A stretch of 64,000 nt of DNA from Hemiscyllium ocellatum (GCF_020745735.1 NC_083401.1:129701740-129765739), one strand, 5' to 3'; counted from the stretch's first letter, positions 1 to 64,000 are shown. The notes: a model not told the origin generated them from the sequence alone. A program made the numbers and translations.

Positions 1-852
1 CTTTCCGCCTTCCGCAAAGACCGTTCCCTCCGTGACTACCTGGTCAGGTCCACGCCCACCCTACAACCCACTCTCCCGTCCTGGCACCTTCCCTGCCACC
101 GCAGGAATTGCAAAACCTGCGTCTACACCTCCTTCCTCACCTCCATCCAAGGCCCTAAAGGAGCCTTCCACATCCATCAAAGTTTTACCTGCATATCCAC
201 CATTATCATTTATTGTACCCGTTGCTCCCGATGCGGTCTCCTCTACATTGGGGAGACTGGATGCCTCCTTGCCCAGCGCTTTAGGGAACATCTTTGGGAC
301 ACCCGCACCAATCAACCACGCCGCACTGTGGCCAAACATTTCAACTCCCCCTCCCACTCTGCAGAGGACATGGAGGTCCTGGGCCTCTTTCATCGCCACT
401 CCCTCACCACCTGACGCCTGGAGGAAGAACGCCTCATCTTCCGCCTCAGAACACTTCAACCCCAGGGCATCAATGTGGACTCCAATAATTTCCTAATTTC
501 CCCTTCCCCCACCTCACTCCAGTTCCAAACTTCCAGCTCAGCACTGTCCCCATGACCTGTCCTACCTGCCTATCTTCTTTTCCACCTATCCACTCCACCA
601 TCCTCTCTGACATATCACCTTCATCCCCTCCCCCACTCACCTCTTGTACTCTATGCTGCTTTCTCCCCACCCCCACCCTCCTCTCATTTATATCTCCACC
701 CTTCAGGCACTCTGCCTGCATTCCTGATGAAGGGCTTTTGCCCGAAACGTCAATTTTACTGCTCCACGGATGCTGCCTGAACTGCTGTGCTTTTCCAGCA
801 CCTCTAATCCAGAATCTGGTTTCCAGCATCTGCAGTCATTGCTTTTACCTAC
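1..852 (+). mobile_element. Penelope-like retroelement, 3' part (GIY-YIG endonuclease region + terminal repeat), decayed
   Basis: Broken frames read AFRKDRSLRDYLVRS...GTFPCHRRNCKTC...IYCTRCSRCGLLYIGETG...RFREH, typical of a PLE GIY-YIG domain with a Cys-rich linker. Followed by a C-rich UTR and the terminal repeat ending ccagcatctgcagtc. Confidence 0.85.
721..755 (+). ncRNA. Minimal (short stem III) hammerhead ribozyme motif in PLE terminal repeat
   Basis: CTGATGA(724-730)-A-GGGC-TTTT-GCCC-GAAA(744-747)-CG-TC: both core boxes, 4-bp stem II, palindromic ACGT at stem III, GUC triplet. Stem I is weak. Confidence 0.7.
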
Positions 853-2167
853 CATCCAAGACAAAACAGCCTTTTTGACTGGCATACTAACCACCACCTT
901 CAACATTCCCACCCTGCAATATCATTGACAATGGCAGCAGTGTGTACCATCTGCAAGATGCAATTTAGTAAATACATCCCATGTACAAAAAAATAAACGA
1001 ACATGAAGAATCCTCACAATGTTTCATGGCACGTTATCGCTAAAGATTTACTTCAGCGGTGTAGCCACTGTTGCAATGTAGTTATTGCCAATCTTTAATT
1101 ATTTTGGAATTTTTTGAAGGACCAGTAAGAAATCATACAGTTAATTTCCTTGAGGTTTCCCTTGCTCTGCTGTCATAGTTTGATTGTAATTTGGCAGAAA
1201 CCCCTTTCATTAACACACGTAACTGGGTTTCCACCAACATTACAGTGCCAGTGTGGAAAACGTTCAGAGAAAATTTTCTCACCAAGTATTTTATTACTGC
1301 ACTCACTCTGCTACTGATTTCATTTTATTTTAAATCTCTCTCAAATTTTAACAGGTCATTTCCAGCCTGAATCATTAGACTTCTCAGTTTGTGAATTTGC
1401 ACTAATTTCAGGAGGTCAAGTTTATGCGGTTAGTTAGATTGAGTATTAGAATACACCATCACCAATCTGACAAGGAATTATTATTTGCCCCAAGCATCTT
1501 AATATCTGCATACAACGTTGATTTTCATTTCATTGGCAGCTGACACAAGTTTTCCCGAAGTGCACTAAAGGAATGTTAAAGACTTTGTTATGACAGGAAA
1601 ATAAAATTTCAAATTGTTACGGATGCATTTCTCGAGATCCGTTGTTGCAAAAGGCTACAAACATTTTCAGAGAATAGTATTAAATTATAAATTTAAGCCC
1701 CTAATTCTTTAAATGTAAAATGTGCTTGTGAGTGTTGAATCTGCATAACCTGCTACTAATAATTTCTTCTTCCTGACTTGTTATATTGCCAAATTTTGAT
1801 TTGAAGAATGCAACATTGAATAGGATTTTTTTGGATGAAAAGTCCACGGAGCAACCTGTGAATGTTTATTTTTGCATGCTATTATCTTTTATGACTTTTT
1901 TTTAACAATTCTACTTGTCACTGTGTACCAGTCAATCTTTGTGTAGATTTTGTCTTTGAAGCATTTATGGTAGTCGAATGACAAAAGGGACATCACCAAT
2001 AGCAGGAATATGTGCCAGCAGGCAGCACTCCAGGAAGGTTTCTTTGTTTGAAACAGCCAGCAGACTCAGGAGACCAGTGAATCAAAACACAGCTTCATTC
2101 ACAATAATCTTTTAAATGCCATTGCAACACTTTAAATATCTTAATCATATATGTTTATTCCACATAC

Positions 2168-2327
2168 CAGAGAAGCTACCCAGTCACAAAATTCCTTTGT
2201 TATTTGTTTTATTTCTTCATCTTGTCCTTTCTTTTTATCCCATTTTCGATTGGTTTTCTGGTCTTCTTTCTCTTTCCTTTTGAATAAAATCCACTTGTAG
2301 GGGTTTCTTTGCTTTGTTTCTTCACCA
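2168..2327 (-). CDS. FAM47E: FAM47E-like protein, coding exon 4
   Basis: ttgtacAG|T GGT GAA...TCT CTG|GTatgt; 160 nt, phase 2 to 0, matching exon 3. Encodes GEETKQRNPYKW...DEEIKQITKEFCDWVASL, a FAM47-family motif. Confidence 0.85.
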
Positions 2328-3235
2328 CTGTACAATCCAAGCACCAATAATTATTGAAACTATATGTATCAATAGAAGTAGCGTGTGATTTTCAGACTGA
2401 ATCACTATTAGAATATTTTAAGCACACAATTTATACTGAATTTAGCTCACAAGAACGCCTGTTTTGGCATCTTTTTCGTCAAAAACACGTTGTTTTGGAA
2501 AACTTAAGGACCTGAATTAGATGACTGAATGAGCATGAGAGTTTATGATATCAATTTTTAATACAACTAACAACAGGATTGAAAAGGTCGATCTCTGCTC
2601 TAATCCCTTCCAACTTCCTAGTGTACAATTGTATCTGCTTCACTCATGGTTTCTCATGCACAGGGATTCCACTACAGGAATCGAATTAAAAAAGCAGGTT
2701 CTTAAAATTACTTCAGTTCATTGTGTGGACATGTGCACTGACTCCATCATGATTGGAGTGTCTGCATTGCCAGTGGCCATGAATTTCACATTGCTTGTAT
2801 ATAGATATTTTTATTAAGAAAGAAGATTTTAAAATTTTTTTTTACAAACTTACAAAAATAATACAAACTAGTGTATTCCACTTTGCAATATAATAACATC
2901 AATATAAAATTTAAAAAAAAGAAACCAAACAATTAATCTATTCTACAAACGACCAAGACAAAAAAATAGGATAAGTTTCAAGGCTAGCTATTCCTGAGGA
3001 TTTCTATAATTTTGAGAAAATGAGTTAGTGAAACATTCTCAAGAGTGATTGATCACTTTCCAATCAATTGCCTTTAATTAACCAGCACATAATGAGGTAA
3101 TAGCCCTCTTTCATCTGTCTGCATCTTGCAATTTGAGGCCGAACTGATGGGATGGTGTTGCCAGTTGATCCTTCTCTGGTAAAGCCCACAGCAAGGATGT
3201 TGGGTCAACCACTGAAAACTGCACATATAGAAGAA

Positions 3236-3553
3236 AGTACAGAAACATGGAAACATAGAAAATAGGGACAAATGGCCTACTCTTCACCTTCGAGCCTGCA
3301 CCACCATTCAATATGATCATGCAATCTCAATAACCATTCCCACCCTCTCCCCATACCCCTTGATCCCTTTAGCAGCCAAGGGCCACATCCAGCTTCACAT
3401 TGAATATATCTAATGAACTGGCCCCCAACAGTTTCCTGTGTGAGAGAATCCCACAGGTTCACAACTCTGTGGGAAGAAATTCTTCTTAATCTCAGACCTG
3501 AATGGCTTATCCCTTAGACTGTCACCCCTAGTTCTGGACTTCCCCAATATTGA
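3236..3553 (-). mobile_element. CR1-type LINE 3' fragment
   Basis: agaaacatggaaacatagaaa tail-like repeat and similarity to the CR1 3' end at 51522-51860. Confidence 0.65.
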
Positions 3554-4115
3554 GGTGGAGTCCATCCCACATTTTGGCCCACCCATTCAACCAACCCCTG
3601 CTCTCCCCCAACCCAGGAATTTCAGTGATGGAGCATTTCAAACCTCTGTTGTCTTTCATTAATATTGTACAGTATTGCATATAAAAATGTTGTGAGAGAG
3701 CTACACTGCTTTATTTTTGCATTTCCCAGAAATCTTTCACCGAAGCTGTGATGAATGATTGAGAAAATCTCCAAAACTCCCAAATTTCAGCCATGTTGCT
3801 AGAGAAGAAGAAAGTGATTTTTGCAGCCTCCTTTGTAATCACCTTACTGTACTGCAAGGGGCCCAGAGAGAGGCTTAACCAGAGGGAGGTACATGATAAT
3901 TGAAAAGAACTTCAAATAGAGGATGAAACTGGAGCAGGCAGATGCTTCATCAAGACTTTGAAAAAAAGTTTGCATTGCAAATTGGATTAGTTAGCATCTG
4001 TAGAGAGGACAGGTTTCATGTATCGAATAAGCTGAACACTGAGTTTTAATTCAGTCTTTCGAGTGAAAAATGTTCTTAATTGAAATACACATTAAGTACA
4101 GAACAGCATACTTAC

Positions 4116-4249
4116 TTTTCTAAACATTTTTTGTGTTGAGTCTTTTTTGGTTTTATAACTGTCTGCTTCATTTCCTCAGGTACTTCTACACAAAGATCCT
4201 CAGTCAATAGCATCTCTGGATCCAGGAGACCTACAATTACCTCAAAGAG
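4116..4249 (-). CDS. FAM47E: FAM47E-like protein, coding exon 3
   Basis: ttttcaatccAG|CTC TTT GAG...GAA AA|GTaagt; 134 nt, phase 0 to 2. Encodes LFEVIVGLLDPEMLL..., resembling FAM47 'VLEVLDPD'. Confidence 0.85.
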
Positions 4250-4779
4250 CTGGATTGAAAATATGTTTGTTATTCTTTTGGGGACAAGTGCACAACTATA
4301 AATTTTTTTGTGGCTATTCATAGGTAATCAATGGACAGAAGATTGGCTCTCAGGTGATAATGCTGTCTCGGATTGGAAAGCTGTAGGTTCAAACTTGACA
4401 TCAGTATTTGTGTTTAGCCGAGGCTGAGATTCCAGTGCAGTACCAAGTAAGTACTCTATTGGCACTAATGCACTTTTTGAATGAATCTCTAAACTGAAGA
4501 GAGTTGGTGGATACCTGTTGGTGGCTCTCTCTTACACATTTAGAATTTATCTACAGAAGCCGAAGAGTGTCAATACTCAATTAGTCTGTTAACATGTTGA
4601 AATGTGGGACTATATTAGCATCCCAGTGAGAGGGCAGACACTCTGTGAGAAGGGCAACTTCTTATATATTCCGAACATTTAAAAAATGGTGGAAGCAGAG
4701 TAATGTGGATAATGCAGCTGCTCCTGAATTCAAGGTCTCTAGATTTCTAGCACAGAAGCAGAAAATGTCAGATTTAATA

Positions 4780-5092
4780 AGATTAGATTCCCTACAGGGT
4801 GGAAACAGGCCCTTCGGCCCAACAAGTCCACATCGACCCTCCAAAGAGTAACCCGCCCAGTCCCATTTCCCTCTGAATGATGCACCTAACACTATGGGCA
4901 ACTTAGCATGGCCAATCCACCTGACCTGCACATCTTTGGACTGTGGGAGGAAACCAGAGCACCCAGAGGAAACCCGCGCAGACATGGGGAGAATGTGCAA
5001 ACTCCACACAGACAGTTGCCCAAGGTGGGAATTAAACCTGGGTCCCTGGTGCTGTGAGGCAGCAGTGCTAACCACTGAGCCACCATGCCACC
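4780..5092 (-). mobile_element. HE1-type tRNA-derived SINE
   Basis: Minus strand reads tggctcagtggttagcactgctgcctcacagc (A box), B-box-like ggtttaattccc, core ggagtttgcacattctcccc, (aatct)n tail. Confidence 0.9.
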
Positions 5093-5264
5093 TGTGTTGG
5101 GATATTTAAAATTATAATTGGAGCTTTAATAGTTTAAAAGAGGACTAAAGTGAAGAGGGAGAGATTGGAAAGATAGAGTTTGTGGGAGGGACCTGTCCAC
5201 ATGTTTGTAAAGGTGACAACGCCTCCAGAAAGAGATTCTGTTTTTTATTTGCACAAAACTCATA

Positions 5265-5546
5265 AGATTACATTAGATTACTTACAGTGTGGAAACAGGC
5301 CCTTCGGCCCAACAAGTCCACACCAACACCTCCGAAGAGCAACCCATCTAGACCCACTTCCCTACACCTAACACTACAGGCAATTTAGCATGGCCAATTC
5401 ACCTAACCTGCACATTTTTGGACTGTGGGAGGAAACCCACGCAGACATGAGGAGAATGTGCAAACTCCACATAGACAGTTGCCTGAGGTGGGAATTGAAC
5501 CCGGGTCCCTGGCGCTGTGAGGCAGCAGTGCTAACCACTGTGCCAC
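5265..5546 (-). mobile_element. HE1-type SINE
   Basis: Same head, core and tail as 4780-5092. Confidence 0.9.
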
Positions 5547-6032
5547 TCCTTGGACTGGGAGATCAACCTTTTCAACCTGTTTGTTGAGAGTTGGATATTA
5601 GTGGTCTAAATAGCGAAGGGAAGCAGGTTCCTGGGTATGTTATTTTTCTAAGGCTGAGTCTAAGGGTTGGTGGGATCCACAGACCTTTTACTCAGAGCCG
5701 GAGATTTGAGAGCTGACTGGTAAACGATTTGAGGAGGAAGCTGTTTTAGGTTTCTGGGAGATTAAGCTAAATGCTGGATTATACGATTTTAATTTTCTCT
5801 TTTGCGTGCTTAAAATTAAAAACTGTGGGTAAAGGAAGGGTAGTTCTTTTTTTTAAAAGATGGTTGTGGTTAGAGCTTCTTTCTATGATATCAAGCCTTA
5901 TAATATCAAATATAGGTTTGAAGTTCTCCCAGCACAATGTGACAGTAGGGTAATCAGTGTGCAAACACTGGATTCGAGAGAAGTGTGAGTCGTTTTAGGC
6001 TAATGTACATGAGCAAATGTTTTAAGGCACAG

Positions 6033-6258
6033 TCTCCAGCCAATCCAAACGGTCTGATATGGGATGGATCCAAACACACCTCCTGCAGACATAGTCTCTC
6101 AGGACAGTCGACTGTTCTCTAATCTCCCAGTCAATGGAGTGGTATGCTCCTCCTGTTGGACTGGGAGATTAGGGAACAGTTGACTGTTCTGAGAGACTAT
6201 GTCTGCAAGAGGTGTGATTGGATCTGTCTCATATCAGACTGTTTGGATCAGCTGGAGA
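6033..6258. repeat. Fold-back inverted repeat, 100-bp arms, 26-nt spacer
   Basis: 6033-6132 is the reverse complement of 6159-6258 with 11 substitutions and no indels by hand alignment. Confidence 0.95.
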
Positions 6259-9200
6259 GGCAGTTAGAATCCCTGATGGGCGTACAGGATTTGATTTGAT
6301 TTATTGTCATCACACGTACGCACGTACACTGAAAAGCTTTGTCTGCTAGCAATACAGGCAGATCATAGTAAAAACAGACATACAGAATATAAGGTTCTTA
6401 GACAGAGTGAGGAATGTGACACTGCACAGGAGTTACATGAAGCAAGAACAACAGGAGATACAGAGTGTGACGGTTAATAGTTCTAAAGAGGTGGTCACAC
6501 CACAGTTCAGTCAGAGAGATGGGTGACTGTCAGGTAGGAAGGTAGATCAAGATTCTCCTGTGGTTATTCCTCTACCGTTTTGGGTACTGTTGAAGGGGAT
6601 CACTCAAAGGAAAACTGAAGTGGCAGCCAGATCTTGGGCACCAGGATGAATCTTTTGTTAAGTAGGGTTTGTCAAAGTTCAAAAGACTAATTGTTCGCAG
6701 AGACTTTCCTGTCAGGGGCTGTGAACAAGAATTCTGGATGGTATGTTGCCACCGTGGTGCTGAAATCAAGGACATATCAAAGTGATTGTATGCATATTGT
6801 CAAAGGGAAGATTGATAAGCTGAAAGTTGCTGTACACATTGGTGAGAATGACATGGTTAGAGAGAGGGTTGAGGCTCTGCAGTGTGAGTATAGGAAGTTA
6901 GCTAAAAAGCAGGACCTTAAAAGGTAGCAGTCTCTGGATTATTCACAGCGCCATGTGCTTGTGAGAGTAGGAATAAGAAGATAGGGCAGATAAATCAATG
7001 ACTGAGGAAATGATGCAGCGGGCAGGTATTCAGATTTTTGGATTATTGGGATCTTTTCTCTGGCAGAAAAAACTTTTTTATAGGAGACAGATTTCAGCTG
7101 GACTGGAGGGAACCAACGTCCTGGCAGGAGATTTGGGAGCTATTTGGGAGCCTTTAAACTACAGAGAGGGTGTGGAAGGAATCCAAAGTTGTGGTGAGAA
7201 TAGAAAGACAAGTGAGTTAAATTTTGAATTTAAAAAAGAGCATTATTGCTGTACTCAGAGAGGATATTTCTGAGGGATTGTCCAGTGAACCTAAATGGGT
7301 GGAACTTAGAGATAAGAAGGGCATGGTACTGTAGGCCCCCCAAACATCAGATGGAAATTGAGGAGCAAATATGTAGAGAAATCTCAGATATATGTAAGAA
7401 TAATAGGGTTGCAATAGAGGGGTTTTAACTTTCCAAACATAGACTGGGATTGCCATAGTGTTAAGGGCTTGGATGGTGAAGTCTTGTTAAAAGTGTTCAA
7501 GAAAAGTTTCTTTATAAATCTGTGGATGTACCTATGAGAGAAGGAACAAAACTTGACACAACTAAAATGTAAGTGTTAATAGGAGAGCACATTGGGACCT
7601 GTGATCATAATTCTATTAGTTTTTAAATAGTTATGGTAAAGGATAGGCCTGTTATAAAAGTTAAAGTTCTTAATTAGAGTAAGGCAAATTTTGACAGTAT
7701 GGGACAAAAACTTTCAAGAGCTGATTGGAGTAGACTTTACACAGGTAAAGGATGACTGAAAAGTGGGAGACTTTCAAAATTGAGCTAATGAGAGTTCAGA
7801 GACATTATGTTCCTGTTAGAGTGAAAGGTAAGGCTGGTAAAAGTCAGGGACAATGGCTGAATAAAGATATTGAGGCTCTGGTCAAGAGTAAGGAGGAGTC
7901 ATATATTTGGTATAGGCAATTGGAATCGAGTGAATCTCTTTAAGAGTATAAGAGATGTAGGGCCATTCTTAAGAGGGAAATCAGGGTGGCAAAAGGGGGA
8001 TATGAGATAGCCTTGGCAGATAAGGTTAAGGATAATCCAAAGAGATTCTAAAAGGGTATTAACAGCAACTAAGGAGAGATTATGGTCTCTTGAAGTTCAA
8101 CGAGGATGTCTATGTGTAGACCATCGAAGAGATAATAAATGTATATATTTCAGATCAATTTTTACTGTGGGGAAAGAATTGGAGGCTAAGATATCTTGAA
8201 AACAGTTCAGGTTACAGAAGAGGAGGTGTTGGAGGGTTTAAAAAACAAAACGGTGGATAAATCGCCATGACCTGATCAAATGTAACCCAGGATGTTATGG
8301 GAAGCTGGGGAAGAAATCTCTAGTAGATATGTTTGTATCATCTGCAGCCATGGCTGAGGTGCCAGAGGACCGGAGGCTGGCTAATGTTGTGCCTTTATTT
8401 AAGAGAGGCTGGAAGGAGAAGCCTGGGAACTGTGGTCTGGTCAGTCTGACATCAGTGATGGATAGGTTGTTGGAGGGGATTCTGAGACATAAGATTTATA
8501 TGCATTTGGAGAGGCAAGGATTGATGAGCGATAGTCAGCATTTTTTTTTGCATGGGAAACTGTATCTCTCACAAACTTGGTTGAGTTTTTTGACCAAAAG
8601 ACTGATGTGGGTGGAACAGTAGATATTGTTTACATCGACTTTAGTAAAGCCTTTGACAACGTTCTGCTTGCTAGACTAATTAGGAGAGTCAGATCACACG
8701 GGATTCAGGGTGAGCTGGCCAATTGGATACAAGTTGGCTTGACAGTAGGAAACAGAGGGTGGTCTTTGGGGAGAAAGCTGGATTTTTTGGACTGAAGGCC
8801 TGTGACCAGCGGTGTTCCACAAGGATCATTGATATGGATAAGAATTTAGAAGGCATGATTAATAAGTTTGCAGATGACACCAAAATTTATGATATAGTGG
8901 ACAATGAAGACAGTTATCTAAGATTACAAAGGGGTGTTGGTCAATTTGGTCAATGGGCTGAGTGGCAGATGGAGATGAATTTTGATAAATACAAGAAACT
9001 GCATTTTGGCAAAACAAACGTGGGTAGGACTTTTGCAATTAATGGTAGGGTTCTGAGTAGTACAGAGAATAAGTAGATAAATCCGTGAGTTGATCCAAAT
9101 AGAAAAGTATAACTTTTGTTTGTATCAGATGAATGTGCTTTGCTCTGTGCAATTTTTAAATAATTTTATGGGGTGATTTTAATTCTACCCTTCCAGTCAA

Positions 9201-9479
9201 AAGTAGCCTAACAGACATAACAAAAACATGGAAATTCCCCACCAAGGTCCTGCTCCACCTATACTAGGATTCAATTTTAAAGCAGCCAGAATAGACAGAG
9301 TCTTACTTATTAAAAGTTCAAATTGAACTTTGATGAACCCTGACTGCTATTTGAACCAAAAGTCAAAAGTGGAAGACATTAAGCCTTTCCCACTCAAACA
9401 AAAATAGGAGAGATCCAAAAAGCAAGTCATTTAAATATTAAAATAAGATTGTCAGCTTTTTGTCTGAGTTATTTCCTAC

Positions 9480-9858
9480 CTTTGGAGGTATTCCTTCTTC
9501 CAGGTGTGGATAAAGAGCTAATGGATGCTGACTCAAGCCATATTCAATCTCTTCCAGTTGCTCCCTCCGAGTCTGTTGTAATGGCAGAGACTTGGAAAAA
9601 CATATCTGTGATTTAGTAAGCCTGTTTGACACACGCTGAGCAGGTTTGAACGTTTCGGTGACGTTCACGAGAAAGGGATGAAGACCAGCGCCCTTCACAC
9701 TGTATACCATGGCTAAGTCTTCCGGTGTCTGAGGTGGATAGCCATCGCGGAAATCATCCAGCCCACTTTTCAAGAAACGCCATCGGTGTCCATTCAAAGC
9801 ATCAGACAACGCGGTAGGATTCTTTTTGAGGTACTTCGTCTTTAACCTCTCCTTGTAC
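9480..9858 (-). CDS. FAM47E: FAM47E-like protein, coding exon 2
   Basis: aattgtAG|G TAC AAG GAG...CCA AAG|GTagga; 379 nt, phase 2 to 0. Encodes YKERLKTKYLK...WRFLKSGLDDFRDGYP...LSQHPLALYPHLEEGIPP, with the FAM47 hallmarks GLDDFR and HPLA.YP.LEE. Confidence 0.92.
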
Positions 9859-10312
9859 CTACAATTTGAAGTAAGTTTTCAGTTTCATTCATTACCTGGT
9901 GTTGTGCCTCACTATACTGTGTCTCTTCCTCAAAAAAATACACAACCCTGAATTTACAGGCTAGATTTTACTCCACAATCAATACGATGTCCCCTCCAGC
10001 AGCGGCTACCCTCTGGGAAAATTCCCTTGTCTGCAAAATCATCATTTTCCCCATCCTGTCTAACACCCTGTCTATTAACTCTGTGCAGACGGTAAAGATG
10101 CTCCTTGCTAGTTAATGCGGGGAAATGCAACCAAAAGCCAGCTCCCAGATTGTAAATGGTACAGCACCATTTAACCTTCCTCCTTCAAATGCGCAGGAAC
10201 TGAATCCCTGTTGGCTAGGTTTGCATTATGCTTGTCATGTCAAAAAACAAGTTGGCCACTGCTGCCTCAGCATACCGCGGTCAGGGGCGTCCCGTGGAGA
10301 GAACCCGCTTAC

Positions 10313-10398
10313 CAGGGTTGGGGAAGTGGCGGCTTGTCCGAGCGTGTTTTGCTGAACTCAGATTTCCCCGCAAGAAGCGTGTCGTACTTGTGGGCCAT
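10313..10398 (-). CDS. FAM47E: FAM47E-like protein, coding exon 1 (ATG)
   Basis: Not in the ORF track. ATG GCC CAC...CAA CCC TG|GTaagc = MAHKYDTLLAGKSEFSKTRSDKPPLPQP(W); 86 nt, phase 2 joins exon 2 to give PW-YKERL. Lies in a CpG-rich patch. Confidence 0.8.
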
Positions 10399-10479
10399 CG
10401 CAGGGGGACAGGGGGTGGGGGGCTGTGCTGCTTTTCCCAAATGACACTCTTCACTGCGGACACATTACTAAAGCAGCGT

Positions 10480-10600
10480 TCGCACTGGCCGGGCCTGACG
10501 TCCCCCCCATCCTGGCATCGATTGTAAACAATATAGTTGCTAGGAGACCCATTTGTAGCAGCAGTCAACACCGGAAGGCCAGTTCTATGTCAGGAAACAG
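10480..10600 (-). promoter_or_regulatory. Putative FAM47E proximal promoter (CRE-like, forkhead, RFX X-box, ETS motifs)
   Basis: TGACGTC 10496-10502; GTAAACAA 10524-10531; GTTGCTAGGAGAC 10536-10548; ACCGGAAG 10570-10577. All lie 100-180 bp upstream of the ATG in CpG-enriched sequence. Confidence 0.6.
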
Positions 10601-10864
10601 ACAAGTATCACATCGTCAGACAACACAAGAGGACGCTCTGGGTCTTTGAAAGAGATACTCAATCACACCCCCCGCCCATTCTAATGCTCTTGATAGCCAA
10701 GCACTACTCTCCTTTTGCAATCATGTTTTAAAGTGCAATTTGAAAATTACTATCGACTCTAATTCTTCCATCATTTTAGGCAATGCATTCTATTCTATCA
10801 ATTTCATGCATAAAAACGTTTTCTTATCTCCCCAGATTAATTTGCCCTAAATAGATGTGCAACT

Positions 10865-10958
10865 GGAAACCACTTAACCCAGTCAGAATGCCAGAGTTTG
10901 AACATTTCACTGCCTGGTGGAAACTATTTAACCCAGTCAGAACTCCATAGTTTGAACA
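10865..10958. repeat. Degenerate direct repeat (2 x ~40 bp)
   Basis: ggaaaccacttaacccagtcagaatgccagagtttgaaca / ggaaactatttaacccagtcagaactccatagtttgaaca. Confidence 0.8.
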
Positions 10959-12339
10959 CCTGACTCATATTTTCCCTCATCTTTTTTTGCTCTGTGGAGA
11001 ATAACTGCAGTTTATCTAGTCTCTCGGTGTAATTAAAGTCTTCCATTCTAGATGGGTTACCCCAACTTAAGCTCCCAAGCAGGGAGAAATCAACTGGCTT
11101 CCTACTTCAGGCAAACAGCTCATTGAATGGACACAGCAAGATTATTTTGAAAAAAAAAGGAACCCTTCCCTTGTGAGTACCTTTCTCTCAGACCAAATAA
11201 AATTATGTCTCAAAAGGAGCTGAATTAATCAGGCTTTCTTGACGAAACAGAAGAGTGAGTTCATTATTTACTCGTGCAAGAAAAATATTAACACTGCACA
11301 CATACACACAGGTTAGAATTGTGAAATGAGTCAAAAATGGATACAAGTTAAAATAAAACAGATTGGTTTCTGAATCATTCGTAAATAGCCGATGGGCAAA
11401 CATTGAGGCCATTACAGTGGATGTCACTAATAATGTTGACACGGGAAATTGAACAGTGGATCTTAAGATTCCTCACTTTGCAAGTTGATTGTAATTCCCT
11501 TCTCCAGTTCCTTTTGACAGCATCTGACTGGCTGCATTCAGAGTGAGAGAATACTTTCCCTTGATTTACCTTCAGTGGAGGAGTGTTTCGTGGCTATTCT
11601 GAAAGCTTTGCCTTCCATAGTGCACTACTCCATATCTAGGACGTTAGGCCACCAAACACTGAGACCAGTGGTGCAGTTTGTTTTTAACCCTTTTTTAATC
11701 CCTAGAAGAGTTATACACAATCTACAGATATGGCCTCCTGCTGAGAGAGGTATAGGTGATCAGCCTCTTGTTAGCTCTTCGTTTTTAGTCTTTCTGTTTG
11801 AAGTTTCCCTGACATTGTACAGCTGTGACATTCCTTGGCCAACACAGGACTCTATCAGATGGTGAGTGAATTTACATCCACAGATTACTTCTTAACTGCA
11901 TCAGTCTACCTTAAAATCACATACTGTAATTAAAAGTTTTATATGTCCAAATGTACTGCAGGGTTCTGATCTGTTCTCGTGATACACGAAAGGTGATCTA
12001 TTCTAATTTTGTTATAAAAGATACAAAAGAAAAAGAACAAGTACTGTCATAGACACCGGTTAGCTGTTTAAGATTTCCATTCCATTCGTGCTTTGCCGGA
12101 GAGCAGGACCACAGATTCTTATCTGATGATGCTTCATTCTGAGCCACTTTCTTGACCATGTTAGTCACTGGGGATTTGCCTTCTGCTCTCAGACAAAAGA
12201 CAAAGAGGCAAGTCCCAAGTCCACTTCAACTAGATTGAAAATTGAATTGTTGGTATTAAGAACAACATGTGAAACAACTGAACCAACCCCTTGTTTAAGG
12301 CTATATACCCAATATCAACTGCACTATCTTCATTAATTC

Positions 12340-12985
12340 TCTTTGTCACTCATACTGGTGAAAGGCAGGAAGTGGTGTTTCACAAGGATCAGTGCTGGTT
12401 TCACTGTAGTCCACCATTTACATACACAATTTAAATTCAGAAATTAGAAAAAACAATGAATGATGTCAACTTGAGGAGTATTTTTAACAAGGAGAAGGAC
12501 TGAAGAAAAATACACTTTCAGAATGGGAGTATCATTGTCAAATTAAGTGCAACATCAATAAATATTGACAAATGGTAATTTAAATGGACAAATAATGAGG
12601 TGCAAAAAATAAGGCACAGCTTTTCACTTCAAAAGGGAAAGCTTTTAAAAGTAGTGAACTCATTTAGTATATTATGATCAGTTCTGTCTCTGTGTAACAA
12701 AAAAAATTACGGAGACACTGAAGAAATTGCAAAAGATATAATAATATAAATGTCAGGTTATATTAATCTGCAAAAAAAAAACAGGTTAAGCTTGTTTCTC
12801 TAGAAATATTTAAAGTGGGACCTTAAGATTGTGAAGGGGTCTGACAGGTTAGATGTTGGACGCCACTTAGTTGAAAAAAGCTTAACCTTGCAGGGAAAGC
12901 CAAAGCCAGGGTCCATAAATCATTGTCACACATAGTTCAACATGTAGGCTCTTTATCAGACAGTGGTTAGAATGAGGAACTCATG
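12340..12985 (+). mobile_element. Highly decayed CR1-type RT/3' fragment
   Basis: agtggtgtttcacaaggatcagtgctgg ([10 protein letters not shown]-like) and later cagtggttagaatgaggaactc. Confidence 0.55.
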
Positions 12986-13004
12986 ACCATAACTGGCAAA
13001 ACAC

Positions 13005-13787
13005 AGACCGTTCCTTCTTTGACTACCTGGTCAGGTCCACACCCCCCAACAACCCACCCTCCCGTCCTGACACCTTCCCCTGCCACCGCAGGAATTGCAA
13101 AACCTGTGGCCACACCTCCTCCCTCACCTCCATCCAAGGCCCCACCACATCCATCAAAGTTTTACCTGCACATCCACCAATGTCACTTATTGTATCCGTT
13201 GCTCCCGATGTGGTCTCCTCTACAATGGGGAGACTGGATGCCCACTCGCAGAGTGCTTCAAGGAAAATCCCTGGGACACCCGCACCAATCAACCCCACTG
13301 CCCCGTGGCCCAACATTTCAACTCCCCCTCCCACTCTGCTGAGGCCATGCAGGTCCTGGGCCTCCTCCACTGCTGCTCCCTCACCACCCGATGCCTGGAG
13401 GAAGAACGCCTCACCTTCCACCTCGAAACACTTCAACCCAGGGCATCAATGTGGACTTCACCCGTTTCCTCATTTCCCCTCCCCCCACCTTACCTCAGTT
13501 CCAACCTTCTAGCTCAGCATAGTCGGCATGACCTGTCCTACCTGTCAATCAGCCTTCCCACCTATCTGCTCCACCCTCCCCTCTGACCTATCACCTCCAT
13601 CCCCACCCCCATTCAACTATTGTGCTCTTTGCTACCTTCTCCCCAGCCCCATCACCCACACCCCTCCCAATTTATCTCTCCACCCTGGAGGCTTCCTGCC
13701 TCTATTCCTGATGAAGGGCTTTTGCCTGAAACATCGATTTTCCTGCTCCTCGGATGTTGCTTTTCCAGCACCACTCTGATATAAACC
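13005..13787 (+). mobile_element. Penelope-like element, 3' part
   Basis: ORF 13095-13586 has YCIRCSRCGLLYNGETG...VAQHFN...RCLEEERLTFHLETLQP (GIY-YIG). Colinear with 1-852. Confidence 0.88.
13705..13740 (+). ncRNA. Minimal hammerhead ribozyme motif
   Basis: CTGATGA(13708-13714)-A-GGGC-TTTT-GCCT-GAAA-CA-TC; core boxes intact, G-U in stem II. Confidence 0.6.
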
Positions 13788-15802
13788 CTGACACCTGCTA
13801 ATGTTCACTTTCCCACTCCCATTCCAATCCTTCTTTCCTTATTCTTTCTTAAAATATCCTGTAAGAGATCAAAACTGCTTCTGAGAAGGATCTCCACCTG
13901 TCCCAAACACCAGTTCAAACACTGTATGGAAGAAATAATGAGCTGGAGGAATCAGCACTAAGCAAAATGCAGTGGACAAAAGTAATGACTGCTGGCAAGG
14001 GCAACCCAGGAGAGATCACACTGTCACACTCTGACACAGCTCTCAGGGCAATGTTGTAAAAGGCTGATTGGAATCTCTGAGTGAGGAGCTAATCCCAGAT
14101 CTTTCTGGTGACAAAGTGATGAGGGAGTATCTCTCTCATCTCAGCAGAAGGAGTAAAGTACTTAAGGGCCTGATAAATGTTGACTTCACACAAACAACTG
14201 GATGGGGTATGAGGAGTTATACTTAGAAGTTACACAATAATGGTTGAAGTAAGCAATCCTTATCTAGTCTGTGATGTTATCTCATACTCTGCACTCCACT
14301 CTGAATAGTGTGATTAGCTTCAGATAAGCAGAAACTAGGCCCTCAGTCTATGGGATGTCATGCTCACATGATCTACAGCTTTGCTTTAAGCTTAAAATAG
14401 CTGCCATCCAGAGTTCAGGATACATAACTGAGTGATTGGCAAATCAAATGGATAATACCTTTTCTGGGCTCGGTCATAGAGTCATAGAGATGTACAGCAC
14501 GGAAACAGACCCTTCAGTCCAACTCGTCCATGCCGAACAGATATCCTAAACTATTCTAGTCCCACTTGCCAGCACCCAGCCCATTTCGCTCCAAACCTTT
14601 CCTGTTCATATACCCATCCAGATGCCTTTTAAATGTTGTAATTGTATTAGCCTCCACCACTTCCTCTGGCAGCTCATTCCACACACGCAACCACCCTCTG
14701 AGTGAAACAGTTGTCCCTCAGGTCCCTTTTGTATCTTTTCCCTATCACCCTAAACCTATGTCCTTTAGTTCTGGACTCCCCCATCCCAGGGAAAAAACCT
14801 TGTCTATTTACCCTATCCACGCCCCTCATAATTTTGTAAACCTCAGCCCTCCGACGGTCCAGGGAAAACAGCCCCAGCTTGTTCAGCCTTTCCCTACAGT
14901 TCAAGTCCTCCAAACTCTGAACCCTTTCAAGTTTCACAACATCTTTCTGATAGGAAGTAGACCAGAATTGCACACAATATTCCAACAGTGGCTTAACCAA
15001 TGTCCTGTACAGGCGGCACATGACCTCCCAACACCTGTACTTAATACTCTGACTGATAAAGGAAACCAGGCCAAATGCCTTCTTCACTATCCTATCTAAT
15101 TGTGACTCCACGCTCAAGGAGCTATGAACCTGCACTCCAAGGTCTCTTTGTTCAGCAACACTCCCCAGAACCTTACCATTAAGTGTATAAGTCCTGCTAA
15201 GATTTGCTTTCCCAAAATGCAGCACCTCGCATTAATCTGAATTAAACTCCATCTGCCACTTCACAGCCTGTTGGCCCATCTGGTCCAGATCCTATTATGT
15301 TCTGGCTTCTTGGTTGTCCATTACACCTTCAATTTTGGTGTCATCTGCAAACTTAATAATTATACCTCCTATGTTCACATCCAAATTATTTATAAAAATG
15401 AGGAAATGTAGTGGACCCAGCACTGATCCTTGTGGCACTCCACTGGTCACAGGCCTCCCATCAGAAAAGCAACCCTCCACCACCACCCTCTGTCTTCTAC
15501 CTTTGAGCCAGTTCTGTATCCAAATGGCTAGCTCTCCCTGTATTCCATGAGAGCTAACCTTGTTAATCAGTCTCCCATGGGGAACCTTGTCGAATGCCTT
15601 GTTGAAGTTCATACAGATCACGTCTACCACTCTGCCCTCATCAATCCTCTATGCTACTTCTTCGAAAAACTCAAACAAATTCGTGAAACATGATTTCCCA
15701 CACACAAAACCATGCTGACTATCCTTAATCAGTCCTTGTCTTTCCAAATGCATGTACATCCTGTCCCTCATGATTCCCTCCAACAATCTGACCACTACTG
15801 AG

Positions 15803-16007
15803 CTGAAAATGTGTTGCTGGAAAAGTGCAGCAGGTCAGGCAGCATCCAAGGAGCAGGAGAATCGATGTTTCGGGCATGAGCCCTTCTTCAGGAACTCATG
15901 TCCGAAACGTCGATGCTCCTGTTCCTTGGATGCTGCCTGACCGGCTCCGCTTTTCCAGCAACACATTTTCAGCTCTGATCTCCATCATCTGCAGTCCTCA
16001 TTTTCTT
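15803..16007. mobile_element. Fold-back PLE-terminus insert with 12-bp TSD, nested in CR1
   Basis: TSD accactactgag at 15791-15802 and 16008-16019; 81-bp arms 15800-15880 / 15895-15975; hammerhead on the minus strand at the centre. Confidence 0.9.
15861..15894 (-). ncRNA. Minimal hammerhead ribozyme motif
   Basis: Minus strand: ttc-CTGAAGA-A-GGGC-TCAT-GCCC-GAAA-CA-TC-gat. Confidence 0.62.
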
Positions 16008-18494
16008 ACCACTACTGAGGTCAGGCTCACTGATCTATAGTTCCCGGGCTTTTTCTTACCATCTTTCGTAAATAGTGGCACCACATTAGCCAACCTTCAG
16101 TTTTCCGGTGTCTCACCCATAACTATTGATGCCACAAATATCTCAGCAAGAGGCCCAGCAATCTCTTCTCTAGCTTCCCACAGAGTTCTAGAGTACACCT
16201 GATCAGGTCCTGGGGATTTATCCACCTTTATGCATTTCAAGACATCTATCACCTCCTCATGCGTAATATGGACATTTTTCAAGATGTCACCATCTATTTC
16301 CCCACATTGTATATCTTCCATGTCCTTTTCCATAGTATCTTACCCCACCTCCTGCAGCTCCATTCATAGACTGCCTTGCTGTTCTTTGATGGGCCCTATT
16401 CTCTCCCTAGTTTTCCTTTTGTTCTTAATATATTTATTAAAAACCCTTTGGATTCTCCTTAACCCTACTTGCCAAAGCTATCTCATGTCCCCTTTTTGCC
16501 CTCCTGATTTCCCTCTTAAGTATACTCCTACTGCCTTTGTACTCTTCTAAGGATTCACTCGATCTCTCTTGTCTATATTTGACATATGCTTCCTTCTTTT
16601 TCTTAATCAAAACCTCAATTTCCCTAGTAAACCAGCGTTCCCTATACCTACCAGCCTTTCATTTCACCCTAACAGCAATATACTTTCTCTGGATTCTTGT
16701 TATCTCATTTTTGAAGGCTTCCCATTTTCCAGTCTTCCCTTTACTTGCGAACATCTGTCCTCAATCAGCTTTCGAAAGTTTTTGCCTAATACCGTCAAAA
16801 TTAGCCTTCCTCCAATTTAGAACTTTTAGATCTGGTCTATCCTTTCCATCATGATTTTAAAAGTAATAGAATTATGGTCGCTGGCCCCAAAGTGCTCCCC
16901 CACTGACACCTCAGTCACCTGCCCTACCTTATTTCCCAAGAGTAGGTCAAGTTTTGCAACTTTTCTAGTAGATACATCCACATACTGAATCAGAAAATTT
17001 TCTTGTACACTCTTAACAAATTCCTCTCTATCTAAACCCTTAACACAATGGCAGTCCCAATCTATGTTTGGAAAGTTAAAATCCCCTACCATAACCACCC
17101 TATTATTCTTACAGATAGCTGAGATCTCCTTACAAATTTGTTTCTCAATTTCCCACTTACTATTAGGGTGCCTATAATACAATCCCAATAAAGTGATCAT
17201 CCCTTTCTTATTTCTCAGTGTCACGCAAATAACTTCCCTGGACGTATTCCCAGGAATATCCTCCCTAAATACAACTGTAATGATATCCCTTCTCAAAAAT
17301 GCCACTCCCCCTCCTTTCTTGCCTCCCTTTCTATCCTTCCTGTAGCATTTGTATCCTGGAACATTAAGCTGCCAGTCCTGTCCATCCCTGAGCCACATTT
17401 CAGTAATTGCTGTGATATCCCAGTCCCATGTTCCTAACCATGCCCTGAGTTCATCTGCCTTCCCTGTTAGACCTCTTGCAATGAAATAAATGCAGTTTAA
17501 CTTATCAGTCCTACCTTGTTCTCTGCTTTGTCCCTGCCTGCCGTGATTGTTTGACTCGCTCTCTTTCCTAACTGTGTTAGTCGCAGATTGATTTCTTTCC
17601 TCACTATTTCCCTGGGTCCCACCCCACATCACCCTCCCCCCACCTCCACCACATTGCTAGTTAAAATCCTCCTAGACAGCTCTTGCAAATCTCCCTGCCA
17701 GTATATTAGTACCCTTCCTTTTCAGGTGTAATCTGTCCTTCTCGTACATGTCACTTCTACCCCAGAAGAGATTCCAATGATCCAGAAATGTGAACCTGTC
17801 TCCCACACACCAGCTCCTTGGCTATGCATTCAGCTGCTCTATCCTCCTATTCCTACCCTCACCAGCTCATAGCACGGAAGTAATCCAGATATCACTGCCC
17901 TTGAGGATCACCTTTTTAAATTCCTGCCTAACTTTCTATATTCTCCCTTCAGAATCTTATCCTTTTCCCTTCCTATGTCATCAGTTCAAATGTTTACAAT
18001 GACCTCCTGGTAGTCCCTCTCCCCTTTGAGAACATTCTGCACCCTCTCTGAGATATCCTTGATCCTGGCATCTTCTGCTGTCTTCATTTAGACAGATCAG
18101 TGGAAGAGACCCAAATCTGAAGGGAGGCAGTAGTGAAATGGGAACAAAATGTCAGCGTACCTGAACAACTAATATCTGCCACAGTGCCAACACGCCAGCT
18201 AGGACAGACCACACTGGCAGCAACTGAGTTGCAGTAACCTGAAATCGGATCCAAATGGGCTTGAGCACTCAGGAACACCAAGACGATCCCAGCTTATACG
18301 AGCTTTGCTCAGCTCACTAAGGAGAACCTCACAGGAGTTAGGAAACATTCTCTAAAGAGAAACACTACATCTGGATGAGAGAAATAAAAGACATTCATTA
18401 TTTTTGACATTAAATGAACCAACTCGATCATATTCAGCCACCTTGGCCTTCAACAGAGTTTCAGAGTTACTTCTGAGTCAAAATTGTCAGAATT

Positions 18495-18585
18495 GAGAAG
18501 TGCGGCACTGGAAAAGCACAGCTGGTCAGCAGCATCCGAGGAGCAGGAGAGTCGATGCTTAGGGCATGAGCCCTTCATCAGGAAA
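18495..18585 (-). mobile_element. Short PLE terminal-repeat fragment with mutated hammerhead
   Basis: Minus strand: ttcCTGATGAaGGGCtcatGCCC-TAAG (GAAA lost)...ggatgctgctgaccagctgtgcttttccag. Confidence 0.8.
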
Positions 18586-18848
18586 GACACTGTCGGAATG
18601 TCTTATTTATAGGAAGTATAGCATGTTTTAAATGTTCGAGGCAAAATGAAGCATTTGACAAGAATTGATATGCAGGTGGGCTCTGCCTACGTTCTCAGGG
18701 CAGGGATATAAGAATCACAAGGGACTCACTGCTAAATGTGTGGCCTTTTACATCTGTTGCAACAATATGCTAATTGTGCAGAGTGCCCTTTTCGCTCAGT
18801 GACTTCTTCTTTCTCATAGGTTTTCATCGTTTGATGGTGGTTCCTCTT

Positions 18849-20245
18849 ATAGAGTCATAGAGATGTACAGCATGGAAACAGACCCCTTGCTCCAACTTGT
18901 CCACGTTGACTAGATATCCTAACGCAACCTAGTTCCACCTGCCAGCACCCGGCCCATTTCCCTCCAAACCCTTCCCATTCATATACCCATCCAAATGCCT
19001 TTTATACATTGCAATTGTACCAGCCTCCACAACTTCCTCTGGCAGTTCATTCCATACACGCACCACCCTCTCTTTTGTATTTTTTCGCTCCCATCCTAAA
19101 CCTACGCCCTCTAGTTCTGGATTCCCCCACCCCAGGGAAAAGACTTTGTCTATTTAACCTATCCATGCCCCTCATGATTTTATGAACCTCTGTAAGGTCA
19201 CCCTTCAGCCTCCGACGCTCCAGGGAAAACAGCCCCAGCCTGTTCAACCTCTCCCTATAGCACAAATTCTCCAACCCTGGCAACATCCTTGTAAATCTTT
19301 TCTGAACCCTTTCAAGTTTCACAACATCTTTCCAACAGGAAGGAGATCAGAATTGCACACAATATTCCAACAGTGGTCTAACCAATGTCCTGTTCAGCCG
19401 CAACCTAACCTCCTGACTCCTGTATTCAATACTCTGACCAATAAAGGAAAGCATACCAAATGCCTTCTTCACTATCCTATCTACCTGCAACTCTACTTTC
19501 AAGGAGCTATGAACCTGCACTTCAAGGTCTCTTTGTTCAGCAACACTCCCTAGGACCTTACCATTAACGGTATAAGTCCTGCTAAGATTTGCTTTCACAA
19601 AATGCAGCACCTCACATTTATCTAAATTAAACTCCATCTACTTCCTCTCAGCCCATTGGCCCATCTGATCAAGATCCTGTTGTAATCAGACGTAACCTTC
19701 TTCACTGTCCACTACACCTCTAATTTTGGTGTCATCTGCAAACTTACGAACTGTACCTCTTATGCTCGCATCCAAATCATTTATGTAAATGACAAAAAGT
19801 AGAGGACCCAGCACCGATCCTTGTGGCACTCCACTGGTCACAGGCCTCCAGTCTGAAAAACAACCCTCCACCATCACCTTCTGTTTTCTACCTTTGAGCC
19901 AGTTCTTTATCCAAATGGCTAATTCTCCCTGTATTCCATGAGATCTAACCTTGCAAACCAGTCTCCCATGGGGAACCTTGTTGAACGCCTTACTGAAGTC
20001 CATATAGATCACATCTACCGCTCTCCCTTATCAATCCTCTTTGTTACTTCTTCAAAAAACTCAATCAAGTTTGTTAGACATGATTTCCCACAAACAAAGC
20101 CACATTGACTATCCCTAATCAGTCCTTGCGTTTCCAAATACATGTACTTCCTGTTCCTTTGGATTCCCTCCAACAAGTTGCCCACCACCGAGGTCAGGCT
20201 CACTGGTCTATAGGTTCCTGGCTTGTCTTTACCATCCTTCTTCAA
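18849..20245 (-). mobile_element. CR1/HER1-type LINE, 5'-truncated RT + 3' tail
   Basis: [52 protein letters not shown]; ctctatgactctat tail. Confidence 0.95.
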
Positions 20246-21179
20246 GACAAAGTGGAACAATACTCTGCTGATCATGTTGATGTATGACATCTGATCTGGG
20301 GAAATGGTTTTGAAGCATACTTCTGACCTTGACAGTCCACAAATTTAAAACTATTGCTAAAATGAGCTTTTATTATGGTGCTCAATGGACACCAGTATCA
20401 CACAGGCTCCAGAACAGCGTATCTTTTCTATTGAATGTTGGAGCCAATGGGGATCATGATCCATTTCATTTGGCACAGAGGACATTGGTTATCTACCTAC
20501 TACAGCTGTGAACTGCAAACTGGCAGAAGTGATTAATAAGCTAACTGAAGCTAACTGTAGCTAACTTAAAGTACCCAGAAGAGCAAAATTCAAAGTAGAC
20601 ATGACTTTGAGGACCATTGGTAGGGCATATTTATCTCAACTGGTCTCACAGGCAACAAGTTCTATTGCAAGAAATTGCGGTGATCCATCTGAAGGGCAAC
20701 CCCTTCTGCCATTGAATCTCAGAAAGGTCCAAGACCATGGCTCAATTCCCGTATGTGTCGGATATGTTGTCCAGGATGCAGCACCCTCTATTCAGTTGTC
20801 TTGATGAGCCCAGATGCTGGGATTCCTCAACCTCCAAATCTTATTCCTCCAAGTCTTGCTCCATTCCTGCCAGATTGGAGAAGGAACAAATTGAAAGTAT
20901 CTAATCTGGTGGCCTAGCCTTCGTCAAAACATTTCTCTCCTCAACAAACAATCCCATATCCAATTCCCAAAATCTGTATAACCAAGCACTAAATGAAGCT
21001 ACACAAGGACAATGATAAAATCTTTCCAAACATCCCTATAAATAACATATTTTGGGCTGCTCACAATCAAGTCCGGGAGATTAATTTTTAATTCCTGGAA
21101 TCTCCGGGACAATCCTCCTGGATTCGCAATTGCGAGACAAATCTGATTTGATTTCTTCTCAAGTAAATATTGAAACAGA

Positions 21180-23345
21180 GAGTAAAGATGGAAAGAACTG
21201 CAGATGCTGTAAATCAGAAACAAAAAGAGAAGTTGCTGGAAAAGCTCAGCAGGTCTGGCAGCATCTGTGAACAGAAATCAAAGTGAACTTTTCAGGTATT
21301 GTCATCCTCAGATCTGATGGTAGCTAGGAAAATGTCAGCTTATACGCAATTGATATGGGGAGGGTGGTGAGGCGTAATCGATAGGTGGGGATAGAGCCCA
21401 AACAGAGAAAACAGTTGGACAGACAAGGGAGATGATAATGATCTGGCGAGGAGGGTAAATAGTTATTAATAGAAACTGTTAGTGACTAATAATAGGTAGT
21501 GTGTAATGGCAGGAAACAGGGCTTGGTATGTGGGGTAGGAAGCTGTGACGTGGGAGAGTTTAGGCCCTAAAGTTATTGAAATTGATATTGAGGCCAGAGG
21601 ACTGCAGAGTCCTCAACCAGAAAATGAGGTGATATTCTTCCAACTTGCGCTGAGCTTCGCTGGAGCACTGCAGCAAGCCTGAGACAGAGCTGCTGGCCAG
21701 AGAACAGGAGTGGTGTGTTAAAGTAGCAGGCAACTGGAAGCTCGGGGTCATTTCTGTGGGAAGAACGTAGATGTTCTGCGAAGTGGTCACCCAGTCTCCT
21801 CATTTCCCCAATGGAGACCACATTGTGAACAGTGAATGCAGGAGAATGGATTGTGTGAAGTGCATGTTACAGGGGAAGGTGCCATGAGGCTGTGTTAGGG
21901 GAATATTGGGTAGGTGGGTGTGGTGTTGGGAATGAAGTAAGAGTGGACCAGGGTGTCCCAAAGGGAATGGTCCCTGCGGAAGGTGGACAAGGGAGGGGAA
22001 GGGAGTATGTCTCTGCTGATGGCATCTTGCTGGAAATGGTACAACTGGTGGCTGATGATCTTCTGGATGTGGATGTTAGCGCAATGGTAGGTAAGGACAG
22101 GGGAGCCCTTGCACTGTTGTGGGAAGAGAGAGGGGGGTTAGGGCAGGAGATGGGTCTGACCTGGTTGAGGGCCCTGTTGACAACAGAGTTGGAGAATCCT
22201 CAGGTTGAGGAAGAAGGTGGACATTTTGGAGGCTCCCTTCTTAAAATTGGCCTCATTGGAGCATAGGCAAAAGTGAGGACTGCAGATGCTGAAGATTAGA
22301 GTTGAGAGTGTGGTGCTAGAAAAGCACAAGTCAGGCAGCATCTGAGGAGCAGAAAAATCGACGTTTCAGGCAAAAACCCTATTGCCCGAAATGTTGATTT
22401 GCCTGCTCCTTGGATGCTGCCTGACCTGCTATGCTTTTCCAGCACCACACTCTCGACTCATTGGAACATATGCGAAAGAGAGGGAGGAACAGGGAGAATG
22501 GAATGGAGGCTTTACAGGAAGCAGGGTGCTCGGATGTATAGTTCAGGTAGCTGTGGGAGCCAGTTGGTTTATAGTGGATATGTGGCAAGTCTATCCCCAG
22601 AAATGGAAACAGAAACGTCGAGCAAGTGGAGAGAGAAGTCAGAGATAGACCAAGTGAAAGTGGGATGGAATTAGAAGCAAAATCAGTGAACTTTTCCAAT
22701 TTGAGACAAAAGAGGCAAGGAGTACCGATTAGATCATTGATATATCGGAGAAAGAATTGTGGCTAGAGGCCAGAATAAGATGTGAAATGTTCCATGTATC
22801 CCATGAAGATATAGTCATAACTGGGACCCATGCGAATACCAATGGCCAACCCCTGACCTAAAGAAAATGAGAGGAGTTTAAAAAGTTGTTGAACTCAGCC
22901 AGCCAGAGGAGAGTGGTGGTGGGTAGGTACGGTTCAGGCCTTTGCTCCAGAAAGATGTGGAAAGCCTGAGACTATCCTGGTGGGAGATGGACGTGTAAAG
23001 GGATTTTTTTCCTGAGTAGGCAGCTGGAGCCTGCAAACTGGATATTCCGAAACTGGTGCAAAACATCAGAGGAATTGCAGATGTACGTGGGCAGGGACTG
23101 GATTGGGGAGAAAAGACTGAGTCAAGGTAGGAGGAGATTAGTTTTATGGTACAGGAGCATGCAAAAACAATGGGTCTGCCCATTGTGGATTTTTGCAAGG
23201 GGGTAGAGTCGACCTGTACAAAGCTGGTGGACTATCAGCTTGGAAGCAGTGGTGGGCAGATAGCCAGATGAAATGAGGTCAGTGACTGTAGGAGACTCAA
23301 TGGTCTGATGTTCCATGATGGGGTCATAGTCCAGGGGAAGACTGA
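21180..23345 (-). mobile_element. Penelope-like element with RT and GIY-YIG remnants, directly upstream of the SCARB2 promoter
   Basis: Minus-strand fragments SLYTSISHQD, GLAIGIRMGPSY, RYINDLIG (YIDD-like), YKPTGSHSYLNYTSEHP, RKLEEYHLIF...GLNINF; degenerate terminal repeat at 21190-21310. Confidence 0.85.
22266..22456. mobile_element. Fold-back PLE-terminus insert with 14-bp TSD, nested in older PLE
   Basis: TSD ctcattggagcata 22252-22265 / ctcattggaacata 22457-22470; the arms meet at gtttcaggcaa-aaaccct-a-ttgcccgaaa (hammerhead stem II). Confidence 0.88.
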
Positions 23346-23700
23346 AATACAGAGGCTTGGCATCTTCGGATCTGTGACTTTTAAAAGAAAAATAGCGCGA
23401 ACGATACAGATCCGAAGTGAAAACTCAAAGTGTTGCAAACGCACCGCCCATCAGTCGACGCATTTGTGAAAGGAGGTTGGACTGCCTGTTCCTGAAACCA
23501 GTATGGGCTTCCCTTTCAGAGGCAGCTTTCCCGCAGGAGCTGCAGCTTTGCCCTGCCCTGGGGGAAAAGCGTAACTGCGCATGCGTATTCCCTGTGAGCG
23601 CGCAGGTTCCGGGGATCGCTCTCAGCTGCTTGTCACTCAGTGATCTGCTGCTGCACCAGCTGCTTGTCACTCAGTCTGCTGCTGCTGCTGGGGCTCTACA
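23345..23700 (+). promoter_or_regulatory. Putative SCARB2 CpG-rich promoter/5'UTR with NRF1-like site
   Basis: Local CpG enrichment; TGCGCATGCG at 23576-23585; duplicated 19-mer cagctgcttgtcactcagt at 23623-23641 and 23657-23675. Confidence 0.6.
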
Positions 23701-23823
23701 ATGGGGGTGCGGCCTGCAGTCACTTACACAATCGGCATTCTTTGTATTATTCTCTTAATAGCGAGCATTGCACTCCTAGTTACTAACGTCTTCGTTGATA
23801 TTGTCGATAACTACGTTAAAAAG
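23701..23823 (+). CDS. SCARB2: Lysosome membrane protein 2 (LIMP-2), coding exon 1 (N-terminal TM helix)
   Basis: ATG...MGVRPAVTYTIGILCIILLIASIALLVTNVFVDIVDNYVKK|GTaagg; hydrophobic anchor, phase 0 joins exon 2. Confidence 0.92.
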
Positions 23824-24981
23824 GTAAGGCCTGGCGTTTGTGTTCAAGTTAATTGTGTTGCATCTGGGGTGGAAAGAGTCTTCGAATGCATTCTGTTTTG
23901 CTTATCCTCCTTTTCACCTGTTTCATGTTTTGGATGTCCCTGGTGATGTAACAGCAGTTGTTTTTGGTTGATATTGAGGCGAAGAAATTCACAATAGGGG
24001 CCGCCACATCAATGAACTACTCAATGTTGTGTACAAGGATACTTTTGGCTTTGTTCCAAGCTTAAATAAAAGCCGTCACATAAACATTGCTGTTGTTTGT
24101 TACCAATTAAACATGTTGCACAAAAAGTCTGGAATTGAAAGCATTTGCAGAGTTGGTGACAAAGCCCTGAAACTGTAGATCCTTAGTGTTGAAAAACAGC
24201 GTGTAATTTAGTTAGGTGGCCCAAATACCTCAATTCCCCGATTCTTGTACATGGGGGAATAAGTGCAGCTTGCAAGGTTTGCGTAATTGGAACATACTGG
24301 AGTGTTGAGTCATGATTGAGGATGACACATGACTTCTGCACAGCAGTCCATATTCATAGTTCATTTGTCAAGAGCCCGAAAATGTTAGGTGAATATGCAG
24401 CGTTTTAGTAAGAAAACGTGAGAAAGGAGTTGGGGGCGGGGATATTGATGAAGAAAGTTTGAATGAGGGGAATATAGGAAGAGAAGGATAGGTGTTTGAA
24501 TACAGCTAAAAGCAGCTACCAAATTTGAAGTGGGAGGAAGATGGAAGTGTACAAATTTTGTTTTTGCCAAAATTGTTTCTCTCTGTACGATTTGATATTG
24601 TGGCATGCGAGCATCCAGTTGAGTTAATTAGCAGACATGCTGTTAAAGGAGATTTTTAAATCCTTTGGATGCAGAGGAGAGAACCTAGGAAAGAATAACT
24701 AAGATTTTATGACTTCAAATGACCTTTTGCAGGTAATCGCATACAACACTCTCTCCCTCTTTTAATGTAAAGAGCTCTGTTTTAATAAAAATAGCAGCAG
24801 GAGTAGGCATTTCAGCCCCTCCATACTTCAGTTCAATGAAATCATGGCTGGTTTGTGGGCTTCCTACATACATCTATATCCTTCAGGTATCTCAGCACTT
24901 GGCTCTCAAAGGTTACATTTTTTTGTGGACAAATATTGCTGTTTTGCTAATTGTATCCTTTTTGTTGTATAGATGTTTAAT

Positions 24982-25341
24982 CATAGATCGTCATAAAATC
25001 CCTACAGTGTGGAAGCAGCTCATTTGGCGCATCGAGTCTACAACCTTAAAAGAGCATTCCACCTGGACCCATCCACCAACCCTATTCCTGTAACCTCACT
25101 TACCCTACCCCTGTAATTCTACATTTCCCATGATTAATCCACCTAGCCTGCACATCCCTGGACACTATGGGCAATATAGCCTAGCCAATTCACCTAGCTT
25201 GCACAATTTTATACTGTGGGAGGAAACCCATGCAAACACTGGGAGATTGTGGTGGCTCCACACACAGCCACCTGAGTATGGAATTGAGCCTAGATCCCTG
25301 GTGCTATGAGGCAGCAATACTAACTGCTGAGCTGTTGTGCA
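24982..25341 (-). mobile_element. HE1-type SINE (diverged)
   Basis: Homologous to the other HE1 copies (gccaattcacc, gggaggaaaccc, ggcagcaatactaac). Confidence 0.8.
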
Positions 25342-26082
25342 CTATGTGTACTTAATGTTAATTCTAAATCCTCTACTTAAGTATATTTTAAGCAATATAT
25401 ATTCTCTTAAATTTTCTTTACCGCTGTTTTTACTTTTTAAATAATTTTCTGCACTGATGGATTTTGATAAAAGGGACTTTTCAATAAAACTCTTTAAGGT
25501 ATTGGTGGGGTACATGGCAAGAAATTGTGCTGTGGGCATTTCCAAAACTTACTGTGTGTCATTTAGGCACAATGTCAGGAATTGCTAATGGATAGTGATT
25601 TTTATATTGAATTGAGTGAGCTGAGTGCCACTGCCAAAGTCAACATTTTTGCCCATTCCTAATTATCCTTGATGGTGATGGTATGCCAAAATGGAACTTA
25701 ATTTGCTTGCCATAAAACTGTTGAGGTGAAATTAGTTGAAAATTTCAGAAATTAGATTAGAATTTTGTCAGGCAAGGATATGTCACAATTGTGAAGTTGA
25801 GACTCATTTCTCTTGATTGAATTATTCTCGGTACTTTTGGTTTGAAATGTAGTCTACGTGGGAACGCTGGAATCTGCCTGACGTAAGTCAGAATAGTTTG
25901 ATTATTGGTGATCAGAGGAAATGTCATTTTTTGTACTGAAGAGGAGGTGCAAAGTATTCACGCATAGTGGCAGCAGCTTCTGAGCATCTAAAGATGAGAC
26001 TCTTAGTTTCCCAAAATTCTAGAAATGCGATTATAAGGTAATATTTTGTGGTTTAAAATAGGCTCTAAAGCTAAATGACATC

Positions 26083-26530
26083 ACAACACTTGCATTCATG
26101 TTGAATTCCTAAATATAAGGAAATATCTTAAGATGCTGCTGAGAAGTGTCACTAAACAGAATTATCACTGAATCATGGAAATGTTAGGGCACATGACTGA
26201 AGTCTTGGCCAGAGAGAGATGTTGAGGAGTATCTTTGAGGAGGAAAGTCACTGATAGGTAAACCAAGGCAAGTCTTTAGTTGTCAAAATGTTTTTAATAA
26301 TGAAGTGATTAAAACTGGCAATGCTAAAGACCAGAAAAAGTGAGGCTGGGATGTGTCTGAGGCTTGTGATAGGGGAAGAGCTTGGGCATGACGGGCAAGA
26401 AAGGTCAAGGAAAGATTTATAAAATTTAAGAATTTTTAAAGTCATTGTGTTACTTAACCAGGAGCCAATATAGAAGTGTTGGATGAATGGCATTTGGTGC
26501 AAATTAGGACATGAGCAGAAGAGTTTTTGA
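26083..26530 (-). mobile_element. Old L2/CR1-clade LINE 3' remnant
   Basis: acttgcatt...gactgaagtcttggccagagagagatgttgaggagtatctttgaggagga; resembles 57820-57872 plus 58175-58480. Confidence 0.45.
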
Positions 26531-26839
26531 GACCAGAAAAGTGCACTTTACTGTATTTAAACAGTCATTAATAAATCCAGTGAGAACTTTAGCAGAAACT
26601 CATACTTGTCCAGAGTGTTTAGTGGGTGCAAACCTATCATCACATCTAGAAGCTGAAGAAGAAAATATTTAACAATAATCTGCTTAAGTACTTGAGGGAG
26701 AAAGGAATAGGAAGATATGTTGATGGTTTCAGATCAAATAGAGTAGAAGTAAGCTTGTGTGGAGCGTAAAATGTTAGCATGGAACAGGTAGGTCAGAGCC
26801 TGTTACTACACTATAATTTCATTGTAAGTTTTTTTAAAA

Positions 26840-27055
26840 ATTAGATTCCCTACGGTGTGGAAACAGGCCCTCCGGCCCAACCAGTCCACACCGACCCTCC
26901 GAAGAGCAACCCACCCAAACCTATTCCCCTCTGACTAATGCACCTAACACTATGGACAATTTATCATGGCCAATTCACCTGACGTACACATCTTTGGACT
27001 GTGGGAGGAAACCCACGCAGACATGGGGAGAATGTGCAAACTCCACGCAGACAGT
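26840..27055 (-). mobile_element. HE1-type SINE, head missing
   Basis: Tail ttagattccctac and core are present; ends before the tRNA-like head. Confidence 0.88.
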
Positions 27056-29971
27056 TATGAGATTGCGTTTTTGTTGTATGCCAGTTATCTCATTAAATAG
27101 GATTATAAACTTGTGGAATTTATCTGAGCTATTTGTCATTACCCTTTTTTTGTCAAGTGATGTGATCACATGTTTAATATCATTTAGGTGTGTGAAACAT
27201 AATTTTAAGAAGTTGCAGTAGCTACCTCTGCTTGTGAAGGAACATGTCTTGGAAGAAGCATGTTTGATACTGCACATCGTGTCATGTTACACACCACGCT
27301 CAGCAAACCTCTGAAGCTAATCTTTACAGCAAACGGGACTCAGTTTGACAAGCAAAAGCAGCAAAGTAATTAAAATTGCCTGCTTTAAAGTTGATTTATG
27401 GTTTAATTCAGTCTCCAAATTAAGCTGTTTCACTGGAACGTTTTTGTTTGGCTGATTATCTCTAATAAAAGCTTAAACTACTTGGGTAAGTACAATAACT
27501 AGTCTTGAAAGGATTTTCTTTTACAGTGTGAAAATAAGGAAACTCAGCTGGGTTCATGGTTGCATAGCAAGATCTCACCTAAGGAGTTAGAGCTATAGAA
27601 GTCACGTAATCCTCAAATTTGTGTAGGGACAACAATAGTGTCACTGCAATTGTCCTGGGGAAGTAAGTTGAAGTAAGTTTTGGTTTCTAATCATAGCCAG
27701 TCATACACATCTGATCAATGATTATCAGTCTAAGGAAAATAATTGGGTTCAGTAATCATGTCTCCCATGATTGACTAACCTACCAATGCTTTTCATTAAA
27801 GACTGGATGTGTATAACATCTCACCTGGGTGAGATGCTACAAGACACCTGGTGTTCAAGATACCAAATACTTTGAAATGATTTAATGCTGTTGGAAGTCT
27901 ATTTGGGGAATACCAAGTTGCAGGAAGTAGCACTGTTCAAAGTGACTCTGATGTTTTTCTCATCTCAAATTTGGAAGATGATGTTTATTCATGTGAAACT
28001 TTATTCCAAAGTGAGCCATCATATAACTTCAAACTGAATCATGATGTAATGTGTTAGGTAATCAGCTCTCAAGATATTATACAGTATTAATTTAATGATT
28101 CTGTTCCATGTGCGCTCTCTGACGAGCTGTTCCTGTTCCTTGAGCCAGGATTAATCATCCATTGTGAGAATTTTTATTGAGATCAACAAGTAAACTGTAT
28201 TTACAGCTGCCCAAGCTGTTTTGTAATATCTATTCAGCATTAATAGTTTAGTTTATTATCAACACAAGTTTAGAATTTGATCTCTTGCAGAGGGAGTAAT
28301 TTATCAAAATTGCCAAGTTAATCTATCTTTTTTAGTTTATCTTGATTGGATCACTTTCTTAATTTTTCATTGGATCTTGAAAATGTTTGAAGATAAAAGT
28401 TCCTTCAGAACATAATATGTATTTTAAGTACTTCAGTAGTGTGATTTTCCATCTCTGATAACAATTTATCCAATCTCTAAGTTCCTTTCTCTTAATTAGA
28501 TATTAAATTTGAAAAGCATCATGGGAGCAAACCTGTTTTAGTTTGATCGTATTTTGATTTAATCTGATGGTTTTTGTGTTGGATATGATGCCAAATTTGC
28601 AGATAATTACTTGCTCTGAAGAACACGCTTTTATTTTGTTTTATCAATGCTTGTTTTGCAATGCTTCCAGTGACAGGAAAGGATTATTCTAAATGTGATT
28701 TGTAAGTAAAATACTGCAGATGTTAGAAATCAAACCAAATCTGAGGATGTTAGAACCGGGGGATCATCTGTGGAGAAAACACGAGACATTGATTATTTCA
28801 ACTACAGTCCTCTCCTCAGTACTGTAGGATTTAGTAATTAACAATATCTATGATAAGAGGGAAGAAATAGAGAGGAAGGGAATGGGGTGGCGAATGCAGA
28901 AAGAAATATCTATAAAATGTTATTATTGAGGTTCAGGAAATAGGCAAAGTAGAAGTAATGTGTACAGGAATGAATGAAGGTATAATGAGGACTTAAAAAT
29001 GCATGTAAGATATGAGTTTTGCTGAAGATTGATTGGTAAGTAGAATAGGAAATATTAAAATCTGATAAATTGGAGCAGTTTTAATGGCTGAGGACTCTGA
29101 GGACGGAAGAGTGGATTGAGCCTACTTCACTAGCACCCATTTCACTTTGACAATGTGGAGGTGAATGAGAAAGTACAGTTGTCATTCCTAGGGCTTACAC
29201 AGCAAAGTGCCTGGGGAAGATGAGCTGGTGATGGCAGCGATGGTGAAAATGACTGGGATATTAAGAAGGGATTAGTGCATACAAAATATTACTGGGAAGA
29301 AGTAATCTGTCTGATTCATGGCATCACTTTGAGGTTGTGAAATGGCACTTGTTGATTTGCCAAATATGGAGTTTGTTGGCATGGAATGTTGGGGCCTTTA
29401 CCATTGCCCTGAGGATGGGGGAGGGGTGAGGGGTGGTGGAGAAATATCCACTGTCCAGGCCTAAAATTCATCTGATAGGTATGACAAATACATAGATGTA
29501 CTGCTTCCACCGAGTACACTTAATTAGTTAGTCACAGTGCTGAATCCTCGATACTAGCAAACCCACATCAAGTTAGGGAATTGCTGTGCCATTTTCTCTG
29601 CTCTTGTCTGCTTGTGCAACTGTAAACTTGATTGCTTGATACCCATTTTAGTCTCAGCCTTCAACTTTGGGTTATTCCGACCAAACTCAACACCGTGAGA
29701 AGAGACAGCATGTTCCAATTCTACTGGGCACAGGCAATTGGGTCGTAAGGTTGTTTTTAGTAACTCTTGAAGCCGTTTCTCACAACTTGGATTTCTGTCA
29801 GTATTCTTCCTTTGTTTCCATTATTGTTTTTGTTCTTTTGCTATTTCCTGTGTCCTTATCTTCATTTTTTTTTGTCAGAATTTAATGTGGAAATGGTAGA
29901 AATGAGGGCCCATCATACATTTGGTCATTAAATAACAGTGCTATGGACCAGAACAACCCTCATCCTGTAGA

Positions 29972-30547
29972 TGTGTTAGAGATAGCTTGGACCCTAACTT
30001 TTATTTAAAAGCAACTGAAACATGCTATGTTCCAGATCTAATTCAATAGGTCTCACTACACTGCTTTAAGCAAAGCACACTTAGTTTTACCCCCAGTTAA
30101 AATACAAACAAAAGAAAGAACAATTGGGAAGAGTTAACAGAACAGCAGATTATTTAACTACTAAACAGCTATTTCAATGTAGTAACACCCCATAAAAACA
30201 TCCTTGGTAAATGCAAATTCAGTAAAATAGTTTCATATGCAATTCTGGCTGCACAGAGAACTCTAGCTTTTTGCTGTGGCTAATAGAGATGTAACAGCTT
30301 CCACAGCCAACTTCAAAACCCCAATAATTGCTGAAAGCTAAACTGAAACTAAATTGTTCTGTTAGATCCTGAATTGACCCATTCATGCTGCTTCCATTGT
30401 ACAACCTTTTTAAAAAAAACGCAAGGCCTCTCAACCTGTTTAGTTTATTGGCTTCGAATAGACAGTGCATCACCTGTATCTTAAATACCTCTCTTCAAAA
30501 TAAAGCAGGACAAAATACACTGCCTTAAGCCATTGTAGCATGTGTCA
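29972..30547. mobile_element. Possible solo LTR
   Basis: ~575-bp block with TG...CA ends and a possible 4-bp TSD gatg/gatt. Recognised only by general resemblance. Confidence 0.35.
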
Positions 30548-31237
30548 GATTGAAATAGTCTTCGCAGTTTAAACGGCTGATGAAGTAGTGCTATTTAAAT
30601 GTGTTTGTGAATCAGTGTGCTGTTGTCCAGTTCAGAAAGGCTATTGTGGATTTGGCGAATGAAGTGTGTGGATACGTGCACATTAGTGGTTTTGGAAGAG
30701 ACAAAACACATTTTTTTGGCAATTTGCTACCTAATGAATGTGAAATTGATTCCTTCACGGAAATCATGCCCTTTCCAAGGTTTGGTAATTTGAGGTATTT
30801 GATTTTTGTGTACATTTTGCTGATAGGTATTAGTGACAGAATTTAAAAATTTTAAAAGAGTAGGCGCTCCTCATGCCAAACAAATGCTCGTTGTTTCAAT
30901 CCTTCTATCAATCCACGTGTTGAAGAGTTGTGATCTCTGCTCATGAACTAAGTGTTCTCTTTGTTTTCTTAAAACAATACAACCGTGGGCGCTGGAAATT
31001 GTAAGTAAACCAGAAATTACTCAACAGGGTATGCAGTACGTGCTGTTGATGATCCCGTGTCAGAATTGTCTAGATGTAAACTTATTGACCTACAAGTTGG
31101 TTTTTGTCCATCTTATGATTGGAAGTGTATCCACTTTTCCTTTGTATTTAAAACTCCAGTATTGAGGGGGTGTTGGAGCCTTGTATTTGCATTAAGCCCA
31201 TTACTTTGGTGTATAAAGTGGAGGTGTTGTGAAATTT

Positions 31238-31541
31238 TTAGATTAGATTAGATTCCCTACAGTGTGGAAACAGGCCTTTCGACCCAACACATCCACACCT
31301 ATCCTCCGAAGAATAACCCAGCCAGACCCATTTCCCTCTGACTAATGCACCTAACACTATGGGACAATTTACTATGACCAATTCACCTAACCTGCATATC
31401 TTTGGACTGTGGGAAGGAACCTGAGCACCCGGAGGAAACCCATGCAGACACGGGGAGAACGTGCAAACTCCACACAGACAGTTGCCCGAGGGTGGAATCA
31501 AACCTGGGTCCCTGATGCTGTGAGGCAGCAGTGCTAACCAC
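31238..31541 (-). mobile_element. HE1-type SINE
   Basis: (ttaga)n tail, core and head as in the other copies. Confidence 0.92.
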
Positions 31542-32576
31542 TTTGTGTACAATTGGAAACATGGATAGCTAAAAGGAGGATACATAGGCGAATGAGCTGT
31601 TTCAAGTGTGTAGGAAGATTTTATTTAGAATTTTGAAATTCTGGAATTAAAACCCATGATATAACAAAATACATCTTCTCTGACAGGCAGGAAGATGGGC
31701 GATTGGACATTTTGTTTGCTAGAAGATTAGCCCCATATATTTGCAACAAACACTTGATAATATACTGTGAGACTTCTGTGAGAGATGTCTCAACTATAAA
31801 GTTTGCTTTATTGGCAGGAACTGAGCTTGCCTTGCCTCCCGACTGCAATTGGCATTTCTATTCAAAGCCACATGCTGCCATTTCCTGACACAGCAGAGAC
31901 ACAAATATTCTCTTTGCTTTTAAAATGTGTGATGCACAGGGCGTAAGGTATTCCCATTGTTACACTGGACGAAATTTCAGTTTTGTAGCAAATTTAATTT
32001 GCAATTTTGTTTGTTTTTTTTTGCAAGTTTTGTTTGGTCCTCTCCCCTTTTTTTTGTTTCATCAGTGTGTTTTTTTAACCCAAAGCTGTATCCCAGTTTT
32101 CAACTGCCTGACTACATACAGTCTGTCTCCCCAGGTCAGGCAATTGGAAAAAAAAACTAGCTCGTATTTGTTTGGTTTTGTAAGCGGACATGTCTCCCAA
32201 ACAGGTTGTGGTGCTCTTCATATGAAATAACTTGCCATCTGATCTATTCTGAAGAATAGCTACTGAGTATAATCTTGGAGGGTTTCCAGTACCAAAGGAT
32301 GTTTTTGTCACAGAATAGGCATGGTGTTGCCAAGACTCCATTTACACTTCCCCAGCTGCCCTTCAGTTAATGATTGGCTATCTTGAACTATTCATTCCTG
32401 CAGTGCTCCCCCCATAATATCGGGTGAGGAATTGAACCTGCACCAATGAGGGTGCATGTCCTTGGCTTGGACAGCAACTTCCAAGGTGGTTCCAGTGATG
32501 ATCATTTCCCTCTGGTTAATTCATGGTTTGGGTGTTGTTGTACCAACACCATGTCTTTCCCAAAGAATCCCGACCA

Positions 32577-32903
32577 GTGTGGAAAAGGGCCATTTGGCCC
32601 AACAAGTCCACACAGACCATCCAAAGCAGAACCCACCCAGATCCATTCCTATTACTGTACATTTACCCTTCATTAATGCACCTAACCTAAACATCTCTGA
32701 ACACTACAGGCAATTTAGCATGGCCAATTCACCTAATCTGCGCATCTTTGTGACTGTCGAAGGGAACTGGTGCACCCAGAAGAAACCCACGCAGTCACTG
32801 GGAGAATATGCAAACTCCACACACAATCACTGAGGCTGGAATCGAACCCAGGTCCCTGGCGCTGTGAGGCAACAGTGCTAACCATTGGGGCAGCACGGTG
32901 GCT
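32577..32903 (-). mobile_element. HE1-type SINE with micro-inverted head
   Basis: HE1 body; the first 16 nt of the head (32888-32903) are in the opposite orientation. Confidence 0.85.
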
Positions 32904-33553
32904 CAATGTGTTGAAGAGCGTCCTCATGATGGAACATCTGTAGTTTGAGATATGACTAATAAGTCCAGTGCTGATTAAGAGGTTTGCTTTGTCTCTGTGT
33001 TTAAATTTTGTGGCTGCTGTATTTAAGGAAGAAGTGAGTACTTTATCAAGTTCCTGATATGAACCTTGTAGTTTGATCAGAGGTTAAGATCTGTGTTAAT
33101 GATGAGATGAGACATGTGATCGTGTTGGGCTCTGCTGCCTTGTTCTTTTTAATCTTATTGATAAGTTCATTCTAGTTGAAATCAGTGGTGTTGATTGTGG
33201 TTGATGTATTGAGTATTAGAGGTCAATGAGATATGATTGCAAGTCTGTCTTCCTGCAGATGGGCGTTGTCTGTTATTTGTCAAATTGAATGATGTCTGTC
33301 ATCTACTGGCTACATTAGCTGCTACATAGATGTCCATGAGTAGCCTCACACTTGATCTTTGTTGTGGAAGTAAAATAGTTCATGGATCTTCCTATAGTGA
33401 TCTCATAAAGTAATGTTTTAGGTCTGTGATGGTTAGCTTGTGATAATCACGGTATTGCATACTGAGCATGGCTGCAGTTGCTGGATGGCTTTCCCCCCCG
33501 ACCTCTTGTTCTTGAACCCCTTGATGCTGTAATCTGTCAATTATGGAATTGAT

Positions 33554-34690
33554 GGAGTCATAGAATTGTACAGTATGGAAACAGGCAAGGGTCAACTAGT
33601 CCATGCTGACCATGTTCCCAAACTACTCTAGTCCCACCTCCCTGCATTTTGCCCGTATTCCTCCAAACCTTTCCTATTCCCATACTTATCCAGATATCTT
33701 AAATGTTGTAACTGGACCTGCATCCTTCCAACACTTCCTCTGGCAGTCCATTCCACACACAAATCACCCTCTGTTAAAACAAAACTTTCCCCTCGTGTCC
33801 TTTTTAAATATTTCTTCTCACCTTAACTAGGGGCATATTTTTTTTTGAACCCCAGAATAGGGAAAATACTTTTTTTTTGCTATTTAATCTGTGCGCCTCT
33901 CAATTTTATAAATCTATATTAGGTCATCCCTCTATCTCCTCTGCTGTAAGGGAAAAAGGTCGCAGCCTCTCTTTATCATTCAAATCCTCCAGTCCCAGCA
34001 CTATCCTAATGAATCTTTTCTGAATCTTCTCCAGTTTAATAGCTTCCCTCATATAACAGGGTGACCAAAACTGCACACAGTACTCCAGAGAGGTCTCACC
34101 AACATTCTGTGCAATGTCACAACTCCTATACTCAAAGGTCTAAGCAATGAATGCAAGTGTGCTAAACACCTTTCTGACCATCCTGTCTACCGGTGACGCA
34201 CATTTAAAAGAATTGTGTCTGAACCTCTAGGGGTCTCTGTTCTGCAACACTTAGATTAGGTTAGATTCCCTACAGTGTGGAACAGGCCCGTTGGCCCAAC
34301 AAGTCCACACCAACCCTCCGAAGAATAACCCACCCCCCTCTGACTAACGCACCTAATACTGTGGACAATTTAACGTGGCCAATTCACCTGCCCAGCACAT
34401 CTTTAGCACCTGGAGGAAACCCACGCAGACACTGGGAGAAAGTGCAAACTCCACACACAGTTTCCTGAGGCTGGAATCAAACCTGGGACCCTGGTGCTGT
34501 GAGTTACTCAGGGTCCAAGCATTAAGTGTATAAGTCCTGCTCTTGTTTGTTTTATCAAAATGCAATACCTCACATTTATACAAATTAAACTCTGTCTGCC
34601 ATTCCTCAGCCCATTGACCCAATCATTCGTGATCTCTTTGTAATCTTGGATGACCGTCAGTATCCAGTATACCACCAATTTTGGTGCCTT
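33554..34690 (-). mobile_element. CR1 LINE 3' fragment interrupted by an HE1 SINE
   Basis: ggagtcatagaattgtacag tail; WQTEFNLYKCEVLHF; homologous to 14473-15350. Confidence 0.85.
34251..34503 (-). mobile_element. HE1-type SINE nested in CR1
   Basis: ttagattaggttagattccctac tail and HE1 core between colinear CR1 halves. Confidence 0.88.
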
Positions 34691-35670
34691 TCAAGCAAAT
34701 CGACACATGCCACCACTCTGAACCTCAGTCGGTGGGCTGATGGTTGTCCAATGGCCAGAGATGAAGTATGAAGCCAAGTGTATCTGAAACCTTTAAATCA
34801 GTGATGTTTGAGATTTCCCTCTTAAATATTCCATCTTTACCTTTGATCTTTGCGTTGTTGAATGGGGAAAGCTGGAAGTTGGCTGGATGATATATACTCT
34901 TATCTACTCGTTAGTGAGACGATCTACCTGAGCAGCTGCAAATTTTTGGTTGAAGGTACAGTCCTGGTGTAACGCAAACAGTTTGATTGGGAGGGAATTA
35001 GATCCTCAGCATTTCAGCCAGGATTTTGCCAGGTCAGCCTTTGCTGTGTATTGTGCATTGATTAACTCTTTAACATTATGTGGATATCAGTCAATTCAGT
35101 TCAACACTTGTGCAGAAGCATTGAGTTTGTGGTGGCTTTGTTTGGCTAATTCTGTGCAATGTAAACAAAACTTAGAAATGTGGTTTTGTGCTCATACAAG
35201 TCAATTCACTGTGTATATTAGAAGAAATCTTATTTTAATAAAACGTTTTAACATGGTGTATTCATTAAATTTTCAAAGATGATCTTGCTGAACACACCAA
35301 TCTTCCCCAATCTAAGCCCCATCAGTATTTTGAACAACTAAACAATTACTACATGCTTGACCAAGATTCAAGCTTCCTCCCACTGGTGGGTTCACTTTCT
35401 TTCTGAGTCTGCTACTTTGAATTTCCAGAAGTCCTTTCAAGGATTTCACTGAGGAAGATAGAAGTTCATATTTCATTTCGTGAAGAGAACATTGTACTAA
35501 CCAGGGACTTTTTAAAAGTCCTGTTGCAAACTTGTGATCTAATTGTGCAGCACTACTAAGTCTATGATTTGCTTTCACAACAGAATGTGGATATAATGCA
35601 TATCAATTTAAAGAATTCTTTAGCTGCTCCTAACTTTGGTCATTCTCTTTTTGTTCGCATCTTTTGGCAG

Positions 35671-35828
35671 GAAGTGCAACTGAAGAATGATACAGTTGCT
35701 TTTGAGACTTGGAAAAATCCCCCTCCACCAATTTACATGCAGTTTTACTTCTTTAATGTTACAAATCCGGAAGAGGTACTAAATGGAGGAAAGCCCTTTC
35801 TTGAAGAAAAAGGCCCCTACACTTACAG
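35671..35828 (+). CDS. SCARB2: LIMP-2 coding exon 2
   Basis: ttttggcAG|GAA GTG...TAC AG|GTatga; 158 nt; EVQLKNDTVAFETWKNPPPPIYMQFYFFNVTNPEEVLNGGKPFLEEKGPYTYR (CD36 family). Confidence 0.97.
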
Positions 35829-36043
35829 GTATGACGAATGAAATTCTGATCTGTTTAACTGAAACTATTTCAAAATGCTTTTTAGACCATTTTGTAACTT
35901 ATGTAGGTTTGGAGAGTCTCTCACTATATTTAAAGCAAAATAAAATATGGAGTGAGGGATAATTTTGTTGCTGAAGTCTCTTCCGTTGCTAGACCATATA
36001 GATTGGGTTGTAAGTTTGCCCACTGAGCTGGCAGGTTTGTTTT

Positions 36044-36081
36044 CACATGTTTCCTCACCGTGCGAGGTAACATCAGCAATG
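36044..36081 (-). ncRNA. Degenerate hammerhead-like motif (third type)
   Basis: Minus strand: ca-TTGCTGA-T-GTTACC-tcgcac-GGTGAG-GAAA-CA-TG; hairpin and GAAA present, CUGANGA carries 2 substitutions; located at the PLE 3' end. Confidence 0.4.
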
Positions 36082-36907
36082 AAGCTCCGGTGAAGCGCTT
36101 GGTGTTCTGTCCCACTTTCTGTTTGTGTCTTCATCTCTTAAGGTGAGTGATATCATTTCAGGTTTTGTTTTTGAGGATGGTAAATGGGGTCCAAATCTGT
36201 GTGTTTACTGATGGAGCTCTGGTTTGAATGCCACGCCTCTAGGAATTCCCGTGTGTATCTCTTGTCCCAGTCGAAGTGGTGTTCTTCATCTGTATGTAAG
36301 AGTACTAGTGAGAATGGGTCATGTCTTTTGGTGGCTAGTTGGTGTTTGTGTATCCTGATGACTAGTTTTCTGCCTGTCTGTCCAATATGGTGTTTATTAC
36401 AGTCCTTGCATGGTGTTTTGTAAATGACATTGTTTTTCATATCATTGATATAGGGTCCTTCATGTTCATGAGCTGCTGTTTGTGTGTTGGTAGGTTTGTG
36501 GGCTACCATGATGCCACAGGGTCGGAATAGTCTGGTAGTTATCTCTGCAATGTCTTTTTATGGTAGTGTGGCTAGAGTTTCGGTGTGTGTTACGTCCTAC
36601 TTGTTTGATTTTATTGTTTAAGAATCAGCAGACAGTATTTATTTGGGTGCCCCCTTCTTGAATATGCTGTATAGGTATTTTTCTTCTGCTCATAGTTCCT
36701 GAGTGCTCCAGTGTGATGTGGTCCTGTTAAATGTCCTGATGTGGCTCTGTTTGTGAGTGTTGCAATTGCTTATGTAGTTTAGTATCTGTTCTGGGTGTTT
36801 TGCTTTCTGTAGACACTGGTCTGCAGTTCTCCACTGACTGTTCGTTCTACTGTGACATCTAGGAAGGGGAGTTAGTTGTTCTCTTTTGTGAAATGTGTAC
36901 CAGTAAA

Positions 36908-36931
36908 GATGATGATGATGATGATGATGAT
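36908..36931 (+). repeat. (GAT)8 microsatellite
   Basis: Eight perfect GAT units. Confidence 0.97.
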
Positions 36932-37256
36932 CTACATTTCCTCTAATTTGTTCCATTTTGTGATGGCAAAGGTGTTGTCCATGCAGTGAACCCAAAGTTT
37001 GGGTTGTAGGTGGGGCAGGTTGCTCATTGGTGTCTCTGCAGTACTGCTTCTGCTAAGAAGCCCAACACTGGTGATCCCAGGATGTTCCATTGATTTGTTT
37101 GTAGGTCTTGTTTTGAAAGTGAGGTTGGTAGTGAGGCACAGGTCTACAGGCATGAGGATGTTGTCCTTGCTGATGATGTTGGTGCTGTCTGGTGAACGCA
37201 ACACAACGAAACAGCTACTGGTGAACCCAAAGGACCCGATACCAACAACCAGCAAA

Positions 37257-38310
37257 ACAGAACTGGCTTGAAGGTAGAAGGCAGAGGGTGGTGGAGGGTT
37301 GCTTTTCAGACTGGAGGCCTGTGACCAGTGGGGTGCACAAGGATCAGTGCTGGGCCCACCAGTTATCATCATTTATATAAATGATTTGGATATGAACATA
37401 GGAGGCATAGTTAGCAAGTTTACAGATGACACCAAAATTGGAGTGGACAGCGAAGAAGGTTACCTCTGATTACAACAGGATCTTGATCAGATGGGCCAAT
37501 GGGCTGAGAAGTGGCAGATGGAGTTTAATTCAGATAAATGCGAGGTGCTACATTTTGGAAAAGCAAATCTTAGCAGGACATATACACTTAATGGAAGGTC
37601 CAAGGGAGTGTTGCTGAACAAAGAGACCTTGGAGTGCAGGTTCATAGCTTCTTGAAAGTGGAGTCACAAGTAGATAGGATAAGGAAGAAGGTGTTTTGTT
37701 TGCTTTCCCTTATTGGTCAGAGTATTGAGTACAGGAGTTGGGAGGTCATATTGCAGCTGTACAGGACATTGGTTAGGCCACTTTTGGAATATTTTGTGCA
37801 GTCCTGGTCTCTCTCCTATCAGAAGGATGTTGTGAAACTTGAAAGGGTTCAGAAAAGATTTACAAGGATGTTGCCAGGGTTGGAGGATTTGAGCTACAGG
37901 GAGGGGCTGAACAGGCTGGGGCTGTTTTCCTTGGAGCGTCGGAGGCTGAGGGATGACTTTACAGAGGTTTATAAAATCATGAGGGGCATGGATAGGGTAA
38001 GTAGACAAGATCTTTTCCCTACAGTGGGGGAGTCCAGAGCTAGAGGGCATATGTTTAGGGTGAGAGGGGAAAGATATGAAAGGGACCTAAGGGACACCTT
38101 TTTCACGCAGCGGGTGTCGTGTGTATGGAACGAGCTGCCAGAGGAAATGGTGGCGGCTGGCACAAATACAGCATTTAAAAGTCATCTGGATGGTTATATG
38201 AATAGGACAGGCCAAATGCTGGCAGGTTGGACAAGATTAGGTTAGGTGATCTGGTTTGCATGGACTAGTCGGACTGAACGATTTGTTTCAGTGCTGTACA
38301 TTTCTATGAC
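37257..38310 (+). mobile_element. CR1/HER1-type LINE, 5'-truncated
   Basis: ORF 37634-38245 is the CR1 ORF2 C-terminus (LYRTLVRPLLEY, LERVQKRFTRM); ends tttctatgac. Confidence 0.95.
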
Positions 38311-38350
38311 CAGTTCACATTATTCTCATTTGAGATAAGTGATGATTACC

Positions 38351-38660
38351 TAGATTAGATTACTTAGTGTGGAAATAGGCCCTTCGGCCCAACAAATGCA
38401 CACTGACCCCTGAAGCGCAACCCACCCATTCCTCTACATTTACCCCTTCACCTAACACTACGGGCAATTTAGCATGACCAATTCACCTAACCTGCACATT
38501 TTTTTGGACTGTGGGATGAAACCGGAGCACCCGGAGGAAACCCACGCAGACACTGGGAGAATGTGCAAACTCCACACGGTCAGTTGCCTGAGCAGGAATT
38601 GAACCCGGGTCTCTGGCGCTGTGAGGCGGCAGTGCTAACCACTGTGCCACCGTGCCGCCC
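38351..38660 (-). mobile_element. HE1-type SINE, full length
   Basis: Minus strand gggcggcacggtggcacagtggttagcac...gggttcaattcc...(aatct)n. Confidence 0.95.
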
Positions 38661-38859
38661 TGTTGTTAAAGTTCATTAGAATATGTAACTTTTTAAAAAA
38701 AGTTTGCAATTTATGTGTGAAAGAACTGAAACCAACATAGTCATTCTAAAAGATGACAGAATTAACAAACAATTCAGGTCTTTTTCAATATATAATTTCA
38801 GTTACATTACACTGTAAACTTTTGCTCTAAATTCTGTGTATTACAATCTTAACTCCACA

Positions 38860-38898
38860 GCCTCCTGATGAAGGAGCAGCACTCCGAAAGCTAGTGCT
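38860..38898 (+). ncRNA. Minimal hammerhead ribozyme motif (second type)
   Basis: CTGATGA(38865-38871)-A-GGAG-CAGCA-CTCC-GAAA(38886-38889)-GC-TA-gtg; palindromic AGCT at stem III, CUA triplet. Confidence 0.7.
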
Positions 38899-40574
38899 TT
38901 CAATTAAACCTATTGGACTGTAACTTGGTGTGGTGTGATTTTTAACTTTGTACACTCCAGTCCAACACCGGCATCTCCAAATCATGCCTACCCAGAGGGT
39001 TGTAATGCCACAGAATGTCTTGCCCAGTGAAGTAGTTGACGCTACTTCAGTAAACGTTTTTAAAGCTAAGACAGATATTTTAGATTTTTTTTAAACTCTT
39101 CACCAAAAATCTAAAGCAACTTTGGACATCTTTCTCTTCTCTTTTCTAATGTCCCTTGTATATTTCCTTTTAAATTCGGCAAGTAATAAGGTCTGAATAT
39201 TGTGCATTTAGAAGCACAATGAATTGATAAATCTTGAAACTTCTGAGCGACGTGGATAGAATGGATAGTTCCCAGGGTGGACGTGTCCATTTCTGATGGA
39301 CATTAGTTCAAGTTTAAAGGAGCTGTGAGTGGTAAGTTTTTTACACACAATGTGGTAAATGCTTGGATTGTGCTGTCAGAGGTGGTGATAGAGATGAATA
39401 TAACAGTAGTGTTTTAAGAGTCATCTTCATAAATAGGTAGGGCACAGAGGGGTATGGACCAATTAGAGGCAAAAAGGTTTTGGTTTAGAAAGGCTTCTTT
39501 TCCACAACCTACTTGGCGGCATTCCAACTCATCTGCTCGCAATGCTGAGACCACGTTCAGGCTCCTCTTGCCCTTAGTACAGCGAAGGGAAAATGATTTT
39601 GGCAATAGGATGCGGTGTAAACAAGTACTCTAATTCTTGGGGAAAGTTCTCAGTCATTGTATTGCAGTTACTGGAACTTCCTCCTTTAGTCGTGATACTG
39701 AGGAGTGCGACCCACCAATGTTAGGGGATGTCATGGATAGGCAGTGACCTTTCAATACTAGCTATCAGCAAAAATGATGCACACATTATTTAAATTTCTC
39801 TCTTCCTCAAAGTCAAATAGTGCAAACCCCTAAGTCTGCATCTTTATTGAAATTTTATTTACATCTGAATAACACTCTCATCCTTTGTATCTGAACTTTT
39901 GCATTGATCCTCTTGGCAAGTAATTTTGCTTAGTTCTCTCTAATTTTTCAAAGTGCTTCCAATTTTTCTTCAGATTCTGGAAATTCTAGCATTTAGACTT
40001 AATCAAGTCAAATACATGGCAGATGTGGAAATAAACTAACCTGGATATTGTACTTCATGATTTTCGTTTAGTAAAGTGAATGTTTTAATCTAAATCAAAA
40101 TAACGTTGGTCACCTGATTTGTGGTTGGTTTTTGTTTCTAATGACCTGAGCCTGTGTTTCATGACCTTGACCCTGAACCAAAGCCTACTTTGCAAATCTC
40201 CTCTCATCTCGTGGAATTTGCTAAGGAGGAAGTGCTTACTGTGACGATTTATACATTCTGTGTTTGCATTGACCTTAACTGTGAGTGAAAACTTTCTTGT
40301 CGACTGTTAAGTCTCTTCAGTTCCTTCTGTATTATTGTTTCTCCTGGTACATGCTTAATTTTTTTTAAAAAACTGACTTGGACATTTCACACAGTTTCCC
40401 TTATAATGACATTGGAATCCTTCTTGGCAGTCGAAGTTAAATTCCAAGTTTGAGGTTGGAATGGCTATCTGCCACATTGGGTAATGTCAACTGTATCAAG
40501 AAGTAACAGGAAGTTGCTTGCAGTGACCTCCAGGCAGAGACCTTTCCACAGCTCTCTGCTGTTAAACTGTCTGA

Positions 40575-41175
40575 CAATTGGTGATTTATTTTCAATGCAG
40601 GAGCGATTCTTGAAACACTATGTAAACAATCCAACCAGGGGAGGGGTTACATTGAACCTGGTTTTGAGAAATGAGCCTGGCCGGGTGACTGAAGTTTTAA
40701 TAGGGGAGCATTTTGGAACTAGTGACCATAATATCATGAGTTTTAAGATACTCATGGATAGGGTTAACAGCAGTCCTTGGGTGAAGGTGTTTAAACTGAG
40801 GGAAGGTAAACTACAATATCAGGTAGGAACTGGAGAATGTTGATTGGAGGCGTCTGTTGGAGGGTAACTCCATATTGGACATGTGGGAATATTTCAAACG
40901 GGGCTTGATCAGAGTTCAGGAGTGGCATATTCCTGCGAAATGAAGGATAGGTATGGCAAGTTACTTGAACCTTGGATGACCAGGGATGTTATGACCTTGG
41001 ACAAAAAGGAAGTGTACATAAGGTCTAGGAGGATGGGAATTGATGAAGCCCTTGAAGGATATAAGAAAAAGTAGGAAAGAACTTAAGCAAAGAATTAAAA
41101 GGGCTAAAAGGGGGTCATGAAAAGTCTTTAGCAAACAGGAAGAAGGCGAATCCCAAGGTTGCTTATACATAAAGT
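40575..41175 (+). mobile_element. Old CR1 ORF2 fragment (APE C-terminus)
   Basis: YVNNPTRGGVTLNLVLRNEPG...HFGTSDHN. Confidence 0.8.
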
Positions 41176-41729
41176 CAGAGTGGTAAAGTATTGGGGAATC
41201 AATGGTTAAAAGCCTCCATTTTAAGTCTCCATCTTGCAATAATAATTTGTCTTACAAGTTTAAAATGGCAGTCATAGTGACCATGAGAATGAATCAAGAA
41301 ATGTAAGACTTTTAGCATAATCTTGTAGCTGTTCTTTCTCGGACAGAAGTTTGGTCACTTTCAATGAATAAAATACTGATAAATATTTAGCTTTATCTGT
41401 TTTGATGCAAGAGAATGACACCAGATGTAGAAATAGTTTTGTTTTGATCTATGCAAACAAGATTTTAAAAAAAGGTATTAATCATCTAATTTTTAACTGA
41501 GAACTTAGAGATAGAAAAATTATGTTGTGTGGGAAATGAAAAAATGTTACACAGGCTATAAAATATGCTGCCCTTTTTGCTAAAAATCAGAAATTTTTCA
41601 TTAGTCCATCCAGGGATATTTTAATTGACACTCTGGACTGTAGACTATTGATCTCTCTCTGGCTTATTCAAAATAAACTTAAGTTTAACGTTGAAATTTG
41701 TGTGGTCTGAGACTTCCATTTTCAGTCAA

Positions 41730-43545
41730 CAAGAGGGTATCCAGGAAAGGGTTGGCCTACACAAAGAGGAAATGAATGTGTGGAGCCAGATGAGGTAGCC
41801 GAGGTCCTAAATGAATACTTTGTTCTTATTCTATTGTGTTCTATCAAGAGCGAGAATTGATCGAGGATGATCTCTGGGAAGGGAGTGTCAAGCTTCTATG
41901 CCAAGTTGCTATTAGAAAGGAAGTGGTGTGGTCCGTCTTAAAATGTATTGAGGTAGATAAGCCCCTAGGCCCTGATGGGATCTATCCATAATACTGAGGG
42001 GGGGCAAGAGAATAAGTTGCTGGAGCATTGACATACATCTTTGTATCCCCTTTGGCAATAAGTGAGGTCTTGGAGGACTGGAGAATGGCCAATGTTGTTC
42101 CACTGTTTAAGAAGGACAGGGATGATCCAGGAAATTGCAGGCCTGTGACCTTCACGTTGATGGTAGAGAAATTATTGGAAAGGCTTCTTTGATAAGATCT
42201 ATGCATGTTTCATAGCAAATTGACTTATTAATGATAGACTAACTGATTTTGAGGGGTGGTTGTGCCTCATTATCTTGATCGAGTTTTTTTGAGGAGGTGA
42301 TAAAGATGATCGAGGGAAAAATCGGTTCATGTTGTCAACGTGGACTTCAGTGATGTCTTTAACAAGGTCCCTTATGGCAGACTAGTTCAAAAGTTGAAGT
42401 CACATAGTATCAAAGGTGACCTGGCAAGATGGGTACAGAACTGACTCTCTCATAGGAGACAGAAGGATGCTTCTTGGAATGGAGGGCTGTGACTAGTGTT
42501 CCACAGGGATCCGTGCTGGGACCTCTGTGAGCTACATAAATGAATTGGAGGAAAACATAGCTGGTCTAATTAGTAAGTTTGTGGACATTACAAAGATTGA
42601 GGTAACAGGTAGCAAGGAGGATTGTCAGAGGGTACAGATCAGTTGGAGGCATGGGCAGAAAAATGGCAGATGGATTTAATGCAGACCAATAAGAGGTAAT
42701 ACACTTTGGAAGGTCAAGTACAGGTGGAAATTGTACAGTAAATGGCCAACTCTTAGGAGTATAAATGTGCAGAGGGATGTGATTTCATGTCCTTCAATCA
42801 CTGAAGGTGGCAGTGCAGGTAGATAAGATAGTGGAAAGAGGCTTTGGGGCATGCTTGCCTTCATTGGAAGGTGCATTGAGTATAATAATTGGTCAGGGCT
42901 TTTGCCCGAAATGTCGATTTTCTTGCTCCTCGGGTGCTGTGACCTGCTGTACTTTTCTAGCACCACTCTAATCTAGACTCTATAAGGATAGGTCAGTAAT
43001 GCTGCAGCTTTAAAGAATTTTACTTAGGCCACATTTGAAATATTGCATACAATTCTGGTCACCATACTACCAGAAAGATGTGACTGCTTTGGAGAGGGTA
43101 CAGAAAAGGCTTACCAGGATGCTTCTATGAAGAAAGGCTGGGTTTGTTTTATCTGGGATGCAAGTCACTCCTCAGCCTCCTAGCAGATGTATACAAGATT
43201 GTGAATGGGATGGCTAGAGGATAGATTGAGTCATCTTCCCAGTTTAGAGGGGTCAGTTAGTAGGGGACAGGTTTAAGGTGTGAGGGGTAAAATTCACAAA
43301 AGATGTGCAAGACACATTTTTCGCACAAAGGGTGTTGAGGGCTTGGAACGCATTGCCTGAGGAGTTGTTGGAAGCAGACACCATAGCAGATTTCAAGAAG
43401 TATCTGGATGAGTACATGAATAAGAAGGGAGTAGAGGGATACGGATCTTGTAAATGAAGACAGTTAGTATGGACGGGCAAAAAAGTGAAGTCATGGGCTT
43501 GGAGGGCCGAAGGGCCTGTCCGTGTGCTGGTTTGTTCATTGTTTG
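41730..43545 (+). mobile_element. Old CR1 RT + 3' end
   Basis: [29 protein letters not shown] and LERVQKRLTRM-like remnants; probably continues 40575-41175. Confidence 0.85.
42897..42980 (+). mobile_element. 84-bp PLE terminal-repeat insert in CR1, starting at hammerhead stem II
   Basis: gggcttttgcccgaaatgtcgatt...ttttctagcaccactctaatc flanked by degenerate direct repeats tataataattggtcag / tataaggataggtcag. Confidence 0.8.
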
Positions 43546-44654
43546 TCCTGCAGCTAAATCTGACTGAAAGGGATGGAGCTTTAGGGGGCTAATGAGGGAT
43601 TCAGGTTCCCCATTGAAGGCAGGAGGAAAATGGAATCAGTTTTTGGTTGGTCCAGCCCATGAGCTAACTCCTAATTCCTCCAATTCCACAGCTTCACTCC
43701 TCCATTATGCTACCTGTGTACCTGCCTGTCTCAACCAGTCCAGTACTGAGACCCTCTTAAGTACATTGCTTCCAGACTTTATTAGTTTAATACATTTTCC
43801 CCGTCCGGACCCCTCCCCACCAATCCTAAGTCCAGTTGACCCAAAACTCTGCTGCTTAAAGCTCTGACTGTTCCTTACCCTCTGTCTTCAATACTTGTTC
43901 TGCATGGCCTTTTTTTTCACTCCTCCCCAACTTCTTTTCAGCTCTAAAATTCCTCTCTGAAAAACTGTTCTCTTGTCTCTGAGCCTTTTTTGCCTCAAGC
44001 CCAGTCACTATTATTAGAGGGGAGGATAAATCTACTTTCATCCCTCTCTTCCCTAATCCAGGCCGATTTCAATTCTTTTGCTGCTGCCAACAATGAGATT
44101 GGCCACTTTAGCATTGACCAGAGTTTGAAGTGTCAATTTTGTAAGTTGCTAATACTCTCCTGAATCCCAAATTAGTGGGTTCACACAGTGTTCTGGTCTA
44201 GGTGCAGAAGTAAGTGATACAGGGCACTAAACTGTGACTTTGTCTTCCTGTCTAGCTGGCTATAAAGCTTTTATAGTATTTTGTATCACAGATGGATTTC
44301 TAATGTTCTGGGCTAACATTTATTCCTTTATTCTAGAGTCTGTGAGATAGCTGGTTCAAATTAGCAGCTATGCTTCCCTGCAAAACAGTGACTTAAACTT
44401 TGGAGGTAATTAATTGCCACTGATGCACTTTGTAATGTATGGCATTAATGAAAGACATTGTAAGCTGTCTCTTTCCTGTTTTATTGGTCAGTAGGGCTTG
44501 AGCAGTCAGCTGCCTAAACCCACTGAAGTATTGACAAAAGGTAGTGTGGGCCTGCAGCGCAGAGGGGAATATGTACGCACTTAAATAATTATACAGTATT
44601 TTGTGCCTTAATAATGTACCTTGAATAGCAACCAGTTTTGGCATATTCTTTCAG

Positions 44655-44802
44655 AGAACATAAACCGAAAGAAAATGTGACTTTTCTGGATGATGGACGG
44701 AAGGTGTCTGCTATCACCACTAAGACCTATGTGTTTGTTCCTGAGTTGAGTAATGGAGATCCTGAGACGGACCTGATTAGAACTGTGAATATTCCAGTTG
44801 TG
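44655..44802 (+). CDS. SCARB2: LIMP-2 coding exon 3
   Basis: ttctttcAG|A GAA CAT...GTT GTG|GTgagt; 148 nt; EHKPKENVTFLDDGRKVSAITTKTYVFVPELSNGDPETDLIRTVNIPVV. Confidence 0.97.
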
Positions 44803-45885
44803 GTGAGTTGCTGGCTTTTTTAAATTCCCTTTGCAATAGACATCTCAAGGTACTGTCAAATTAACTTGTGTATTAGAGATTAACTTATAAATTTGAACTG
44901 CCTCTGATCTTCATTGGAATTTAAACTTCAGACGTTAGCTCCAAATTTTGGTGATGGATTTTTAGATTATTGAAAAGAAATTTTGTTTTTCTGAGGGGCA
45001 CAACTCCATAAGGGGTAGATACCCTGGATAACTCTGATGTTCCACATTGGATCTGTGTTTGCGTTAGAGTGAAAATTGGGACGTGTGACCTGTGCACTTA
45101 AACCTTTGATATTGAGACTTTCTAATCAAGTTCAGGTCAATTAGGCAGCAAGGCATTTGAAATTAAGGTGCCTGGCCCAACCATCATAGGAAAAGGCATA
45201 TGCCACTTACTCCTGAAGCTTGCTCTGCTATCCAGTGAGATCATGGCTCATCTGCAACTTAACTCCATAAACCTGCCTTTGTCCCTTTCACTTTCAGTAA
45301 CTTTAAACTTACGAAAACTTGTCAACTTTGCACAGATATCATTAGCAGCGCCTAGGAGCTTTGGACAAACTAGAACTAAATACCAGGCTAGAGCAAACTA
45401 TGAATGTTTATTCATAGGATTCTGGGTAATCCAAGATGGAGGACGGGAAAAATTTCTGGCTGTAAGAGCTGCTCCTTTTTTTTTGTTTGAGATATTTTAG
45501 GTGCTGGAGGGGATTCCCTCGAGTTCCAGGAGCAGCAAGTACTGTTGCATTGTTTTGGAACTTTGGGGAAAAAAAAGTCAAAACAACAGCAGTTTTAAAA
45601 GGGGGAAGAGCAGACAAAGGAAGCACATGGTGAGGACAGTGCAGGAGAGAGAGAACCTGCACAGTTACTGCCTTTGCTGTTTTTGAATTCATGTGTCGCT
45701 GGACATTAGAGTTCATCTGGGAAAATGAACAAACAGTGAATGTCACAACTCATCTTGGAGGAACTGATATGGGGCAAAGTTCACAGCACAGAATCAGATA
45801 AGTTAATTGTTGTTTTAAGTCTGTCCAAGAGAGAGGCTGTGTTAATGTGTACAGTGGGTTCTTTCTTGATTATATGTTTTTGGAG

Positions 45886-46097
45886 CTTAAAAATGTGTTG
45901 CTGGAAAAGCGCAGCAGGTCAGGCAGCATCAAAGGAACAGGAGAGTCGATGTTTCGGGCAATTCTTCATTCCTGAAGAATGGCTTATGCCCAAAACGTCA
46001 ACACTCCTGTTCCTTTGATGCTGCCTGACCTACTGCGCTTTTCCAGCAACACACTTTTAAGCTTTGATCTCCAGCATCTGCAGTCCTCACTTTCTCC
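45886..46097. mobile_element. Fold-back PLE-terminus insert with 13-bp TSD, nested in CR1 5'UTR
   Basis: TSD tatgtttttggag 45873-45885 / 46098-46110; arms meet at gtttcgggca-attcttca-ttcCTGAAGAatggcttatgcccAAAAcgtc (mutated hammerhead). Confidence 0.9.
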
Positions 46098-48370
46098 TAT
46101 GTTTTTGGAGATAAGTCTCTTGATTAAACTTAAAATATAAGCCATAGCTCTTAAAATAACCTGGGGCAGTGTTTGTAGAGGAATAAGATGGTGTTATTTT
46201 CTGGGTCTGTAGATTGTGAAGGAGCAAAAATGGCCTTTGCAGTGATATGTACTTCTTGTCAGATGTGGGAGTTTAAAGAGAGTTCAAGGGTTATTGCAGA
46301 TTATATCTGCCATAAATGCTGTTGGATGCGAATCTTATCAGATCGAGTGGATCAGTTGGAGAGACAGATAGAAGCGATGAGGAATTTGCAACAGTATGTG
46401 ATGGAAGGGGAAAAAGTCTCACATACAGTCACATAGATGGGTTAATTCCAGGAAGGGTGAGAGAGGTCAGCACCTAGGGCAGGAATCTTTTGTGGATATA
46501 CCCATTTCAAACAGGTATGCTGTTTTGGAAAATGTAGGGGGTGATGGATTCTCAGGGGAACGTAGCACGAACAGCCAAGTTTCTGGTATTGAGACTGGCT
46601 CTAATGCAACGAGGGGTACGTCAGCTTCCAAGAGATCAATTGTGTAAGCGGATTCTGTGGTCAGAGGTACAGACAGACGTTTCTGTGGCCAACAGAGAAA
46701 AAGCAGAATGGTGTGTTGTTTCCCTGGTGCCAGGATCAAGGATGTCTCAGAGAGGGTGCAGAATGTTCTCACGGGGGACAGGGGCCAGCAGGAGGTCATT
46801 GTCCACATTGGAACCAATGACATAGGAAGGGAAAAGGTTGAGACTCTGAAGGGAGATTACAGATAGGCAGAAATTTAAAAAAGCGGTCCTCAAGGGTAGT
46901 AATATCTGGATTACTTCCAGTGATATGAGTTAGTGAGGGCAGGAAAAGGAGGATAGAGCAGATGAATGCATGGCTGAGGAGTTGGTGTATGGGAGAAGGA
47001 TTCGCATGTTTGGATCATTGGAATCTCTTTTGGGGAAGAAGTGACCTGTACAAGAAGGACGGATTGCACCTAAACTGGAAGGGGACTAATATACTGGCAG
47101 GGAAATTTGCAAGAACTGCTTGGGAGGATTTAAACTAGTAAGGTGAGGGCGATGGGACCCAGGGAGATAGTGAGGAAAGAGATCGATCTGAGACGGGTAC
47201 AGCTGAGAACAGAAGTGAATCAAACTGTCAGGGCAGGCAGGGACAAGGTAGGACTAATAAATTAAACTGCATTTATTTCAAATGCAAGGGGACTAACAGG
47301 GAAGGCAGATGAACTCAGGGCATGGTTAGGAACATGGGACTGGGATATTATAGCAATTACAGAAACATGGCTCAGGGATGGGCAGGACTGGCAGCTTAAT
47401 GTTCCAGGATACAAATGCTACAGGAAGGATAGAAAGGGAGGCAAGAGAGGAGGGGGAGTGGCATTTTTGATAAGGGATAGCATTACAGCTGTGCTGAGGG
47501 AGGATATTCCCGGAAATAAATCCAGGGAAGTTATTTGGGTGGAACTGAGAAATAAGAAAGGGATGATCACCTTATTGGGATTGTATTATAGATAGCCTAA
47601 TAATCAGAAGGAAATTGAGAAACAAACTTGTAAGGAGATCTCAGCTATCTGTAAGAATAATAGGGTGGTTATGGTAGGGGATTTTAACTTTCCAAACATC
47701 GACTGGGACTGCCATAGTGTTAAAGGTTTAGATGGAGAGGAATTTGTTAAGTGCGTACAAGACAATTTTCTGATTCAGTATATGGATGTACCTACTAGAG
47801 AATGTGCAAAACTTGACCTACTCTTGGGAAATAAGGCAGGGCAGGTGACTGAGGTGTCAGTGGGGGAGCACTTTGGGGCCAGCGACCATAATTCTATTCG
47901 TTTTTAAATAGTGATGGAAAAGGATTGACCAGATCTAAAAGTTGAAGTTCTAAATTGGAGAAAGACCAATTTTGATGGTATTAGGCAAGAACTTTCAAAA
48001 GCTGATTGGAGGCAGACGGCTGGAAAATGGGAAGCCTTCAGAAATGAGATATCAAGAATCCAGAGAAAGTATATTCCTGTCAGGGTGAAAGGGAAGGCTG
48101 GTAGGTATATGGAATGCTGGATGATTAAAGAAATTGAGGGTTTGGTTAAGAAAAAGAAGGAAGCATATGTCAGGTATAGACAGGATGGATCGAGTGAATC
48201 CTTAGAAGCGTATAAAGGAAGTCGGAGTATATTTAAGAGGGAAATCAGGAGGGCAAAAAGGGGACATGAGAAAGCGTTGGCAAATAGAATTAAGGAGAAT
48301 CCAAAGGGTTTTACAAATATATTAAGGACAAAAGGGTAACTAGGGAGGGAATAGGGCCCCTCAAAGATCA

Positions 48371-48766
48371 TATTCTGGATTAGTGGTCCTGGAAGAGTGC
48401 AGTATCCAAAGTGCAGCGAAATCGACGTTTTGGGAAAACTCCCTTCATCAGGAATAAAGGCAGAGAGCCTGAAGCGTGGAGAGATAAGCTAGAGGAGGGT
48501 GGGGGGTGGGGAGAAAGTCGCATCGAGTACAGTGGGTGAGTGGGGGAGGGGATGAAGGTGATAGGTCAGGGAGGAGAGGGTGGAGTGGATAGGTGGAAAA
48601 GGAGATAGGCAGGTAGGACAAGTCCCCATGACTTGCTCGGACAGTGCTGAGCGGAATGTTGGAACTAGGGTGAGGTGAGGGAAGGGGAAACGAGGAAACT
48701 GTTGAAGTCCACATTGATGCCCTGGGGTTGAAGTGTTCTGAGGCGGAAGATGAGGCGTTCGTTTTA
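48371..48766 (-). mobile_element. PLE 3' fragment inserted in CR1 ORF2 with 14-bp TSD
   Basis: TSD cccctcaaagatca 48357-48370 / 48767-48780; same family as 1-852; hammerhead at 48421-48454 with GAAA changed to AAAA. Confidence 0.92.
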
Positions 48767-51521
48767 CCCCTCAAAGATCAGCAAGGCGGCCTTTGTGTGG
48801 AGCCACAGAAAAAGGGGGAGATACTAAATGAATATCTTGCATCAGTATTTACTGTGGAAAAGGATATGGAAGATATAGACTGTCAGGAAATAGATGGTGA
48901 CATCTTGCAAAATGTCCAGAATACAGAGGAGGAGGTGATGGATGTCTTGAAACGCATAAAGGTGGATAAATCCCCAGGACCTGATCAGGTGTACCCAATA
49001 ATGCTGTGGGAAGCAAGAGAATTGATTGCTGGGCCTCTTTCTGAGATATTTGTATCATCGATAGTCACAGGTGAGGTGCCAAAAGACTGGAGGTTGGCAA
49101 ATGTGGTGTCACTGTTTAAGAAGGGTGGTAAAGACAAGCCAGGGAACTATAGACCGGTAAGCCTGACCTCGGTGGTGGGCAAGTTGTTGGAGGAAATCCT
49201 GAGGGACAGGATGTACATGTATTTGGAAAGGCAAGAACTGATTAGGGATAGTCAACATGGCTTTGTGCGTGGGAAATATTGATTGAGTTTTTTGAAGAAG
49301 TAACAAAGAAGATTAATGAGGGTAGAGCAGTAGATGTGATCCATATGGACTTCAGTAAGGCATTCGACAAGGTTCCCCATGGGAGACTGATTAGCAAGGT
49401 TAGATCAAATGGAATAAAGGGAGAACTAGCCATTTGGATACAGAACTGACTCAAAGGTAGAAGACAGAGGTGGTGGTGGAGGGTTGTTTTTCAGACTGGA
49501 GGCCTGTGACCAGTGGAGCGCCACAAGGATTGGTGCTGGGCCCTCTACTTTTTGTCATTTACATAAATGATTTGGATGCGAGCATAAGAGGTACAGTTAG
49601 TAAGTTTACAGATGACACCAAAAATGGAGGTGTAGTGGACAGCGAAGAGGGTTACCTCAGATTACAACAGGATCTGGACCAGATGGGCAATGGGCGAAGT
49701 GACAGATGGAGTTTAAGTTTGATAAATGCGAGGTGCTGCATTTTGTGAAAGCAAATCTTAGCAGGACTTATACACTTAATGGTAAGGACCTAGGGAGTGT
49801 TGCTGAACAAAGAGACCTTGGAGTGCAGGTTCATAGCACCTTGAAAGTGGAGTCGCAGGTAGGTGGGCTAGTGAAGGCAGTGTTTGGTATGCTTACCTTT
49901 ATTGGTCAGAGTATTGAGTAGAGGAATTGGGAGGTCATGTTGCAGCTGTACAGGACATTGGTTAGGCCATTGTTGGAATAATTCATGCAATTCTGGTCTC
50001 CTTCCTATCGGAAAGATGTTGTAAAACTTGAAAGGGTTCAGAGAAGAATTACAAGGATGTTGCCAGGGTTGGAGGATTTGAGCTACAGGGAGAGACTGAA
50101 CAGGCTGGGGCTGTTTTCCCTGGAGCGTCGGAGGCTGCGGGGTGACCTTATACAGGTTTACAAAATTATGAGGGGCATGGATAGGGTAAATAGACCAAGT
50201 CTTTTCCCTGGTGTGGGGGAATCCAGAACTAGAGGGCATAGGTTTATGTTGAGAGGGGAAAGATATAAAAGAGAGCTCAGGGGCAAATTTTTCATGCAGA
50301 GGGTGGTGCATGTGTGGAATGAGCTGCCAGAGGAAGTGGTGGAGGCTGGTGCAATTGCAACATTGAAGAGGCATTTGGATGGGTATATGAATAGGAAGGG
50401 TTTGGAGGATATGGGCCGGATGCTGGCAGGTGGGACTAGATTGGGTTGGGATATCTGGTCGGCGTGGACAGAATGGACCGAAGGGTCTGTTTCCATACTG
50501 TACATCTCTATGACTCTATAACATTATAAAACATCCAAAGGTGTAGCAGAGCAGGGCTCTACAAGTGCTTTATTCCATTGAGTCTCTGTCCCATGTGATC
50601 TGATGTTTCTACACATGCTCAGTCACTATTGTTAGAGTATTGATGCAATTTTATTCTTTATTCCACATTTCCAAATCTTGAGCCCTTCCTACTATTTACA
50701 GGGATTTTTTTTTTGTGTTGGGGTAATCTCTGGGATGGTTTCACCATTCTGTCCAACCAGGTACTGAGTTATTTTTGAGGTAATTAAGGATTTGATTATT
50801 CCAAACACATCCTCTGAGGTCCTTCATTCCTTGCCTCTGTCATTATTAGCAGTGTTGTCTTGTTTACCTCCTGGGGATAAGCGTGTTTAGACCTTCTGGC
50901 TGCTGGCCATTTCAGCAAAATCATGGCACTCCTGTTATTTTAAGTGATGCTAGTTTGTTTAGACAGGGTATGAGCTTGGTTACTGCAATGTATTAATTAC
51001 AGTGTAGCACCTTGGTGAACTTCTGACCAATCTACATGCAAAGCACTGGAAACAGTGAATTATGGTACATTGTCAGAGATGATATAAGCTGTGTTTTCCT
51101 ACATGGAAAATATCCTTCCTCATGAGGTTTAGCTATTAACCTGTCAGAAGTTTTAGAGCCACATTTTTTGAAACTTATGTGAGAGAAATTTTTTGGAGAG
51201 GTAATGGGAATTTGTTCACGTTGGCAAGTGTTTTACAAGTGGACAGAGTAAATCTTGGAGAGTCCTAGCTTGCTTTCATTTAGATAATTCAGGACCTGGT
51301 TTATTTTTATTAGAGGAAAGGTGCATCACTCGGAAGGGCTTTTGGTTTTAATGGGTGCAAGTCCTGGTTGAAATAGTTTCCTCTAAAGGAAGAAGCTCAA
51401 AAGTTGGACAATATGTTAATGCCATTCAAGAGTTTTGTGCTTTGGAAGTTCCAGTCCAGAGTATTTGGCTTGAACTCTGAAGGTGTTTCTAGTCTCAGTT
51501 GTGTGAGAGAATATTCAAGGA

Positions 51522-53257
51522 CAATAGTCAATAGGTGCAGGAGTAGGCCATTCAGCCCTTCGAGCCTGCACTGCCATTCAATGGCTGATCATTCCTAATT
51601 AGTATCCTCTTCCTGCCTTATCTCCATAACCCTTGATTCCACTGTCTTTAAGAGCTCTATCCAACTCTTTCTTAAATGAATCCAGAGACTGGGCCTCCAC
51701 TGCCCTCTTGGGCAGAGCATTCCACACAGCCACCACTCTCTGGGTGAAGAAGTTTCTCCTCATCTCTACCCCATATTTTTAAGCTGTGTCCTCTGGTTTG
51801 GCACTCACCCATCAGCGGAAATATGTTTCCTGCTGCCAGAGTGTCCAATTCTTTCATAATCTTATGTCTCAATCAGATCGCCTCTCAGTCTTCTAAACTC
51901 AATGTTATACAAACCCAGTCGCTCCAGTCTTTCAGTGTAAGGTAATCCCACCATTCCAGGAATTGACCTTGTGAACCTACGCTGCACTCCCTCAATAGCC
52001 AGAATGTCTTTACTCAAATTTGGAGACCAGAACTGCACACAGTACTCCAGGTGTGGTCTCACCAGGGCCCTGTACAGCTGCAGAAGCACCTCTTTGCTTC
52101 TATATTCAATTCCTCTTGTTACGAAGGCCAGCATGCTATTAGCCTTCTTCACTACCTGCTGTACCTGCATGCTTGCTTTCATTGACTGGTGTACAAGAAC
52201 ACCCAGATCTCTCTGTACTGCCCCTTTACTACCTCAATGGAATCAATTTAGGTAATCTGCCTTCCTGTTCTTGCCACCAAAGTGGATAACCATACATTTA
52301 TCCACATTAAACTGCATCTGCCATGCATCTGCCCACTCACCTAACTTGTTCAGGTCACCCTGTAATATCCTAACATCCTCATCACATTTCACCCTGCCAC
52401 CCAGCTTTGTATCATCAGCAAATTTGCTCATGTTATTGCTGATATCATCTTCTATATCATTTACATATATTGTAAAAAGCTGCGGTCCCAGCACGGATCC
52501 CTGCGGTATCCCATTGGTCACTGCCTGCCGTTCCGAAATGGAGCCGTTTATCACTACCCTTTGTTTCCTATCAGCCAACCAATTTTCAATCCAATCTAGT
52601 ACTTTGCCCCCAAAACCATGTGTCCTAATTTTACTCACTAACCTCCTGTGTGGGACTTTATCAAAAGCTTTCTGAAAGTCCAGGTACACTACATCTACTG
52701 GATCTCCCTCGTCCATCTTCAGAGTTACATCCTCAAAACATTCAAGAAGATTAGTCAAGCATGATTTCCCCTTCATAAATCCATACTGACTCTGTCCTAT
52801 CCTGTTACTACTATCCAGATGTGCCGTAATTTCCTCCTTTATAATCGACTCCAGCATCTTTCCCACACTGAGGTCTATAATTTCCTGCTTTCTCTCTCCC
52901 ACCTTTCTTAAAAAGTGGTATAACATTAGCCACTGTCCAATCCTCAGGAACCGACCCCGAATCTATCGAACTCTGGAAAATAATCACCAACGCATCCACG
53001 ATTTCCCGAGCCACCACCTTCAGTACCCCGGATGTAGTCCATCAGGCCCTGGAGACTTATCAACCTTCAGACCTAACAGTCTCTCCAACACCAAATCCTG
53101 GTAAATATAGATTCCCTTAAGTTCAGGTCCTTCAGCCACTGTTACCTCAGGGAGATTGCTCGTGTCTTCCCCAGTGAACACAGATCTGAAGTACCCATTT
53201 AATTCTTCTGCCATTTCTTTGTTCCCCGTAATATATTCCCCTGTTTCTGTCTTCAGG
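51522..53257 (-). mobile_element. CR1 LINE of a different subfamily, 5'-truncated
   Basis: [57 protein letters not shown]. Confidence 0.95.
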
Positions 53258-55755
53258 GGAAGAGGGAATCAAACTCTCATGACTAGGAAATGAGAGAAAC
53301 AGCTAAGTCGAGCATGCAGATGTCATAGTGTTGGGAGTTCTCAGTACTGTAGAGGATTGCTATTAGATAATGGTGTTTTTTGCTGTTTCACAATCTTTCA
53401 TTTACTTATCACTTATTTTGTGTAATCTAAGTCCGATCTGCAGCATTGCACACTTGTGGTTTGGTGAAAGGCCACTTTGCTTTTTTCAAAGAAAATCAAA
53501 ATATAATCCATGAAGCTAGATTTTAGTCTGGGATCTGAATTGTCCAGTAATAACATAAGCTTAAATCATTGCAATACTCCACTGTCAGGGAGGTATTTCT
53601 TTCTGCTACTATCTGTGAATGGAACAATTGGTGACCGTGTTCTTGAGAGAAGCTGAGCCACTGACTACGTGTGTATTACTGTGTCCTGGCCAAATATTTG
53701 AAGATATCAAGATGACCCTGGGCAATCTTCAGGATGATATCCAGATGCAGACATCATGGGATCAGCAAACGCTCATCTTGGAGCAAGCGCTGATCCCTGA
53801 TGTAGATGTGTGACTTTGGATCCTGGGTAGCATCTTTGTGATTTATTTTGCATTCAGTAGTTAATAAAAATTTATGGTCAGTTTCCATTGTAAATGGTAG
53901 TCTTAAGGCAGAGTCAGTTTTCTTTCATGCCCAGGTTGTAGCAAGTAGTTCTTTCTTTCCTGTTGAATGTAGCCATTTTGTTTCAGTCAGTACCTTTGCA
54001 GTGTCATATTATCCCTTGAATTTGGAGTGAAATTGCTCACAGATTTGTGGACAATGCATCTGCCATTACAGTAGGAAGAAGTTCCGACCTCTTGAAGGTA
54101 TGTGCATCTTTTTAATTTGGTCAAATTATGATTGTTGATATTCAGTCAGCATCAAGCCTGATCTCTCTCTTCAAAATTGTCATTGAGGTGTATTTAGTTG
54201 AGCAAAGTGATGCAAAGGTTTGTAACCATTGTGGTTCACAACAGTCATAAGCTTTTGACACAGCCACTGCAGGGATATGGGTGGTCGGTGCCTTTTTTGA
54301 CACACTTCCCTGCTTACTGCAGTGGTGCTGTCTTGGTTCTGCACCTTCTCAGGTGAGTGACTTGGAATGGCTTACACCTGCTATGCTCTTGTTGATTCTG
54401 TTTCAAGCCCTGTACATTCTGGAAACTCCCTGGACAGAGTTCATTACTCAACTTGAGCTGATGTCGTGTCCCCTCTGGTGCTGTTTGTACTTGTCCCTGG
54501 ACTGTTGTTGCAGTTTTCCTTTCCTTCGTCAATTGTTTGGCTGGCCTTGCAGTCCACCACCTACTGATGCTGCTGCTGGGCTTTTTCATCGCACGTATTG
54601 CTGCTTTTCTGAATTTCCTCACCATTTGTTATTATATGAATATCGTTAGCAGCTTGTAGTGGTTGGACATACAAGAACTAAACATCAAGCCAGTGCAAAT
54701 TATTAACTTTTATGAAGTAAAAATTTCATTTAAAATCAACTCGCTTAACATTGTTGACCTTGAAAGGAGATAATTAGTGCATATGTATTTATTTTGAAGA
54801 ATACTTACGGTGTAGAAGGAGACAATTCATCATCATCTATCTACATATTTTTTCTGAGCATTTTAACTTTATGCTGTCCTTTTCCCATAATCCTGCCCAA
54901 TTATTCAGCTTACATAACTTTCCAATCCAGTCTTGAATGCCTCAGTTGAACCTGCATCCACCACATTTCCATCTAATCTCAGAGTTGCTCAATGTAGGTA
55001 ATCCTACCAGCTGATACCTGCAGACTTCCTAAATGTCTGCCCCTAGATGGCACCTGGTCAGCCTAACTGTAGTGTAGTGTACTGTAAGCGAGTAATCCTT
55101 TTAAAACACTAATGTATTGCACGGTGTGTGGTATTTATCCACATTTTGTGATTTGTATTTTTTAAAGTTACTTCAATTTGAAATACACGGTAAGTCACAC
55201 ACAGCACAGTATTTTCATCTGTACAGTTTTTTTCCAGGTCAAAAGTTCTGCAAGTACCGAGCACTGGCTTTGACGTTGATCCATGCTTTGCTTAGTTGTT
55301 TTGTTTAAAGTCATAATTCTCAGGAACACAATCGCACCTTTAAGTGAGGGATCCCTATTTACTCAATCATGGTAAAGCAGGGCTTTGCTACTGCCATCTT
55401 CTCTCGATATAAAGTTGTACTCATCCACTTTCAGCTGACATATTGTACTTGTTTGTGACATTTAAACAATTTATATAGCTGGGCTCCCAATGTTCTTTAG
55501 ATCTCCACCATTCCCAGCTGTTCACCATTTAAGGAGGTCAGAGGGGTACAGGGGGTCTAATATAACTGGTTGGTAAGTTTTGGTTTTTTTCAGCACTGCC
55601 TCTTGGAAATACTCCATGCCCCTTGCCATCTACCAGAAGGTTCAACCATAGAGATAAAATCCTCTTCCCAATCAGCTGTGTAGGAAAGTTTGATTTTATT
55701 TTCAATTCTGTTTGTACTTGAATTAATTTATCTTTTTGTTTCTTTTTGTAAATAG

Positions 55756-55947
55756 ACTGTAATGAATATGGTAAGGTATTCCAGTCTCCAGATTTTACTG
55801 TTAAATGGTCTGCTGATTGCTGAAAGGGCTGGCATTTTTACAACAAGAACAGTACACGAGCTCCTTTGGGGTTACAAAGATCCAGTACTTTCAGCCATCC
55901 ACTTCTTCAAAAAGGACATTGATAATGAATTTGGGCTCTATTATAAG
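55756..55947 (+). CDS. SCARB2: LIMP-2 coding exon 4 (apical helical bundle)
   Basis: tttttgtaaatAG|ACT GTA ATG...TAT AAG|GTatgt; 192 nt; ...IFTTRTVHELLWGYKDPVLSAIHFFKKDIDNEFGLYYK. Confidence 0.96.
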
Positions 55948-56471
55948 GTATGTCATTTCTCAAGTTTTTTATTGGTGAAGAATTTGCAAAGTTGAAAATG
56001 CACAGCAATTCTGCTAACGTTTTGAAGAAAGACTGGAAACTTTAAAAGTCTGGTTTTGATGATAGTGTGCAAGTCAGTGCTGACCTCCTTAACCTTCAGA
56101 TCATGATAGTCTGATCCACCCCCTAATCATTTTGTGTGTGGGTGGCTTGTTGCTTGGTACTGCTGATTTGAGTGATACTTTAGGAAGCTACCCTGCAAGT
56201 TGTAATTAGATCTTGAAGCCATGGAGCCCTCTACTCAAAGAAAAATGCACGCATGAGGTTGCATTCACGATTTCAGCGGTGACCTGGAATTTTGTTCTTT
56301 ATGAAAAGAGCATTTTTTTTCAGCTGAACTGGGGGCACAGGGAACGATCAACAGTTGTGGAGTTCCCACAGTTGTGTGTAGAAACGGGGGTCAGGAAGAG
56401 AAAAAGATTCTCTGCCTTCTCAGTTTGTTCTTGTAGAAAGTTAGCCTGACTGCATGAAATCAGATGTATGC

Positions 56472-56775
56472 ACTTGAAAGTATCACTTTTATTTTTAAAA
56501 AATCTCAGTTTTTCCAAATTATTTTGCCGTCGATGTTTATATTTTAGTTTCTCGGTGTGTTGCAATGTTCCAACAAAGCACGACATCAAGAAATAAGAGC
56601 TTCAGAAATTGGCCGCATTATGATTGTCCTCCCACTTTCTTTCTTGCATTTTCTTCTCCCTACAGCCCCAATACCACACTCTTGGCTTGTTTATTTGCTC
56701 ATAGAGGACCCATTCACTCCTTTTCACATTTACACCCATTTTGCATCTCTCTTTCTCTTTGACCACCATTAACTA
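56472..56775 (+). repeat. Left arm of ~300-bp inverted duplication (SCARB2 intron 4)
   Basis: Reverse complement of 57873-58174; 6 substitutions and 3 small indels by hand alignment. Confidence 0.97.
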
Positions 56776-57178
56776 CCTCTTTGTCTTCTGCACTGTGGAT
56801 CTGTGCCATCTGCTCCTTGATCCTCCTCCGCCTCTATGAAAACTATTATAAAATCACCATTTTCCAACACCTTTCAGTTCTGAAGAATGTTGTTTTTCTC
56901 TCCACGGATGCTGCCAGACTTGAGTTTCTCCAACAGTCTTTATTTGTTGTACAGTATATTTTTAAGTTGTGTGCTCTTTTTATGGACTGACTGGATGAGT
57001 CTGTACACTATTATGTTTCATTTTTGATTCTTGAACTAATTTTGTGTGGAAGCACGGGTTAATTTAAATGATTAGAATTGCGTTTGGAAAGGTTTCTGAC
57101 CTGGATGGTCAAGTGATTTACTTTGTGTATCTGTTTGCCTGGCAGTCATTGGTTGTAATGTGTTCTTGTACTTTTCAG

Positions 57179-57270
57179 ATGAATGGGACAGATGATGGTG
57201 AATATGTTTTTCTCACTGGGCAAAAAAGTTATAAAAATTTTACGACCATTGTTGAATGGAGAGGTAACAA
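57179..57270 (+). CDS. SCARB2: LIMP-2 coding exon 5
   Basis: cttttcAG|ATG AAT GGG...AAC AA|GTaagt; 92 nt; MNGTDDGEYVFLTGQKSYKNFTTIVEWRGNK. Confidence 0.97.
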
Positions 57271-57627
57271 GTAAGTGTTTTTTTTTCTTTTTGTTTCCAA
57301 TTGAGGATTAATAATCTACCGAATTTGACAACGTGCAAACCCGAACAAAGTGTTGCTGATCTGGCAGCTTTAAACTCTGGCTAGATTCCTGTCAATCAAT
57401 TTCTGGTGTACTGTTAATGCTGGCATTTTACGGGAACATGTACAGAACTATCCATTAAATGTTTTGACAATGTAACGCACAGATCTGTTTTGTGAAAGCA
57501 TCAATTGTAGTGCATGGTGCAAATTGATGGTTGCTGTTCCTTTTTTGTGCTGTTCTAATGCAAGTCTTTTTTTCGGGCTGGTTTTGTGTTTCTCCTACCC
57601 CTCCCTCAATTTTTATAAAATGTTTAG

Positions 57628-57747
57628 GTCATTGGACTGGTGGACAACAGGTGCATGCAATATGATCAATGGGACTGATGGAACCTCTTTCCACCCATTG
57701 ATAACCAAAAATGAAACGCTGCGCTTCTTTTCTTCAGACCTTTGCCG
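57628..57747 (+). CDS. SCARB2: LIMP-2 coding exon 6
   Basis: tgtttAG|G TCA TTG...TGC CG|GTaagc; 120 nt; SLDWWTTGACNMINGTDGTSFHPLITKNETLRFFSSDLCR. Confidence 0.97.
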
Positions 57748-57872
57748 GTAAGCTATTTCTTCCATTTTCTTTTGGTTTTCTTTTAAAATTCAGCTAATGT
57801 GCAAAGCTGATAGTAGCAGGAACTTGCATTTATAGAGTGACTTCTAATGTAGTAGCACATGCTCGTGTTTCC

Positions 57873-58174
57873 TAGTTAATGGTAGTCAAAGAGAAAGAGA
57901 GATGCAAAATGGGTGTAAATGTGAAAAGGAGTGAATGGGTCCTCTATGAGCAAATAAACAAGCCACGAGGGTGGTGTTGGGGCTGTAGGGAGAAGGAAAT
58001 GCAAGAAAGTGGGAGGACAATCATCATGCGGCCAATTTCTGAAGCTCTTATTTCTTGATGTCGTGCTTTGTTGGAACATTGCAACACACCGAGAAACTAA
58101 AATATAAACATCGACGGCAAAATAATTTGGAAAAACTGAGATTTTTTTAAAAAATAAAAGTGATACTTTCAAGT
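57873..58174 (-). repeat. Right arm of ~300-bp inverted duplication (SCARB2 intron 6)
   Basis: Reverse complement of 56472-56775. Confidence 0.97.
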
Positions 58175-59571
58175 AATCGGACACATATTGGCACCAAACC
58201 AAAGGACATCTAAAAGCTTTGCCAAAGAGAAGTGTTTTAAGGGGTGAGTTAAAGGAGGAAGGAGAGATACTGAAACAAGAGAATTGGAAAGGAAATGCCT
58301 GATCTTAGGATATAGAAAGAAAGGTACCTAATACTGGGAGTGACAGAAATGTGGGATATGCAAGTGGCCAGAATTGTGGAGCGCAGGTAGATCATGGTGG
58401 TTTTTAGGAGTGAACAAGTTAGAAAGGCAGGGAGAACATGGTCACAAAGGCATGTGGACACCTTTTCTTTAAACTCTTGGATATCTTTTAATTCTTTCTT
58501 TTTATCCCTTTCCTGCTCTTTTTTTTTCCCATTGCCACCTCAAGTTTTAATGTTTTGTTTTGTGAATACCGCAGTAAAACACTGAAGAAAATAAGGCTGG
58601 AGCTGAAGCCGAAGCCACCTTTTCTTCCAGTTCCAGGAAACTGGCTTCTATCCCAGAACCACAACACAAGCTCCACATGGTGCTCCAAGCACAAAGCTGA
58701 GCCTGAATAACCCTAAACCTCTGAATCTATCTGACACGCGCTAGAGTAGAATGCACTCAGTTTGCTGCTCACTTTGTATGTTATTATGAATAATGTCCAT
58801 GATGCAGGAATACACGATACACTGAGGACCATCTCTAATTTCCTGACACTGGTATTCATCATTTTGCTGATCTAAATGATCTTATGGATCAATAATTCAT
58901 GCAGCAGTTTAAAAATAAAATAATACCAAGGTAATTTTCAAATGACAGCCATTGGAAAGAAATTCTGGGAAGTTTCTCCTTCAATGTAAAGTCCTTACTT
59001 CCTTGCTTTATATTTATTTATAGCCTGTGTCCCCCTAGGAGGAGACCTGTGCAACCTGACCTTGTTGCTTTACTGTATCTGTCTGCATTCTCTTCAGAAT
59101 ATGTTCAATTATTTCTTCTTGGACATTTTTCAAGAAACATTTTAGTAAATTGATTCAATAATATGCCAATGTGGTGCCTTGAAATATTTATTATCTTAAA
59201 GCTACTTTATTATGCAAATTGTTAACTTTCTGAACTTCTCTATTTCAAAAATAGATAATATCCATGACCAGGATCTTCATATACATAGTCACTAAAGCAG
59301 TTCAGTTCTGTACAGTAGCATATGAACAAACAAACATTGGACGTTCTCCTCCCATCCTCCACACACTTTAACCACTTTAAAGAGGAGCATATCTTTTTGG
59401 GATGGTGCAAGGGGAGCAGATAAGAACACTCTGCAATCCCCTTTGAAAGCCACAGTTTTTTGTGTGTCTTTGGAATTCCATGCAATTCCCAAACTGTTGG
59501 GAATGGCAAGAGTCTGACACATTGATATGGCTTGTTTCAGGTCCTTTGGCACTGAATTGCAGTTTGACCTA

Positions 59572-59886
59572 GGCGGCGCGGTGACACAGTGGCTAGCACT
59601 GCTGCCTCACAGCGCCAGGGACCTGGGTTCAATTTCCGCCTCAGGCAACTGACTCTGTGGAGTTTGCATATTCTCCCCATGTCTGAGTGGGTTTCCTCCG
59701 GGTGCTCCGGTTTCCTCCCACAGTCCAAAAGTGTGCAGGTCAGGTGAATTGGCCATGCTGAATTGTCCGTAGTGTTAGGTGAAGGGGTAAATGTAGGGGA
59801 ATGGGTCTGGGTGGGTTCCGCTTCACTGGGTCGGTGTGGACTTGTTGAGCCGAAGGGCCTGTTTCCACACTGTAACTAATCTAATT
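59572..59886 (+). mobile_element. HE1-type SINE, full length
   Basis: ggcggcgcggtgacacagtggctagcactgctgcctcacagc...gggttcaatttcc...ctaatctaat. Confidence 0.95.
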
Positions 59887-60473
59887 AAATATATTATTGT
59901 TTGGCTCCCATTCTCTCAAATAATTGTTGCCTTGAGCATGCCAACCCATCCTAGTTCAAACCCAACTTGTGTGGAGCTGCCTTACCTTGTGGGAAGTGTA
60001 GTGGACCAGGAGGAGGACGTCCATTTCTTGATCCTGTACATCAGGTGACAGTGAAAAACCTCCATCAGTTTGAGCCACTGGATGCCTGTGGAACTTCACC
60101 ACAAGAACCTCAGGGGAACAGGCAACAAATATAATGGCTGTAATGTTTTGGGCACTTGCATTGTAAAATGCTTTTTAGCAAATGACATCCAGGTTACGCT
60201 TCAGTTTACACTGAACTGCTGTGTCAATATGAAGTTGTCATTGTAAAATAAGCAAATCACCATTGTCTGCTTTTTAAAATTGACCATTTTAAGCAGGTAA
60301 CACCCTCGTGTATACTGTTAGTCTCTCTAAATATTACGAAGCAACTTCTGGTTCAAAGTTTGTGTTCGATAACACTGGCGCAGAACGCAACTCATTCTGT
60401 ACTGTCTTGTCAATCTTTTTGAAAGTAAGAGGAGTTTGACTAATTATGCTTTTTTGAAAATTTTTCTTAATAG

Positions 60474-60652
60474 GTCTCTCTATGCCAATTTTGAGCAGGA
60501 GCTTCGTGTCAAAGGGATACCAGTTATGCGATTTGTGCCGCCAAATGAGGTTTTTGCCAATGTTACAGTCAACCCAGAAAATGCAGGTTTCTGTGTTCCA
60601 GCTGGAAACTGCCTGGGATCAGGTGTATTGAACATCAGCACTTGCAAGCAAG
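60474..60652 (+). CDS. SCARB2: LIMP-2 coding exon 7
   Basis: ttcttaatAG|G TCT CTC...CAA G|GTaact; 179 nt; [16 protein letters not shown]...[26 protein letters not shown] (LIMP-2-type [16 protein letters not shown]). Confidence 0.97.
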
Positions 60653-61516
60653 GTAACTGATTAAAGTCCCATGTTCCCTGTTGGAAGGAACAGAGTTCTA
60701 TTTGAAGGGAAGTTCTGGATCCTTCAAGATAAAGTTAAAGATTTTGTGGACTAACAGTACAAAAGGAGGCTGGTTAGCTCCACTGCCAGACAGCGAGGGT
60801 GTGGTTGAGCATGATGCCAACCGTGCATTCCTGTCTTTGCTGAGGTAGGTTTAGGACCTCTTCCTTTATCCCGCCCTTTAGCACGATGATGGTGTTAGGC
60901 TTGGTTAAGTTAGCATAAATAATCGTGTAGTACCTGAAGAAGAAAGGTATTACAGTTCCAGTGTGTTAAGATTTGTCATCTGGGAAGCATTTATTATGAA
61001 GAAGTTGTGATGTTACCAATAGTAGGTCAGAGTGCAATTTGTGTGGGAGTTCAAACTGGCAAGTATTGCAACCTGTGGTTGCACTTGCAGAACTCACCTT
61101 TAACAATTGTGTTTATAAGATATTGCAACTTAGGCTAAGTCCCACTGAAAAGGTCAATGGAATTTTGCAAATTGACTGCCTGAGGGTATTTAGCACTTGA
61201 AATGGTCTCAGCTGACTCAGGTCAGCATGTTACAACCAGGCCAGCCTGTCGATAATGTCACCGCTTGTATTGAGAGTGCATGTTTCTCTGTTCCTGGAAA
61301 CCTAACTAGGTTCAGTGCATATGGTGAGCTGCTATACAAATCAACTAAGCTAATCTTCCTCTTTTAATTTGAGTAAAGTGTGAGTTTAATTTGTGCAGTC
61401 ACTAAATATGTAGTAGTTACACTATAAATGAAAAGACACCTTATTTACAAAAGACAATACTATATAGGCACACTCGATCAATTAATGCTTTATTTTTCTC
61501 TCCTTGGCTACAATAG

Positions 61517-61635
61517 GGGCCCCTATCATTCTTTCATCTCCACACTTCTACCAGGCAGATCAAAAATTTATTGATGATATTGAAGGAATGCATCCAAACA
61601 AGGCGAATCATGAAACATTTCTGGACATAAATCCT
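61517..61635 (+). CDS. SCARB2: LIMP-2 coding exon 8
   Basis: Not in the ORF track. caatAG|GG GCC CCT...AAT CCT|GTaagt; 119 nt; APIILSSPHFYQADQKFIDDIEGMHPNKANHETFLDINP. Confidence 0.97.
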
Positions 61636-61679
61636 GTAAGTAAACGTGGTTAACTTCATAAAAAAATAGAACCGAGCAA

Positions 61680-62510
61680 CATTATATAAAAGAAAAGGAG
61701 CAGCAGAGTGCCACTGGTCCTTCAAGCCTACTCTGGCATTCATTATGATCATTGCGGATCATCCAACTGTTCTTGGTCACTGACAATTTGCAATACAGTG
61801 CACGATGTGTGGGTTGTAATCTAAAAATTGTAACTTTCAAAGTGATGTATGAAAATGTTAACAATGTGCAGGAGTAGATCATGCAGCTCCTTGAGCCTGC
61901 TCTGTCACTTTATAGGTCGTGATTGGTCTGACTGTAAGCACTAATCCCTTTTTGTGCCTGCACATGGTAACTTTTCACCATCATCCCCCTGCGCCTTGCT
62001 TGACAAAAATGTATTCAAGGACTGTCTTCTCCAAAAACGTGATGGAAGCAGAGTATCAAAACATCTGGATGCTCTGACCGTAAAAGCTTTGCCTCCAGTG
62101 TTTTAGATGTTCAGTCCCATATTGTTAAGCAGTCACCCACAATTGTAGATTGTCCTATAATTCTCCTCATCTACCTCTCAATACCCTCCTTATTTCAATC
62201 AAATTGTCTGTCATTGTTCAAAACTTCTGCAGATACAAGCCCAGCCTGTCCAGCCATTTCTCCTAACAAAATTAGTCCAGTATTAGTCTCTTAAAACTTT
62301 TCTCTGAACTGCTTCCAACAAAATTACATCCATCCATAACTAAGGTGACCAGTGCTGTACATAGTACTTCAATACAGTCTCGCCAGTGCTCTATCTAACT
62401 GAAGCATAATCTCCCTACTTTTAATTCTCTTGCAATTAATAACATTCTGTTAACATTTCTAATATTTGCTGTACTTGCATACTAACCATTTGTGAATCAT
62501 GCACTTGGTC
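61680..62510 (-). mobile_element. Old CR1 3' fragments
   Basis: ggagtagatcatgcagctccttgagcctgctc; gaccagtgctgtacatagtacttcaatacagtctcgccagtgc (LYRALxRxxLxYxVQ-like on the minus strand). Confidence 0.6.
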
Positions 62511-62529
62511 ATTATAACCAACACCTAAT

Positions 62530-62790
62530 TGAGAATCTGGAAAACTCTTGAGTGGTTGGAGCCGTCCATCATCTCCGCTCCAGGCCACCTTGCAGGAGTT
62601 CTTAAGGACAGCATGCTAGCCAAACCATCTTCGTCTGCTTCATCAATGACTTTCCCTCCATAGTAAGGGCAGAAGTAGGAATAATGGCTGCTGATTGTAC
62701 CATGTTTAGCACGATTCACGACGACTCGGATACTGAAGCAGTTAATATGCAAACTCAACAAGACCCGGGCAATATCCCGGTTTGGGATGG
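62530..62790 (+). mobile_element. Decayed LINE RT fragment
   Basis: GVLKDSMLAKPSS...FINDFPSIV...MAADCTMF (QGS.LGP / FADD-like). Confidence 0.5.
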
Positions 62791-64000
62791 CCATTTACTA
62801 AACGTACAAGTTGTAATCTTTGTTATTGGTCTCAACATTGGTTTAATGTCAATTAATGCTTGCTTTGTATTCAGAATTAGTGACCATTTGCAGAAACACA
62901 CCTTATTACTATGCACTTATCTGCCCTGTGACTAGCTCAACTTCATATGTGACAACAGTTGAACAATGGCCTCTTATGGTTTGCTGGAAATCAATTATGT
63001 GCTGCCACATGTTTCCTCTACTTTAGAGGACTAAAGAATATACTTTCCCCTGGCAGCTGTCTCGGACCTTCTACCTGCCCTGGTGTTGCATAGACTGGAT
63101 CTGGCCACATTGCTACAGAATATTCCAAGTAGTTGGACTGTACTATATTATTCGGTCCTTCTGGAAAAAAAACTGTATGGAGAAACCCCTTTGTCATCAG
63201 GCAGTAATCAGCATATCATATCCTTAAGTGGTTCTGGAGACATTTGGCAGAATGCCTTACCACCAGAACTTTCAAACAAACTTGGCCAGTGGTGACAAGG
63301 GTGCACCCTGTCTTGATCTTTTTGTGTGTGAGATGCCTCTCTGATACCATAAATTTACCCTTGAACCAGCTGCAGTGGTAAAAAAAGAGCACCTGTCTCC
63401 CTTTGCCTAGAGGCAGGAGTTTTTGCTGTTGTTCACCCCTAACAGCATTGTGATGCAAGACTTTGTGCTGGACAAGCTACTCCCAGGGATGTGCACCAAG
63501 ACAAATGTCAGCTGTACCTGGAGGATTGTCACCCTGATTAAAGGCTCTATTTTGCCTGAAACGTTCTGGTCTTGCAGTATAAAGAGTTGTCCTTGACTGA
63601 GTGTTACAGGTTGGTACATTGCAAGGTACAGAACCATGTGCTAAGGAATGTATTAAAGCTTAGGGTAGCCACCTCAAAGATACAATTCAAATGTAAGCAG
63701 GCCAGTAGCTTAATTCCAGCTCCTTTATTATTGCTGCTTGGAAAGCAGGTTCAAGACTGGGTTGCTGGATCTCTGCTGATAAGTGAATTTGTTACAGAGA
63801 GTACTCTAGAAGGTCGGTTTTATGTATTGTGCTCAACTGTCCAATGGCTTCCTTCAAAACAGCTATCATCATTTGTAAAGATCAAAGGAAGTATCCTGAT
63901 ATTGTTTAAGGCAGAACACTCAGTAATCCAACAAACAATTGCAACCTTACAAGTACTGCACAGTCTAAGTTGTCCCACTCCCAACGTTTGCATAAAGGAC

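What the first reader, a model, noticed from the sequence alone, without database searches (positions are those of the whole stretch)
56472..58174. Young ~300-bp inverted duplication bracketing SCARB2 exons 5-6: candidate circRNA / exon-skipping switch
Seen: 56472-56775 and 57873-58174 are reverse complements at ~96% identity, ~400 nt before exon 5 and ~125 nt after exon 6. The left copy runs on into a PLE-like 3' remnant, while the right copy appears to split an old LINE relic (compare 26083-26250). This suggests a local templated duplication rather than two TE insertions. Exons 5+6 total 212 nt. Skipping joins exon 4 to exon 7 out of frame (GTC TCT CTA TGC CAA TTT TGA), giving a premature stop. 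A back-spliced circle begins with ATG and reads 71 codons to CG|A TGA. Established: flanking reverse-complementary intronic matches promote back-splicing, skipping and ADAR editing. Inference: a lineage-specific regulator of LIMP-2 dose, or a substrate for a 1.1-kb genomic inversion.
Basis: partly seen in the sequence, partly recalled or inferred. Interest (0 to 1): 0.72.

Follow-up and report, generated by a model that had tools for sequence, protein, structure and literature searches.

The report
Shark-specific inverted intron copy around exons
In the epaulette-shark LIMP-2 (SCARB2) gene, a 300-base piece of intron 4 was copied backwards into intron 6 after this lineage split from bamboo sharks. 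The two copies can pair in the RNA around exons 5-6, the classic set-up for making a circular RNA, but nothing yet shows that it does anything.

Summary
56472-56775 and 57873-58174 are reverse complements (96% identity, 6 substitutions and 2 indels, sharp ends). They are the only two copies in the window. They lie 403 nt before exon 5 and 125 nt after exon 6 of a LIMP-2/SCARB2 gene whose exons match Hemiscyllium ocellatum XP_060681829.1.

At the orthologous loci of Chiloscyllium punctatum, Rhincodon typus and Stegostoma tigrinum the left arm is present and continuous with its flanks. The right arm is missing at a clean empty site inside an old repeat.

The right arm carries four substitutions that arose at the left arm on the Hemiscyllium branch, so it was copied from the local left arm and not from a transposon master copy. 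There is no target-site duplication, about 6-7 nt of target were lost, and each junction has at most 1 nt of microhomology. This is the signature of a template switch or repair-templated insertion.

As RNA the arms form a 296-bp duplex (-521 kcal/mol) with no competing repeats nearby. Back-splicing or skipping of exons 5-6 is therefore a reasonable prediction. No RNA data could be examined, and an adaptive "dose switch" is unsupported. I file it as a new member of a known kind, of moderate interest, and a clean natural experiment between sister genera.

The parts
56472..56775 (+). Left arm (source copy): ancestral intron-4 sequence
   Evidence: Present at the orthologous position in C. punctatum (L001:41179-41483, 95.4%), R. 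typus and S. tigrinum. Alignments run through both of its ends, so it is not a discrete insertion.
57873..58174 (-). Right arm (derived inverted copy) in intron 6
   Evidence: Absent at a clean empty site in C. punctatum, R. typus and S. tigrinum. Shares 4 Hemiscyllium-derived substitutions with the left arm and has 5 substitutions and 2 indels of its own.
57179..57270 (+). LIMP-2/SCARB2 exon 5 (92 nt)
   Evidence: AG|ATG acceptor and AA|GTAAGT donor; matches P0231.
57628..57747 (+). LIMP-2/SCARB2 exon 6 (120 nt)
   Evidence: Matches solved LIMP-2 chains at E=2.4e-15; CCG|GTAAGC donor.
55756..55947 (+). Exon 4 (192 nt, ends in phase 0)
   Evidence: tblastn of P0231 residues 144-208; donor AAG|GTATGT; the same 64 aa are absent from C. 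punctatum isoform X2.
60474..60654 (+). Exon 7. It starts with the third base of the Arg codon; read after exon 4 it gives a premature TGA.
57790..57872 (.). Upstream half of the old interspersed-repeat relic that received the insertion
   Evidence: Continuous with 58175-58260 in the three species that lack the right arm.
58175..58260 (.). Downstream half of the same relic
   Evidence: About 6-7 nt of the ancestral target, between GTTTTC and TAATC, are missing in the window.
56851..56948 (+).
   Evidence: Weak matches to 22314-22400, 21219-21277 and 754-800. 754-800 lies downstream of an ORF with a weak GIY-YIG hit (E=0.0013, below the Pfam cut-off).

Best explanation
A single mutational event on the Hemiscyllium branch copied about 302 nt of SCARB2 intron 4 (56472-56775) in reverse-complement orientation into intron 6. 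It happened after the split from Chiloscyllium. The copy landed 1.1 kb downstream, inside an old repeat relic, and replaced about 6-7 nt of target. The event was a local template switch or a repair synthesis primed at a break, not a transposition. The result is a roughly 300-bp reverse-complementary match bracketing exons 5 and 6. In the pre-mRNA the arms should pair and loop out the two exons, bringing the exon-6 donor close to the exon-5 acceptor. By the established rules for such matches, this should favour some back-splicing (a 212-nt exon 5-6 circle) and some exon 4-7 skipping (frameshifted, with a premature stop). Most likely this is a tolerated by-product rather than a selected regulator. 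Shown here: the repeat, its polarity (left arm is the source, right arm the copy), its lineage specificity, the junction anatomy and the pairing potential. Inferred: the exact DNA mechanism and every RNA-level consequence.
For: Three species have an empty site. Window 57876 maps to L001:42589 and 58173 to L001:42592. Window 57861/58202 map to L002:21448/21513. Window 57859/58201 map to L003:29097/29163. The left arm is present and continuous with its flanks in all three. The five-way alignment shows that at 56553, 56582 and 56674 (both outgroups) and 56528 (one outgroup) L and R share a base that differs from C. punctatum and the outgroups. One change is L-only; five changes and two indels are R-only. 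The Hemiscyllium branch at L has 5 changes against 6-7 on the Chiloscyllium branch, which is balanced only if R descends from L. The junctions show no target-site duplication, loss of ancestral nucleotides, and at most 1 nt (T) of microhomology. The order of the four switch points (56472 < 56775 < 57872 < 58175) is the 3-2-1-4 pattern that PMC7954356 describes as generating a single inverted repeat. RNA: duplex of -521 kcal/mol, 296 intermolecular pairs, longest perfect helix 122 bp, and all 296 pairs retained in the MFE fold of the whole 4.5-kb intron 4 to intron 6 segment. No competing inverted repeats occur in 44.8-64 kb. Reverse-complementary matches promote both back-splicing and skipping in vivo (PMC8330042).
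Against: No RNA-seq, RT-PCR or editing data were available, so neither the circle nor the skipped mRNA has been seen. The annotated H. ocellatum protein is the full-length form that includes exons 5-6, so normal splicing clearly operates. Long, near-perfect duplexes are targets of ADAR1 and DHX9, which suppress circularisation (PMC8391333), so the yield could be low. Genome-wide copy number of the arm was not measurable; only about 216 kb from four species was searched. Presence of R rests on one assembly. The excess of changes on R (5 vs 1) is not statistically significant (two-sided binomial p about 0.22). It leaves the age uncertain, at roughly 0.2-0.4 of the Hemiscyllium-Chiloscyllium divergence.
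Confidence: 0.8

Rival explanations
1. The arms are two independent insertions of one young transposable-element family (a SINE, MITE or LINE 3' end) that landed in opposite orientation, like inverted Alu pairs.
For: Shark introns are full of young repeats; for example the SINE at 59572-59896 has at least 9 relatives in L001. The arm ends are sharp. In the right arm's + strand reading there is an AATAAA about 20 nt before its end.
Against: The left arm is not an insertion. It is continuous with its flanks in three other species, back to the orectolobiform ancestor. The right arm shares four locus-specific derived substitutions with the left arm. There is no target-site duplication, poly(A), terminal inverted repeat or tRNA-like head. 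No other copy occurs in 216 kb from four species.
Confidence: 0.03
2. The right arm is an assembly artefact, such as a chimeric or fold-back read incorporated into the contig.
Against: The two arms differ by 6 substitutions and 2 indels. An artefactual copy of the left arm would be essentially identical to it. The junctions fall cleanly at one point of an otherwise collinear orthologous alignment. The window has no gaps.
Confidence: 0.04
3. The repeat is a selected, lineage-specific regulator. It diverts a substantial share of SCARB2 transcripts into a circle, or into an NMD-targeted skipped mRNA, to tune LIMP-2 dose. Alternatively it makes a functional or translated 71-codon circRNA.
For: Very strong pairing potential close to both splice sites, with no competing repeats. 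The circle begins with ATG. Such matches can drive both outcomes (PMC8330042).
Against: There is no sign of constraint. The arms have diverged by about 2% in substitutions, against about 5% between the species. The source arm evolves like its flanks (95.4% vs 94% to C. punctatum; 76% vs 79% to R. typus). The ATG is simply the conserved Met at the start of exon 5 in all these sharks. No expression data exist.
Confidence: 0.07
4. The outcome is the same but the route went through RNA. A cDNA fragment of the SCARB2 intron-4 transcript was captured at a double-strand break in intron 6, rather than DNA-templated switching.
For: The source is transcribed as part of the same pre-mRNA. Capture at breaks gives no target-site duplication and small target deletions, as seen here.
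Against: There is no poly(A) or other retro-copy mark. The close proximity (1.1 kb, same chromosome) and inverted orientation are what replication or repair template switching predicts. Sequence alone cannot separate the two routes.
Confidence: 0.08

Closest known systems
Reverse-complementary-match (RCM) driven circRNA loci, e.g. inverted Alu pairs in human genes and the zip-2 RCM in C. elegans (PMC8330042)
   Same: Complementary sequences sit in the two introns that flank the exons, close to the back-splice acceptor and donor. They are predicted to loop out the exons and favour both back-splicing and skipping.
   Different: The arms here are not transposon copies. They are one ancient intronic segment plus its own local inverted copy. 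The duplex is unusually long and clean (296 bp, with a 122-bp perfect run). No circRNA has been observed.
Mouse Sry locus (Gubbay 1992, Capel 1993, Dubin 1995; cited in PMC8330042, otherwise from my own knowledge)
   Same: Arms produced by a local inverted duplication, not by dispersed repeats, flank an exon and are required for its circularisation.
   Different: The Sry arms are many kilobases long and flank a single-exon gene. Here the arms are 0.3 kb and lie inside a 12-exon housekeeping-type gene, and circularisation is only predicted.
Non-repetitive intronic complementary sequences of cSMARCA5 (I14RC/I16RC; PMC8391333)
   Same: A non-transposon complementary pair flanks the circularised exons and is subject to unwinding by DHX9.
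   Different: The origin of that pair was not traced. Here source, copy, polarity and lineage are resolved.
Template-switch mutations (four-point model, Loytynoja & Goldman; PMC7954356) and FoSTeS/MMBIR-type templated insertions
   Same: A stretch is replaced by the reverse complement of nearby sequence on the same chromosome. The point order is 3-2-1-4, with no target-site duplication, minimal microhomology and a small loss at the return point.
   Different: The copy is much longer (302 nt) and the template more distant (1.1 kb) than the short-range events surveyed in great apes. The mechanism is inferred from the scar only.

Membership tests
RCM-flanked circRNA-producing locus | Reverse-complementary sequences in the introns on both sides of the circularised exon(s) | tested here: met
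   304/302-nt arms at 96% identity in intron 4 and intron 6; 296 bp pair in the MFE fold of the whole segment.
RCM-flanked circRNA-producing locus | Canonical acceptor before the first exon and canonical donor after the last exon of the circle | tested here: met
   A pyrimidine tract and AG precede 57179; GTAAGC follows 57747.
RCM-flanked circRNA-producing locus | Back-splice junction reads or an RNase R-resistant product | not testable with these tools
   No RNA-seq or reads tool was available. No Hemiscyllium transcript contigs are in the protein cluster.
RCM-flanked circRNA-producing locus | Loss of the circle when one arm is removed | not testable with these tools
   C. punctatum is a natural 'right arm absent' control, but its RNA was not examined.
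Inverted pair of transposable-element copies (IRAlu-like) | Each arm is a discrete insertion flanked by a target-site duplication | tested here: not met
   The left arm is continuous with its flanks in three species. The right arm has no duplication and has a 6-7 nt target loss.
Inverted pair of transposable-element copies (IRAlu-like) | Dispersed family members elsewhere in the genome | tested here: inconclusive
   None in 64 kb of window plus 87+65+65 kb of three orthologous loci. The whole genome was not searchable.
Inverted pair of transposable-element copies (IRAlu-like) | Copies descend from a master element, not from each other | tested here: not met
   Four locus-specific derived substitutions are shared by L and R.
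Template-switch / templated-insertion mutation | The novel sequence is the reverse complement of nearby sequence, and the ancestral state lacks it | tested here: met
Template-switch / templated-insertion mutation | Junctions with no target-site duplication and 0 to a few nt of microhomology | tested here: met
   At most 1 nt (T) at each junction.
Template-switch / templated-insertion mutation | Short-range scale (tens of nt) as in the surveyed great-ape events | tested here: not met
   A 302-nt copy from a template 1.1 kb away. It works like such events but is larger than the surveyed class.
LIMP-2 / SCARB2 (CD36 family) gene | Exons encode a CD36-family protein closest to LIMP-2 | tested here: met
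   Exon 6 matches solved LIMP-2 at E=2.4e-15 against CD36 at 1e-8. All window exons match H. ocellatum 'lysosome membrane protein 2-like'. Identity is about 62% to tetrapod LIMP-2 and 57-59% to teleost LIMP-2c.

The most novel reading that the evidence does not exclude
The right arm created a new, abundant exon 5-6 circRNA (or a substantial NMD-directed skipping pathway) specific to Hemiscyllium. That would make this a dated birth of a circRNA by a non-transposon template-switch mutation, with Chiloscyllium as the unaltered sister state, possibly with a physiological effect on LIMP-2 level.
Probability: 0.08. Interest if true: 0.6.

Novelty: new member of a known kind. Interest (0 to 1): 0.38.

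Why it matters
Most intronic complementary pairs that drive circular RNAs are transposon copies whose history is hard to read. Here source, copy, direction, junction scars and lineage are all resolved. Two laboratory-kept sister genera differ by exactly this one arm: the epaulette shark has it and the brownbanded bamboo shark lacks it. That makes a clean natural test of how much a newly gained 300-bp match changes back-splicing, skipping and editing of a conserved housekeeping-type gene in vivo. It also documents a template-switch-type inverted copy in a vertebrate germline that is larger than the short-range events usually catalogued. If RNA data show nothing, it is simply a neutral scar.

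Tried and rejected
- **Copy number through the protein database.** I searched the 108-aa ORF that runs through the right arm. It found nothing. An exact look-up of five window ORFs showed that raw ORFs of this genome are not in that collection, so the blank carries no information.
- **Earlier findings.** Searches by place, sequence and words found nothing on this locus. The genome-wide look-up only confirmed a repeat-rich shark genome.
- **Rfam on 55.5-60.5 kb.** Only a sub-threshold mir-218 match at 58668-58704 (23.8 bits against a cut-off of 62). I treat it as chance.
Only a 51-nt, 68.6% match. It is not useful evidence and is superseded by the orthologous empty sites.
- **DNA that could not be fetched.** H. 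ocellatum itself, C. plagiosum, the chromosome-level C. punctatum and Heterodontus (files too large). Stegostoma isoform X3 was not on record, but isoform X1 worked.
- **Pfam on the arm ORF.** No family.
- **Literature.** No paper mentions a SCARB2 circRNA.
- **Precise loss of the right arm in the other lineages.** Rejected. It would need identical precise deletions in at least two branches, and it would not explain why the right arm carries Hemiscyllium-derived bases of the left arm.

Full report
**1. The observation**

The repeat finder reports them as three abutting pairs. BLAST joins them into one match: 56472-56775 against 58174-57873, 96.08% identity over 306 columns, E=1e-142.

The pairwise alignment shows 6 substitutions, one 2-nt indel and one 4-nt indel. 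Similarity ends abruptly at both ends. Widening the query by hundreds of bases on either side extends nothing.

No third copy exists in the 64-kb window. This is the only inverted pair longer than 100 nt and above 90% identity within 6 kb in the whole window. The window has no N.

**2. The gene and the exons**

Exon 6 matches solved LIMP-2 chains at E=2.4e-15, against CD36 at 1e-8. A phmmer scan with exon 7, followed by a homology search, led to P0231, "lysosome membrane protein 2-like" of Hemiscyllium ocellatum (XP_060681829.1).

tblastn of P0231 against the window gives 94-100% identity over exons 1, 2 and 4-7 (exons 1 and 7 at 100%). The lower values come from alignments that spill into intron. 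The window is therefore this species or something indistinguishable from it.

The protein is about 62% identical to tetrapod LIMP-2 and 57-59% to teleost "LIMP-2c". I treat it as the shark SCARB2 orthologue.

| Feature | Coordinates | Length |
|---|---|---|
| Exon 4 | ends 55947, phase 0 | 192 nt |
| Intron 4 | 55948-57178 | 1231 nt |
| Exon 5 | 57179-57270 | 92 nt |
| Intron 5 | 57271-57627 | 357 nt |
| Exon 6 | 57628-57747 | 120 nt |
| Intron 6 | 57748-60473 | 2726 nt |
| Exon 7 | starts 60474 | - |

(Boundaries.)

The left arm ends 403 nt before exon 5. The right arm starts 125 nt after exon 6. Exons 5+6 total 212 nt. Skipping them joins exon 4 to exon 7 out of frame, with TGA as the seventh codon. 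The circle read from its first ATG gives 71 codons and then TGA.

**3. Where the arms came from**

This was the open question, and comparative data settle it. I fetched three orthologous loci:

| Locus | Species and record |
|---|---|
| L001 | Chiloscyllium punctatum, BEZZ01000265.1 (same family, Hemiscylliidae) |
| L002 | Rhincodon typus, NC_063332.1 |
| L003 | Stegostoma tigrinum, CM060509.1 |

- **C. punctatum.** The window aligns collinearly at 94% from 55000 to 57876 (ending at L001:42589) and resumes at 58173 (L001:42592). The whole right arm is missing at a clean empty site. The left arm is present at L001:41179-41483 at 95.4%.
- **R. typus.** About 65 nt stand where the window has about 340: window 57861/58202 map to L002:21448/21513.
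- **S. tigrinum.** The same pattern: window 57859/58201 map to L003:29097/29163.
- **Left arm.** In all three species the alignment runs straight through both ends of the left arm. It is therefore old intron sequence, not a discrete insertion.

**4. Direction of copying**

The five-way alignment has these informative sites:

| Pattern | Sites |
|---|---|
| L = R, differing from C. punctatum and the outgroup(s), so derived on the Hemiscyllium branch | 56553, 56582, 56674 (both outgroups); 56528 (one outgroup) |
| C. punctatum alone differs | 6-7 sites |
| Left arm alone differs | 56672 |
| Right arm alone differs | 56619, 56652, 56678, 56682, 56764, plus both indels |

The right arm thus inherited changes that arose at this very locus after the Hemiscyllium/Chiloscyllium split. 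The topology is ((L,R),Cp) with the outgroups outside. A copy from an unrelated master element could not carry those four bases.

Branch lengths agree. There are 5 changes on the Hemiscyllium left-arm branch and 6-7 on the Chiloscyllium branch, which is balanced only under this history.

**5. Age of the event**

- L and R differ at about 2.0% of sites. The two species differ at 4.7-5.7% of sites in the flanks (mismatch counts). This places the event at roughly 0.4 of the divergence time.
- By the left-arm branch alone (1 of 5 changes after copying) the estimate is roughly 0.2.
- The excess on the right arm (5 vs 1, plus both indels) could reflect error-prone synthesis. It is not statistically significant (two-sided binomial p about 0.22, my calculation).

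**6. The scar**

The three species without the right arm share the target GTTTTC, then about 7 nt of the form xTGxxTG, then TAATC, inside a continuous old repeat relic. In the window the right arm sits between GTTTCC and AATCGG.

- There is no target-site duplication.
- About 6-7 ancestral nucleotides are gone.
- At most one T at each junction could be assigned to either partner.
- There is no poly(A), no terminal inverted repeat, no tRNA-like head and no Rfam family.

Read as a four-point template switch, the points lie in the order 56472 < 56775 < 57872 < 58175. This is the 3-2-1-4 pattern that PMC7954356 describes as producing a single inverted repeat. The present event is larger (a 302-nt copy from a template 1.1 kb away) than the short-range events surveyed there.

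I therefore read it as a local DNA template switch or break-repair synthesis. Capture of an intron-derived cDNA at a break cannot be excluded from sequence alone.

An assembly artefact is unlikely. The two arms differ at 6 sites and 2 indels, and the junctions are clean in an otherwise collinear alignment.

**7. What it is likely to do**

As RNA the two arms form a duplex of -521 kcal/mol with 296 intermolecular pairs and a longest uninterrupted helix of 122 bp. When the whole 4.5-kb segment from intron 4 to intron 6 is folded, all 296 pairs are kept. No other inverted repeat in 44.8-64 kb could compete. Both splice sites needed for back-splicing are canonical.

Published in-vivo mutagenesis shows that such matches promote both back-splicing and skipping of the enclosed exons (PMC8330042). 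ADAR1 editing and DHX9 unwinding counteract them (PMC8391333).

The reasonable prediction is some exon 5-6 circle and some frameshifted exon 4-7 mRNA in Hemiscyllium, and little or none in Chiloscyllium. This is inference; no RNA data could be examined.

Nothing points to selection:
- The arms are drifting apart.
- The source arm evolves like its flanks.
- The ATG that opens the circle ORF is simply the conserved Met at the start of exon 5 in all these sharks.
- The annotated protein is the full-length form.

**8. Comparison with what is known**

Functionally this belongs with RCM-flanked exons such as inverted Alu pairs and C. elegans zip-2. By the origin of the arms it is closest to mouse Sry, where a local inverted duplication supplies the arms. 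It also resembles the non-repetitive complementary pair of cSMARCA5. By mutational mechanism it matches template-switch or templated-insertion events. It is not a transposon pair; that membership test fails on target-site duplication, discreteness of the left arm and descent.

**9. Verdict**

The regulatory interpretation remains an untested prediction.

It is a new member of a known kind. Its main value is as a dated, polarised natural experiment between two laboratory-kept shark genera. I score interest as moderate.

Noticed in passing
L002:17404-20095 and L003:25224-27765 (corresponds to window ~56523-56530): Rhincodon and Stegostoma share a 2.5-2.7 kb block inside the orthologue of the left arm that the two hemiscylliids lack. 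It is probably a transposon insertion in their common ancestor; its start resembles the abundant shark repeat head. It does not affect the polarity argument.
   Followed up: partly
window 59572-59896: A SINE-like element in intron 6 with at least nine relatives (70-89% identity) scattered through the C. punctatum locus L001. It shows what a true dispersed repeat looks like in the same data, in contrast to the arms.
   Followed up: partly
window 45884-45960 / 45987-46063 and 6033-6132 / 6159-6258: Two tight hairpin-like inverted pairs (77 nt at 92% and 100 nt at 89%), each with a 26-nt spacer. The first translates to the recurrent repeat-tail motif in both orientations. This suggests a repeat family whose tail occurs head-to-head.
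   Followed up: no
window 1-411 and 12976-13509: ORF remnants with a CxxC...YIGET-type motif. The first has a weak GIY-YIG Pfam hit (E=0.0013, below the cut-off), consistent with Penelope-like element endonuclease remnants upstream of the recurrent tail motif.
   Followed up: partly
window 46400-49750 (intron 3); also 8242-8800, 37225-37650, 41815-42189: Long ORF fragments with LINE-type endonuclease and reverse-transcriptase motifs. These are LINE relics inside and upstream of the gene.
   Followed up: no
P0291 versus P0268 (C. punctatum isoforms): The annotated C. punctatum isoform X2 lacks exactly the 64 residues of exon 4, an in-frame skip. So alternative splicing next to the exon 5-6 block is annotated in the species that lacks the right arm.
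   Followed up: partly
P0001 (Acipenser sinensis, flagged UNVERIFIED_CONTAM): This sturgeon gene model lacks exons 5-6 and carries exon 7 twice. It is almost certainly a mis-assembled or mis-predicted model, not biology.
   Followed up: no
window 58150-58160 (+ strand, inside the right arm): The inverted copy places an AATAAA hexamer on the sense strand of intron 6, about 400 nt after exon 6. It is a possible cryptic polyadenylation signal; no evidence either way.
   Followed up: no
downstream of the gene in L002 (57046-65154, minus strand): LEAP-2 is the next gene downstream, on the opposite strand, in Rhincodon. The gene tables for Chiloscyllium and Heterodontus show the same, so synteny is conserved across sharks.
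   Followed up: no
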